A stretch of 63,149 nucleotides of DNA, the filler included, from Atractiella rhizophila (lineage: Eukaryota), in assembly GCA_021432655.1 (NCBI GenBank). It is 3 parts of 3 records of this genome, joined end to end, with 100 filler letters (N's around TTAATTAATTAA, not from the genome) between each part and the next. Parts side by side here need not be neighbours in the genome. Positions count along the whole stretch, not along the records: positions 22,881 to 45,504 come from MU271812.1; 2 more parts are not named here. One strand, written 5' to 3'. The translations under genes and the position numbers were made by a program. Within the stretch, counting starts at the first letter, position 1, and every line of letters starts with the position of its first letter. Below, piece by piece: positions 1 through 63,149 of the stretch. The notes beneath the pieces are model-generated. The model was not told where the DNA came from and made no database searches. It was given only the letters and a program-made list of their open reading frames with translations.

Positions 1-1028
1 GTCAACGGACAGTCCGGTCCGAAGCTTTCCAATCCGTCCCTTTCATCAATCCCGTCTCTCATTGCACTCTTCCTTCGGCTAGCTTCTCCCACCGACATCT
101 CGTTCCTCCCACCCGCCACCTCCTCAACGCTAATATCAACAGGACCCTCCTCCAATGCTCCTCCAGTCATTACCGATCTCGTGTCCTCCATACACCTACG
201 GTCCCTCGAATGTCTGAACAACCTTTTGATAGTCGTCGCTCGTTCTGCAACACTGCCAAAGGAATACGCATCCATATGTCAAATGACATGGAAAGAAGTT
301 GGTCGCATAGCCGAAACCACCCAGATGATTGAAGCGTTTTCCGCGAAAAGCGGTGGCAACGCGAAGGACAAAGGCAAGGACAAGGAGGAAATGGACATCA
401 AACAGGAGGTGTTAGAAATGTGCGTTGGGTGCTTATGGGCGTTGGCACGAGCAAAGGTAGACGAAAGCCTCGGCTTCTCTCCTGAAGAGATCGAATTTGT
501 GAAACGGCTCGCTACCAATTCTAATTCTTCCTCCATCAAGTTGAGAGCTGTTGGGACACTTGGTTGTCTAGCATCGCGGACTGGTGTATCTATTGCTGAG
601 AACGAGGTCAGTAATCTACTCATCAACCCCACTTAATCCTTACTTGATCGGTATAGGCTGTTGGAAAACTTCTGTTCTCCTTCATCTCTCAAGTCGAACT
701 GTCAATAAAGGATGTGAATCGACTCGAGGTTATTCTTCAGGCGCTAGACGAGATCTTCGATGTGTACGGTGACGAAACCAGGGATTATGACATCGTTTTC
801 CGCCGAAACGATTTTATTGTTTCCTTGCGAAATGCTCGAGCTCAGCTCAAAAAAACTGTACGCTCGATTGTTTTTAGCAGGTCAATGTGCTCATGTCTTG
901 TTTAGATCAAGGGTATTGACAAACGGAAATATCCTGGTCTGCGAAGCCGTGCTGAAGGCGTATGGACCAATTTGGACGCGTATATAGAGTATCGGGAAGG
1001 ATTGTCATTCCCACATGAGATGAGCTAG
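1..1028 (+). CDS. SYO1: ARM/HEAT-repeat protein, Syo1/HEATR3-like; 3' part only, spliced
   Basis: Exons in ORFs 181-636 and 714-905 plus a last exon IKGIDKRKYPGLRSRAEGVWTNLDAYIEYR (stop TAG 1026-1028). The pattern ALDEIFDVYGDE...VF...IDKR...LR...NL resembles the Syo1 C-terminus. Confidence 0.65.
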
Positions 1029-1227
1029 ATACATTGGTTTCGAGGGTCAACAAAAGTATGAAGGTACATTTAGTGCATGTTGTAAACGGTAATCAGACAA
1101 TTGAAACTGGCAACTAAATGCGAGAATGAGAACGAGAAGCGCAACAGATTTGAGAGCAGAAGTACAAGCGAGGACAACATCTATACACAGTCCAAGAAGA
1201 TAAAAAATGGGAAAGGAAAGTATCGAG

Positions 1228-2105
1228 TCAAGCTGAATGAAAAGGAGATGAAGAAGTGGAAGATAACGTTCCCCAAGAATCTGAATCTGGGGACCATTGT
1301 TCGCGCTCCCGATTGTTCATAGTCTTCCACTCTTGTTGCTTCGTCCAAGTGTCAATGATGGTCTGCAACCGTTCCTCAATTTCGCACATCACTTCAGGCT
1401 CGCTTTCCCCATAAGTTGCAAATCTGGGTCCCGGTTCACCTCCACACTTTCTTCCACTGTGCCAGCTTCTTCAAAGAGGTCTCGCAATTCCGGCCAATGC
1501 AGGATATGGTTCTGATGGATGGCAATCCATTCAGTTGAGACCAAAGGATGATTTCCAGCAAGAAAATCATGAAGGATGGCACGAAGGTGATTTGCCTAGT
1601 TGTATTGTAAGCAAGAAGGATCATTAATCATTTGTGGAAGTGGGATGGCGCACAAGAGTGATTGTGTGTTCAGCTCTTTGGCGATCTCCCAATGCATACA
1701 CCAGAGGACCGAGATGTAGAGCTACTCGAAGTATTGGGAGAAATTCGAGAACTCGGTCCGCAAACACAATAGGGTCTTGATAGGTTTCCGTAACAGAAAT
1801 TTCTGTTACCGATCATTCATCATTTAGCAGACTTGCATGATTCAGGTACGCACCTCTGAAGAAAGGAGGATCCTTTTTCAGGTTTTCTAGCGTTTCAGCC
1901 GCGCTGGAAATTTCAGAAGCTGCGAAGATGATCTCCGCTGGAGTGAGAGGTCGTCCACGGTCGATGTCAAGTCGGCCATCAAAGAGTTGGCAAATAGAGC
2001 TGGTTGTTACAAATAAGCGTACAAGTGGTTGCACTTGGAAGGGACATACAAAGCTTGGGCTGAGTTGAAGACGATCACATACGGGTTGTATTGGAACGGA
2101 TCCAT
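1228..2105 (-). CDS. Hypothetical spliced protein, possibly degenerate
   Basis: ATG at 2105 and several minus-strand ORF pieces (1813-2034, 1436-1624) with intron-like gaps. No recognisable family; boundaries uncertain. Confidence 0.3.
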
Positions 2106-3216
2106 TTGATCAAGTGGGTATCAAGTTAGACAGGATATGCGCAGAATGCTCTGGCTAGAATAATCTGGTTGAAAAGCTGGGAGAAAAGAAGTTAGGGAAA
2201 TAGAGGGACCATTTATACTCTTGAAGCATGCGGAGTTGGTGAAGGCAAAAGGACCCTCACTATCTCTGAATCGCTCGAAAGGGACAAAGAGACTACATAA
2301 ATTTAAGCGGTTCTTACACGGCCAGATCTGGAAAACAAAAGAATCAGATGGACCTGTCACTGATTTTCGCCCACTGGCGATTATCAGATCTATTTGACCC
2401 TTTGTTCACTGGCTCGCGTGCACGATGGATAAACCGCGTTTACACAGAGAGAGTATCAAGTAAGGTCGATAAACTTTTAAATCTACAGACCTTTTTATAA
2501 GGTGCCTTCGAAATAACGACGCAAAAAAATATTGCCATAGCAGACAGTCGAAAGCGAGTGTCAGATTGAGTGCGGACAAAAGCTGTGCCCTATCTCATTC
2601 CCGACAGCACGATCAGGGCAACATCAAGAGCATTATTGCTTAGCTAGAAAGAGAGAGCAACAGCTGAGCACATCTATTGGGCACTCTGGAAGGTCATGAA
2701 GTTGCGGATCCTGTGCTGGTAATGTTTGGCGAAGCGTCCAGAAGGCGGCATAAAATCAAGAAGTTCTTTATGTGACAAGAAGACCACAAGCTTTCCATGC
2801 GGAGCAGACAAGCATTGACGAGATCGAGACATGAACCACCAATAACGCCTTGACCTCTTTCTCCCCCAATTTCTTAACAACGGCGCGACCCAAGAAGCGA
2901 AAGGTCGAGCAGGTAAGGATTTCGGCATCTGCCTCCTCAAAAAATGGATTGAAATTGATGAAGAGCAGACCAAGGAAGATAGTCGTACCTTTTCAACGTC
3001 TGTCTATCGAGGGGAGCTATTCTCATTCTCCCTGGAGTAGAAGAAACTGTAAAACCTGACCCAAAGAACGGCGCTCCGGAAAATCCTCGCAAACGAAGGA
3101 AAACAAACGAAGATATCCCAACTCATCGTGAGAACTTAGACATTAAGGCTAGCCCTAAGCGGGTATCAGAACAAGATCAGAACGATCAACAGCACGAGGA
3201 AGATCAGGATATAATC

Positions 3217-4220
3217 AGTCTGTACCTCTATTTGTGGTTTGGATCAAAGATAATGGGAGATGTGAAGTGGATGAACTTTCGACGGGGTCTGATTCAGACT
3301 ACACCACCAGCTGGATTTCTTGGTTTATGCAAACCAAAGGAAATGAGTACTTTTGTGACGTTGACGAGGAGTATATCCTCGACCGCTTCAATCTGACGGG
3401 ACTGAATGCGGAAGTTCATCATTATAGTCAAGCTTTGGAACTCATAACGGATTCTTTGGGTGCATTGACTCTTTTCCCTGCGGTACAATCACTGATTGTG
3501 GGAGCAGAAGAGGAGCTGAGCGACGATTCACGGGAAACAGTCGAGAGCCAAGCACGTCATCTTTACGGTCTTATTCATGCACGCTTTATAGTTACCGTCC
3601 GAGGATTGCAGAAAATGGCACGTCTCCACAGATTTTATATTAATTAGAACTGAAAGCAACTTTAGATTGAGAAATACAAGAAAGCTGATTTCGGACGCTG
3701 TCCCCGCGTTCTCTGCTACGGTCAACCCCTCCTTCCTGTCGGACTCTCCGATATCTCGTATCAGAAGGCCGTCAAGCTCTATTGCCCTCGATGTGAGGAT
3801 ATCTATTCACCAAAGAGTTCCCGACATGGAAGCATCGATGGAGCATACTTTGGGACTACCTTTCCTCACATGCTGTTCATGATGTACCCACACATGGTCC
3901 CTCCTAAACACGTTCCCAACTCTGGCTCTGGCGGAAATCAGGCGGGAAGCAGCACTGCTGGGAAGAATAATGGCGTGGTATCTATCTACAGGTTCGGTTG
4001 TCTCACAATTTGGCATCCAAGTTGACCTTGCGTGCGACAGGCCGAAAATCTTCGGTTTTAATGTGCACGAAATTGCCAAGCTGCAGCGGTGGCAAGAGGC
4101 CCACAAAGAGTTGTTCGTCTCTCTTATCCACCATAAGGAAACATGGCTAATTCAATGTTGCACGTTAGGCAAGCTGCCAGGCTAGAAGCCTACGAAAACG
4201 AAGGTTCAACTTCTGAATAA
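3217..4220 (+). CDS. CKB1: Casein kinase II regulatory (beta) subunit
   Basis: [70 protein letters not shown] and PKIFGF across spliced exons; stop TAA 4218-4220. Confidence 0.95.
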
Positions 4221-4466
4221 GTTTGTCTAAGATGAGTATGGGCTATCTTCAACTACCGCAGTTAGCGCAAGCGTCTTCCATGGAGTATCAGTCGTCTCTC
4301 ATGTTCTTCTTTGGTTCTCATGCAAACTCATGTCGTTCTGTAAGCTCATCAATTGGGCTCAAGTGATGAACAAAACGTAGTCGAGGTTACATGGGGAATT
4401 AAGTATTAACCAACTTCTCCTATTTAACAACAATTACGGTGGGACAAACCATACACTCCCTGTCTT

Positions 4467-6323
4467 CTAACGAGGACCGTGTTGCATCATGCCATCTTGA
4501 GAGTTCGATCCGTAAGAGTTATAACTCGGACCTGTAGATTCTGTCGTAGTCGAAGCGGGTCGGAACCACTGTGCACCTTGTTGTGAGAACTGTTGGGGAA
4601 AATTCTGATCAGGGGATTGAGGTTCAGGATGCGCTATCGATCCGAAGGATTGAGCGGTGTGAGGGGCGAAATCAGGAGCTGGAGAGGCTCGGTGGGGCAG
4701 AAGGTGTGATGCACCATGCGGAGAAGCTGACCCAGTGCTCATTGGGGGTGTCCTGAACTTTGGCGTCTCCTGTCCTGAGACGTTACCGCTGGTAGCGGTG
4801 TTTAGGAGCTCGTTTTGAAGGTACAGAGGCGGAGCACCGCCTTCGATCCAGGCCGAACGAAGGGAGGAAGTGAGAGCGGGAATCCCGAGCAGGGTGAAGG
4901 TGTAGAAGGCCCAGAGTTGGATCGCCACGAAAAGGTCACCCTATTCCACGTTGAGTACCTTTTCCCAGTGACTTGGAGAGATACCCACATTTAATTGCCC
5001 TCGAGTACCAACAGCGGTGATGACAATGAGAGCCGAGCACCATGAGACGGTACATCCGAAGTAGACGATGCCTTGAACAGTCAGATCGGTAGCAGCAATC
5101 TTCATCAATCGGACTATCCTCGCGCTGTCAAGAAATAGAGCAAGATTTGAATAAACCCATACCCTTCTGATCAGAGCCTTGGTAAGAGAGCGCAAGGCCC
5201 TGCTTGAACGAGAGCTCCTTCCAATCCTGCGCCAGCTTCTCGTGCAGTTCCACTTGCTGTCGTAGCTTCTTCCTCATCCCGAAAAACGCTACTCCACCCA
5301 CGCTTCCGAGTGTCAAGATGACCCATGCGAGTATAGTAGCATAATCTATGCGTTGCACAAGCACACACTGGTTTGAAGAATCTTGCAAGTCTTGCAGAGG
5401 TGGGCCAAGGAGCGTTTGAAGGTCTGACGCGAAAGTGGCAAGATTGTTAGTTTCGGCCAACCGCACCACCTCGTCTTCTAGTCGCTCCCACTTGTGGTAC
5501 GCATCATCGCACACAGCCGAGACCGCTCCTGCTAATGGCCAGAGCCAAATGAAGTGCAGAGCCGGGACAACGTAGGCGGCGACGAGAGAGCTGAGCCGAG
5601 TCTTACGTCCAGTCGTTGCCGCGAATTTAGATTTTTGGATGGCTTGTGAAGTGAACTTGGACTCGATGAGCGTACCCAGACCCTGAAAGCAATCAGATCC
5701 GCTTTCTCGCAGCACTGGAAGGGAACAGCCTACTTTGTACCAACCAGCAATGTACAAAAACGTCCCTGAAAGTGCACGTCATCAGACTTCGGCATTGGAA
5801 AACGGAGAAACACCACGTACAGCTACCAGCACGAAGGATGTAAATTCCCTCGTAAGATCCGTTTCGTTTTCCGTCCAGGATTGCAATCGTCTTCCATATT
5901 GCAGCTTGACTCAAAATGAGGTAGATGGCGATGGGGCCAATGAACAAAATTGGGGTATTGACAACAACGTAACCGTCTACAACAGTAGATCAGTTCCACC
6001 CACAGTGCGCTAGAGCGGACACCAAAGCAGACTCACCGACTCTGCGGAAGAACGGAAGGGATTTTCGTCGTAGCCACAAGCTACCACTAGCTGTGAGCTA
6101 GTTCAAGAAGGGAGGACCTCGAAAAAGCTCACCAGGCAATGGCAAGGAGGAGGAGAATGGCATAGACGACGCTGATGAATATGAATTGTCCTTTGGCGCT
6201 GTCTGGATAAGTAGGAAAGAATAAAGAGTGTACGACGACCGCTATCTCTTCCCACGGATTCGAGACTTGTCCAGCTTGCGTCTGAGCGACGATTTGAGCG
6301 ATTTCTTCGTTGGCGCTAGGCAT
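4467..6323 (-). CDS. Uncharacterised multi-pass membrane protein with S/P/Q-rich C-terminal tail
   Basis: Successive minus-strand ORFs (6129-6323, 5693-5947, 5128-5757, 4941-5195, 4467-4928), each with hydrophobic TM-like stretches, separated by short introns. Confidence 0.7.
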
Positions 6324-6910
6324 CGCGGATCACTGGACCTATGTACCGTGACGGAAAGCTCTATGACTGGTTGGTGGCCAGAGGAATCGGAAGGGAAAAT
6401 GACGTTGAGCGGTGGCTTTTAAATGCACGGCGCTGGGACAAGCGAGGTGCACAGTCTACGGCGTGCCTTTCCGAAGGCAATATATTGGTCAATAGGCCGG
6501 GAGAGGGTCGAGAGAAGGTGAGGGAGAGGGAAAGAGGTCAATTCGGATGAAAAGCTGCTTACTTTTTATTTTCGTAGTGGCTGTCCAAGGACCCAGCGTT
6601 GTTAACATGTGCGATTGGCGCGTACCGCGTGTCATTTAGGCGCCGGGAACTCTGTTAGCCTTTGGAACAAAATTGTGAATGCCGCGGGAGTTGCGGGAGA
6701 AATACTGGTTGTAGTACCCTTATGGCTGTTGGCAGCCTCAAAATTAAAGCAGCTCAGAACTGTAAGGAGTTTTATTTTGGGTGTATTCCGTTTGTCCTGT
6801 TTTCGCAAGAGAACCGTAGCTCTGGGCTTAAACAAGGTAAAGGAAACCACGATAAAGTTTGGTCTGAACTTCGTCTTCAGTGAGCAAAGAAGTGAGCAAC
6901 CATTGAGAGC

Positions 6911-8384
6911 ATGTTGATGAACGCAGAGCTTCTAGGGCGACTTACTGATGCTCATTGTCACCCTACAGACCATCCGGAGTGGGAAGAAAACGCATCGAAA
7001 ATCGCGGATGTCAAGCTTGGAAAAGTTGGTCACTTTCTCGCTCTTTGCTTGCAAGTCGAATAAGGGCCTGTTTGTAGATTGTCGTCATGTCTTCTACCTT
7101 GACAAATCAAGATTATACTACAAAACTCGCCAATATATTCAGAGACAAAGTCGTTCCTTGTTACGGTGAGCTTCATCATGCTGCCGATCAGAGGAAAGGG
7201 GACTCTGATCTATTGATTGTAGGTGTTCATCCTTGGTCTTTCTTTCCTAAACTCCTCCCAAAATGCTGAACCCAAACGCAAAGGTTCGCGCATCACATAT
7301 CGCTCGAAAATCCACCTCCTCCGAAACGAAAACATTACGAAAGCGTGTTCTTCCCTAAAAACAGCGATGGCATAGTCGAGGATCAAGGTTATGGTCAGGA
7401 GGACCTGGAAGAAGTTATTTCTCAATTTCCAGAGCCTACATCCCTACAGGACATGCTGTCGACTTTGTGGGTCCCACGTTTTGTTGAGCGGTATAACATT
7501 TTGATGGCGAAGAACAGGAGGCAGAACCTGCTTGATCACCCACAGGCAATGTTAGGAGAAGTAGGTCTCGATCGTAGCTTCCGTATCCCACGCGATCTCT
7601 CCTTCGATCCACATTCCGATGAAGCGCACGGCGTGAATCCAACAGTTGTAGAGGTCGCATCCTCCACTGACGGCTCAAATTCAAACTCGAAACCAGCTCT
7701 TCGATTCACCAAGCTCTCCACACCAACAGAACACCAGTTACAGATCCTTAGAGCCCAACTACACCTCGCGATAGATCTCCAACGCAACATCTCCATGCAT
7801 TCCGTTCGTGCTCAGGATATCACGGTTCAGGTTCTCGATTCGCTTGGAGAGTCCAGACAGGACGATTGGTGGGGATTTGATGCAGATTTGGAGTTCGATG
7901 AGAATGGGAAGGAGATCAAACCTGATCCAAGTCAGAGATGGAAAGGCGGAAGGACGCGGAAAAGAGAAGGAGGCAAGTCATTCGCTCTCAACAATACAAG
8001 TTCTGACAACTGGAGTAGGTGTCAAACTTGATCTACACTCCTATGGTGGTTCAGCGCAGACAGTGCAAGCGATCACAAGAAGTACGTCTCTCCCCAACCC
8101 AACATTTGGCCGCGGATGAAAACTTTTGAATAGAACATCCGAATGTCTACTTTTCTTTCTCAACAGTCATCAACTCACGGTCCAGCAAACTTCCCAGTCT
8201 CATCGCCTCTATCCCAGAAGACAGACTGCTGGTGGAGTCTGACTTCAACAAGATCGATCAATTGGACGAGCAGGTCGAAGACATGGTTCGTCGGGTCGGT
8301 GAAGCGAAGGGATGGAGCATCGAAGAGACTGTCGAGCGGATGGAGCGAAACTGGAAGGAGTTCAGCGAGCGGACAGACTTTTAA
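6911..8384 (+). CDS. TatD-family metal-dependent hydrolase (Scn1-like)
   Basis: DAHCHP, GVHPW, GEVGLDR, ISMHSV, LHSYGGS and LLVESD motifs in order; stop TAA 8382-8384. Confidence 0.9.
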
Positions 8385-8814
8385 ATTGTGGTCAACGGTT
8401 TCAAGAATCTGGAGATGTTGTAGAAATGAATGGAATTGATGTATTTCTAAACTGATTTTTCCACTTGATGCTATTTGAAACGCACGGCCACGCCAAAAAG
8501 TTGTGCTATGAGAAAAGAATGTAAGAAATGTAAAGTGAAAATCAGCCCAAAAATACCGGCTCGGGAGCGACATCTGATATCCATCACTTCCAACGAATTT
8601 GATTTGAATGCAAGACAGATTCCGCCCAGAAAGACTTTAAACAAAGCCACATAGATTTCCATTCTTTTTATAGTTTTTTTTCCAGTCCGAAGCATGCTGA
8701 TGAAGAAAAGGGGGATAAAACACAGGAAGGATTATTATCTAGGAGGTTGAATGAGTGATAAGCGATTGATTCACAGATGAGATGAGTTTGAGCTTTTGAG
8801 CTATCTAAACTTTC

Positions 8815-8842
8815 CATCGTTCAAACATCGTTCAAACATCGT

Positions 8843-8855
<13 letters not shown>
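8815..8855. repeat. 11-bp tandem repeat (CATCGTTCAAA)x3.7 overlapping the GMD stop codon
   Basis: Read directly: units start at 8815, 8826, 8837 and a partial unit at 8848. Confidence 0.95.
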
Positions 8856-10435
<1,580 letters not shown>

Positions 10436-11221
10436 ATGAAGAGCTAGCGAATCAGTGGTCATCAGCAAGCTGATCTTAGAGAGGTCTTGCACTTTGATAA
10501 ATTGGGGTGTGCACAAGGACAACACTAGAGTATTAAGAAGGAAGGAAACCAATCCGGCCAAATCTGATAGATTAGAGCTTGCTCAAGATAACGGCTCCCT
10601 GTTTTCTACCTCGCGAGATCTGCAGATCGAATGACCAGATATCTGCCTTAAGAAGATGGCAATGAAGCAGCAATAAGGGCGCATAAAGGTCATCCAGCAC
10701 AAAAACTCATAGTACACTCCCAACCCAATCGTTCCAAGAATCGCGAGAGATACTCACAAAGTCTGGACTGGTGTCCACCAGACACCCCAGATGGATTGGG
10801 AGAAAGAGTACCGAATCGTGACATGATGACGTTGTTGGGATGGAGGTATCGAAGGTGTTGAAAAGTTTTTAATGCTCTGGGAGGTGATTCCAATGATCGC
10901 ACTTGGTTGTTGCGGCAGCGATTTTGTTCACCCTTCTTGTTTTGTTCGATCAGCATAGACTAGGTTCCGCTCAAGTTTCACTTTCTCCCACTATGTCGCA
11001 AATGGCGCACGACTCTGATAAACTCATGCACGTCCCATGAAGCTTCATATGTTTATAAGGTGCACTGGAGGTCCGAATCGGTCTCGAAGGGTTTCACAAG
11101 GCAAGCAATCTTTCTTCAATGTCGCACAAACTTGCATGCATTTCCAAACATAAAACAGCGGGTGAAACAATCTACATGTTTTTTGCAGGTGACGTGGGGT
11201 ATCATTCCACTTCCAAAGCCT

Positions 11222-13806
11222 TCATCGTGGAGACTTCAACTTCTCGCGAACTTCCTTCTGTAATTCGAGCGCCGAAACCCTCTTGAAGTTAACAGAATTG
11301 ACATTAAGAAGAGACGAGTCGTCTTTGGACCTTGACGGCTGCTTCTCCATCGCGCTTGAGGTGCCTGAGAAGGAACGACGGCGGTGGATTGGAGTACGAA
11401 GGAGAGAGTTGAGGAGGAAGGTGAAGTCTAAACCTACATCTCGAAGCTTCCACGATGGAAAACATGAACACCAATCGCAGGGTCCTTCCGAAACTCGACA
11501 TGGAGTGCTTACAGTGATTGAATGGGTCATTGCAATCTCAATGCACTCCTCCACAATTTTACTGTTGTCTTCCCCTCCAATACCGTAAACTTGCCTCCTG
11601 AACATCTCAGCGAAAAGCTCCATCTGCTGTGATGCCCATTTCACAAAACCTGGAGCAAAGTCGTCTTCTCAGTTACGACGTCAACAGGCAACAAAGAACC
11701 GTTTGACACACCACTTGCCATCCGATGATCCTTGAAAGCGGTGAGGTACCACTCTCCAGTATTCTTCACCATCCCCATCCAAACCATGGCCAGTTCCGCC
11801 ACATAATGCTTGATGCCTCCACCAGGTGCAGCGTGATCGCCACCAATCCTTGGTCCGCTCGCGACCCACTTCACTCCCCGTGCTCGCTTCCTTACCATGT
11901 CCCCGCGGTTCTTGAGAAAGGTTTCTCGCGCCTTCTCAGCCTGTCCGAGGCGGAGGAGGAGGGAAACATAGGAGACGACTTGAGGACGGTGGATGTACGG
12001 CTGACCGAGAGCGTCGAGGATGGAAGAGGTCAGGAGCGTGACTAGAGGAGCTATCGCTGTGCGGAGCTGATTGGAAGATGTCGAGGAGATAGCGGACAGC
12101 TGGGGATTGACGGATTTGCCTACAGATCTGTTTAGGAACTATCAGAGGGGCATCGAGGAACTTGCAGGCTTCAATGACATCAACTGCGTCGTCCCACTCC
12201 CGCAATTTCACCTTGACCTCCAACTCATGACCCAAATCATCAATCCATGTCTCCCCTTCATATCCCAACTGTTTGCCTATTTCCAGCACTCCTCTCTCAA
12301 TATCTTTGCCCTCCCCTCTCCCCCTTAAATCGGTTTTGACTCCCGAGTAGCTACTTCCAATATTGTCCTTCCTTTTCTTGTTCATAAGCTCTTCTGCAAC
12401 CTTCTTGAAAGCCAACAAGAGCGCTCTCTTCTCCTCCGCTTTTTCTGTGCGATAGATGAACACCACTCTTCCCTGCTTAATCTTCAAAGCGTTGGTCAAA
12501 CCTAGGAAAGACAATGAGGTGGATCCATCCAGTATAGGAAAGAAGAGAAACTGACTGCCTCCATCTTTCATATCTGTCACCATTATATCCGCTAGATCAA
12601 AGCAGCGATCAGCGACCAGTTTGCCTCTGCCCTCTCCACCAGCAGCGGCCCTCTTCTTTACCGCTACGAGCAAGGCGTCATTGAGCAAGAAGAGGTGGAC
12701 ACCTTGTTTGGGACGGTAAGTGGCCGAATTGAGCTCGATGAAACCAGGCGATTCGGCGATGAGATGCCTGCCAGGTAGAGGCGGGAGGAAACGCTGAGAA
12801 CCTTCTACGCCGGACCAGAGCGCAGAGAGTTGCGAGCGGTACAAGGCTGCGAGATCGCCTATGGAATTGCGGTTCGAACGTCGATCTGCTCGGGCGCGTC
12901 CATTAGTCAGTCAGAGGAGAAGGTTGTTGGAAGTGGAAGTGGAAGTGAACTAACTCACCGTTCATGCTCGATTCCATCTCTTCGAATTCGCTCCCTATCT
13001 CTGAAAGACTCTCCGGAATCTTTTTCCACTCTTCAAGCACACTTTTGAGCTCTAAAACGTCATTTTCGAGCGTGGAGATCTCTTTCGATATCGTCACGAA
13101 TTCGGAATAGTTCCTGTAAAGCAGTAAGGTCAAACATTGAACCCTCTCATTGGAACGTAAAGGGCGAACTTGAAAACGGTCTTCTGCATCTCTTGAGAAG
13201 TCTTCTCCGCTTCTTCCTTCAGGCTCGCCTTGAACATCCTCAAGTTCTGAACCTGTGCCTCAGAAGCGTTAGGGAGATACCTCCTCAAAACTACACTTCT
13301 TGTCAATTATCCAGCCTTCTCAGGAAGAAGAGGCAGGACGCACAATCGTCTGCATTGAACCCATCTGCCGCCAACGCATCCGTATCAATCTGCACCTTCC
13401 TCTGCTCCATCACCGGCGCGGTTCCAAGCACCTGTCTAGTGATTCCGGGTCTCACGCCCTCCAGGCTCTCGAGGAACTCTCTGGGTACATCAGGCACGGG
13501 AACGCTCCCTCCAGCTCCTGATCGAAAATCGGGCAAATTGAAGGTGTTGCCATACGAGACTGACTGTCTCTTCTTGAGGAGGGCAGCGCCGATCTTGGAC
13601 GGGTTTTGAGGTCTCGGAATAGCCGCGGGAATGGCATTCGATGACGGTTCGCGACGACGGTCGTCTCGCCGTGGACGTGCTGGTTGCGGTTGGGAGTCCA
13701 CTTCGCGGCGTGTGGAAGAAGAACCGTTCGAAAGTGGAACGGTCGGACGAGGGGGGTTGCTTGAAGAGTAGTTCGAGGGGCGGGAGCGGGTGGTTGGTTG
13801 GGACAT
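11222..13806 (-). CDS. EXO84: Exocyst complex component Exo84
   Basis: KKRQSVSY, NYSEFVTISKEISTLENDVLELK, LWSGVEGSQRFLP...HLFLLNDALLVA (PH-like), FAEMFRRQV and LRDVGLDFTFLL. Confidence 0.9.
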
Positions 13807-14474
13807 AGTAGCTTGGATTCAGGCGCTCTGCCCTCCAATTCTTGCTCCTGCTCAATGGCTCTGGCTCTGGGTAACTTGAGTCCAAGGCGATGGTTTGGCC
13901 AGATTTGGTGGCAACCAACAAAGTTGAGATCTTGCCTTCTGGGCAAATACTGTAGAGTCATAGGTGTATGTTGGGCTTTTTGCTATTCACAGAATGATTG
14001 TTCTCTCTTAGAGTAATGGGAGCACAGAGGCTGGGAGGTGTCAGTAAATGCGCGTAAAGAGTTTGTTGAGCATGAAAGCTGCGCTCAGAAATCATCCGAA
14101 AAAGACGCTCAATTTCATGTGAAGACGCGTCACGACCCGAACCGCGAAAGGGATCAGTTTATTCTTTGATTTTTCGCAAAAAGGGTCTGTGAAAGCGCAT
14201 CAAACTTCGAGGGAGGTGCATTCTGCTCGACGTCATTCGATCCAGTCAACTATATAATCAGATATAATCTCATTGCTATAATTTCCCGTCCCGTTCAGCA
14301 AAAGTCGGGACGCGCCTTGTTCTAGCGTGTTTTTCGACGGGATTGCCAACCAGCCCTATAAAAAGGGAAGAGCTTGCCCAATCCTTTCGCTCTCTCAACC
14401 ACCATCTTCGTTCTGTTTAGTCCGCGTGAAAACCCCCTCTCCCTTTTACAAATCACAGGTAACAGTCCAGCGGC

Positions 14475-15615
14475 ATGTCTTCTCACAAGAAGTCCAACAG
14501 CCTCTCGAGGAGCATTCGCAGGCTTTGGGGAAGCGTCGACCTCAAGATATCGACAAAGGCTAACCAGGGTCCTCCGTCCAAGTCCGTCGACGTCACGAAT
14601 TCCGATTTTTGGGCCGATAGGCAGGTTGTGGGAGTGGATCTGCACGGTGTGAAAGAAACGAAGAGAGATGCGAAGGACGGAAGCGTCAGTTCAGGCTCAT
14701 CTGCCGATGTGGGTACTTTCATTGTCGCATTCCTGTCGATACTCAGTGGAGGAATGGCGGCGACAGGACGAATCAAGCCCTCGAAACTCGACTTCGACCG
14801 GTTCCACCTTTTCGGTCTGTTCGACCCCTCCTCGCTCTTCGATCAGCAGTATGGGAAGCTCGCCTCCTCCTCTGCCAAAGAAACCGCGAGCGTTCTATAC
14901 CAACTTGAAGAGACCGGTCAAGAAATTGTCGTTGTCATTCAAGTTCTCGCTCAAGGACGTCGAAGAGGATTACACGCCTCAATCCCGACCTCGCCTACGC
15001 TCGCTTTCGCCCCGATGCCGTTTGACGCTCCGCTTCTCGTCTTGAAGGAACCGAGAAGCGTTGGTACCCCGGCTGCGGCTCAGCCTATCGTCAAGGTAGA
15101 AGGAGAAAAGTTTGCGCTCGTCGCTGGTTCTCCAAAGGAATCCGACGAAGTCGTGGAAGCGAGCGATGACGCGATTGGAGAAGAGTCGAACAGCGACGCG
15201 GATGCTTCGACTGATGCGTCCACTTTGTTTTCCAATTCATCGTACGTCCTTTCTAAGATTTCTGAGGACCGAAAACTCACATACATATGGTACGAATAGG
15301 CCGGCTAATACGTCCATTGATGTTTTCATGGACGAAAGTACTTCCTTTGATACTACTCCTACCTCGTATGTCCTCTTCTCACTCCCCCTACCTATCGAGT
15401 CTAACAAATTGCACTGTAGTGTCACTTTCAACGTTCCGATGTTCCCTCCCCCCTCTTGCGAGGAACAAGACTTGGGCTTCGGGAACCTTGCGATCGTGGA
15501 CGATGACGATGGAACTCCTATGTCTCCTCTCCGCTCTAGGACTCAGCTGTTCAAGCAGCAGAAGGACGAAAGGAGAGAGACTCCCTTGGATTTTTCCAAG
15601 TTGTTGACGCACTGA
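14475..15615 (+). CDS. Hypothetical low-complexity (S/P/D-rich) protein, spliced
   Basis: ATG-initiated ORF at 14475 with overlapping frames and GT..AG intron-like segments. Exon structure not resolved. Confidence 0.5.
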
Positions 15616-15949
15616 GGGAGCGTCTCAAATCCTCTTTATTCTAGGGGAAGTGTAGATGATGGATTTTTTGGTCAACAATGAACTGTTTGTTGGGCTTGTC
15701 TGCTGGGACATTCGCTTGTTTTCTTTTTCCAATATTGAAATTCGCTCTCTGTTTTGAATCCAATGTGTCTGATATAAAGCTCACTAATTCGTGTAACTGA
15801 CTCGGAATAAACGTGTTTCAATATTACCGCGAGAGAGCACCAGTATCACTGAGGACACTACTTGGACTGCAATCATGGGAAGCATGAGCTTCGCTCGCAT
15901 TTACGATATGTTATTCGCGGATGCGCAAGAGTTCAGCATTATTATTCCC

Positions 15950-17863
15950 TCACCCCCAAATTCTCGGTTCAAAACTGAATCTACCATCTTCCTCTTCCTC
16001 TTCCCTAGCCACCCACAGCCTCTCTCTTTCAATTTCCATCTCAGCAATGACGTTTCTCAGCGCTCTCCTCTCCCACCTTCCTCCGATGAAGCCCGCATAA
16101 AGCATCGTTGTTCCTCCCCATCCTATTCCGACACCAACGAGTACAAATAGCCAGTTGAAGGCTTTGTTAGGCTGGAAGGAGGCGGCTATGGCCACGAGGG
16201 GGATGGATACAATAGCAAGGTAGAAGAGGGACATCTGGGTGTTTGCGGCCTTTGAGGAGGAAGAGAAGGATCTGGCGAGAGCGTTCAGAGAGGTGCTCAT
16301 CAATTCGGGTGTGAGGGCAGTAGGTCGACCTGGTCCTGAGAGTGGCTCGGACCTTGGAACAGCTTCACCTCCTGGGAAGGAAGGCTTTGTCGAGCCTGCT
16401 GAAGTCGTGAGAAGCGAGACACCAAACACGACTTCAACGCCGAAGTGGTCTGAATAACTCATGCCCCCCGTCTCCGGTACAGGTTCGGTGAGCACTACCT
16501 TGGTAGATTTTGGTTCTAGGTTCACGCTTCCGACCACATCCTTCCTCGTCTCCTCCTTGGGCACGAACAAGCCTGAATTGCGAAAGAGGACATAGTCCAA
16601 TCTCTTGCCTCCCTCCTTCCTAACCCACTCTGGAAAGACCTTATACCGACTAAACGAGTTCAAGGGGGAGTCGCAAGTTACGCCGTTTAGACGGACGGCT
16701 TCGGAGGAAGAGCGTGAGGGATGGGGAGCTTGGGGGTTTAGGATGGGGAAGGAATCAGAGAGGTGGCCGTGGGCGAGGAGGAAGCGGATGACGTGTGAAT
16801 GTGGAGGCGAATTGAGGTCTCCAGTCTTTGAAAGAAATACGACGATATTCAATTGTTGAAGAACTGAGGGGAGAGGAAAGACGTACAACTATCACGCCTC
16901 TACCGCGCTCAGAGGCAGACCGAACGATTTTGCCCAGTTCCCAACATTGTGCTATCCGATGCGCTCTCTTCCACTCCTCCACGTGTGCACCTTCGTCTCC
17001 ATGAGGCGCATAAAAATGCGTATTGATCAATTCAAGCTCCACCTTGGTGCTTTCCCCTCTCGAAGTAGAGGAAGAAGGGGATGGGATGTCCAGCGAAATA
17101 ATGACCGAACCTGCCGCTTTTCCAACATGCCAATCTCCTTCTGCGACATGGAGGGGGTTACCGTTGAGAGGATAAGAGAGGATGGACGATGAGAGCAGAC
17201 GATGACGAGTCAATATTGCGAGACCTGAACCAAGAGCACCACTTTAAACGAAAGCAGTCAATCCATATTCCATATTCCAAGCAGCTGCACAACGAACCTG
17301 TAGAACCATCGCCCATGTTTTAAGCCAACCGATTTGGCCCGAGTAGATATAGTCAACCAGTCCTCCTCGCACCAGAGTTCCTGCAAGGCGACGAGGTCAT
17401 ATCCACCGTCTCCCTCATCTACTACTGCAGCAGAACCTGAACCTGAAGAAGTAGAATGCGACGGCCGTGACGAGGCATTAGGAGAAGAGGAAGAGACGAT
17501 GTATTCTGCTATTGCGTGTATCCGTTGACGACGCTGGCGAGAGACATATTTCAATCCCCTATTGAGAGTAGTCAGTTTCCGTAGCGTCAGATTTGCACGT
17601 CAAGTCAACTTCGTTCTCCTCCTACGACAGGGAAGTGAGCAGCCACAGTCAACAGCTTGCTCGTGATACGGTACGCCAGATAATCGGTTGGCAGGAAAAG
17701 TAAAAACTGGTGAAAGCAGAAGATGGTACACTGATGGGTTTGAACGGGAAACACACCAGCAGTTGAAAGTAAGGACTCTAAACTTCCTCTCTCCCTCTCT
17801 AAACGGCACGTCCTGAACGCTAACATCCGCTTCTGCACCTTGCGAGTGCTCGTCCTGTCCCAT
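15950..17863 (-). CDS. ISC1: Inositol phosphosphingolipid phospholipase C / neutral sphingomyelinase
   Basis: RVLTFNCW-GLKYVS, ALQELW, YPLNG..GDW.VGK, NTHFYAP, GDLNS, TCDSPLNS, KRLDYV and SDHFGV motifs plus two C-terminal TM helices. Confidence 0.92.
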
Positions 17864-18456
17864 GTCCAGTCGTATGTCGATGGGTCGGTATCCGTCTTCG
17901 AATTCGGCAGAGAATCGACCTTGGGAGTGAGAGGCAGGAGATGGGAGGAGGGGGAGGAGGTCGACGCGAGAACGTGAATCCAGATTGCGTATTATACGAT
18001 GGAATCGTTTGTTTATGACTGCCTTGAAACAGTTTCAGCTCCACTCGTAAACCTGTGACTTCTGTCAGGAAACTACAATGTGCTGCTGTTGAAGTTGACA
18101 AGAATCGGCGGTCGGAAAAGGCACTGGTGTGGTCTTTGCGATATTGAGGCATGCTCTGAAATTTGTTGCGAGGACTGGTCAAGAGATACTCCACTGGCAG
18201 ACGGCCGAATTTTCTTTCAACATCCTCAGGCTTGTAACGATGGACGCATCACCAAAAAAGGTGACCAAAGTAAATAGAGAACGATACGTTATTGAGGAAC
18301 GCTATGTGTGGTGACAGATTCTATCAAATAAATTTAGGTAAAAGCGCCAGTCAAGATGGACGGGAGATTATCACAGCCGAAGGACAAGTTGAACAAAGAC
18401 ACTGGGTCGAAAACAGGACACAGACCGAGCGAAATACGAATGGAGGTATAAACCGA

Positions 18457-19402
18457 TCACAACCCCTCATCGATCGAAACAGTCTTCACACAACCATCCC
18501 TAGTCTTCATATACCCCTTCTCACAAGAGAAAACGGTACAAACTCCCTCCTCACATCCGACTCCCTTCACGCCTTCAATGGCGGTGCAATCCACACCACC
18601 TCTTCCCAAACACCCACCACAGCTCTGCACAGCGTTGGAGGTGTCGATACACTCGTATCCTCCGTCTCCAGAGGTGGAAGACGAGGCGCTTCCGAAGTTG
18701 AGTGGGCAAGCGGTCTCGGAGAGCGGGCAGCGAGGGTCGATCAACACTTGCGAGATCATGGCGGAACGGTGTTGGAGAGCACGGGCGCGCATGGATGGCG
18801 TCGGGTGCTTGCAGGTGTACTTGTGTTTGGCGGAGTTGTAATGGAGCGTGGTTCTGTGAAGATGGTTGATGACCTTTTAGGGATCTGGTTGTGGAAGAAA
18901 GGGAGCACGTACCCAGGAGGACAAACGCAGTCGTCACCTGCAGCATTGAGGACGAGCGGGTCTGCGTTCAAGACTTTTCAGTAATGCGATTTCATTAAGG
19001 AGAGCAGAGACAGACCTTTGCAGAAGATTCCACAGCCTTTGTGCTCGGCGCAGACAGCGAATCCACGATTAGGATGGCGAGGAGGATAGCAAGCCACGAC
19101 ATGGTTCTGTCGTTTACAAAGAAAAAAACCTCAATATTAGAAAAATGTTGATGGAAGGAGGGAAGACATACGGGAAAGTTGGAATGCTCGCCTCTGCACT
19201 TGCAATGACCATTCTTCTCATTGTAAGTCACCACCTCATCATGCCTGCAGATACCACAATCACTGGGAATGTGCAGGCTAGAGTGCACCACGGGTGAGAC
19301 ATGCTCGAAAGTGGATAGTTCGTGAGCGCTGAATGTCGACGCTTCGCCAGCAAAAGAAAGTGTAGCTGTAGAAGCCAAAAGAATGAATGATTTGAACAGC
19401 AT
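18457..19402 (-). CDS. Secreted Cys-rich PriA/CPL1-like protein
   Basis: Signal-peptide-like MLFKSFILLASTATLSFA and C-terminal CP..ETACP...YECID..NAVQSCGGC...GVDCTAIEGV..V.C..G.C.VFSC..GY. Confidence 0.85.
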
Positions 19403-20573
19403 GGTCCTCACTGGCTGGTATGATGAACTTGAACCGTCTTTTTTTTCGAAAGAGTGAAAGTGGAAGAGAGAGAAAACTGTTCCTTGGGAATGAAGGGTTT
19501 GAAAGGAAGACGCCTTTTATTCGTTCCCCTGTCCCTCCAATTGCTTCCCCCATGTCTGCAGCGACTGTCTCGGGTTTGACAGAAAACGGGAGATTCTAGG
19601 AGAAGAGAATGTCTGCATTCATTCAATAATTGTGTTCAAACCGTCGGTAAACGTCCAGTAAAGTTAAACAAAGGAGGCGGAGTGAGCTCGCTGGGGCTCC
19701 ATGAACGTCCCCTCCTGACAACTGGAAGCAAGGGATAATGTCACGAATATTGAACATTGATGCATAATACATTGGTGTACAGCCAAAAGGCAGAGCAAGA
19801 TCTTGAGAAGTCTGCTGCGAATAGGGTGAGCTAATCGATATCAACATATTGCAGGCAGTATGAAAGGCAAGAAGAATATTCTTGACGTTGGAACATTCCG
19901 AGCTTTCGGAAGAGAAGAAAGAGAAGCAAGGGCGAACGTGCACGCAAACAGCCGATAACTCTCGCTAAAATAGGAACTGCAGAAAGCAAAGGTTTGTGGC
20001 GGGGTTTGTATGGACCCTGTTTGGCCCTTTCATAACTCGAAGTATTGCTGTTCTCGCAGTTGATATCAGAAATCATGAGAGAATGTGCTTTTATGACACC
20101 TAAATCTCCCTGGTACGAACATCCAACATCCGCTTAAGTACTGCAGATTACTGTCAAGCTATCCTCAAGGAGGACTCTCGAGAAAGAAAGAAGATATTCA
20201 AGTTGAGGGTGAAGAAAGGAAGTAAAAGAGATGCAGACGCACTGGAGCAAGGTTTCACAGCAGGTAAAGCCGAAGTTTTGCTAAAGTTTCGGAACGTCGG
20301 CGGGACAATACCAAGTTCGACTGCGTGCGGTCTTGTCCGCTCCCAAGACTTACTTGAACGACCTGCCCATCCTCAATCCATCAGTAGTTAAAGGGTCAAG
20401 CTGCTAATACGCCGCGGAGCACGGTTTCGGTAATATCCTAGTGCTTTTAAATTCAGGGAACGGCGAGAACTCTGAGTGAAGCTCAAGTGATCAGAGTAGA
20501 CAATTGGGACGACGGTAAATGGTGAGCCATCGCGAAGGGCACAATCATTGGGAAAGGGAAAGAGAATGAAACA

Positions 20574-22780
20574 TGAAGGCGTCGTTGGGTACCCTTCCGT
20601 ACGAGTTTGCTCAAAGGTGATTTGAAGAAGGTGGGGTTCATGGTTGCTGCATTTGTAGGCCGGAACTGCTGCCTCAGCTCGTCTATCACCTCGCGTCTGC
20701 TTCTCCCATAGGTCCACCGAACGTCCTCTCCCTCATTTTAGTGAACAAGAAGTTCTACTATGCTCTCTCATTTTCCAACAACCCTCAGGTCTGGGCTTCC
20801 CTATTCGACATGCGCTTCGATGGTGCGGCCGTTCGTCGTAGAATTGGGGATTGGCGTGGTGGTTTAGATGAAGGAGGAGTTAGTCGAAAGAGGAGGCACG
20901 GCTGGAAGGATATCCATATGGAGGAGGGAGAGATGGAGAGACAAAGGATGGTGAAAGAGGTGGGGAGTAAGGCGGTGGAGAAGGCGGAGAAGTCAGCCAT
21001 GGGCAGCCCGATGAGCGTTGACCTCGTCCTGCCACCTTTCGAGCCTGTTGGAAAAGGAAAGGAGAAGGAAATCCAACTTCCTTCACCGGTGTCTCTCGAT
21101 GTTACGCCCCCATTTATTCACACACTCACCGCACGCCATGTCGCCCACGAATTCAGAGCTCGCTGCCTGACCCTAAAACGGATCAAATATCGGGTGAAGC
21201 GAGGAGTTCTGCTCTCGCATCCGGAACATCATGTAGATGATGGAGAGGAGGAGATGTTGAATATGTGGGATGAGAATGAGGATGGAGGATTTGAGGAGTG
21301 GGGGATTCAGGATCATGAAAAGAAGTTCCGACTGTCAGCACTGTGGATGAAAGCGAAGGAAGAGCTGAATGAGGACCTATGGAGGATTTATTTCATGCTT
21401 CTGGAGCATGGTCAGCATTTTCGAACATGCCAATCTGCCTTGCTAATGCCCCGTAACAGATGAGAAGAATCTGGATCACCTCATCCACTATGCCTCTTTC
21501 TCTCAGTTTCTCAACATCTACTTCCGACAAGATCTCCTCGCAGCTGCTTTACGACCTGGGTACCCCAAAGATACTACAGAGCGATGTTTGGCGCTTTGGT
21601 GTAGTTGGCTAATGGGCGAAGGGAGTGAGAAGATTGCGGAGGAGTCGGCTCAGGAGAGCGAAGAAAGATTCTTCGTGCTCAAACCATACGTGTTTGCAGC
21701 TCACAATGTTCGGTTCTCCCTAAATTCTGTTTCTGACGCACTCATATCAAGCGATAGTTTGACGCCTTTCACGCCTCGTGGACGAGTAAATACCTACCTG
21801 CGCCACAACCAGTCACTCAACCCCCTCCTTCAGCTTCGAGTTTACACGTCTCTCCCACCCGTCCCACGCGCATCGAACGCGTCTCTTATTTCTCCCTCTC
21901 CTTACCTTGCACACCCCCTCTCATTTCCCTGGCCGCAACGTATTCTTTCTTCGAACGCGTCGAAAGGGACCCTGCCCTGGTCCGGCTTGCAGGTCTAGAT
22001 CCCCTTTCAGCCATGACGCTGCAACAGCCTCAGCGTCCCCTCGCTCCTGGAAAAGTTTCGGGCATGTTGGAAGGTGCGGGCGGTTCGAGAGCTAATCCAC
22101 TTCGACCGCCGATTGGAACGAGGACGAGCGCCTTGCATGATCGAGATTGGGCGAGATTGGTATCTTGTTTGGATCCACAGAAGAGCGAAGGATTACCTGA
22201 TCTCTTTTTTAAAGGCGCTTTTGAAGGCACTTGGGAGGGAAGGTTCAGCTTCTTCGACTTTGATAGTTATCGTGATATGCTTGGAGGGGAGATGATCAGC
22301 TTATACGAGGGTCCTTTCGGGTGCCAACCGCAGGTTTGGAAGTTGGAAGAGAAGCTGGTAAAGGTTACGGAGGAGGAAATGGGCGGCAGCGGTAGTGCGC
22401 TGAATGCCGGATACGAGCTTGGGGAGAAGGGGAGGACAAGCAGTGAAAAATTCTCCGCAGGGGACAGAAGAAGAGTCCTTGCTGATCTTGGCTTCGTGGA
22501 TGATGGCCCGAAGGCGAAGAGAATGAAAAGCGCCGGATCCACTTCAAGCTCATATCGAACTGCAGAAGATGCTGAATCCGTTACCTCCGAAACATCGAAG
22601 GAACGTTACGAGATTTTGCTCAGCGGCACGGTATGTCGCGTCCTTGGCTTCTTTCCTGTTGCTTCAGGAATTAAAATTGTGTTGTAGGGCCATTCAGCAT
22701 GGGGTCAATTCATCCTTCGTGGCCGTGTTCGCTCTTGGGATGGACTGCTTTCTCTCACAAAAGAGTACACACCCGATGGA
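20574..22780 (+). CDS. Conserved basidiomycete hypothetical protein (possible N-terminal F-box); truncated by linker
   Basis: ORFs 20741-21463, 21588-, 22013-22687 joined by introns; C-terminal YEILLSG..HSAWGQFILRGRVRSWDGLLSLTKEYTP runs into the N gap. Start uncertain. Confidence 0.7.
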
Positions 22781-22880
22781 NNNNNNNNNNNNNNNNNNNN
22801 NNNNNNNNNNNNNNNNNNNNNNNNTTAATTAATTAANNNNNNNNNNNNNNNNNNNNNNNNNNNNNNNNNNNNNNNNNNNN
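22781..22880. other. Artificial contig linker N44-TTAATTAATTAA-N44
   Basis: Exactly 100 nt. The central 12-mer gives stops in all six frames; identical structure at 45505-45604. Confidence 0.97.
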
Positions 22881-23764
22881 CTAACGTAGGGAGGATGCGC
22901 AGGTTCGCCCGAGGAGTCATGATAACCAATTCGAGTTCCAATTCACCCAGATTGATGTTCGCCGCAGCATGAGAATAGACCTCGCGAGTACCTGGCCAGA
23001 AGTAGCGATATTTCGCCGCATCCAATTCCTTGTCGCCGATTCGCACTTTTCCGTCGCGCACTACGAATTCGGTGACCGGCGCACCGGCGAACGGATTTCG
23101 ATCCCCCAACGCTGCAGGCAGAACAAAGGTTGTCGCAGTAACCAGATGGTCAGAGAGGGTCCTCACAACCCCGACCTCGGGTCCTTTCACCGCCGAAATC
23201 GATTTTTGCGCTCGCAAATTTTCCTCCGCCACTCGTCGCTTATTTTCAAGCGCTACCCGTTTACGTTCCTCTTCTTCCTTCGCCAAGCGTTTTTTCGTGC
23301 CAGACAAGAAAAGCTCTCGTTCTTTCCTTCGCAAAACAGGGTCGCCATTCGCCGACTCGGAGGGCTGAAAACCGAGTTTCACCGCTTCCTCCTCGACGAG
23401 CACCGCTTGTTCGGCCCAAAGACGAAGTTCATCACGCAATGCCTGCAGACCTTCCACAGGCATCTGCAGAGGAAATGACAAAACCCGTCTATCACCGAAA
23501 CCTTTGGCAGCCTCATAAGCCATTCGCACCTTCCCATCGCCGATGGGTTACCATACAAAATATATGAGACAAGAAAACTCCCTCAGCCTGCACCTCATCA
23601 CAAAATTTGACATACAGAGGGTAGCACCTTTTCCCCCACTCCAGCACATCGGCGAATCGCCCAAAGTTCACCTCCTTCGCTTTCTCCATGTCCCAGAAAA
23701 TGGTGCTCTCCTTGCTATCCTTGTTCGCCAGAACGAAGTCGAAGAGTTGCGCATCGGTCGACAT
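22881..23764 (-). CDS. Hypothetical protein with coiled-coil region; 3' end lost at linker (continuation recoverable from the mirror copy has CxxC motifs)
   Basis: ATG at 23764 (MSTDAQLFDF), probable intron near 23530-23595, then ORF open from 23529 to the gap. Confidence 0.6.
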
Positions 23765-24257
23765 TTTTGCAAGAAGTAGACGGAGGGTGATGGTGGTAGA
23801 ACTGAAAAAATTTTCGCCCAAACTAGCCGCAAACCTTAACTTTAAAATTCCGTGACTCACGTACACGAGTCAGAAATTTGGGGGTGTTGTCAGGCTTGCC
23901 CCAACGCATTACCGAAATGCACCATCTGAAGTCACGTGACCTACTTTACCATGCCATAGGACCACGAGCCTGCCCATCGCCGCTTTGCTCACGTTCTCGC
24001 TGATCGCCGCCTTCCCCTGTCTCACACTAATCGCCGCTCAGCAAACCTTAAACATTTCGCCAGTCTGCACCGTCTCCATTATTGCTTTATTGTCCTTTCT
24101 CACTTGTACTGCTCAGTATGTCTTATTTCCGAGTTTTCCTTTTATTGCTTTCCTGATCTAGCTATCTTACATGTTTCAAGAAACTTATGATACAGTTTAT
24201 GGCAGTGCTTTTACATATGGATATATACATCGAGATGTAGTGGTGGTGACCTCAGAG

Positions 24258-24334
24258 TATTCTCTTAGGTTTACCTCCACTACAGGTTAGTCTCCTCATG
24301 CCATACTATTCTCTTAGGTTTACCTCCACTACAG
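24258..24334. repeat. 28-bp direct repeat TATTCTCTTAGGTTTACCTCCACTACAG x2 with 21-nt spacer
   Basis: Copies at 24258-24285 and 24307-24334. Confidence 0.9.
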
Positions 24335-25900
24335 ACGCATCGCCTATCGGCGACCGCACATAGTGTCAGCCCTAACAAGCAGGTAAGAGTATGGACTAAG
24401 CAAGTTATTACAACGTACCTCACAAAGTCCGCCCAGTTTACTGATGATGACCAGCCCTTTTCCTTTCCTTTTGGGGATGATAGTCTGAAGCGCATCATGA
24501 GAAAAGCAAAATTCACGGCATTTTCCCAATGAGAGATTGACATGTTTTGGATTCAACAGAGTTGGATTCGGTTGCGCATCTTCATCGACCAACAGTCTTT
24601 GTAGTTTTTCCCTTAACGATTTAGGAAGTACTGAAGGCAAATATGCATCACAGAAGGGGCACAATGCTTTTCTAAGAATGTTTTGAATAAGCCAGTAAAT
24701 TGTATCTTAACCGAATCATGCTACCAGGGACTCACCCTTCTTTTGCAGTTGCAAGGGCAGCTGTATCCTCTTCATCCTCCTTCTGCTCGTCTTCATGATT
24801 TCCTTCATCCTGGATGCCTGAACCAGAACTGGAAGCCTTTGGAGAAGAAAGTGAATGTTCAGGTTTGGATATAGCTTTTAATCCCAAAAGCATGCAGGTT
24901 TGCTGGCATTGATGTAAATGTTCAAAGCTTAAGATAGTTTCTGGCGAATATTGTAAGCCCGGATGCCTATATGAATATGTTAGAACAATTATACGGAAAG
25001 AAAATTCTACCCATTGAGGTTATCACCACACATCACTAACACATCTGTAATGTATGGCCAGACTCCTGTTTCAATTGTATTTCAATTGTATTAGATGTCA
25101 ATAGCCATTAAGATCAAGTTGACATTACCCTGCAAGTCACAAATTAACATTGACCCCTTTGTAATCTCATATACGGCGCGTTGTAAACCTAGTAAGACAT
25201 CTATCCTTTTAAAATCTTCGGTCACCTTTTCCGATGGCTCAATCACAATCTTGATGTTTGAACTGGCATCAATCCACTTTGTCCACTTCTCTCCCATCTT
25301 GATAACACTCTCTAGGTTTGGTTCAAGAAGCATATATTGAATTGCCGAGCCTTCCTTTTTCCTTTCCCTCTAGCTGCCAGTGGGACCAGTCGTAAGTGGC
25401 GGCAATAGGTGTGACAAGTTGTGGGAGGAGTTGTGGGAAGTTATGCTGCTGGTCTGCTCGTACTCGTAATTTACGAGAAAGTGACAGGTTGATGATTCGT
25501 TCGAACAGACTATGGGTCCAACGAAAAGCTTGAATATCGTGGAAGAAATAACCTCTTTGCTTTCAGCGACTGTCAACATACTTCCATGAAGCCGTTATCC
25601 TTTTCCCCTTTTTCCCCACTCCAACAAGCTTAATCCATTTCTTAATTACTACCTCTTTCTGATCCAAACATCCATCTTCCTGCAACCAACCTGCCAAAGC
25701 TACCCGACTAGCTCCTCGCCCTACTTCACGCTACGAGATAACCAATCGTGCTGTTGTAAAGGAAAACATAGATAGAAAGGGTGAAGGTGAGTCTTGGCGC
25801 AATAGTTCTTCTAACGTTGATGGTTGGATCGGAATAATTCTGATCATGACGCCCCCATGAGATAACCAAGGTGGCAGGAGATCATCAGCAGCCAAAGCTG
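24330..25900 (-). pseudogene. Alpha-kinase-like domain spliced to an RTC4-like CxxC region; frameshifted/degenerate
   Basis: Spliced translation YMLLEP...WTKW...AVYEITKGSMLICDLQG|VWPYITDV...G|HPG...FEHLHQCQQTCMLLGL, then acidic linker and LCPFCDAYLP...NP...FCFSH...IIPK(frameshift)GKEKGWSSSVNW. 5' boundary uncertain. Confidence 0.65.
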
Positions 25901-26254
25901 ATCCCTGTTTACGCTCTTCAAATTGGAGTAAGGTCGGAGAAAGCAGACATTTTCGATGAAATGAGTAATTTTCTCAACATAGTCATTTCTTCGTCAACAA
26001 TAATCAGTTTCACACTTATGTACGTGCTATCACATTTGAACATGTGCTCCTTCTGCAACAACAATCTACCCTCCTTATCTGGAATGCTCTGTCATATAAA
26101 AAGCCCTCCTCCTTCCTTTGTATTTCGCTAGGAAAAGAGGATCAATAAAAGTTTCTTCTTCGACTCAGGTTCCTTCTCATGTAAAAGTTTGTCCTTACTT
26201 CTGTGAAAAGTTATTCCTTATTCTTATCCAGGATAGTGCTCAATTAACTGTGAG

Positions 26255-26359
26255 CTGATCCCCAGCGAAATGAGATGGTGGAAACGCTCAATGACATGAA
26301 ATGAAGCTACATACCTGATCCCCAGCGAAATGAGATGGTGGAAACGCTGGGGAATCAGG
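26255..26359. repeat. 34-bp direct repeat (period 60), second copy closing a hairpin
   Basis: CTGATCCCCAGCGAAATGAGATGGTGGAAACGCT at 26255 and 26315; CCTGATCCCCAGCG (26314-26327) pairs with CGCTGGGGAATCAGG (26345-26359). Confidence 0.9.
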
Positions 26360-26566
26360 TTGGCGATGGCCCTAACCCTATGTACACGTGCCGACGAGTG
26401 GAGAACAAGATAGAGAGAGGGAAATGAAGCGAGAGGAAACGAGCGAATGGAAGGAACATGAACGAAGCGAGAGAAACGAGCGAAAGGAAAGAAAGTGACG
26501 AAGTAAAACGGAGTCAAGTGGTATGTCCCTCTCTCACATTAACAAACAGAACTTTGTCGATTCGAC

Positions 26567-27505
26567 ATGTTCTCTGCCCAGTTTTATGCAATTTTGGCAT
26601 ACACCAATGCTTCCTGGATGGAACTGGGCAAGGTGAGGTTGTTGCAGATACTGAAATTGTATGTGAAGGTATGTCCTGTGTTGCTTCTTCATTTCTTCTT
26701 TATACTTACCCATTGGCAAGGGATGACTGAAGGGCTTCCAGCAACAATTCAATCTTGGCAACAGAGCTCTACACCATTGATCCCAGATAATACAATTGTT
26801 TACTTTTCTGGCAATATTCTTGTAGTTGCTTCGAAACCTATCATGTTGATGGCCGAAAATGTCTTCCCCATTGGAAACATTGAACATATCGAGCCTGCCC
26901 CAAGCATGATTTCTGCTCTTGGCTCAGTCAACAGTATTACTGGATCCCAAGACAATGCTATGATCACCTTTACAACAGGATGTTGCATGAAGACTGCAAA
27001 CAGTCCGTAAGTTTGTCTTCCATTCCATTTCACCACTTCACTTTTCTCATTTTCCACTTCAGGGCCAAGTTATACACTTCAAGATGCATGCTAAAAGAAG
27101 CGGCAAACGTTTCTTAAAACGGCCTCTGCCCAATCCCGGTTCCTCCATTTTCTTCGTGGCAATCCATCTGTTGATGATGCTTTGATCATCTCAATCAACA
27201 CTCAACTCAACCTTGCTAACTCTGCATCTTCTGCTTCCACAACTGGAGGCAAAATCGGCACTTGGGCGGCAAAGAGGAAATCGAATGCTTTGATCAGTCA
27301 AAACGATGGGAAACACAGCATTAGCATTGGTCAGAGGAATGAGGAAGCCTCACCCATCAAGAAGTTGAAGAAGAATGCTCTCAGGGCGTCTGGGAGGGGC
27401 AGGGTAAAGAGGTTGAAAAGGGGCAGGCTGATGAAGCCAATGTTTTTCTCGAACCAGACTTTGATGATGTTGATGAGAGTTACATTACTCCTATCAGCCA
27501 CTAGG
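26567..27505 (+). pseudogene. Beta-rich (possibly tandem OB-fold) hypothetical protein with frame disruptions
   Basis: Pieces MFSAQFYAILAY, IPDNTIVYFSGNI, MISALGSV and KRPLPNPGSSIFFV followed by a K/S-rich tail. Frames shift at non-intron positions. Confidence 0.35.
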
Positions 27506-27911
27506 TTCGTCTCCATTTGTTCATCTTACCTGCTAACAGAGTCCCTTGCCACTGTCATTGTCCAGACTATAACTGTTGAAGTAGTAATTTTGCCTTGTGT
27601 ATCTTTATATATGTGAATTTACTGTTGTTTGGCTCTTGCAAATATTGCATAAAATAGTTCAAGTTGTAATCTATGTCTGCCGTCACTTAATCCCGAAGGG
27701 AAGGGCAGCCTTGTTCAAACCGAAATTTCTCCCCCTTAGCTGTGTGGCAGCCTAGTAGTCTAGAGCCAGCTCTTTCTACCACTACTAACCACTTCTCCCA
27801 CTTGTTCATTGGGACCACGGCAGGTCGAGTTGAAGTCGAAAGTGCCAAAAATTCGCCGAAGGTCAAGCCGACCGCTTCGGCTCCGTCGCAAACCTCCTCA
27901 CAATCTGCTCG

Positions 27912-29298
27912 ATGTCCGCCGAAAATCAATCCTCAGCACCATCTCTTCCGCGAGGCAAGAAGCGCAAAATTCCATCCGGATTAACCGGCGTTCAGTTGTT
28001 CCAAACCTACACCGCTCTCGACCAAGCTTTGGGGATCTTCCTGACATGCCCAACAAATGAAGAATTGGACGATAGCGACGTTGATGTGAAAACCAAAAAC
28101 GCTTTTTTGGAGAGGCTGACGTCTCTTCGAGATGACCTTGGTAAGAAAATGGGGTCGCGCAAGGTATGTCCTCTTCGCTGAGTAAGTTCTGGGTGGCTCC
28201 GTAGTACCATTCAACCACATCTATCTCCATGCTCCATTTGGCTTATCTCTGACGGTTTACGCGTTCATTAGGACATCTCGTTCTCCTGTACGAAGGAGGA
28301 CATGGTTGCCACCTACCTCAGGCTCAAAACTGGGTTAACCTTCGGCTCCAAAAATCTAGACCAATCGATTATTGACACAAAAGTGGCCTCGTCGAATAAC
28401 CAGGCATACATGTCGTCGGAACAGTTTTTAATGCACCTCACCATGATTGAGAATTCTGTTCCACCGATTGTAACCGTTTCACGTCTCCCCCGTGTCTATT
28501 ACTCAGCACTTGTCACATAGAACGAAGCAGCTTCTCGGGTGCGCATTGACGCATTTCTATTTCGCCTACACGCCATGTGTCCCAACGACCACTATACAAT
28601 GTTCAATTTGGATATGTACAGTCAGGCATTGTCTGCAGAGGCTGTCCACCAGAAGCCTTCCCACCTCCAAGGTTACATAGACTACACTATTATCTTGAGT
28701 TCAATAAAAGCGAAAAACTCGTGTATGTTTCTCATTACTAACATAAGGGCTAATGACCAAATTACTTACTGTTCTCTTCCTAAGTTATACCAAATTTGAA
28801 CAGTGGTGCTTCTCTCAAAATCATCAATCTGAAGCGTGCCTGTCCGAAACCTGTTGCATTTTTCGTCCTCGAAGGGAAGACACTAGACTACAAGCTCGTT
28901 AACCACATACCTCAGGCGCAGCTAGAACTTTATGCATGTGCTCAGCAACTTGGGTCCGTCAGGTTTCAAGATTCAACCTCATTTCGATGCTAATCAGCCT
29001 GATTTTCAGAGTATCAATCATTCGAGGATGTTTGTCCTCTGGACGGGAATGGATTTTCCTCTCCCTCCAGCTTGCGGAAGATGGTGAGGTGTACTTTCAA
29101 AGCTCTGTCGGCATTCGATACACTGTGGATTGGAACTGGGACAACTGTCACATGTCTATTGCTAGGGGTAAGAATGATCCGAATCACATTTCAATCTTGC
29201 TGGATCATTGGGTGAAAAATAGCCAGAAAGCTTTAACGGCAGAAAATGATGGAGAGTTCTTTTTTATACTTGATGATCCTAATCAACCTAAGCGGTGA
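27912..29298 (+). CDS. PD-(D/E)XK restriction-endonuclease-fold protein (HsdR_N-like motif order), copy 1
   Basis: Five exons giving NEAASRVRID (28521), GYIDY (28671), FFVLEGK (EGK at 28871), IPQAQLEL and IRGCLSSGREWIF. Confidence 0.7.
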
Positions 29299-29397
29299 TA
29301 CTCGTGTAACACGTGTAAACACAATGAAACAATATTCCCTCCTCTATTTAATTATGAAGGCTCGAACCCTTGTGGCACAAAAACACTAACACGCTAG

Positions 29398-30156
29398 TTA
29401 TGACGAGGATGCTTCCGGCGGAGGACATTCATACTCATATTTCGGCATGGCTCGCGGTGAGGCTCCCATATCGTGCATGACCGGTTCGACCTCATGTCTG
29501 TACCTTTTCGCCATCACACCTGGATAGAACCGTTCAGAGTAAGTATGGTTTGAGGACGGAACATACGCTCATCGAGGAGACATAAGCAAGCATCTTCCAA
29601 CGGAAGAGCAACTTCGTCTTCCCGGTACTCGGGAAGAAGGATGGAGTCGTCGAGGACGATAGAACACTGAGATCGATTAGTGCTGAGCCAGCGTCGACTC
29701 GGGAGAAGAACTGCGCACCGAAGAAATGTCCACCGGTCGTCGCACTTCCAAAACTTTCCGCTCCTGACCGTCCACCGCAAAATCACATTCGAAGAGGATG
29801 TGATGACTGACATTTATTGGCGTTTCAGTGCCCGGAAATGTCGACGCCCGGATTTTGTTGTCGTCCGGTAAGCGCTTTTTGTCAATGAGAACAAACTCTT
29901 CTCCAACTTCGAGAGTCTTATACGGCTCCTTTGAAGTAAGAGCGCCAATTTGTTCTTTGTGCTCCCTCCAGATGACACGCTTTTGCGGTGGCGATCGATA
30001 TTCTCGTCCGCTTTTTGGGAACTTTAGGTGATAACTTTGAACTATGCTCCAAGTGATGGAGTAGATGTGAAGCTTGGAAGGAGGGGAAACGAGGGAGAAT
30101 CCGAGAACAATTATCCCTGATACCATCATATTGCGAGATGTTGCCCTGGCCATGTA
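29398..30156 (-). CDS. Possible arrestin-fold protein, 3' part (copy 1, cut by the 25-N gap)
   Basis: IRASTFPGTETPINVSHHILFECDF...RKVLEVRRPVDISS|CSIVLDDSILLPEY, resembling an arrestin C-domain followed by an LPxY motif. Confidence 0.4.
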
Positions 30157-30181
30157 NNNNNNNNNNNNNNNNNNNNNNNNN
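30157..30181. other. 25-N assembly gap
   Basis: Exactly 25 N. Confidence 0.97.
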
Positions 30182-33100
30182 TGGTTGGTAGAGGGCTTGA
30201 CATGAGTTCGTACCGGTACTTTTCCTTTTACTCTTTGGCGCTCGCTTCACCATCCTTTACCTTACCTGGATGGCTGTTGATGAAGGTCTGACAAACGTCA
30301 GGAGTACGTTGTAGGACCTCCTTTCCACTACGTATGGTAAGAGGACCTTAGGTCCTCCTACCCTTTCTACTTACTCGGTTCTCGTCTTTTGTACGAGTCC
30401 GGTCTCGAGCTATACAAGTTCCAAAGGTTCGCCCTCTCCTCTCGAGTTGAAAGCCGGTAGTTGTACTATCCAATGCTTCGTTGCCTGTTCTTCTGACGGT
30501 CTTTTCATTTGTTAACGTCTTCGACGCCTAGTTACCTAGCATCTCGGGAGAGGGAGTTCTCACATTATCAAAGGTCCTTCGGGAAGTCAGTAGGGAACGG
30601 TTGCCCATTCTTCTTTCTTCTTTCCTTCTTCGTTGTGTCCTGTATGGAAGTGTTTGTTAAAGTCATTGACGTTGTTGGAGTGGAACGGTTACACGGTTGG
30701 TCCTTCGTAAGCACATAGGAGTTTTGACGTAGTTGTTGACCCGTAGGGTTCTTGTAGAGCTTAGCTGTTTGAAGACATATGGTTGTGGTCTCTCCCTGTA
30801 GTGGTGAACTGAGGCAAGATGAGGCTGTGAAAGAAATGAGGGGGAGGAAGGAGAGGGAGGTTTCGCTAGTAGACGGAAGGTAAGCGGGTAAAGGCGGGCT
30901 CCGTACAGTTTGGTGAGAGATAGGAGATGCGGTGGGCTGTAGTCCGTGCACATGTATCCCAATGCCCGGTAGCGGTTGTACTAATGGCGGTCGCTTAGAT
31001 GTGGTATGCCAGTTCCGCTCCTCTGCCTAGTCCTTCCCTCGCTGTAAGGTACAGTAATTCGTAAAGCCCGTTGTAGAATCCTTGTAAAGCTCCCTCCTAT
31101 TCGTGTGTCACTTCTCTCTTGACCTACGGCGCCACCTTCTTCTTCTTCCCTCCTTCACCACTTGAAGAAAGAACCTCCTGTCCAAGTTCCCCCTAGCTCT
31201 CTTGTTTGACCAATAGCAGGGAGTAGGACCCTCCTTCTACCTTGGAAAGTTCGGAAGTCTTACTTCTGTTCTTGGCCATTTCTTCGGCGAGTAACTTCAG
31301 GAGTTGCTTTGTGTTTCCTTAACCTCCTGCCGAAGCTTATGCTGTCTACGTTGTGACAAGGTCTGCGAGGAGGGCTTTGTCGCGTTATCTTGAGAGGTCG
31401 GAGGGCAGATGTATCGTCTGGAGAGGCGGATGAGTCCTTGTGGTATGCCAGAGTTCCCTACCTCCTACTCTCGTGCTTGCTCTAGTTCGCACATCTTGAA
31501 CGGGAGCTCATACCACTCCCAACTGCTCTGCATTTGCTGCTACCCCTCTTTTACCATACGACGTGAAGTAGGTTTTAGAGAGGAGAGAGATCTTGACATT
31601 AGGTCTACTAACTGGTGTCGCCTTACCCATGTCCTTTTTCGGCACCTAGACCGGTTACTAGTCAGGATCGGTGGAACTTATTAGACTTGTACTCCCGCAG
31701 TACTCGTCTTCTTCTCCCTATATAATTAAGGTTAGGTTGGTAGTTGCAGTTTTCTTGAATAGCGCGGTTCTGAGTGTGAGTGGGACTAGCCTAGATGGTG
31801 GTCAAGATTGTAATGAGACCCTTGTCTTGTAGCTATCTCGTAATAAAGGAGGGGTGGGTGAGGTGGCGCAGGGCGTGTTGGTAGGATCGAAGGGACCGGT
31901 CCTCGATGCGCCCATCGAAAGCGTCCAACGAGCGTCCGGGGTTAGGTAGCTTGAGAGTGTTAGTTCGCTTTCTGGAGGGTCTTTTGGAATTAGCGCGCGA
32001 GCAACTGTTACGTCATTGGAGGCAGGCGTGGCCTCGCCCCTTCCGCTAGGGATTCCGCTTTTCTCTGCTTGACCGAAGATAAAGGCGCTTCAGAGCTAGA
32101 GGATGGTTCTGTCAGCGCGTTCCTTTCCACTTTCGCGATCTCTTCCTCCGTTGTATAGTAGAGTAGCTTTAAGTTCTGAAGAAGGAAGTCGGTGAGGAGT
32201 TGTCCATGACCTTCATGTAAGCTCTGTACTGCTGGTAGTTGGCGCTTATCGAGTGCATTAGGGGGTTTAATGCTTATGCTCGTCTGGTCTTTGCGTATTG
32301 AAGGGTGTGAGAGGTAGGAGGAAATGCGTCGTGTTTGCAGAGTGCTGAAGAGCTAGTGGGCGGAGTGAAGTTGGGAGCTTGACCAGGGTAGGAGCGGTGC
32401 GAAGACGGTCTTCTTTAGCTCCTTTTTCGCGACTTCACGTGAGAACACGTTAAGTTATCTACGTAGTACTTGGTTTGGTTCCTTCCTTCGAACACTCTTC
32501 AGTTCTACCGCTCTCTTCCGACCTGTTTCACTCTCACTCCGGTCAAGTTTGTCGTTCTAACACTAACTCGGTCTCCTTTTCCACTGGCTTCTAAAATTTT
32601 CCTATCTACAGAATGATCCAAATGTTGCGCGGCATATACTCTAATGTTTCCCCAGTTACAATTAAACACTGAACGTCCCATTACAGTTGAACTAGAATTA
32701 CCGATAACTGTAGATTATGTTAACTTTATGTTAACTTTGTCCTCAGACCGGTATGTAATGTCTACACAATCACTACACACCACTATTGGAGTTACCCATC
32801 TTAAAAGAAAGGCATATTAACAAGATTGTATAAGTATATCCGTAGGCCCGAATGTTATAAGCGGTCTTTGATAGAATTCGAAACTTGTAAATGTAGTTAC
32901 GGTCGTTTGGACGTACGAAAACCCTAATTTTCGATATAGGTTTGGACTTGTAAGTGAAAGAAGAGGTTTCCGAAGGTCAAGACCAAGTCCGTAGGTCCTA
33001 CTTCCTTTAGTACTTCTGCTCGTCTTCCTCCTACTTCTCCTATGTCGACGGGAACGTTGACGTTTTCTTCCCACTCAGGGACCATCGTACTAAGCCAATT

Positions 33101-35100
33101 CTATGTTAAATGACCGAATAAGTTTTGTAAGAATCTTTTCGTAACACGGGGAAGACACTACGTATAAACGGAAGTCATGAAGGATTTAGCAATTCCCTTT
33201 TTGATGTTTCTGACAACCAGCTACTTCTACGCGTTGGCTTAGGTTGAGACAACTTAGGTTTTGTACAGTTAGAGAGTAACCCTTTTACGGCACTTAAAAC
33301 GAAAAGAGTACTACGCGAAGTCTGATAGTAGGGGTTTTCCTTTCCTTTTCCCGACCAGTAGTAGTCATTTGACCCGCCTGAAACACTCCATGCAACATTA
33401 TTGAACGAATCAGGTATGAGAATGGACGAACAATCCCGACTGTGATACACGCCAGCGGCTATCCGCTACGCAGACATCACCTCCATTTGGATTCTCTTAT
33501 CATACCGTACTCCTCTGATTGGACATCACCTCCATTTGGATTCTCTTATGAGACTCCAGTGGTGGTGATGTAGAGCTACATATATATGTATACATTTTCG
33601 TGACGGTATTTGACATAGTATTCAAAGAACTTTGTACATTCTATCGATCTAGTCCTTTCGTTATTTTCCTTTTGAGCCTTTATTCTGTATGACTCGTCAT
33701 GTTCACTCTTTCCTGTTATTTCGTTATTACCTCTGCCACGTCTGGCCGCTTTACAAATTCCAAACGACTCGCCGCTAATCACACTCTGTCCCCTTCCGCC
33801 GCTAGTCGCTCTTGCACTCGTTTCGCCGCTACCCGTCCGAGCACCAGGATACCGTACCATTTCATCCAGTGCACTGAAGTCTACCACGTAAAGCCATTAC
33901 GCAACCCCGTTCGGACTGTTGTGGGGGTTTAAAGACTGAGCACATGCACTCAGTGCCTTAAAATTTCAATTCCAAACGCCGATCAAACCCGCTTTTAAAA
34001 AAGTCAAGATGGTGGTAGTGGGAGGCAGATGAAGAACGTTTTTTACAGCTGGCTACGCGTTGAGAAGCTGAAGCAAGACCGCTTGTTCCTATCGTTCCTC
34101 TCGTGGTAAAAGACCCTGTACCTCTTTCGCTTCCTCCACTTGAAACCCGCTAAGCGGCTACACGACCTCACCCCCTTTTCCACGATGGGAGACATACAGT
34201 TTAAAACACTACTCCACGTCCGACTCCCTCAAAAGAACAGAGTATATAAAACATACCATTGGGTAGCCGCTACCCTTCCACGCTTACCGAATACTCCGAC
34301 GGTTTCCAAAGCCACTATCTGCCCAAAACAGTAAAGGAGACGTCTACGGACACCTTCCAGACGTCCGTAACGCACTACTTGAAGCAGAAACCCGGCTTGT
34401 TCGCCACGAGCAGCTCCTCCTTCGCCACTTTGAGCCAAAAGTCGGGAGGCTCAGCCGCTTACCGCTGGGACAAAACGCTTCCTTTCTTGCTCTCGAAAAG
34501 AACAGACCGTGCTTTTTTGCGAACCGCTTCCTTCTTCTCCTTGCATTTGCCCATCGCGAACTTTTATTCGCTGCTCACCGCCTCCTTTTAAACGCTCGCG
34601 TTTTTAGCTAAAGCCGCCACTTTCCTGGGCTCCAGCCCCAACACTCCTGGGAGAGACTGGTAGACCAATGACGCTGTTGGAAACAAGACGGACGTCGCAA
34701 CCCCCTAGCTTTAGGCAAGCGGCCACGCGGCCAGTGGCTTAAGCATCACGCGCTGCCTTTTCACGCTTAGCCGCTGTTCCTTAACCTACGCCGCTTTATA
34801 GCGATGAAGACCGGTCCATGAGCGCTCCAGATAAGAGTACGACGCCGCTTGTAGTTAGACCCACTTAACCTTGAGCTTAACCAATAGTACTGAGGAGCCC
34901 GCTTGGACGCGTAGGAGGGATGCAATCGCTCGTAGCCTTGCGTCGCTACGTCATTAACATGGCCCTTTTAAGCTCGCCGCGGCCAGTTTCGTCGCTTTTT
35001 CTTCCGATTCCGACTGTTACTCAGAGTTCACACACTGAAGAGGCGACCCGTACAACGTTGGCGCAAGCCAGCCCAAACAAGCGCTACAGTGTCAAGCGCT
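30182..35100. repeat. Mirror (reversed, non-complemented) copy of 22881-~27090 plus ~170+ nt extra; probable assembly artefact
   Basis: Reading backwards from 34927 gives CTAACGTAGGGAGGATGCGCAGGTTCG = 22881 onward. 33541-33566 is the reverse of 24241-24266. Near-identical down to ~32578, noisy beyond. Right boundary lies between ~35090 and ~35230. Confidence 0.95.
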
Positions 35101-36006
35101 CCCAATCACAGGGAGGGAAATGGTTGGGGAAAAGAGGTGTACGGACGGCTTATGGGTCCGCAGCAATTTGCTGAGGAGCGATTGGAGCGCAGTTCTCCGA
35201 AGGTCCGTCCTACTTACCTTTCGAGGCTGACCATCGAGTTGCTGTTGGTCTTTATGAGGTGCGAGGCTAGAGAAGAAGAGGTATTGACACCGCGCATACT
35301 GAGTGGAGAGGTAAACTTCCGCTCGTCCTTCATCCGTCCTCGAACGCGCGAGGAGGGCGAAGAGGACCTTGGTATGCTCCTCCCACTCGTTGTGAACTTT
35401 GGATAGTCCCACACCGTGCACGTAGTCAGCGTTGAAGAAGAGATGTCGATAAATGTCACAGAGAGAATGGTCGCGCAGGAGAAAGGGGATCAGGCAATCG
35501 ATGAAATCGAGCGAGAGGGGGTGGAGCTTGGCGCGTTCTTCTTTTGAGAGAAATGATGCGAAAAGCCTGTAAGTCGACATTGCGACTTCTGCACCTTCAA
35601 CGCTGGCATTGCTATCCGTCTCCGCGTCGCTATCCCTCTTCACAGTAATATCGCCGTCCACAGTGTGCATTCCTGAATGTGAAGGGATGAACCACTCCCA
35701 CAGATCTTGATAACTATCGCCCAATTGTCCATCCCAATCGATGACGATCTTTTGTATGATGACTCTCTGTACGGAGGGCAACTGACGGCGCAGGAAGGTG
35801 TGACCGCGTGCATAAGGGGATGGACGGAGAAGCGCGAGGACATGTTCCTTGGAAGGTAGAGGGGATGAGAGTTGCGCAGAGAGAGAGGGAGACGGGTTAG
35901 CGGCAGCTGGGGAAGGAAGGTCGGCGGTTGCAGGAGGGTTAAATGTAGATGGAGTTAGAAAAGGCGTGTCCTTGGAGTGTCGTGGAAGAATGATGTTTAT
36001 GTTCAT
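35092..36006 (-). CDS. Hypothetical protein (3' end may be cut by the mirror segment)
   Basis: 304-codon ATG ORF with protein-like composition; no family recognised. Confidence 0.55.
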   Translation of the reverse strand: MNINIILPRHSKDTPFLTPSTFNPPATADLPSPAAANPSPSLSAQLSSPLPSKEHVLALLRPSPYARGHTFLRRQLPSVQRVIIQKIVIDWDGQLGDSYQDLWEWFIPSHSGMHTVDGDITVKRDSDAETDSNASVEGAEVAMSTYRLFASFLSKEERAKLHPLSLDFIDCLIPFLLRDHSLCDIYRHLFFNADYVHGVGLSKVHNEWEEHTKVLFALLARSRTDEGRAEVYLSTQYARCQYLFFSSLAPHKDQQQLDGQPRKVSRTDLRRTALQSLLSKLLRTHKPSVHLFSPTISLPVIGSA

Positions 36007-36121
36007 GATGACATTCGTTGACTCGCAACCTTATTTTCAAATACATCCACACAGCATGATATATAGCGAAGTTTCGAAAATTCATCATCATTCCACCATC
36101 TCTCTGCATGCCACGCATGCC

Positions 36122-38365
36122 ACACTCTGCTCAATGTCTGACGAAAATCAATCCTCAGCACCATCTCTTCCGCAAGGCAAGCAGCGCAAAATTCCATCCG
36201 GATTAACCGGCGTTCAGTGGTTCCAAACGTACACCGCTCTGGACCAAGCTTTACAGATATTCCAGACGTGCCCAACAAATGAAGAATTGGACGACAGCGA
36301 CGTTGATGTGAAAACTAAAAACACTTTTTTGGAGAGGTTGACATCTCTTCGAGATGACCTTGGTAAGAAAATGGGGTCGCCTAAGGTATGCCCCATTCGC
36401 TGGGTCCATAGTAGCTTTCGAAGCACATTTTTTTCATGGATTCATTTACTTCATCTATCTCTGACGGTTTCGGGCTCATTAGGGCATTTCGTTCTCCAGT
36501 GCGAAGGAGGACATGGTTTCCACTTACCTTGGACTTAAAGCAGGGTTAACCTTCGGCACAAGAAATTTGGACCAATCGATTATAGACACAAAAGTGGCCT
36601 CGTCGAATAACCAGGCATACATGTCATCAGACCAGTTTTTAATGCACCTCACCATGATTGAAAACTCTGTGCCACCGATTGTATGTGTGTCACTTCTCCC
36701 TCGTGTCTATTGCTCAGCACGTCACATAGAATGAAGCAGCTTCTCGGGTGCGCATTGATGCATTTTTGTTTCGCCTACACGCCATGTGTCCCAACGACCA
36801 CTATACAATGTTCAATTTGGATATGTACAGTCAGGCATTGTCTGCAGAGGCTGTTCACCAGAAGCCTTCCCACCTCCAAGGTTACATAGACTACATTATT
36901 ATCTTGAGTTCAATAAAAGCGAAAAACTCGTGTATGTTTCTCATTACTAAGAAAAGGGCTAATGACAACATTGCTTACTGTTCTCATCCTAAGTTATACC
37001 AAATTTGAACAGTGGTGCTTCTCTCAAAATCATCAATCTGAAGTGTGCCTGTCCGAAACCTGTTGCATTTTTCGTCCTCGAAGGGAAGACACTAGACGAC
37101 AAGCTCGTTAACCACATACCTCAGGCGCAGCTAGAACTTTATGCATGTGCTCAGCAACTTGGGTCCGTCAGGTTTCAAGATTCAACCTCATTTCGATGCT
37201 AATCAGCCTGATTTTCAGAGTATCAATCATTCGAGGATGTTTGTCCTCTGGACGGGAATGGATTTTCCTCTACCTCCAGCTTGCGGAAGATGGTGAGGTG
37301 TACTTTCGAAGCTCTGTCGGCATTCGATACACTGTGGATTGGAACTGGGACAACTGTCACATGTCTATTGCTAGGGGTAAGAATGATCCGAATCACATTT
37401 CAATCTTGCTGGATCATTGGGTGAAAAATAGCCAGAAAGCTTTAACGGCAGAAAATGATGGAGAGTTCTTTTTTATACTTGATGATCCTAATCAACCTAA
37501 GCGGTGATACTCGTGTAACACGTGTAAACACAATGAAACAATATTCCCTCCTCTATTTAATTATGAAGGCTCGAACCCTTGTGGCACAAAAACACTAACA
37601 CGCTAGTTATGACGAGGATGCTTCCGGCGGAGGACATTCATACTCATATTTCGGCATGGCTCGCGGTGAGGCTCCCATATCGTGCATGACCGGTTCGACC
37701 TCATGTCTGTACCTTTTCGCCATCACACCTGGATAGAACCGTTCAGAGTAAGTATGGTTTGAGGACGGAACATACGCTCATCGAGGAGACATAAGCAAGC
37801 ATCTTCCAACGGAAGAGCAACTTCGTCTTCCCGGTACTCGGGAAGAAGGATGGAGTCGTCGAGGACGATAGAACACTGAGATCGATTAGTGCTGAGCCAG
37901 CGTCGACTCGGGAGAAGAACTGCGCACCGAAGAAATGTCCACCGGTCGTCGCACTTCCAAAACTTTCCGCTCCTGACCGTCCACCGCAAAATCACATTCG
38001 AAGAGGATGTGATGACTGACATTTATTGGCGTTTCAGTGCCCGGAAATGTCGACGCCCGGATTTTGTTGTCGTCCGGTAAGCGCTTTTTGTCAATGAGAA
38101 CAAACTCTTCTCCAACTTCGAGAGTCTTATACGGCTCCTTTGAAGTAAGAGCGCCAATTTGTTCTTTGTGCTCCCTCCAGATGACACGCTTTTGCGGTGG
38201 CGATCGATATTCTCGTCCGCTTTTTGGGAACTTTAGGTGATAACTTTGAACTATGCTCCAAGTGATGGAGTAGATGTGAAGCTTGGAAGGAGGGGAAACG
38301 AGGGAGAATCCGAGAACAATTATCCCTGATACCATCATATTGCGAGATGTTGCCCTGGCCATGTA
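36122..38365 (+). repeat. ~2.25-kb direct repeat, copy 2
   Basis: Matches 27900-30156; ends at GGCCATGTA, exactly where copy 1 hits the 25-N gap. Confidence 0.95.
36134..37507 (+). CDS. PD-(D/E)XK restriction-endonuclease-fold protein, copy 2
   Basis: Same exon structure and motifs as 27912-29298, with frame-preserving substitutions in the 5' exons. Confidence 0.7.
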
Positions 38366-38600
38366 CGGCTACCTCATGCCCACGGCAGTCAGTTCATGAG
38401 TATTAGGATGAGTTCGACGCACACCGACATCCTCATGCACATCCTGCACTTCCAGCCCAAGACCAGCTGGTGTGCTGTTCTCCGGTGTCGGATTGACGAC
38501 GAAGTATAATGGCTTATGACAGCTGATGTTTGAGTTGAGGACCCCGACGCCTTTCACGATTGCTGAAAGCTTCTGATAAACTCTTCCATATTGTCCACGA
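37607..38600 (-). CDS. Possible arrestin-fold protein (copy 2); 5' end near the transposon terminus, possibly truncated
   Basis: Same translation as 29398-30156 with extra upstream ORF 38369-38557. Confidence 0.4.
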
Positions 38601-38666
38601 TCGTAGGGCGAGGAACTAGCAGGAATGATAAATGAGAATTCGAAGCTGGATAATTCACGTCCATAA

Positions 38667-40514
38667 GAGCCTGTTTGGCAACTCCCAAATTCGAAATCCT
38701 GGCTGGGGTGAATTGGACGTGAATTGGACCCTAATCCGGGGGGTGTTCAATTCGAGAATATCCGACGTCCATGTCGGCAATGCCAAGGGTTAAAGCTTGG
38801 CATAGAACAGGGAGTCAGGCATTTCAGTGGTTTTAGTTGCATTTTCGGTGTCCAATTAAAACTACATCCCAAAAATAGAATGCTCTGAAAGAGCACAGAA
38901 GAAAACCAAGGCGGCGAAAAGAATGAGTTGCCAACCTGCTGCTGCAGAACAATTATAAGGATGGTACAGAAGTAAAGAGGGAATACTGACATGCACTTAT
39001 CCAATATGGTCCTAATTTCGTCCCAATCACAAGAATCAACCTCATCCATTTGGAACGGAACGCCTAGCCGAAGAAGTCGTAAAGAAGGGGTCTTCTGCTT
39101 CTGAAAACATTGCTCCTCATCCGGGTACCCCGCAAGCTGTGTGAGCGCCGTATGCTTGCCGTTGCTGAACCGGAGTAAGATACGTCGCCAACACTGTCGA
39201 TCCCGCATGAGAAGGAATGAGAACGACTTTCCTCTCCTTCCTCGCTCAAATATTCGCTGCTTGGAGTAAACAGATGCGAGCTCGCAAAACCTTAGCCGCA
39301 AGTTCATTCTTCTTGTTGTCTGACAGATACAGCAACTCACTCATCTTGAGCTCCGTTTGCTCAGTAACTTCTCCACCTTCTCAATTTCCCCCTCACACTC
39401 CTATCGAGACCAAACGTCGAGGAATTGTGGGAGAAAAGACACCCAGTGACAGATTGTGCTCAGGGGAGTGAGACGGATGGGTGTGGGCATGCAGTTCTGG
39501 ACTGCACCATCGGCTGCCACACACAGAAATTACTCAGCAATCGCTCATAAAGGGGAAGAACAATGAAGGTTCTACAACAAAGGTGAATTAGGAGAAGGGA
39601 GGCTCACGTACTGGGTAAGGTGCAACCGATGGCACACCACAGACACCCCCCGTTGCTTCAACAATCCCGGTCATCGCATTTTTTGATGCGGAACTGACCT
39701 GTGATACACGTTATGCTCTTTGGCTCCCTCTGTAAATACCATAGCTACAAATTGCCCGCCCAACTGATCATGCTTTTACATGTTACAACACTTTTGATAG
39801 CACAGGTGGATTGAGATAGTCAACGTAAGAAGAATGGCATGACGTGGTCGTGTTAGCGGAGATGGGGAACGGAAGGCTGATAGCTGTCGTTTGTATCAAC
39901 TGCTGAGCGTAGGGGAGTGTGCAGTAGGGGCAGAGGGGCAGGAGACGAGACGAGATGGAGGATGGCAACTGTTTTGAATTTTAGGCAGTTAACGGCATCT
40001 TTTGATGATTTTGGACTAGTTTTCAATTGCAGGCGGAGAAGACGGCGGAGCCCAAGGGTCAACTCTTCGGTCAGAACACCCATGGCCTGGAATTAGACGG
40101 ATGAACACCCCCCGCCTAATCAGGCAATTCAGCGTACCGTTTGGCGGCCATAAAATTGCAATTCTCAATCTGTGAATTGCAATTCACCCCAGCCAAGATT
40201 TCAAAAATCGAAATCGAGCTCCAGAGCTGTATTTCGATCCTAAATTTCCTGAATTCGTTGCCGGGAGATGAAACGGACACCTCTCGGTCCTGTCAATGAC
40301 CGGGAATGTATTGAAACACCAAAAAAATGCGGATGAGGACTCAGTTGCGGCATGCTCACGGCCAAGCGAATGCAAGCAAATTTTCCAAATCAGAATTGCG
40401 TTTGGCAACAGCTTGAATTCAAATTCTCAATTCAGGAAGCTGCTTGAATTGGATTCCCAATTCAGGCAATTCACAAAATTCGAATTCAGGCTGAATTGGC
40501 AGCCAAACGGGCTC
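38667..40514. mobile_element. Non-autonomous PIF/Harbinger-type DNA transposon (1848 bp)
   Basis: TIRs GAGCCTGTTTGGC (38667-38679) and GCCAAACGGGCTC (40502-40514), 12/13 match. TAA on both sides (38664-38666, 40515-40517). Subterminal inverted repeats present; no transposase recognised inside. Confidence 0.7.
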
Positions 40515-40705
40515 TAAATAGGAAAGCGGGCAAGTACCGAAAGGAAAATGTTACATGTGTTCCCCTACCGTTAGTACTTCTGAGCTTTTAGGCAAGCACA
40601 CTTCTTTGTATAAATAGGAAAGCGGGCAAGTACCGAAAGGAAAATGTTACATGTGTTCCCCTACCGTTAGTACTTCTGAGCTTTTAGGCAAGCACACTTC
40701 TTTGT
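40515..40705. repeat. 96-bp tandem duplication
   Basis: TAAATAGGAAAGCGGG...CACTTCTTTGT starts at 40515 and again at 40611. Confidence 0.95.
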
Positions 40706-40897
40706 CTATCGACATCCACTCTTCGACATCTACGCCTCTGTCAACACGTCTGCACGTCTTTGCGAGGAAGAAGACTGCACAATTATCCACCGCCACCTTG
40801 CCATAACCCTTCACAGTAATAACAATCTCAGGCATTGTCCTGTCTCCCTTGATTATGGTTGGGGTGATTGTGAATGATGGATGCTCTCACCTTGCCC

Positions 40898-42295
40898 TTG
40901 ATAGAGTGAGAGTACATTTTGCCTTGAAAACTGTGTCTGGCGACGGTTGGTCGGGATCGGTTGAAGGATGCAAGTAAGCACCACTGCGAGGGACCTGTAA
41001 GGATATAGTCGGGTAACCTCCAACCATTTGGACTATGCCAGAACAATGGTCATATGGCTTAGGGTGATCAGGTGCCAGAGAAAATCAGACTCGATGCCCG
41101 ACTCAAGACCCACAACCCCTATGCTGTAATATTCCCCCTAATTATTACAGTAAAAGTACTTCAAGGAGCAGAAGCAATCACATTAATGTTATCGGGTAGA
41201 GTTCAAGTTATGATGATTCAGCTCCCATTCTCCAGCTGCCTCGTTCATGGGAGTAGTGTTAAAGGACTAGATCATTGCATCGGAATGGCAAAGTGGCTGC
41301 AATGCGGTCAGATGTAAAGAATGCGGCGCAATGCGAAAAAGAGGCGAGGTGATGACGATGTTGTGTCATAGTATTAATCGTGATGATAGGTAATATCTCT
41401 AACCCCCTTCCCGTCCTCCTTAGGCACCTTGGATTTATATAACCTCTTTATCCTTTACCTCAGCTCACCTCCATCCCTTAGCATCTAGTCCATCCCACAT
41501 TGACGAAGACAACTGGTGGAAGAGAGAATCATGGACATTGACGAGAATTGGTCTGTAAGTTCCATCCCATGGTGTATTGAGCATGAAACCATATTGATAG
41601 AGTGAGAGTACATTTTGCCTTGAAAACTGTGTCTGGCGACGGTTGGTCGGGATCGGTTGAAGGATGCAAGTAAGCACCACTGCGAGGGACCTGTAAGGAT
41701 ATAGTCGGGTAACCTCCAACCATTTGGACTATGCCAGAACAATGGTCATATGGCTTATGGTGATCAGGTGCCAGAGAAAATCAGACTCGATGCCCGACTC
41801 AAGACCCACAACCCCTATGCTGTAAATATTCCCCCTAATTATTACAGTAAAAGTACTTCAAGGAGCAGAAGCAATCACATTAATGTTATCGGGTAGAGTT
41901 CAAGTTATGATGATTCAGCTCCCATTCTCCAGCTGCCTCGTTCATGGGAGTAGTGTTAAAGGACTAGATAGGGATCATTGCATCGGAAGGGCAAAGTGGC
42001 TGCAATGCGGTCAGACGTAAAGAATGCGGTGCAATGCGAAAAAGAGGCGAGGTGATGACGATGTTGTGTCATAGTATTAATCGTGATGATAGGTAATATC
42101 TCTAACCCCCTTTCCGTCCTCCTTAGGCACCTTGGATTTATATAACCTCTTTATCCTTTACCTCAGCTCACCTCCATCCCTTAGCATCTAGTCCATCCCA
42201 CATTGACGAAGACAACTGGTGGAAGAGAGAATCATGGACATTGACGAGAATTGGTCCGTAAGTTCCATCCCATGGTGTATTGAGCATGAAACCAT
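40898..42295. repeat. ~696-bp tandem duplication (two near-identical copies)
   Basis: TTGATAGAGTGAGAGTAC...GCATGAAACCAT at 40898-41593 and 41594-42295, with a few SNPs and small insertions. Confidence 0.95.
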
Positions 42296-42314
42296 CTAAC
42301 TGAAGCTATAACAG

Positions 42315-44372
42315 GTTACCTTCCGCTGGGCGCTCACCCCGTCCCTTCTCTCCACCTTCTCTCCACCCCTTCCATCCTCCCCTTCCGCCAGCTCCACCGC
42401 GAGCATCTCTACATCCACTCCCAAGTCCAGCTCAGCACAGTTACTGATACAAGGTGGGAGACTCAAGTCTCGCCTGTTCTTCAATCGCTTTCGGGTAAAT
42501 CTTTTCGCATTGACCTGTCAGTTTGATGAAGCTGCATGGTACAGGTGAGGATAATACAGGAGGACGAGCGTATCCGCTGGCTTCTATACAACGACTCCGA
42601 CGCAAGCGCCAAGAACACCTCCCTCTTGCCCTCGCCCTCACCCTCACCAACCGGCAACATTCATGTTTGCATGTCTGTATGTCAACGCCCCTGCCGTCTC
42701 CAAAAGCGTCTAACTTAGTATACCCCGATGCGGACAGTTATACCTGGGCCTAAACCCTCTACTCCAGCCAACGGGCATGGATCTGGAACCGGAGCCGTAC
42801 CATCGACATGAATTCCAAGCCGCGGGAGATAGGAAGGGAAGGTTGGGTGAATTTTGGTGGACACGGAAGGCTTGGGAGGCGCGCAGAGAGGTGTTGGGGG
42901 CAGAGGTATGTCGGCTTTCTCTTGTCTTCTTCTTAAGGACCAGAGACCGCTTCTATTCCACTCGCTGTTCGTTCTCTTCCTGTGATACTTTCATAGTTGC
43001 AGCCTCTTCTCACTCACGAAAGTCTGGATATGCGCTGAGAACGAGAGTCATCTTTATATCAGAAGTAACTCCAAGTAACTTAAAGGCGAGGGTCCCTGAT
43101 AGGAGCGGTTTTCCTGGGCATTGGACGTTGTTCCATGCTGCACGCTTTGTACAGAATGCTGACATCACCAATGCCTTCCAAATAAATAGGGCTGCACGCT
43201 CGTTGTCGCCGTTCAATCTTTCCCGCTTCCCACATCTCCATCTCTCACTGAGGTAGTTGAGCATCAGCGTGCTAGACTGGAGGCAGAAGATTTGTCAGAA
43301 GAAAGGCAGCAAGTTCTGGACACTCTATTCGACGATCCTACCACCGCAGATGTCGTTTTCGTGTTCAACAAAGGGACGAATGAGCAGAAGCGGCTATTTG
43401 CGCATACTTCTGTCCTTTCCATCGCGAACACCAGGTTCGGCACCAGTACGTCTTCTCAGTTCTTCCTTCAATTATCTAATCCTAATTTACTCTTGTGAGG
43501 GTAGTGCTCTCTAAAACTGATCAGCCACGAGAGAAGAGACGAGCATCCAAGGACCTCATTTCTAGGCCTGACATCAGTACTTTCCGACATGTTTCGCATT
43601 TGGGCCTCGATCAACTGGATGGAGACAGTTGGCGAAAAGGGAGTGACGGAGTGGGACGCATACTGGACGGCGTGAGGAGTCTCGCTTCTCCACCACTCAT
43701 GACTTCAGGTATGGTTTCTCCTGTGCCAACACCGATCACCAAGCCCGGTCATCCAACGGTATGTCCATTCCTTCCTCCTCGTTACAGTACGAGAGATTGC
43801 TGAGGTTGCCTGGTGCACTCGGGAAGGGCAAGGAGAGGGACAGTAATCATCATACATCTCCGATTTCATTACGGACGTCGAAACAGTACGACGAGCGTTC
43901 CATCGAGAGGACATCCTACTGTTCTTTCTGGTCGCTTGTACGCTACCTCTACGTTCGACAAGTTTCTCTTTCTCCTGAAGACGCGAAAGAGGTATACTGT
44001 CTCGCTGTGGGTGTGTTATTACTTCTGACTCGTCTTCTTCCGCTCGAGTTAACCAAACCCATTGGTAGAATACGATGTTCCGGGACTGAAAGATGCCGCA
44101 AAAGCTGCCGTCATCAATGCTCTGACCACGACAACCGTGGTAGAAGAACTCATGGGTTGGGCATCCGGTGGGAAGGGGGAGAGGGCAGAAATCAGACGGG
44201 AAATGATAGAATATCTCAAGATCCATTGGGTGAGCAGCTGCTTTTCTCCCCTTAAGCAGTCTGGGTTCGGAACGTTGATGTGCCGTTTCGGAGGCAGGAG
44301 GAGGTAAAGCTTGCAAATCAAGGAGCGGGAGGGACGTGGTTCGAAATCTGTGAGGTATTGGCTGGGCAATGA
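42315..44372 (+). CDS. BTB/POZ-domain protein with internal CRIB motif and possible N-terminal MATH-like domain; first exon not found
   Basis: LFDDPTTADVVFVF...KRLFAHTSVLS and SYCSFWSLVRYLY...AKEVYCLA|VEYDVPGLKDAA (BTB), with ISRPDISTFRHVSHLG at 43558-43605; stop TGA 44370-44372. Upstream exons VTFRWAL...LKSRLFFNRFR. The join near 42900-43260 is not resolved. Confidence 0.7.
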
Positions 44373-44511
44373 ACTCTGCGCTATATGGACTATGAATTTT
44401 TTTGAAAAGAAATCAACGGACCCCACTCGTACTTTGTGAATGTGTGCACATCCTTGTCTATATTTGTCTGTGTCTATTTGTCTATCCATAATGAACGTGC
44501 ACAGGCCATTC

Positions 44512-45504
44512 TCAGTTTGGCAAACAGAAGTCAGTCAACTCCAAGTACCACTTTGCCGCGTCCACAATCTCCTCCAGCCACTCCTTGACCATCTCTAGTG
44601 CCCATACATTCGCGTCAAACTTCACCCATATCTTTAACACTCCATCGAGTGTATGAGAGCCAAGGTAAAATTCTCCGTGCCTCAATCTCAAATCAGATCG
44701 TACAGTGGACCGATCCAGCGTGATTATCTCGCCCTGCGAAGCGGCTGTCACATGTTGGTCCAGTGGCTGACAGGGGAAAGACCGCGGAACCATTCGCGTA
44801 ATATCCCCCCAGGAGGAACCACCGCTGGTGAAGATAAAAGGAGACGGAGACTTTAGATCCCTGAGGTCCTTTGGTACCTTCCCCCCACTCCATCGCTGAG
44901 CTACGTCTTCCTCTTCCTCTTCCGTCCTTTCCGATAACGAAACGGAGCAGTAAGAAACACACTCCTCCATCCATGCTTTAGTCCCACCCAAGCGGCCATC
45001 CCACCACAACTTCCCAATTTCAGCGGCCAGGGGATGTCCCAAATGCGCTGCCAATTTGGACTGCGCAATTCGACATCTTAGTGCAAAGCGGCCTTTTGAA
45101 AGGATGTCGTCCCATCCTATCTCTCCCCGACTTTCCTCGTCCTGAAGGAGGGGAATCGGTCGAGGAAGCCCAGGAGTCGAGATGACGTAGAAGCTCATGG
45201 CGAGCTTTACCTCTCCCTCGCCTTTCTCCCTGACACTGGCAGGACCCGCGAACCAGCAAGGTTGTAGCAACCTCCAATCCAGTTCTCGTTTAGATATCTG
45301 CCCTGAACGGAATAAGCGGATGAGAATTTTCGCCTGGGCGACAGAGCCAAGAATGCATAGCACTTGGTTCCACCGAGCTGAGAGGAGTTTACACTTTCGA
45401 AGGATTTGAAAGGTCTCGGACGGCGTGAACAAATGACAAGGTGAAGCAAGATATGTTGGAAGAACCAGACGATGGGAAGGATTTGGTAGAGTAGGAAGCG
45501 TTTG
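44512..45504 (-). CDS. Hypothetical protein, possibly CoA-dependent acyltransferase (condensation-like) fold; 5' truncated by linker
   Basis: Long ORF running from the linker; ends LRLRHGEFYLGSHTLDGVLKIWVKFDANVW...WLEEI. Family call is weak. Confidence 0.55.
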   Translation of the reverse strand, partial: QTLPTLPNPSHRLVLPTYLASPCHLFTPSETFQILRKCKLLSARWNQVLCILGSVAQAKILIRLFRSGQISKRELDWRLLQPCWFAGPASVREKGEGEVKLAMSFYVISTPGLPRPIPLLQDEESRGEIGWDDILSKGRFALRCRIAQSKLAAHLGHPLAAEIGKLWWDGRLGGTKAWMEECVSYCSVSLSERTEEEEEDVAQRWSGGKVPKDLRDLKSPSPFIFTSGGSSWGDITRMVPRSFPCQPLDQHVTAASQGEIITLDRSTVRSDLRLRHGEFYLGSHTLDGVLKIWVKFDANVWALEMVKEWLEEIVDAAKWYLELTDFCLPN

Positions 45505-45604
45505 NNNNNNNNNNNNNNNNNNNNNNNNNNNNNNNNNNNNNNNNNNNNTTAATTAATTAANNNNNNNNNNNNNNNNNNNNNNNNNNNNNNNNNNNNNNNN
45601 NNNN
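45505..45604. other. Artificial contig linker N44-TTAATTAATTAA-N44
   Basis: Same 100-nt structure as 22781-22880. Confidence 0.97.
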
Positions 45605-45664
45605 TCGAGGTCCGTGACCTGTTCTTCAGCTTCATACTTCCAGGGTTGATGCTGGCCATAATAC

Positions 45665-46295
45665 AGGGAAGAAATACAACGTAATCCGTAAGCGAGTGGA
45701 ACCTGCTGATTACACTCTGGACGAATTGCTGCTGGGGACAATACTGTTCACCTTCGCCGCTTTCATTTTCCCTACCGTCCTCGCCTATTATCTTGTCTTC
45801 GCCACAGTACGCGCTTCCTCTACCGTTATATGGCCACGCAACTAATAGAAGGTAGGCACGTATAGCCATTATTGGTCTACATGCGATGATGGAAACATTT
45901 CTCGCGTTCATGAATCACTTCCCACTCTTCGCGGTAATGCTGAGGTTGAAAGACCCGGATCGTTTGCCAGGTACTCTCTCTAATAGTCGACAAGTAGAGA
46001 CCTAATTGCCTGATATAGGAGGCCTAAAGTTCGTCTTGAATGCGAATCTGCAGTCCTTCGACCTCAAGAACCATCCCATCGAGCTGTCAGCTATATTCTT
46101 TCAGCATCTCAGACTTTGGAGGCGCCTTTCAGCTCACTATTCGCCTCTATACCTTCTCCGACAATTGTTTTCTGGTATGTCTTTCAAGCCCCGCCGTGAC
46201 AGATTTAAATGCGCAGAGTAGGAGGCCTTATTTTTCCGATTTCGAAACGAAGTCTGCAATACCCTGCCGTCAGTGTCATAACGAAGAATGCATGA
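45665..46295 (+). CDS. GPI1: GPI-GlcNAc transferase subunit Gpi1/PIG-Q, 3' part
   Basis: GKKYNVIRKRVEPADYTLDELLLGTILFT...PTVLAYYLVFA|...FMNHFPLFAVMLRLKDPDRLPG; stop TGA 46293-46295. Confidence 0.9.
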
Positions 46296-46623
46296 GTTTG
46301 GTATCATTATTATTGTGAGGAAATGCAAGAAGTTACTGTTTTCATCTTCAATCTCCTTGATAAGCAAAGTTCCACGATGGGGTAATGGTTGTCGACTTCG
46401 AACAATTTGGTTGGTTCCCGAGCGATAGCAACTTTGTTTTTGCCGACAATGAACGACAAAAGGCTTCATCAGCACGATGGACGACCATTTTGGTTTACAT
46501 GATACCTAGCTGGAATACTACGTCTGCAATCTTGGCGGACGGAACGACAGAAAATGCATTACAGGCGAGTCCATCGAGCTCTATCTGGTATATGATGTGA
46601 AACTATTCGCCCAACACCAACCC

Positions 46624-47813
46624 TCACGTAATAGTCACTCCCGAAGCGGTCCTCTTCATCTGAATACCCTTAGTCTCCTCTCCATCCCCAAAATCGCTAA
46701 ACTCATCGCTCCATCTCTCCTCCCTCCTCTCCCTTCCCTCCCCAATCAAGTCCACCCGACTCCTGCTCGCATCACCCACATACGGTCTCCCCTCCTCGTC
46801 CAGGAGACCCTCACGTTCGGCGCCGACGGCCTCCTCCTCATCCTCCAAGTTGAAGGTAGGGAGGGTTACGACGGAGCTGACGTGCTTCTGGGTCAGTCGC
46901 CAGACGTACCATCCCGTGCCTATGCCCAGGAGGGAGCCGAGGATGACGTAGACTGCGTTCAACGCTTTTGCGGTCGAGTCCATCTTCAGTCGCTCTTCTT
47001 CATCTGAGAGCAGGTACAGGCGCGAGCCGGTGAAGACGTGCAAGAGACTGTCCCAGTTACATGTCAAGGTCAGAACGAGGAACTTGAGGGAAAGTAGAGG
47101 GTAGAACGGACAGTTTTGGTGTGATGAAGAGAGTTGCGAGGAGGAATTGAGAGATGGAGACGCTTTCTATTCTACGTACACACAGTCAGTTGTCGGCTTG
47201 GCTGGACGAATGAGAGTAGCATGTGGACGTACGATGCGAAGAAGAGGTTGGAGTAAGGGAAGGGGAAAGGACAGAAGCGTATGAGGATGACGAGGGATGT
47301 GCCTTTCGCTCGCACGGCTGTTGCGAGGGCGGAGAAGGTGGGAGAAGCGTCTAGGAAGGGCAGGAACCTCTTAAGAGCCAGCCGACACACTCTGTTCATC
47401 GTTCAATGCTCAGTTCAACTCCTTTATCCTGCTAAGCTTGAATGAAACGGAGTGGCGCACATAAAACTTAATGTTGATCCAAGGAGACACCCCACGACAG
47501 CAATGAGCCATCCTCTCCAGACACCAAAAGCGAATCCACAAATGGTGATGCACGTCCCATACCCTACGAGGGGAGGAAAGGAACTTGCGACAATAAGTAC
47601 CAACAGGAGGGCCCATCCATACTCGGACTGTTCGAGGGACTTTCCCCAGAGTGCGAGCTGGTTGAAGATTGTCTGTGGGCCGAGTATGAGGACGAGGACG
47701 AAGAGTGCGGTGTTGATTGCGAGGTAGAGGTGGACGAACGAGCGAGTCGAGGGCGAGAGGGAGGAGTAGGTCGCGTGCAGCGAGCGCAGGCGTGAAAAGA
47801 GCCAGGATGTCAT
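46624..47813 (-). CDS. TVP38: Tvp38-like VTT/DedA (SNARE-associated) membrane protein
   Basis: SFPPLVGYG...GFAFG..GW, LIRFCPFPFPYSNLFFAS and TPK.LLHVFTGSRL. Confidence 0.88.
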
Positions 47814-48510
47814 GGTTGAGTTGGTGTTGGAAGCGAAAGAAAAATGCGGGAGCTGGAGCAAAACTTCCCTTCCCGAACTTACACCCGGCCGGAAAGCGAT
47901 CGAAGGGAGGATCCAAGTTGCAGATTATCTGGCAGAATATCGTAGGATATCCAAAAATGAAAGGCTGGTGGCAGATGGGGAGAGTGAAAGACGGCAACTG
48001 GGCATCGTGAAATCAGAAGAGGCTGAAGGGATCTAATGATGCGAGGGCAGTAGTAATGGATTATTATGGATGTAAGGCGCCTTGGCTTTGTGGTTCTAGC
48101 TTCAGTCGCATTGTGTTCGTAACTGACAGCGTGGGAGGAGGATTGGCTTCCAATTGGGTGTCTTTCTCAAAGTAGCCAAAGATGATGGGATACATTACTC
48201 GTTGGGCACATGATTCTTACAAAAAGAGCCCTTTCTTGGTCTGAACGGTAAGGCCCATAAATGCCACCTTTCAAGTATCATCGTATGGTGTATCAACAGC
48301 CTATAACAGTCACAAAGTCAAATCGCCAGTAGTCGCGACTTCCTAAAAGAACATGCTTAGAGGAGAAAGAACAAAGAGAACGTGAAGTGAGTGGCGTTTT
48401 GGAAAGAGTACATGGGCTGAGTCAACTTGATCACGCCAACTATCTCTGCTAGATAAGTTAGTGGCCTTACGCCATGAATGCAGGGTGCACACACCCAGCG
48501 GTGTTATCAT

Positions 48511-48562
48511 TTGCGAGAAACACTCTTTTCGACCTGTTGCGAGAAACACTCTTTTCGACCTG
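48511..48562. repeat. 26-bp tandem duplication TTGCGAGAAACACTCTTTTCGACCTG x2
   Basis: Read directly at 48511 and 48537. Confidence 0.9.
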
Positions 48563-49253
48563 TGGCGGAACAAAATCGATGCCAGTGACGGCGAAGGTGC
48601 GAATCTTGAAGTTCTCGAATCAAAGCGTGTCTGAGCATAATGACATCGTTGAAAAACAGCTGGGATGACATCGCAAGTAGAAGAAAACGGTCGTGCTCAG
48701 ACAATAGAGAAAGACTGGGTATTGTTGGCTGGTCATCCAAGCGTCAGCGATGCCCCATTGATAGAAGCAGATAATCCAGCGAAAATGGACGGTTGAACGA
48801 GAGTAATGACAGGTTTACTCAGTGACGCATCAGTGGAACGTTCTGAAGCTCTGCACGTTTTCTGAAGCATTACTCTAGTTCTACAGAATGCAATAGAGTA
48901 CCACACCTCCCTTCAAGTTGAGACCTTGTAGTCTAAGGAGTCTTAATTATCAGCGTGCGTGTATAGAGCGTGCAGGACACCAAGACACTAAGTCGTCGTT
49001 GGTTCTTTCTTGGTTGACGTTACTTGCCCTTGCCAACTTCAAGTTCTTAAGGTTTTGTTCCCTTTGCCACAAGGCGAACCATCATCCGCATTATAGGACG
49101 ATTTTTAGGATGCAGGTCCATCTATCTACATGTGAAGGTCGCGGATCTTGGAAAGACAATAGCCGCTGAAACAGAGAGGTGAAAGACATTCATGTAACCA
49201 GTGTTACAATGCAAGGAATTGTGAATTGTGCAACTTCAAAGACATCACGGTTC

Positions 49254-51006
49254 CTAGGCGGTGGTGGGATAGAGGCGAGCATCAGGGAAATGTTTGAGGA
49301 CGCGGGGCCACAGCCAAAACATTGGTGTGGCATAGGAGATATCTGGACAGTCCTCATCGGTTCCCGTCGCCCCAACCAATACGCCTCCAATTTTGCCGAA
49401 TCCATCAACGATGACGGCGCCGGAGTCTCCAGGGCCAGAGAAGAGGGGGCACATCTCTATAATTGAATACGGCCCAAGCCATCCCATCTTCTCCCGTCTT
49501 CACGTCTCTCACGAAGGAGAAACAGCCAGTGTGGCGGCCGATCGTCACTCCAGTGGCATTGCCACTCTTGATCACGAGATTGCAGGGTTCTTTGTTGTCA
49601 ATTGCGATTGTGTCGGGCGATAACAGAATTTGTTCGCTCATTATGTCGCGGAGAGGCAAGAGGCGATAGAGGGGATACCTGAAGGCTTCTTGAGCATCGT
49701 CCTGTGGTTGCACACGTCTCATCGCCCTGCCCAGATCTCCTGCACAGAAGGAGGTACCTGGAACCACCCTAAGGAGGATGTTAGAGTGATTAAAGTAACA
49801 GACCCACCGAGATCAATGAAGTTGCCTTTCAGAGTAGGCTTAAACCTTCGCTCGTCGATCTCAATCACCGCCCAATCCTCCAATAATTCCTGACTACTAC
49901 AGCCATGAGAGTTAGAGATGGGGGAGCGTATCGGATGTGTCCAATGATGTGTAGGAGGGGATCACTCCATTCTTCGTTAACCATCGATTCGAACTTGCCC
50001 AAACCAGCCAGCGCCGACCTACCGTGTTCCAAGCGCTGCATGACCCGCCTTAGATGGCGCTGCCTTTCATCCTCTTTCTCGTCGTGCTCTCCCCCCAAAT
50101 CCGCCTCATGACCATTGACCTCACTCTCCCTAAATTCGATATCTGACTCGTGATGGCGAATCTCAGCCCCGACCGACTTCAACAATCTCTCGAATCCCTT
50201 CGTCGCAAGCAGCATGACAGGCTTTTGGGGTTCGCCAGCGTCGGCGTCATCGAACGCTTTGTTCTCGTTATTTGGTTGAGATCCGGTGGGAGGGAGGAGA
50301 ACGTGGCGACAAGTGAGCCCGAAATCTTGTCGTTGCCTTCCCCTTCTTGGAAGTAAAGGGTCAACGTTCCCTCCCGATCTGGGCTCTGGGAACCAGCAAT
50401 CGGGAGTCCAAGCGTACTGGTAAGGGGACCACGGACCGCGGCTGTTGAATGGAAGTCATCAACTGAGCGCAAGAGGGGGGGACCTCTAGATGATAAGCGC
50501 CTGTATGTTGACTCCCGATACTCGATTTCGACGTCTTGAATTCCATATTCGATCAAGAGGTCGAGGAAAGCTTCAGCAGACCACGCTGCATCGTCGATAG
50601 CTAAGGAGTTTGGCGACAACCCAATCCAAATGATGACTGGACCGCGAATCTCTGGATCGCCGTATTCTCGTCCCTTCGTGATGAATCTGGCGACGTCAAT
50701 GGATGAGTAAGGCACATTTTGGGCCTTCAGCAGGTCACGGATGCGTGGCCCCAGTTCCGGCCAGAGGCGGTTGAGTGGATGCCCAAACACGCCGACCACC
50801 TTCTTAGGATACGGACCAGGAAAAAAACGATCGTGAGAATATTTCCAGGGATGTCTGTCCCTGCCGGTGCGGTATAGCAACCTAGGATGGACGAACGAAA
50901 TGCCGTAGTAGTATCGCAGCAGTTCCTCCTCTGGAATATTGATGGTGGTCACTAATATAATGAGTCCTGAGTGCTGACAAGAGTTATCATAACAAAGAAC
51001 ACTCAC
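49254..51006 (-). pseudogene. Trypsin-like (PA clan) serine protease, three frameshifts
   Basis: LTCRHV (~50301-50317), EDWAVIE (~49870) and FSGPGDSGAVI (~49419-49430) are separated by frame switches near 50322, 49922 and 49447. Confidence 0.75.
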
Positions 51007-51773
51007 TTATGAACGATTTACTGTCTATACAGCTTTATACTGCTTTATGAAGGTGGAGTTTAAAAATGCACAGAATTTGACTCGGATTACATCACAATTT
51101 TTAGCTTCCATCCACTTGCATCTATGACTTTCGCATCGCGCTCTGCAAACCTGGACATTTTATTCGTGACAAAGATAAGGCCTAATCCAGTCAAATCTCA
51201 GGATTCTTCCCCATCAATCAGTACTCGTAGCAAGCAACCGAACAGACTGGAACCAGGCCTACAGTAGCTTAAACCTCTCCTCTCTGTTCTACGTTACTTG
51301 TTCTAATCAATCTTGAACTTCCTTAGAAGGTCCTCTTATCCTCCCCTTTAGGCTTTCCTGGGTCATCGCGATCCTCGTTGTACCTTGCCTAGTCTGTCTT
51401 GCCGATCAATCTGAGGACTTCAACTGTGCTTCAAAGCTTCAACATCCCATCCACTCCTCTGCCACATCTACGTGGTCCTCTCAGGGCACTGGACCACAAG
51501 GTCGGAGTTGATGCTGTCGGACAACCTCTCAAAATCAAGTCAGAGTTGGGTGTTTAGTTTTGTAGTATGAATTGAAACAAATGGCGTCTTTAACTGGAAG
51601 TTTCTAATAACACAAGCACTTGAGTGAGGGATAGAACGTCAAACGATCAAGGATCTTCTTAAGTTACTCTCCAAAGAGACAGTAGTCGGAGGCATTCCTA
51701 ACAAAGTGTACAAAGGCAATTGTATCAAATGTCCGTTTCTCCTTCCTGGCATCCCAGGATGCACAGTGGAAGT

Positions 51774-53330
51774 CTAGCGACTCAGGCTGCTGGATGCGGA
51801 CGCCTCTCCGGCCTTGGTCTGCAAAGGCACCGCAGGAGGGTTGCTGTTGCTCTTCTTCTTCCTCGTCCCTGGTGACAGGTACTTTCTATCCTTTTCTTTC
51901 CCTTTGCCGACGCCTACTTTCCCCAACAATTCCAGAACGGCTCCTCCCTTGCCTTTCTCCTTCTGGCTGCTGCGACTTCCCGCCCTCTTCCGCTTCATAA
52001 ACGGTTCTTGCTCATCTCCACTCCCGTCGCTACTGTAAGTCTCATATGAATTGAGACTCTCTGCCGACTGGAGCGAGGCGTTCGAAATGAAGGACGAGTG
52101 GTCGTCTTCCGCATCAGAGTCCAAGACGAGATTGCCTGTTTGTTGGTTGTGGGTGGGCAGACCAGCCTCGTCTTCTTCTTCATTAGCCGCGTCTTCAAGT
52201 TCAGAACGCCAGGCATAACGGATCGCAACAGGGACCATGACCGCGACCACGATACCTGCGAGACCGAAGAAATTGCGCCAGGAAATGAGGTGAAAGTCGG
52301 CTGAGCTCGTCATCTGATCGAGCGTCGTGCCTATCTGAGTGTGGATGAACGAGACGCCCATGATTCCAAGGAAGGTGGCGATCCAGAACGTTCCCATTCC
52401 GATCCCGAGATGAGGGCACACGACGTTCACGACCCAATGTGGTGGGAGAGGTGCTATTCGAAGGACGATCAGGTAGCTGATGACATTTCCTCCTTGCTTT
52501 TCCACCCGAGTCTTCCATCGATCGACGCGGCCACGCCACTTCGACGAATGGGCGAGAAGCGCGGGACCAATTAGTGCAGAGATGAGGTAGCATAGAAGAG
52601 CGCCAGTGGCCACACACTATCAACGCGGCATCAGTATTGTCGCTGGCAAGTGCATAAGACAAGGAAGCTCACAAGGCAGACGAGAGGGAGGGCCATGAGA
52701 ACGCCGTACATCGCTCCAGCAAGGATGGAAAGGTACATGCTACCGGGTAAGGAGAAAGCTTGCAGGCTTCAAGGGCTTAGTGTCATGCTGTATGGAGAGA
52801 CGAAGAATCACTCACAAGAGATAAACACAGATGTATGTGCCAAGGACCCTGGCATAATTCTTGTCCTTATACACCTGCAGTACTTCATTAAGAGCCTTGA
52901 GGTCGTCAAAACTCTTGGGAATCTTGACCTTCGCTTTGTCCTCCGGATCATCTATCGGCGGTAGGAGCGTCTTGATGAGAACGATGAGAAAAGCGCAGGA
53001 GAAGATGAAAAGGAATGCAGCCTTCAGGAGGGCAGTAAGGAGAGGTCGACGACGCAAAAACGCGATGGGATGTCTAGATTCGTCTTGCTCCGCAGGGGTA
53101 TCAGGATCCGGTTCCATGAGAGCATGAGTCGAAGATCTAATCGAGTCCATAGGCGAATGGATGATTTCTATTATCGTTGATTGACGTTTGTGATGCTTTC
53201 TGCCTCCAATGGAAGTGCGGGAACCGATCGATGACCTCGAGCGAATGGAGGCATTGTCGTCGATTTCCGCCTCGTCGTCCGCGTTAGCCTCCTCCGGCGG
53301 AGACGGAGGGTTCGGCGGGAACGTGGCCAT
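51774..53330 (-). CDS. TMEM41-like VTT/DedA membrane protein
   Basis: KIPKSFDDLKAL, FLQAFSLPGSMYLSILAGAMYG and YLIVLRIAPLPPHWVVNVVCPHLGI. Start may lie further upstream. Confidence 0.88.
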
Positions 53331-54453
53331 TGAATCAGAAGAAGGCGAAGGAGACGTAAGGGAGAGCGCAGATTTGCGAGAGGGTGGTGGATGGGGAACT
53401 GCAGTCACTAGCTGCGAGGAGACAGAAGGGGAGTGAGAGCGGAGACCAGCTGGTTGTAACGGTGGGGTCTGGGCGGGAGAGAAAGTGATGAGTGCAGGTG
53501 AGGATGGGCGACGTGGTGCAGAGCTGTAAAGAACTCATTAGTCGTGATCCGGAATGGGGTCTTCTCGAGAACACATTGCGAACGAAAGAGTACAATGCCA
53601 TTTGAGGAACAGTACCAGGGTTGCTAACCAACCGAAGCACTTGCATGACTCTGATTGCGCGAGGATGCGAGGGTTGTTCGGTGAGCCTCACAGTAATGGA
53701 AGCAAGCCCATGAGACCTCTTGATTCACAATAATAGCATTGAGCGTTGCAAAACCTGAAGCACCACCGACATGTAGGTAAAGCTCAATTGCATGGCGGCT
53801 CCTCCAGAGCACCCAAATTCTACCTCTTTCGAGCAAATCACAAGCTCATCAGTTTAAGCATGCTTTGAACAGAGAGCGGGAAAGAGGTTGGAGAATGTCT
53901 TAGAAAAAGGAAACTGGAGCTGTAAAAATGCGACAAGTCCAGTGCCTTGGCCAGCGACCGGGCTAATGCCCCGCCTCCGTCCCTCCGTTCTTTGCCTAAA
54001 CAATACGCACACAACAAAGAAACTGACCTTGCTCTCTCCCTGCCCTCGCCCTCCGACGGACCAATGATGGTCTTCATACTATGAGCCGAGAACTGTTGAT
54101 CGTCAGGGTGGTTGGCTGAGGTGTTTGGATGGAGGAGATTGGAGTCGAAGTCAGAGAAACGATTGTTAACTGGTATGGGATGTGTCATTGACTGAGCTTG
54201 TTGGCGGATGGTGGTTCGACAGGGCGGGAGAACGATGGTGGTCCGGTAGTCAGAGTTGGTGGTGAATGATGAAATGAAATAGGTGAAGCGGAAGGGGCTG
54301 GCGGCAATTTCTTATATTGGATTAAGTGCAAGTTGTTGTTCTTCCGACCGCTACTACTAACAAATCCTCAGTGCCCGAGTTTATGACACTTTTATGCCTC
54401 TGACAGTCCATCACTAGCTGCGAATTGTTTGTAGATGCTGTAGTGCCCCAAAA

Positions 54454-54470
54454 ACGCGAAAATCACGCGT
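54454..54470 (+). promoter_or_regulatory. MCB/SCB-like G1/S elements (ACGCGAAA, ACGCGT) upstream of PSF3
   Basis: ACGCGAAA at 54454-54461 and ACGCGT at 54465-54470, ~30-45 nt before the ATG of a replication gene. Confidence 0.5.
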
Positions 54471-54498
54471 CTAAATAGCCTATTACAACTTTGGCACG

Positions 54499-55444
54499 AT
54501 GAAAGACGACTACGTTGGCGAAGAGTTCTACTCGATTGAGGCCATCCTCTCAGAAAATCAAGTCCGTACAGCCTTTATCACTGTGTTGTGACCTGATTCC
54601 TGCCAAATCAGAAAATCCCAACCACGTTTAACCTCACCGTCCCGAACTTGGGCTTTTTGGAAGGAGACGGCTCCGATTCGCGCGACGTTTGTATTTGTAT
54701 TTCATTCGTTGTCTTGCATGCCCAAAGAACGACGCTCATCCCTGCTTTTGGATTGTTGCAGATCCAAAAAGGCGTCACCCTAGCCTTGCCGTTCTGGATC
54801 GGCGACTACCTCTCCACCCATCCATCCTAGTCCGTCTATTCCGTTCTTAAAGGTTCAATGAAATGTAAACTGGGAAAATTATAGTGATTGGGTTTCCCTC
54901 TCTCTCCCTAAGCAGTTTGGACCGCGGATACGGCAAGCACTGAAGGCAGACGCAAAGTCTGTCAATTTGCGAAACCTGAATGGAGGGGCAGGAATCTCAG
55001 GTGCAGGATATTGGTATGAGATGGGCCTCCGAATGGACAATGTGTAAGTTTGAGACTTTTATTCATCGCCTAAGAAACAAGAAACAAGTAACCAAACCTT
55101 CCCGAAGGATTCACGACGACACTCTGCGGGAAACTCTCGCGGACGCTTTTCAGAAACGCTTTCTCGAGATATACGATCAATCACAACACGCATCCGCCTC
55201 AAGTTCGAATGGAGGCGGCGGCGCGTCAGTCGCTTCCGTCGGCGAGTCCCAGGCTACTGAATTCATCGTAGGCTTGGAGGAATGGGAAAGGGAATGTTTG
55301 TTTTCTCATTGCCATCCATCTTTTCATCTCTGATGACGGATTATAGTGTTCGTTTCTGGTGAGCAATCGGCGAGAATCATGAAGATTTATCTGGAGAAAG
55401 GACCCAATCATGTACCGTTACCGAACACTGGAACGAGTTTGTAA
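54499..55444 (+). CDS. PSF3: GINS complex subunit Psf3
   Basis: FYSIEAILSENQ|KIPTTF..TVPNLGFL, LALPFW, ALKADAKSVNLR, AFQKRFLEIYDQ and LEEWERE|LF. Confidence 0.88.
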
Positions 55445-55640
55445 CATCTCCAGTTGGCTGAACCTGGGAACGACTTTTTGGTGTCACACTGCCATACAGG
55501 CGCAACTGCTGAGAAAGAGGCGCTTTTGTTTGCTTCGCGACATAGTGCGCTCACAGAAGCAGTCAATTCTCACCTTCATGACGTGAAGATTTCATTCAAG
55601 ACTCAGTGGATAGCTACGTGTATGACGGCGCTGATTCCCA

Positions 55641-57423
55641 TCACCATCTGCTTCGCTGGTTGTCAAGTTGATCTGCTCCATCCTTCCACCCGACCTCGAA
55701 GTAGCTTCCCTTGAAGCCGTAGGTCCTGTCCTGACCTGGTCTCGTCAAGTCAACGAAGAAAGCATTCGAGTTGTAGTCCACAATACGAAGCTGTTCCGTA
55801 AATTGATCAACAGTCCAAAACAAATCTCCAAACAAAGTTGAGATACACAGAGATCGTTTTGTCGAATCAGGGTCTCCAAATATAGGTGAGAAAGAGAGGT
55901 CCCTGTGTATCGAGGGAACGTGGGTCGATTTCGTATGGTGGAGGATGAAGGTGGGAATGGAAGCAGGTACGACATAGCACCAAAGCAGCTCCAGCTCCAT
56001 CACATTTGGTAGTTGTGACACCCTGTAAAGAAACTGATCGGATATCAGATTTGATACTTCATGACTTCCATCGATGACAAGCTCTCGAAGACCTGGTCCC
56101 GATTTAGCTCTTCAGGAGAAGCGTCGAGGGACACATACCTGTCAAGGATAAAATGTCGTCGTCCACAGCAGCCGGCAGCGTCAAGGCAAGTTCGCCCTGC
56201 CAGGGACCTAGTTGGCACGTAAAATGACGCAGATGTGGACGAAGCTCGGCCATGAGCTGGAAAAGCTGTTCTGGTTGGAGAGAGTCATGTCGAAAACCTT
56301 CGAAAATAAAGTAAAAAATGGGTTCCTCGACTTTCGGACTAATCTGAGGCAACAGAAAGGGAAGGAACGATTGCAGCGAACTCGTGGTCATAAGGCACTC
56401 TCGAATAGTGAGAAATTGAAGGTTTACAGCAGTCTTGGCTGCACTGAAGTTTGTTTCCCTGCGAAGGTCCCATCCCAACATGCTGAAATCCCTAACTCGC
56501 AAACCTCGCGACAGGAGCAGAGAAAGGTCATTTGCGTCCCATCGGCTGGCGCCGTGTCCAACTTTGTTGGATATTTGGAGATGAGACAGGAGTGGGAGAG
56601 ACAAAAGATAGGTCAGAGCGATTTTTCTAATCGTTCTCTTTGATGGCGGTCTGACGAACAACACTACCCAACCTAGGTTCTTGCAAAGGTGGAAGGCTTG
56701 AATGAGTAAAGACCAAATGATGTCCGTCGGATCATCTCGTCTGTCACCTATGAAAAGCTGTCGAAGGTACGGCGCAAAAGCAGCTGGATAATGTCGCACA
56801 AATGTCAGAGGAGAAAGCCTTGGTCCGCTATCGCGTTGCCCACCAAGCAATCCCGGCATATTTCGAGAAGAGTACACGGTGCCTAGAGTGCATCCGAGTG
56901 TAGAGAGTGCCGTCTTTGCAAAGAATCTGTTGGTCAGGCGGATCTGCTGCAAGTAACGGGGAAGATTTGAATTTCCACGAACACTTATGTCGAGATCATC
57001 TCTCTCAATCATCGATGAGAAAATGAGATGCATCAACTCGGGCGGTAAGTCTGTGAAGGGATCATAGTCCCACTTTTCTTGCACAAATATTCTAACCATA
57101 ACGCCGGGATGGGGGCTCGTAGAAGCTGAACGAGAGGTGTTATCCAGTATGAATTCCTTCGAAACTATCCAACAATGTTCTGGATGAAAAAGGAGACAAA
57201 GGGAACATTCTTCGTCGTGATCGAATTCAAATGTAACCGGAAAGACAGATTCGTCCCCGCGTTCGCTGAATGCAGCTTCAGCTTCATCCTTGGAAATTAG
57301 GGTAAGTACCGTCAGAAGAGACGTAGACTTCCACAATTTGCGAACTCGATTGGTACATTCAAAGTAGGTCGTCACACTGTTATGTTGCTCCGCCGTGACG
57401 ACAGAGACAAGTGCGAGAAACAT
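55641..57423 (-). CDS. F-box-like / RNI-like repeat protein
   Basis: 439-aa ORF with FTDLPPELMHLIF..., LRLTNR-like motif and leucine-rich repeats; downstream exon 55641-56021. 3' end approximate. Confidence 0.6.
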
Positions 57424-59477
57424 GGGGCACGCCTTGAGGACCGGATACTGTCAAATGTCACCTTAGTCTGTCCAGGAAACCAGGGAGCCCCAAGCTCAGA
57501 AGCGAAGGATGGCGGTTTAAAATGGTCCATCAAATCAAATACTGTACCCTCGCCCAGGGCTCATGCATTCAACCCATGAAAGTAAATCACTATGTTTCCC
57601 GAGCGGGAGCTCAAGAGACCTTTCGTTATAAGGAAGTAGACTATTGCTTTGACTCTCAGCACAATTGCTTATGTGTAACCTTTTGATAGGTTGCTTCATG
57701 CCGGCAAGACGTGCATGGCGAGAGAAGTTCCAACGCTCATCTCTTGAGATAATGGAGATCATGCCCAGATCACTGGTCCCGCTTTGGCGAACATTTCAAG
57801 TTTTGAGAATGGAATGGAGACGTTGGAATACATGAGTCAGGTACGGCCCAATCATCAACTGGCTTCAACTGTCCTGGCAACAGGAACCACCTTGACTGGA
57901 CTGGTTCAGGCATAATATCTCGTCCCTGACATCCTCCTTCCTCCTCCGTCCAACAGCATTCGCTGGATTTACAGTAAAGGAGACTTGAAAATCTTGAAAC
58001 GTTACTTGTCTCGAATTTTACACCATCGCATTCCTCATACATCGAGCTCTGAGGATTCACGGTGGATTCGCAGCGCAATATCTTCAACGTCTCCCTTTAG
58101 GACCGTATTGGGTCTCAGAATGGCTTCTTGTCAGACCAAGATTACTCTTCGAGTGGCTATACCCGTTTTTGACAACTGTGGCGCATCCTTCCGAGCTTAC
58201 AACTTTCCTCATGCGAGTGCTCGCTACATTCCTAGGACGAAGAGCCCGCTATTGAACGAGGTGAAGCCGGATACCCAAGAGACTAATAGAAGTAAGAGGA
58301 AGAGAGAAGAAAAAGAAGAAGAACAGGAGGATGTTACTGGGAAACAAGAGCAGACAAAGAAAGTGAAAGTGGAAGGCGGGAAGGAGAATCTTTGTGGCCT
58401 TAGCCACTAAGGATACTTCATCTTGCCTTTACTTTCGCATTCTTCTGTTGCCTCTTATGCCTAAAACCCCGAAAAAAGCGAAAAAAGCTCATTCGTGCTG
58501 CAAAAAAAACCGTATTTGCGCTACTTTCTTGGTCCTTCCACTCGTGGCACGAACTCCTCACTCGCCCAGTGGCATATGTTACATGCACATCTCACGACCT
58601 TTACGACTCTCATGACGACTCTATGTTATGGTATGTCACGCACCAAGTTTATCAAGATTAAAGTCAGTCCTTTCCGCTTTCTTGATTTTGTTGTAACGAT
58701 AAGCCAGAGACATGCATATTCCATGTATCGACCCAATATGGGCCTCACCAGCAACAATGTGCTGTTTGTTCTCTCACTTGAGACTTGTACATTCTTTTAC
58801 TGTCGACGCAGCTTTGTACTGACAGAAGGAATCAAGGCCGCGAAACTAATATTGCTCATATATCCCATCATGGTATTCAGTCTACATGTTATTTGCAACC
58901 AGTCGGCACGTCCCTTCTCTTCCTTTCACACGCCGCCGATGCTGATGAAGTGCTCGTGCAGATTACCAATTTCGTGCTCACCCTTTTGTCATAGCAACAC
59001 ATACAACAACTCACATCACAACAAACGGTCAGCTTTTCAATTCCCTCAGTATTAGGTTCATGCCTCGTTCAATTCTCAACTTCCTGTATCTTTTATCTTT
59101 AACACTAAGACTTGACATTTTCATTTGTTAGATCTCAACCGTGCCAACAGTCCATATGTATCATGCAGTAACCACTTTCGTGCAATGTACCGCGCCTTCT
59201 TGAACACATTGCAAAAATTGCTCTTTCCTGATACCTATCGAGCTCCATTTCTGTTCCGCTTCCTCTATCATGGCAGACATCGCAGGTTCAGAGAGAGGAA
59301 ATCGGGTAGCACTGTGAGAGGTGGCTACCCATTTCTGTTCACCGTGTAGGACTCATAACCGTGGAGCGACGGATTCTTCGAAAGACGTCCAAAGTTGCAT
59401 GTGGACATGAAACGCAAAGTTGCTCCTCCGAGTGAATGGGTAACCACATACATTACACCCTTCCATCTACTTCTACT

Positions 59478-60855
59478 CTACTCCAACACCACCCACCTCT
59501 TCCTTTGCTCCTCCTTTTCCCCATCTAACCGCTTGCCCTCCCCCCGAACTTCCCACTCCCACCTCCTCCCTCCCTTCGCCCACCCCGTGACTACGAGCAC
59601 GCCTCCCAGAGCGTACACCAACGTAGCCGCATAAAAGAAGTTTGCATTTCCCCTACCATCCAACCACGCATCATAGAAGGCGGGCAAGAGTGCATAAGCA
59701 GCCATCAAGGCGGCTGCCGCATGCCACAGCGGCGGTAGATGGGGTATGAGGTGGCTTTGAAGGGTGGGGAGGAGCGCGAGGGGTACGGAGAAGGTGTAGA
59801 GGGTCGGGTAGGGGGAGAATATGGCGAGGAGGGACCAGGTGAGGAGGAAGGCGAGGAGGGGTTGGGTGGAGTAGCGGATGGTGAGGGGGAGAGGGTAGGA
59901 GATGAGGTGGAGGGCGAAGAGGAAGAGGAAGAGGGTGCGGAAGTGGTCGAATTGTTCGGTGAAGAAGTACCAGTTGAGACCTATCGTTGGTGTTAACGTG
60001 CAGGTCGTCAATCTGTTCGCCGTCGGTGGTTAGTTTTTGGATGGGATGAAGGTGGAGGGAGGAGACGGACTGGCAGCCCCATGTCCCGAAAATATATGAA
60101 ATGGACCCGATGAGAGCGTAAGATAGGACGTTGAGGGCGACAAAGTTCCCTATGAGAAACAATAGGAACTGATTCCTCCCTGCCTGTTTTCCGCCCATCA
60201 TTCACGTAAAAAGGAAAAGGCGAGGACGGACCTTCTTCGCTGACGCTGACGATGAAGATGTAGAGGAAGGAAGGGAGTGCATTAGCAGCGCATAGCAGGG
60301 AACAGAGAGCAGGAAAGAATAGACGTCCATGTACCCCGCCAAAGCGACAGCAGCCCCAGCAGCCGCTGCATCACCTTGAACAGCAAACAATAAACTTTCG
60401 AGCTCCACTAAATAGATAATAATAGAGTAAAGACACACCCCTTAGCGCGCTCGTCAACGCGATGATGACGGGGAGCGTCCCAAATGCTTCCGAGCTCAGA
60501 CTGGCTGTTGCCAGCAGATTGACGGGATTGACCGCATATGTCCAACCCGCGACTTTGTTGGTCTTGTAGAGAAGCGCGGATGATGCGGCGTGGAGTGCTA
60601 GCGAAAGCAACGGTGCTGGGATGGCTGAGTAGAGCGGGATGAGCAGCGGCGGATGGTGGACGATGGTGGAGGAGTATGGGTCTATGCCATGCTGGTAGAG
60701 ATAGATGGCCTCGCGTACTTTGTTGCCATTAGCTTGATACGATACCAGGGAGGATGCTTACGGCTGTGTATTGAGTGCAGCGGAGTCGTCAACTCGACAC
60801 GATGCGAGAGGTCCATTGGTGTTCTTGCGAGAACTACAGATGAGACTAGAGGCAT
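59478..60855 (-). CDS. GAB1: GPI transamidase subunit PIG-U/Gab1
   Basis: RVELTTP, EAIYLYQHGIDPY...HHPPLL, NPVNL, LTPTIGLNWYFFTEQFDHFR and GNANFFYAATLVY. Start uncertain (60855-60960). Confidence 0.9.
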
Positions 60856-60993
60856 GACTCGTTCTGAGGGTGAGGGTGCCCATTCCATTCGCTCGGGACT
60901 GCCCCAAAACGTTACGCCATACCGCGCCATAACCCACTCTTTTGCCTGCTTACTACTCATGCTGCACGCTTATAGATCTACTACACACATATA

Positions 60994-63149
60994 ATGGCCT
61001 ACCCACCAACAAGCCCAGCACCACCCCCAAAGGTCGCCATCCAGGAGGAGGACATGGCCCACCACGCCTACGAGGACGTCGAGGGAGAAGCAGATGGAGA
61101 GGAGGTCATCAGTGCGTTGGACGCGACAATAGATGACATCGGAATGGTGCGTCTCTCTCTCTCTGCAGTCGCAGTTGGAAAGAGGTGAACGCTTCCGTTT
61201 TGGGGTGGCGACGTGCGATGCTAGGGGAGGTATCAACAACGTTTGCTGTGCGTCTATCTCTCTCCATGATCGCCCAGAAAGAGTGAGGGTGTCGCGCTGG
61301 GAATAGGGTACTGTGCGGTTGTGAGCCTCCTTTCCTGTGCCCCGGTTGGTATAGAACTGCCACTCATTAATTGATTCAGTCGGCTGGATGGCGGACAACG
61401 TTCGTCTCGTCCTCCCATTCGTCCACACCACATTGGTACGCTAACAAGTGAGACTGAACGCAGATGTGGCTCCAATGCGTATCCATCATCCTTCCACGAG
61501 TACAAGGTCCGATTTCCTTCTCTCGCCAGCTCCAGGGTCTAACGAATCCTCAGACGAATGGAGCCTTCCCGAACGTTACGTCGGTCTTCTGTCCTCTGCG
61601 ACCTTCGCCGGAATGATGCTGGGAGCATGGGGATGGGGGAGTTGTGCGTGTCTCCTGTCTCCTTCTCTGTCTCGACGCATCACTCAAGTCAGTCCGATAG
61701 TTTCTGATTCATACGGTCGCACACCAGCGTTCAATGGCACCCTGTTACTGACAGCAGTATTCGGTCTCCTCGCCGGTTCGTCTTCCTCCTCCCGCCTTCT
61801 CGCATCCTATTCTCGTCTGCAATAAGACTGAGCCATGGTGTGTAGGGTACGCGCCGAACTTTGGGTCGCTGTGCGCTTCGATGTTTTGTCTGGGAACAGG
61901 GATTGGAGGTGCCTTTCTCCTTCTCCCATACATAGCTTGTCCTGATTATTTGAGCAGGAAGTATGCCCACTGATGGTTCGTTTCCTCCTCTATTTAATGA
62001 ATGGTTACTGACTCTGTACCTTGATGCTAGGCACACTGTGGGTTCCTTTATTTTGTGCAGAAGAGAAATGATGGGTCTGATGGTGTCGTTGAAGGTTTCT
62101 TGAGAATATTCCGAAAGCGAAAGCCTACCTCCTCACAGGACTAAGCGTCTTGTAAGCCATCCCTTCTTCCGCTTCGCTTTCTAATGCTATTTAATATCTG
62201 ACGTGGTTGGATAATTGGACAGTTTCTCCGTTGGCGCAGTCCTCTCTTCCGTCCTAGGCTACATCATCATACCGCCTCACTCCTGCTCAAAGGTCGCAGA
62301 CGTGCCGTGCAATGTGCAAGTCGAAAACATCGTGAGTTTAGCCTAATCATCGCTCCTTGTATTTGTCTCATAAGCATGAATGAAGGGCTGGCGGTCTCTT
62401 CTTCGGTGGTTGGGCATCATCGTTCGTCCCTCCCCCTTCTTTGATAACCCCTCATGGATACCCGTCCTTGCGTGGCGCGGCAGACATTCGTGATGCTCTT
62501 CGCTCGTCTTGCGCTCTTCAAACTCGAAGAGTCGCCAAAGGTACACTTTCTCCTCTCTTGTCCATGACCGTCGCTAACACCAACCTGTGATGGCAGTTCC
62601 TCGTCTCCACAGGTCGCGCGGACGAAGCCATCCTCGTCCTCCGCCGCATCTGCCACTACAACGGTATCACCGCTCCCTCCTCCGTGCACGACATCAAAGA
62701 CGAAGGCTCGACCTTCGCCTCCATTCCCGTCGAAGGCGAAGGGGGCTACACCGCGCTTCCGACGGAGGAGGAGGTGCGGAACGTGCGTGCGGAGCGGAGG
62801 GCGAGGATTGGGAGTTCGAGCGAGCTCTTGACGAGGAAGAAGATGGGCGGGAAGGGCAGCGTGTTTCTTCAGAGGGTCGAGGAGCTTTTGGAGGGCAGGT
62901 GGAGACGGGTCACTTTCTTTGGTGGGCTTTCCTCTCCTTTCTGCTCCCTGCTGTGAGCCATGGGTGCTCTTTGCTCATTGGAGGGATTTTGTGTTGCTAG
63001 TGTGGGCCATTTGGACGGCTGTGTCGGCTGGCTTCACTATCTTTAATGGTTTCCTCCCTTCTTATTTGGAGCGGAAAGTCATCGATCTAGACCCTTCATC
63101 AAATACACTAGAGGAGACCTTAAGGGACAGCGTGATCTACACAGGTTCG
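60994..63149 (+). CDS. MFS transporter, SV2/SVOP-like; runs off the window end
   Basis: LDATIDDIGMGRYQ..L.VLCGFGWMADNMW, GMMLGAWGWG..SDSYGR..AFN, GSMPTDGTLFLE, GWR and ESPKFL across many short exons. Confidence 0.9.

Follow-up and report, generated by a model that had tools for sequence, protein, structure and literature searches.

A mirror-written block beside a 25-N gap in an Atractiella rhizophila scaffold is almost certainly a gap-filling artefact that blends the 3′ part of TEL2 with unrelated DNA

The window analysed here is a stretch of 63,149 nt of Atractiella rhizophila DNA (assembly GCA_021432655.1), made of three records joined by artificial linkers. Within it, positions 30182-35107 hold natural sequence that is reversed and uncomplemented. 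The start of this block continues the minus strand of the contig to its right, in that the telomere length regulation gene TEL2 runs from 36006 to 35108 and is then taken up by the complement-only reading from 30182. Its first half, 30182-32574, is a blend of the TEL2 3′ part and of left-contig DNA running from 27090 to 25233; a letter nearly always prevails over a gap here, and between two letters the alphabetically earlier one is taken. Beyond 32575 only left-contig-type sequence is found, ~99.9% accurate and reaching 180 nt further than the point where the left contig itself starts. Judged from the sequence, the block is almost certainly a gap-filling extension written by software, neither DNA nor a real feature of the genome.

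Results

The mirror relation was confirmed as present in the record and beyond chance by aligning the reversed string, a check suggested by an earlier sequence-only reading of this DNA. Global alignment of 32575-34927 read backwards with 22881-25232 left 3 differences in 2,352 nt, namely an extra letter at 34044, A/G at 24062/33745 and G/T at 24220/33587, the last of which had already been noticed. In a blastn comparison of the window with its own reversed, uncomplemented string, 34927 to 32448 matched 22881 to 25345 (98.8% over 2,480 columns), and more pieces reached as far as 30212, paired with 27067. The longest exact mirror match in the window was 1,012 nt, against 17-22 nt in 10 shuffles, and after removal of 30182-35107 the longest was only 19 nt, so there is no second mirror block. 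The noisy half, earlier estimated at ~2.4 kb for ~1.85 kb out to ~27090, measured 2,375 mirror letters for 1,848 source letters, with 533 extra and 6 missing, and its mirror relation stops near 27090, opposite 30182. Ordinary BLAST overlooks all of this, as had been anticipated. The window gave no minus-strand self match at E 1e-5.

The strand grammar of the DNA is inverted in the block only. A strand-grammar score was negative in 0 of 56 held-out 1-kb bins and in 5 of 5 mirror bins, and the TA/AT ratio was 1.55 in the mirror block vs 0.63-0.68 elsewhere. Residues 276-333 of protein P0002 and 288-941 of P0005 matched the complement-only reading of the block and no other reading. The block thus belongs to mirror-written (reverse-only) sequence on both counts, a reversed match beyond chance and proteins readable only in complement-only/reverse-only form.

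The block begins at 30182, as first proposed, beside a 25-N gap that had also been pointed out and lies at 30157-30181; its right end is 35107, not 35100 or 35230. The Markov switch point at that end fell at 35057-35084, the complement of 34928-35100 encodes P0002 residues 276-333 (58/58 residues), and 35101-35107 were placed in the block because real DNA starts at 35108 (Table 1). A block reaching 35225 was ruled out, since 35108-35225 is covered by real TEL2 sequence. The reported ORF desert at 31.7-32.8 kb exists but is not pronounced: ORFs of at least 100 aa are missing between 30952 and 33575, while stop-free stretches in 31700-32800 reach 114 aa. A Pfam search of 28 window ORFs gave matches in 5, none within the block's source, and P0001-P0003, from the dispersed gene at the scaffold start, matched no Pfam family at cut-off.

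Table 1. Features of the scaffold that carries the mirror-written block, in window coordinates
Feature	Position	Strand	Description
Record linker, 100 nt	22781..22880	.	44 N, TTAATTAATTAA, 44 N; divides two separate records
Scaffold with mirror block	22881-45504		MU271812.1, 22,624 nt, as listed for the contig of P0004
Clean-half source	22881..25232	-	5′ part of dispersed gene, P0001-P0003, cut by scaffold start
Blend input 1	25233..27090	.	left-contig DNA, unrelated to TEL2; 1,602/1,848 letters matched in mirror
Duplicate copy 1	27899..30156	+	2.26 kb, 95% direct duplicate; ends exactly at gap
Gap, 25 N	30157..30181	.
Extension anchor, 21 nt	30182..30202	.	read backwards, overlaps right contig's first 21 nt, 35108-35128 (comparison by eye)
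Blended half	30182..32574	.	union consensus of left-contig DNA and TEL2 3′ part; ties A>C>G>T, minus-strand letters
Clean half	32575..34927	.	reversed copy of 22881-25232, 3 differences
Extra mirror-written DNA, 180 nt	34928..35107	.	no source in window; naturally left of 22881
TEL2 real 5′ part	35108..36006	-	telomere length regulation protein; broken off at junction
Duplicate copy 2	36121..38365	+	head to head with TEL2
Second record linker, 100 nt	45505..45604	.	scaffold end

The gene at 36006-35108 is 94% identical to residues 1-295 of P0005, a protein of 979 aa carrying PF10193 (Telomere_reg-2) at residues 614-734 (E 5.5e-25, 88 bits, cut-off 23.6). TEL2 as written in the record, P0004, has 304 aa and closes with four false residues, and the window's real part, corresponding to P0005 1-295, precedes the PF10193 domain and gave no Pfam match. 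The remainder was found in the noisy half: P0005 288-941 matched 30183-32537 when these positions were complemented only (joint E 1e-91), beginning with residues 288-309 on 30183-30248, and had no match on either strand of the source 25233-27090. A degenerate back-translation of TEL2 scored 1,505 on the mirror complement, 17 on the source and 12-36 in six controls. P0005 represents another allele, and 4 of 434 fixed positions differ also in the real 5′ part.

Both inputs account for most of the blended letters. Among those not shared with the source, 703 of 780 fit the TEL2 pattern, a count made lenient by degenerate positions, while 492 of the 569 non-TEL2 letters match the source; 77 of 2,393 fit neither input and are candidate introns or misalignment. 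Set against the TEL2 pattern, the blend shows 91 substitutions to the earlier letter and 13 to the later.

The substitutions of the blend relative to its source are directional to an extent that points to a program's tie-break, with 239 of 240 toward the alphabetically earlier letter (a triangular matrix). The same direction was found for isolated substitutions (29/29) and under three other scorings (244/249, 244/250 and 76/76). The natural duplicate gave 42/71, five shuffles 64-71% and four unrelated stretches 48-57%. In nine simulations the source was merged with unrelated DNA into a union consensus; the results were 2,315-2,433 letters long with 473-585 extra and 0-6 missing, so that the observed 2,375, 533 and 6 were reproduced in kind by all nine; they contained 133-188 substitutions to the earlier and 0-10 to the later letter, against 239 and 1 observed. 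Their totals of 141-191 substitutions, fewer than the observed 240, indicate that the aligner settings used here differ from those of the program. The noisy half therefore behaves as a software consensus, following a difference rule that is not chemical and in which gaps do not win, and lacks the random insertions and deletions without base direction of a raw long-read tail. The sequence-only reading had taken it for such a tail, an interpretation that the encoded TEL2 3′ part and the alphabetical bias contradict.

Logan contigs of four sequencing runs (X1-X4) were compared with 22881-36120. A contig of X4 starts fitting the window at 35108 and is preceded there by 105 unlike letters. Thirty of these letters, next to 35108, encode P0005 295-303 (read by hand), and the same letters agree with 30203-30232 read backwards at 23 of 30 positions, six of the seven differences obeying the tie rule and one going against it. 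The loose end had no match elsewhere in the window. An intron donor at 35109 behind the loose end was rejected, the loose letters continuing P0005 without a splice. Contigs of X1, X2 and X4 cover 35226-35883. X1 and X2 each cover 20 of 30 bins, X4 covers 14 and X3 covers 3; X3, with only a small share of the window, was unused for habitat or strain, and X1 and X2 may be another strain, since many fixed differences separate them from the window. Contigs show presence only, and so neither the zero depth in ten bins over 30395-34814 in all four runs nor the finding that no contig in these runs joins across the block is counted as evidence; nor is the 0.60 of the words of 32500-42499 present in the best run, a quarter of that stretch being mirror. 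Of the pattern matches that metagenome scans yielded for P0004 (112) and P0002 (92), none was confirmed.

An alternative we consider very improbable is that software mirrored a single long read or consensus; the noisy half would then be the raw tail of a read over 25233-27090, the clean end would hold the anchor, and complementing in place would give the true sequence. The clean half does lie beside the right contig with the noisy half far from it, as in a fading consensus, extra letters far exceed missing ones (533 vs 6), and a 25-N gap adjoins. However, read errors do not spell 650 TEL2 residues and have no alphabetical direction. A complement in place would also put a truncated repeat gene next to a truncated TEL2, yet in both the X4 contig and P0005 TEL2 goes on with the sequence of the 30182 end. 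Its revival would need P0005 to be derived from the block, which is very unlikely given an open 979-aa frame and PF10193. The related version in which the left contig is mis-oriented was dropped once P0005 matched the noisy half. As a blend of two inputs, the noisy half instead places the anchor at the noisy end (30182, overlapping 35108-35128); it follows that reversing mends the block in place, and that reads would be expected to map poorly to the noisy half even after complementing.

The two flanks of the gap share a 95% direct duplicate (27899-30156 and 36121-38365). Copy 1 holds a spliced plus-strand gene resembling P0006, with GT..AG joints in X4; P0007 is 84-91% identical per exon to the duplicate's gene, and a contig joint from 36120 to 27899 occurs in X1 and X2. 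P0007 and P0005 each lie on a 122,723-nt contig, which only hints that TEL2 beside the duplicate gene is a conserved layout. The 1-kb stretches that precede the two copies are not homologous (local score 23, against 21-23 in controls). Recruitment through the duplicate would therefore depend on a forced alignment, none of which was seen directly.

Discussion

The blend and the TEL2 continuation point to a right contig that was extended to the left by a sequence formed on the minus strand, then complemented but not reversed. We suggest that a scaffolder joined two contigs sharing the 2.26-kb, 95% duplicate, as alleles or paralogues, and that two accurate long sequences were then treated by a gap filler as continuations of the right contig beyond its 5′ end, one of them true (TEL2) and the other wrongly recruited through the duplicate, with copy 2 as the presumed route. 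Both inputs would have been force-aligned and a consensus called on the minus strand, which would then have been complemented without reversing and pasted beside the 25-N gap. Left of 35108, the true plus strand would accordingly be obtained by reading the TEL2 component in reverse, starting from 30203. A strand-handling software error beside the gap had been proposed from the sequence alone, and the reversed block, the tie-break and the TEL2 continuation all bear it out.

A still slimmer prospect is that a block blended but correctly placed was flipped after assembly, during format conversion, AGP-like scaffolding or the joining of records. Later handling certainly exists, as the window itself is joined records with artificial linkers, and blend and flip are logically separate faults. 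The flip nevertheless spans exactly from the 25-N gap to the contig's first real base, with the 21-nt overlap untrimmed, a boundary that a later step would hardly know; and NCBI/nr already contains P0004, a protein whose last residues come from the mirror block, so the joining of records into the window is not the cause. Such a flip would alter only which step erred, and the block stays an artefact. That an unknown mirror-image copying, parallel-strand or complement-free, made a kb-scale mirror duplicate is next to impossible: the mirror relation itself lies beyond chance, but no polymerase is known to copy in any but an antiparallel, complementary manner, the A>C>G>T order obeyed by 239 of 240 differences is an alphabet foreign to chemistry, letters of two unrelated loci are interleaved one by one through half the block, both ends fall at assembly features (the 25-N gap and the contig start at 35108), and the event would destroy TEL2, whose natural continuation appears in X4 and P0005.

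No new biological process is involved, and the relevance of a software origin lies in data quality. The record cuts TEL2 to 304 of ~979 aa with a false end, and the shortened protein sits in NCBI/nr; ORFs called in 30182-35107 are false, as had been expected of a software product; and 180 nt of real DNA is present only back to front. The tie-break fingerprint reveals the software origin without reads. It may be, although we lean slightly against it, that a long-read gap filler in wide use has a recurring and so far unreported fault, by which its complement-only extensions blend unrelated inputs and leave kb-scale blocks beside 25-N gaps in public assemblies. If so, such blocks are hidden from ordinary BLAST and gene callers, and inverted strand grammar together with triangular substitutions would offer a quick, read-free screen that recovers hidden genes such as TEL2. 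If the fault is systematic, claims of gene loss or truncation from such assemblies need checking. No report of such a fault was found in the literature searched, most subscription papers and software trackers lying outside that search.

As to known systems, TEL2/TELO2 is an ordinary gene here. P0005 carries the family, with PF10193 above the curated cut-off, and the window's gene, 94% identical to it, is broken by the artefact, its 3′ part being left in the record only as a component of the blend and ending near residue 941 of 979. With mirror repeats and H-DNA the block shares same-strand mirror symmetry. Triplex (H-DNA) motifs have, in the available part of one source, one strand made up entirely of purines and a spacer of ≤10 bp (10.64898/2026.07.21.739710). 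Compared with that description, the block mirrors 2.35 kb of coding DNA of mixed sequence with 99.9% agreement, its arms are 7 kb apart and its GC content is 0.44-0.53. Inverted duplications and fold-back (missed-adapter) reads are reverse complements; the block likewise has a nearby second copy in opposite order, but the window has no minus-strand self match.

PBJelly is a plausible and rather probable candidate for the program, given the 25-N gap, the 21-nt anchor overlap and the duplicated flanks. It writes overfilled gaps as exactly 25 N. Neither a complement-only paste nor an alphabetical tie-break, both present in the block, is mentioned in the available portions of its description, according to which the 2012 version assembled reads by ALLORA (PMC3504050). 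Excerpts of other papers indicate that its input in practice is error-corrected reads (PMC6240028) and that low accuracy and overfilling of its fills have been reported (PMC8848313). The same portions of the original description set the minimum length of a gap at 25 N and require extending reads to approach it to 25 bp or less; in one of the data sets, 44% of the overfilled gaps proved to be wrong joins where the gap was negative (PMC3504050). To that extent the block resembles an overfilled PBJelly extension, in which a contig end is extended into a gap of at least 25 N: the gap is at 30157-30181, and the anchor overlap of 21 nt falls within 25 bp of the contig end. Such overfilling is typical of wrong joins at negative gaps, and the flanks here, which share a 2.26-kb duplicate at 95%, may represent such a join.

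Mirror relation and limits of the block

Alignment of the reversed, uncomplemented window to itself indicated that 34927 down to 32448 equals 22881 to 25345 at 98.8% identity, with a longest exact mirror run of 1,012 nt vs 17–22 nt in 10 shuffles; with the block removed, the longest such run in the window was 19 nt. These results bear out the sequence-only reading that a mirror copy of neighbouring DNA stands here. Alignment of the reversed segment to 22881–25232 showed 3 differences in 2,352 nt, including the G/T at 24220/33587 that this reading had cited; in the noisy half, from 32574 down to 30182, 2,375 mirror letters represent 1,848 source letters. Under a strand-grammar model (order-3 Markov, as-written vs complemented reading, 1-kb bins), scores were above zero in 56 of 56 held-out bins and below zero in 5 of 5 block bins, with a switch point at 35057–35084 at the right end.

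At this end, 34928–35100 had no source within the window; its complement-only reading equals residues 276–333 of P0002, a relative of the gene cut at 22881 by the record start, at 58 of 58 positions and continues that gene. P0005, a 979-aa TEL2 with PF10193, is 94% identical to the gene at 36006–35108, matching the minus strand from 36006 up to its residue 294 and then diverging. One contig of sequencing run X4 fits the window from 35108, preceded by 105 unlike letters, of which the 30 displayed encode P0005 residues 295–303 (translated by hand). By these sequences, real DNA starts at 35108; the P0005 match and the X4 contig thus delimit the block as 30182–35107.

The noisy half as a two-input blend

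P0005 residues 288–941 matched the complement-only reading of 30183–32537, with no match on either strand of the presumed source. A degenerate TEL2 back-translation scored 1,505 on this reading vs 12–36 on six controls (the source, both strands as written and three shuffles). The TEL2 pattern fits 703 of the 780 letters unexplained by the source, a lenient fit given its degenerate positions, the source matches 492 of the 569 letters left outside that pattern, and 77 of the 2,393 noisy-half letters fit neither. Relative to the source, 533 letters are extra and only 6 missing. The source-to-mirror substitution matrix is triangular, 239 of 240 changes going to the alphabetically earlier minus-strand letter (29/29 for isolated ones), compared with 42/71 in the natural duplicate, 64–71% in five equal-composition shuffles and 48–57% in four unrelated stretches; against TEL2, 91 substitutions follow the rule and 13 oppose it. 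Breaking ties by the alphabet is something that code does, and a software origin is therefore evident without reads. Nine simulated union consensuses of source and unrelated DNA reproduced the length, the extra and missing letters and the direction, with somewhat fewer substitutions (141–191 vs 240). P0005 is another allele; between it and the real TEL2 5′ part, 4 of the 434 fixed positions disagree. The noisy half is thus a blend of source DNA with the TEL2 3′ part. The P0005 match and the triangular matrix rule out its earlier description as a raw-long-read-like tail.

Proposed origin of the block

Taken backwards, the block's initial 21 nt overlap 35108–35128, and the loose X4 letters match its next 30 nt at 23 positions, 6 of the 7 differences obeying the tie rule (by eye); the block is therefore a leftward extension of the right contig. 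This extension starts at 30182 and runs outward along the minus strand; it required reverse complementing and received the complement alone. The TEL2 input stops near 32540–32575, short of its stop codon, past which left-contig-type input alone continues. The ~99.9% accuracy of this remainder suggests that the inputs were long sequences that had been corrected or were accurate for other reasons. The gap flanks share the 2.26-kb duplicate at 95%, and the joint 36120→27899 occurs in contigs of runs X1 and X2; the left-contig input may have been recruited through this duplicate. The anchor is situated ~0.8 kb upstream of the left copy and ~1.0 kb upstream of the right one, where the DNA has no homology, so recruitment needs forced alignment. 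The block is almost certainly an artefact: the software origin proposed earlier stands, and its mechanism is corrected to a complemented, unreversed two-input extension.

Gene calls and other features

Features of the window
Feature	Position	Size and identity
Linker between joined records (44 N, TTAATTAATTAA, 44 N)	22781–22880	100 nt
Linker between joined records (44 N, TTAATTAATTAA, 44 N)	45505–45604	100 nt
False ORF inside block	30568–30951	
False ORF inside block	33576–33887	
False ORF inside block	34259–34591	
ORF with false start portion, from block	35089–35406	
Direct duplicate	27899–30156 and 36121–38365	2.26 kb, 95%
Tandem duplicate	within 40515–40706	96 nt, 99%
Tandem duplicate	within 40898–42295	~697 nt, 98%
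Two nested inverted repeats	38690–40205	26 nt, 92%; 30 nt, 73%

Genes called in the block are false, as had been predicted. The truncated TEL2 P0004 (304 aa, 35092–36006, minus), present in NCBI/nr, takes its last four residues and stop from the block. The four runs were compared as contigs, and those of X1 and X2 depart from the window at many fixed positions; missing cover of the block was therefore not counted as evidence. Two metagenome scans, with P0004 and P0002, retrieved no natural DNA across either junction. The record holding the block is 22881–45504; its 22,624 nt agree with the length listed for the contig of P0004. Eukaryotic families including Exo84 PH, GT..AG introns skipped by aligned X4 contigs, and closest proteins labelled Atractiella rhizophila identify the window DNA, by sequence, as fungal.

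The dispersed gene at 22881–24079 (minus) and 34928–35100 (mirror) has 54–90% identical relatives (P0001–P0003) on three different contigs and is possibly a transposon gene; 22881–23764 has high contig depth, a hint of many copies. P0001–P0003 gave no Pfam family at cut-off; P0002 has a Cys/His-rich stretch (residues ~283–329), and P0003 a weak DUF4218 match elsewhere. At the short stretches 23888–24377 and 26249–26538, the summed depth of X1 and X2 contigs is very high and many of them break off at sharp borders with loose ends; internal 33–34-nt direct repeats are also present, and these stretches are likely high-copy small elements. The 2.26-kb duplicate begins roughly a dozen nt upstream of the start codon (ATG) of a spliced gene encoding 290 aa (proteins P0006/P0007) and contains a second, minus-strand transcript; copy 2 lies head to head with TEL2, ~125 nt apart, and past 30156 X3 and X4 contigs carry letters unlike 38366 onward. 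The tandem duplicates are either natural or gap-closing remnants; the copies of the longer one differ by 7 gap letters and by 7 substitutions that run in both directions. The inverted repeats flank ~1.4 kb with a 197-aa ORF, a possible terminal-inverted-repeat element.

Comparison with known systems

By self-alignment, the block is not an inverted duplication, nor does it fit the triplex-type mirror repeat as defined in the consulted portion of 10.64898/2026.07.21.739710. A literature search of main texts found no report of complement-only gap filling, and such a paste is absent from the consulted portions of PMC3504050, PMC6240028 and PMC8848313. From these portions, PBJelly takes 25 or more N as a gap, and requires extending reads to come within 25 bp of it, and of the 1,007 gaps that it overfilled in one data set, 444 were traced to negative gaps that had been wrongly joined (PMC3504050); corrected reads serve as its input (PMC6240028), and its fills show overfilling and 88–96% accuracy (PMC8848313). 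The block behaves like an overfilled PBJelly extension, and PBJelly is probably the program that wrote it.

Follow-up and report, generated by a model that had tools for sequence, protein, structure and literature searches.

A gene on the plus strand of the Atractiella rhizophila assembly GCA_021432655.1 (positions 42234 to 44372 of the analysed stretch of 63,149 nucleotides, hereafter the window) is transcribed and spliced into a message for a BTB protein of 477 amino acids, in which an insert within the BTB domain carries a near-consensus CRIB (Cdc42/Rac-binding) motif. Judged by sequence, this motif is specifically WASP-like, a feature missed by the first-pass annotation. The architecture is unusual, combines two known parts, and occurs so far in one genome of a root-dwelling fungus. 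The interpretation that we favour, with slightly less than even confidence, is that of a lineage-restricted BTB scaffold or decoy which would be recruited by GTP-bound Cdc42 or Rac and would bind Cul3 weakly or not at all.

Gene structure and transcript evidence

Out of 23 public runs listed, the contigs of four were aligned to positions 42200 to 44500. The runs are labelled 'RNA?' or '?', and these four were taken as RNA because their contigs show spliced joints. Eight introns are removed in the aligned contigs, all eight with GT..AG borders, which leaves an open frame of 477 codons across 9 exons. The first-pass annotation had placed the feature at 43270..44372, which is too short, as the gene begins at 42234; the start codon at this position is inferred from an in-frame stop upstream.

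Exon 1 (42234..42257, aa 1-8) is joined to the next exon in all four runs, with a one-letter variant in two of them. Exons 2 (42315..42494, aa 9-68), 3 (42545..42676, aa 69-112) and 4 (42738..42905, aa 113-168), supported by contigs and frame, encode a region in the position of a MATH domain, which begins in exon 2 along with a Ser/Pro/Thr-rich stretch. This region ends in exon 5 (43190..43445, aa 169-253), followed there by a linker helix and the first half of the BTB domain. The intron at 43446..43504 lies at the end of BTB helix alpha3; described earlier as an in-frame intron, it is 59 nt long, of phase 1 and not itself in frame, the frame being kept by splicing. Exon 6 (43505..43758, aa 254-338; contigs and frame) contains the end of alpha3, a decayed Cul3 clamp, a basic patch, the CRIB motif and a Ser/Pro/Thr-rich spacer. 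The insert ends in exon 7 (43827..44010, aa 339-399), where the second half of the BTB domain starts at about aa 365, and exon 8 (44069..44229, aa 400-453) encodes the BTB end and 3-box/BACK-like helices; exons 5, 7 and 8 are supported by contigs and by profile matches. Exon 9 (44298..44372, aa 454-477 and the stop codon) is joined in all four runs.

The splicing check proposed with the first-pass annotation, carried out here on the public transcript-type contigs, agrees with its reading of the locus. The introns flanking the CRIB exon, 43446-43504 and 43759-43826, are each removed in three of the four runs, and two single contigs from two runs, X21 (1159 nt) and X22 (1212 nt), each span the first BTB half, the CRIB exon and the second BTB half. 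The CRIB exon is part of the BTB transcript and of its open frame, and the spliced contigs rule out that it is intronic or out of frame.

Several features were observed around the gene. A tandem duplication of about 697 bp (40898-41569 and 41594-42272, 98-100% identical) copies the upstream region and exon 1; a second genomic copy of the gene, on contig C71, matches one unit only, and the duplication may reflect either haplotype variation or faulty assembly. Farther upstream are a 96-bp tandem pair (40515-40706) and a short dispersed repeat (40400-40518), to which 14 of 17 genome matches to 40400-42330 are confined, at 78-100% identity. Downstream and convergent, a long open frame on the minus strand (44512-45552) runs into a scaffold gap; it is open in the second copy too and has no Pfam match at E 0.1.

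The copy on C71 is probably the other haplotype, because WASP, PAK, Rac and Cul3 also occur twice in the genome. It differs in 15 codons, 9 by replacement and 6 silently, which suggests loose constraint on the gene. The 22 codons of the CRIB core show no change (about 0.7 expected, not significant), and the clamp stretch has two amino acid changes (aa 258 and 260), both to Pro. The two WASP copies (L004 and L003; G000:C597, C378) differ in that one shifts frame in the proline-rich region, which probably stems from an error of sequencing or assembly where the sequence is of low complexity.

The BTB domain and its family

The earlier BTB assignment is borne out by a profile of the MATH-BTB family, for which 16 relatives of paralogue L021 were available and 15 were used (P0005, partial and with an actin domain, was left out; P0001 likewise lies outside the profile, and P0006 was also dropped from the alignment used for folding). 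The spliced protein scores 34.6 bits with this profile (E 2.2e-10), against 0.1 bits for the highest of 500 shuffles. The match falls into three collinear blocks, aa 210-255, 343-388 and 390-458, and hhalign against the family gives 95.7% locally and 97.5% globally. The local figure pertains to aa 388-458, which align to the C-terminal 3-box/BACK-like helices of the family and are the best-kept part of the protein. Pfam BTB has no match on single exons, and the gene is not among the 17 matches of a genome-wide BTB search. Feature matches of exon 5 in the ESM Atlas are mostly BTB clusters, all under 0.9, and are taken as a lead only.

From alpha3 to the second BTB half, all 15 relatives carry an insert of 127-264 aa, compared with 111 aa here. 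The split BTB domain is therefore a family trait, and the notion that the split is unusual in itself was rejected. A model of relative P0016 (pLDDT 57.8, pTM 0.40), not of the present protein, shows an N-terminal beta-strand domain, then a BTB domain that a disordered segment (277-396) interrupts, then C-terminal helices; structurally it comes closest to SPOP (E 1.8e-9). Exon 5 modelled from its single sequence reached a pLDDT of 45, and this model was not used. The upstream exons had been described as MATH-like, for which we found no statistical support (in hmmsearch, rank 73 of 1001 sequences; in pairwise alignment, z 0.56); the N-terminal region has the size and position of a MATH domain, with scattered collinear motifs in a global alignment.

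Of 11 paralogous loci examined in the genome, five (L007, L024, L027, L030, L033) have a phase-1 donor where alpha3 ends, like the present gene, which on this feature falls into a divergent subfamily of its own genome; the introns of paralogues and of WASP are predicted from sequence and not seen in RNA. One BTB paralogue of the genome shares 99% identity with a protein assigned to Atractiella rhizophila, so that the window stems from this fungus or a very close relative. The best-scoring BTB paralogue among the loci examined, L007 (G000:C106:82256-85453), shares this donor site, has a long acidic insert and shows neither an F-x-E clamp nor the CRIB pattern. Another observation concerns P0002, the public model of paralogue L021, which around aa 285-315 seemingly retains an in-frame intron inside its S-G-F-x-E clamp.

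The CRIB motif and its distribution

The CRIB motif, ISRPDISTFRHVSHLG, lies at exactly 43558-43605 (aa 272-287), and REKRR at 43528-43542, as the first-pass annotation had it. The CRIB consensus I-S-x-P-x(2-4)-F-x-H-x-x-H-V-G tolerates one or two variations, according to the accessible part of a review (PMC8847673). The present motif agrees at 7 of 8 core residues, with Leu for Val and a spacer of 4, so that its description as near-consensus stands. In the six frames of the window the pattern matches once; it is absent from 300 shuffles and is expected by chance 1.2e-4 times per window or about 0.1 times per genome. A chance match was rejected on the shuffles and the expectation per window.

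The HMMER check suggested earlier for PBD, BTB and MATH was positive for BTB, with the family profile; the MATH signal was not significant (see above), and that for PBD fell short of the cut-off. A 45-aa piece scored 13.5 bits against Pfam PBD (PF00786; E 0.089), under the gathering cut-off of 21.3, the whole 84-aa exon gave no match, and the gene is absent among the 9 matches of a genome-wide PBD search. The CRIB pattern is found in none of the 16 MATH-BTB relatives and is absent from 18 other BTB-like loci of the genome (windows of roughly 3 kb). With the CRIB exon, a PDB sequence search returned 0 matches, and the ESM Atlas gave no usable match for the CRIB piece.

Orthologues were sought with single exons of 50-105 aa, a scope that a distant orthologue could escape and within which the product of this very gene was not recovered. 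Word-based searches covering longer proteins yielded none among 93 candidates for the CRIB exon and 71 for exon 5. HMMER of exon 5 against 1.84 billion representatives gave a single match, P0001, rejected as an orthologue because it is a bacterial cadherin-like repeat artefact, and of 597 and 593 pattern matches in two metagenome scans none was confirmed.

One further CRIB gene of the genome was noted (L016:838-2509, G000:C18; L015, G000:C824). It has no kinase match in the two frames scanned, and its short CRIB (PBD 20.2 bits, E 7.6e-4) is followed by a Pro/Ser-rich frame, a Gic- or RIC-like outline.

Likeness to WASP

In searches of the genome, the matches to the CRIB exon are confined to its two copies and to both copies of WASP (E 4.5e-5); reciprocally, the binding domain of WASP has no match besides itself other than the present gene (E 1.1e-5). 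A core of 22 residues (43546..43611, aa 268-289), which includes the CRIB motif, is identical to the WASP of the genome at 16 positions, non-consensus ones among them. Over 24 ungapped residues, 16 are identical to WASP and 5-6 to each of three other CRIB loci of the genome. The 12 residues upstream of the core have no similarity to WASP, and the 24 residues downstream are marginally similar (score -4, shuffle p 0.036).

For seven of these 16 identical residues the codon differs from that in WASP, twice by a switch between serine codon families, hence protein identity has outlasted DNA identity; identical codons number 9 of 16 against 5.9 expected (P 0.076). The pattern of codons and residues fits either an old capture held by selection or strong convergence. 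Most likely, the CRIB derives from an old capture from the WASP gene that selection at the protein level would have maintained. Both CRIB exons begin at a phase-1 intron splitting a Met codon, which might suggest a simple exon swap from WASP. This explanation is not needed, because the intron position is common to the five BTB paralogue loci named above. Nor is the gene itself a WASP or PAK: true WASP is a separate gene, and exon-level pieces (exons 1 and 9 left out) gave no Pfam match to WH1, proline-rich or VCA regions.

Predicted GTPase binding

The genome contains Cdc42 and Rac genes. Residues were mapped to human WASP (PDB 1CEE) through the alignment with the genome's own WASP, and compared with published mutagenesis (PMC6166713). 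According to the available portion of that work, loss of any one of five WASP residues cuts Cdc42 affinity by a factor above 70. Each of the five counterparts is identical here (I272, P275, F280, H282, H285), in agreement with the earlier comparison to WASP/PAK effectors. The equivalents of Lys235 and Ser242 are kept, and a basic triad, K264-R265-R266 (43534..43542), is in register with K230-K232 of human WASP.

Other positions have changed. Ile233, a Cdc42-specificity residue, is Ala in the present protein, and Trp252 is Leu; in the same portion of the mutagenesis study, the loss is 53-fold for Ile233, 19-fold for Trp252 to Ala, and 64-fold for deletion of the C-terminal part of the binding domain (PMC6166713), which is barely recognisable here. 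From the kept and the changed residues together, GTPase binding is predicted to be real, while weaker and less Cdc42-selective than that of WASP. The Cryptococcus homologue of WASP, Wsp1, contains a GBD and acts together with Cdc42, as described in the part of the source available (PMC7324655).

The same changes bear on an unlikely alternative, by which the motif is a passenger, either a piece captured from WASP or one in decay, that sits in a permissive disordered loop and binds no GTPase to a relevant extent. The altered Ile233 and Trp252 equivalents, the diverged second half of the binding domain and the PBD score under the Pfam cut-off all agree with it, as do the excess of replacement over silent differences between the two copies, the inserts of 127-264 aa accepted by this loop in relatives, and the occurrence of the motif in one genome only among the single-exon searches. 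However, a neutral fragment is not expected to retain exactly the binding residues together with a basic triad in register, and 16 of 22 residues were kept although seven codons differ and the adjacent 12 upstream residues are dissimilar.

The motif may be functional with another partner, mimicking the WASP core to engage a WASP-directed partner such as the C-terminal region of WASP or a PAK, or preferring the GDP form of the GTPase. The likeness to WASP at non-consensus positions would suit such mimicry, and there is a precedent in Dictyostelium, where CRIB coronins prefer GDP-Rac and one binds PAKa via its CRIB, according to the accessible sections of one source (PMC8305917). The part kept is nevertheless the GTPase-contacting core, while the helical second half, used by WASP for autoinhibition, has diverged, and we consider this very unlikely.

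Searches for GTPases gave some side observations. Two near-identical Rho1-like genes lie about 1.7 kb apart (L042 and L043; G000:C199:22022-24004). Rac/Cdc42-like sequences, 52-72% identical over the Cdc42 piece, occur on GTDB contigs of several bacterial genomes (L071-L088) and recur in Maricaulis (one complete chromosome, L082) and Zetaproteobacteria; they may include true Rho-like GTPases of bacteria alongside contamination. Two viral contigs in IMG/VR (L066:935-1510, L067:935-1510), one of them labelled a giant-virus genome, carry an intronless Rac-like GTPase of 191 aa with a CAAX-type end.

The Cul3 clamp

In KLHL11 (Phe130-Ser131-Glu132) and SPOP (Met233) the alpha3-beta4 loop clamps Cul3 via a hydrophobic residue and a Glu, according to the accessible part of the source (PMC3597819). 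Directly after alpha3, F-x-E is present in 14 of 15 relatives, in the form S-G-F-x-E; in the one exception, P0002, the gene model apparently kept an intron. At this position (43510..43533, aa 256-263) the present protein reads SKTDQPRE, in which no clamp is found. Among paralogues, L007 also has no clamp motif, and L027, L030 and L033 keep a similar one.

The first-pass annotation had suggested a Cul3 adaptor recruited by, or targeting, GTP-bound Cdc42/Rac. The SPOP-like lineage, the 3-box-like helices and the Cul3 gene of the genome speak for this, and the decayed clamp against it. We do not class the protein as a Cul3 adaptor because the clamp is lost, though the helices are kept and Cul3 is encoded. 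Cul3 binding is doubtful on this sequence comparison, and may persist because those helices are the best-kept part.

A working substrate adaptor, which would be recruited by GTP-Cdc42/Rac or would ubiquitylate the active GTPase or its neighbours, thus appears rather unlikely. Beyond the features just listed, a Glu is still present as E263, two positions past its place in the relatives, and animal Cul3 ligases regulate Rho-family signalling, as far as the available parts of two papers go (PMC8201781, PMC10371987). However, the hydrophobic clamp residue is gone, and a Pro would replace Phe if E263 were used; the clamp stretch varies between the two genomic copies while nearly all relatives and several paralogues keep the motif or a similar one; and the substrate-binding MATH domain is not statistically recognisable. 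In this reading, because the CRIB motif begins about ten residues past the clamp position, a bound GTPase could act as a switch for the docking of Cul3, in either direction. The bolder form of this idea, a ligase adaptor directly reading the nucleotide state of Cdc42/Rac through a WASP-derived CRIB in the Cul3-clamp loop, seems improbable to us. If it were true, active GTPase would gate ligase assembly or confine ubiquitylation to polarity sites, and motif capture would have rewired polarity signalling in a lineage-specific manner.

Proposed model and significance

Based on this dataset, we hypothesize that the protein, which is expressed and evolves fast, belongs to the basidiomycete MATH-BTB-3-box (SPOP-like) lineage, and that its disordered alpha3-beta4 insert, present in relatives too, has gained a WASP-type core consisting of basic triad and CRIB. 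The Cul3 clamp just before this core has decayed. Exposed on a flexible loop, the CRIB would bind GTP-Cdc42, and perhaps Rac, more weakly than WASP does. A BTB dimer (dimerisation being assumed from the family) would present two CRIBs and may thereby gain avidity. The protein is predicted to gather at membrane patches of active GTPase such as hyphal tips, septa or endocytic sites, where it may serve as a scaffold whose N-terminal domain carries partners, or may compete with WASP and PAK and so buffer their signalling; any role in a Cul3 ligase would be small or nil.

If the binding is real, the effector encoded by this gene would be of a new architecture, and it would clearly illustrate the passage of a short motif from WASP to a scaffold unrelated to it. 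It would also suggest that, in basidiomycete BTB proteins, long inserts can acquire binding motifs that escape Pfam scans. For now the reach of these statements is limited to one genome and a predicted function.

Relation to known systems

Fungal CRIB proteins comprise PAK kinases, WASP/Wsp1 and Gic-like scaffolds. The first-pass annotation knew of none among BTB proteins, and our literature search, which covered few subscription papers, likewise found no CRIB inside a BTB protein; the introduction of the CRIB review, the portion consulted, names no BTB-containing CRIB protein (PMC8847673).

With the GTPase-binding domain of WASP/Wsp1 (PF00786; human WASP, PDB 1CEE; Cryptococcus Wsp1) the protein shares the basic triad, Lys235 and the five hot spots, and with the genome's own WASP the four-residue spacer between Pro and Phe. 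It differs from WASP in the replacement of Val250 by Leu besides the Ile233 and Trp252 changes, in a barely similar hairpin and helix after the core, in having neither a WH2 motif nor long proline-rich tracts in the spliced protein, and in the location of the motif in a BTB loop.

With the SPOP-type, basidiomycete MATH-BTB family (P0002-P0017; rusts, Microbotryomycetes, Agaricomycetes) it shares the collinear BTB halves, the 3-box/BACK-like helices, a long low-complexity alpha3-beta4 insert and an N-terminal region of MATH size and place. In contrast to these relatives, its insert is shorter, carries the CRIB and is net basic (19 K/R vs 14 D/E; acidic in relatives), F-x-E is missing, MATH similarity is not significant, and Pfam BTB misses its single exons.

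The Cul3-BTB regulators KCTD10 (RhoB), KLHL4 (PAK1/CDC42) and RhoBTB/RacA likewise tie BTB domains to Rho-family GTPases, according to the available parts of the sources (PMC5839774, PMC10371987, PMC8305917). As described there, none of them relies on a CRIB of its own within the BTB protein: KLHL4 reaches CDC42 via GIT1-betaPIX and PAK1 (PMC10371987), and in RhoBTB the GTPase itself is fused to BTB domains (PMC8305917). The protein also resembles the non-kinase CRIB proteins yeast Gic1/2, SPEC, CEP/Borg, PAR-6 and plant RIC, which are non-catalytic CRIB scaffolds as well.
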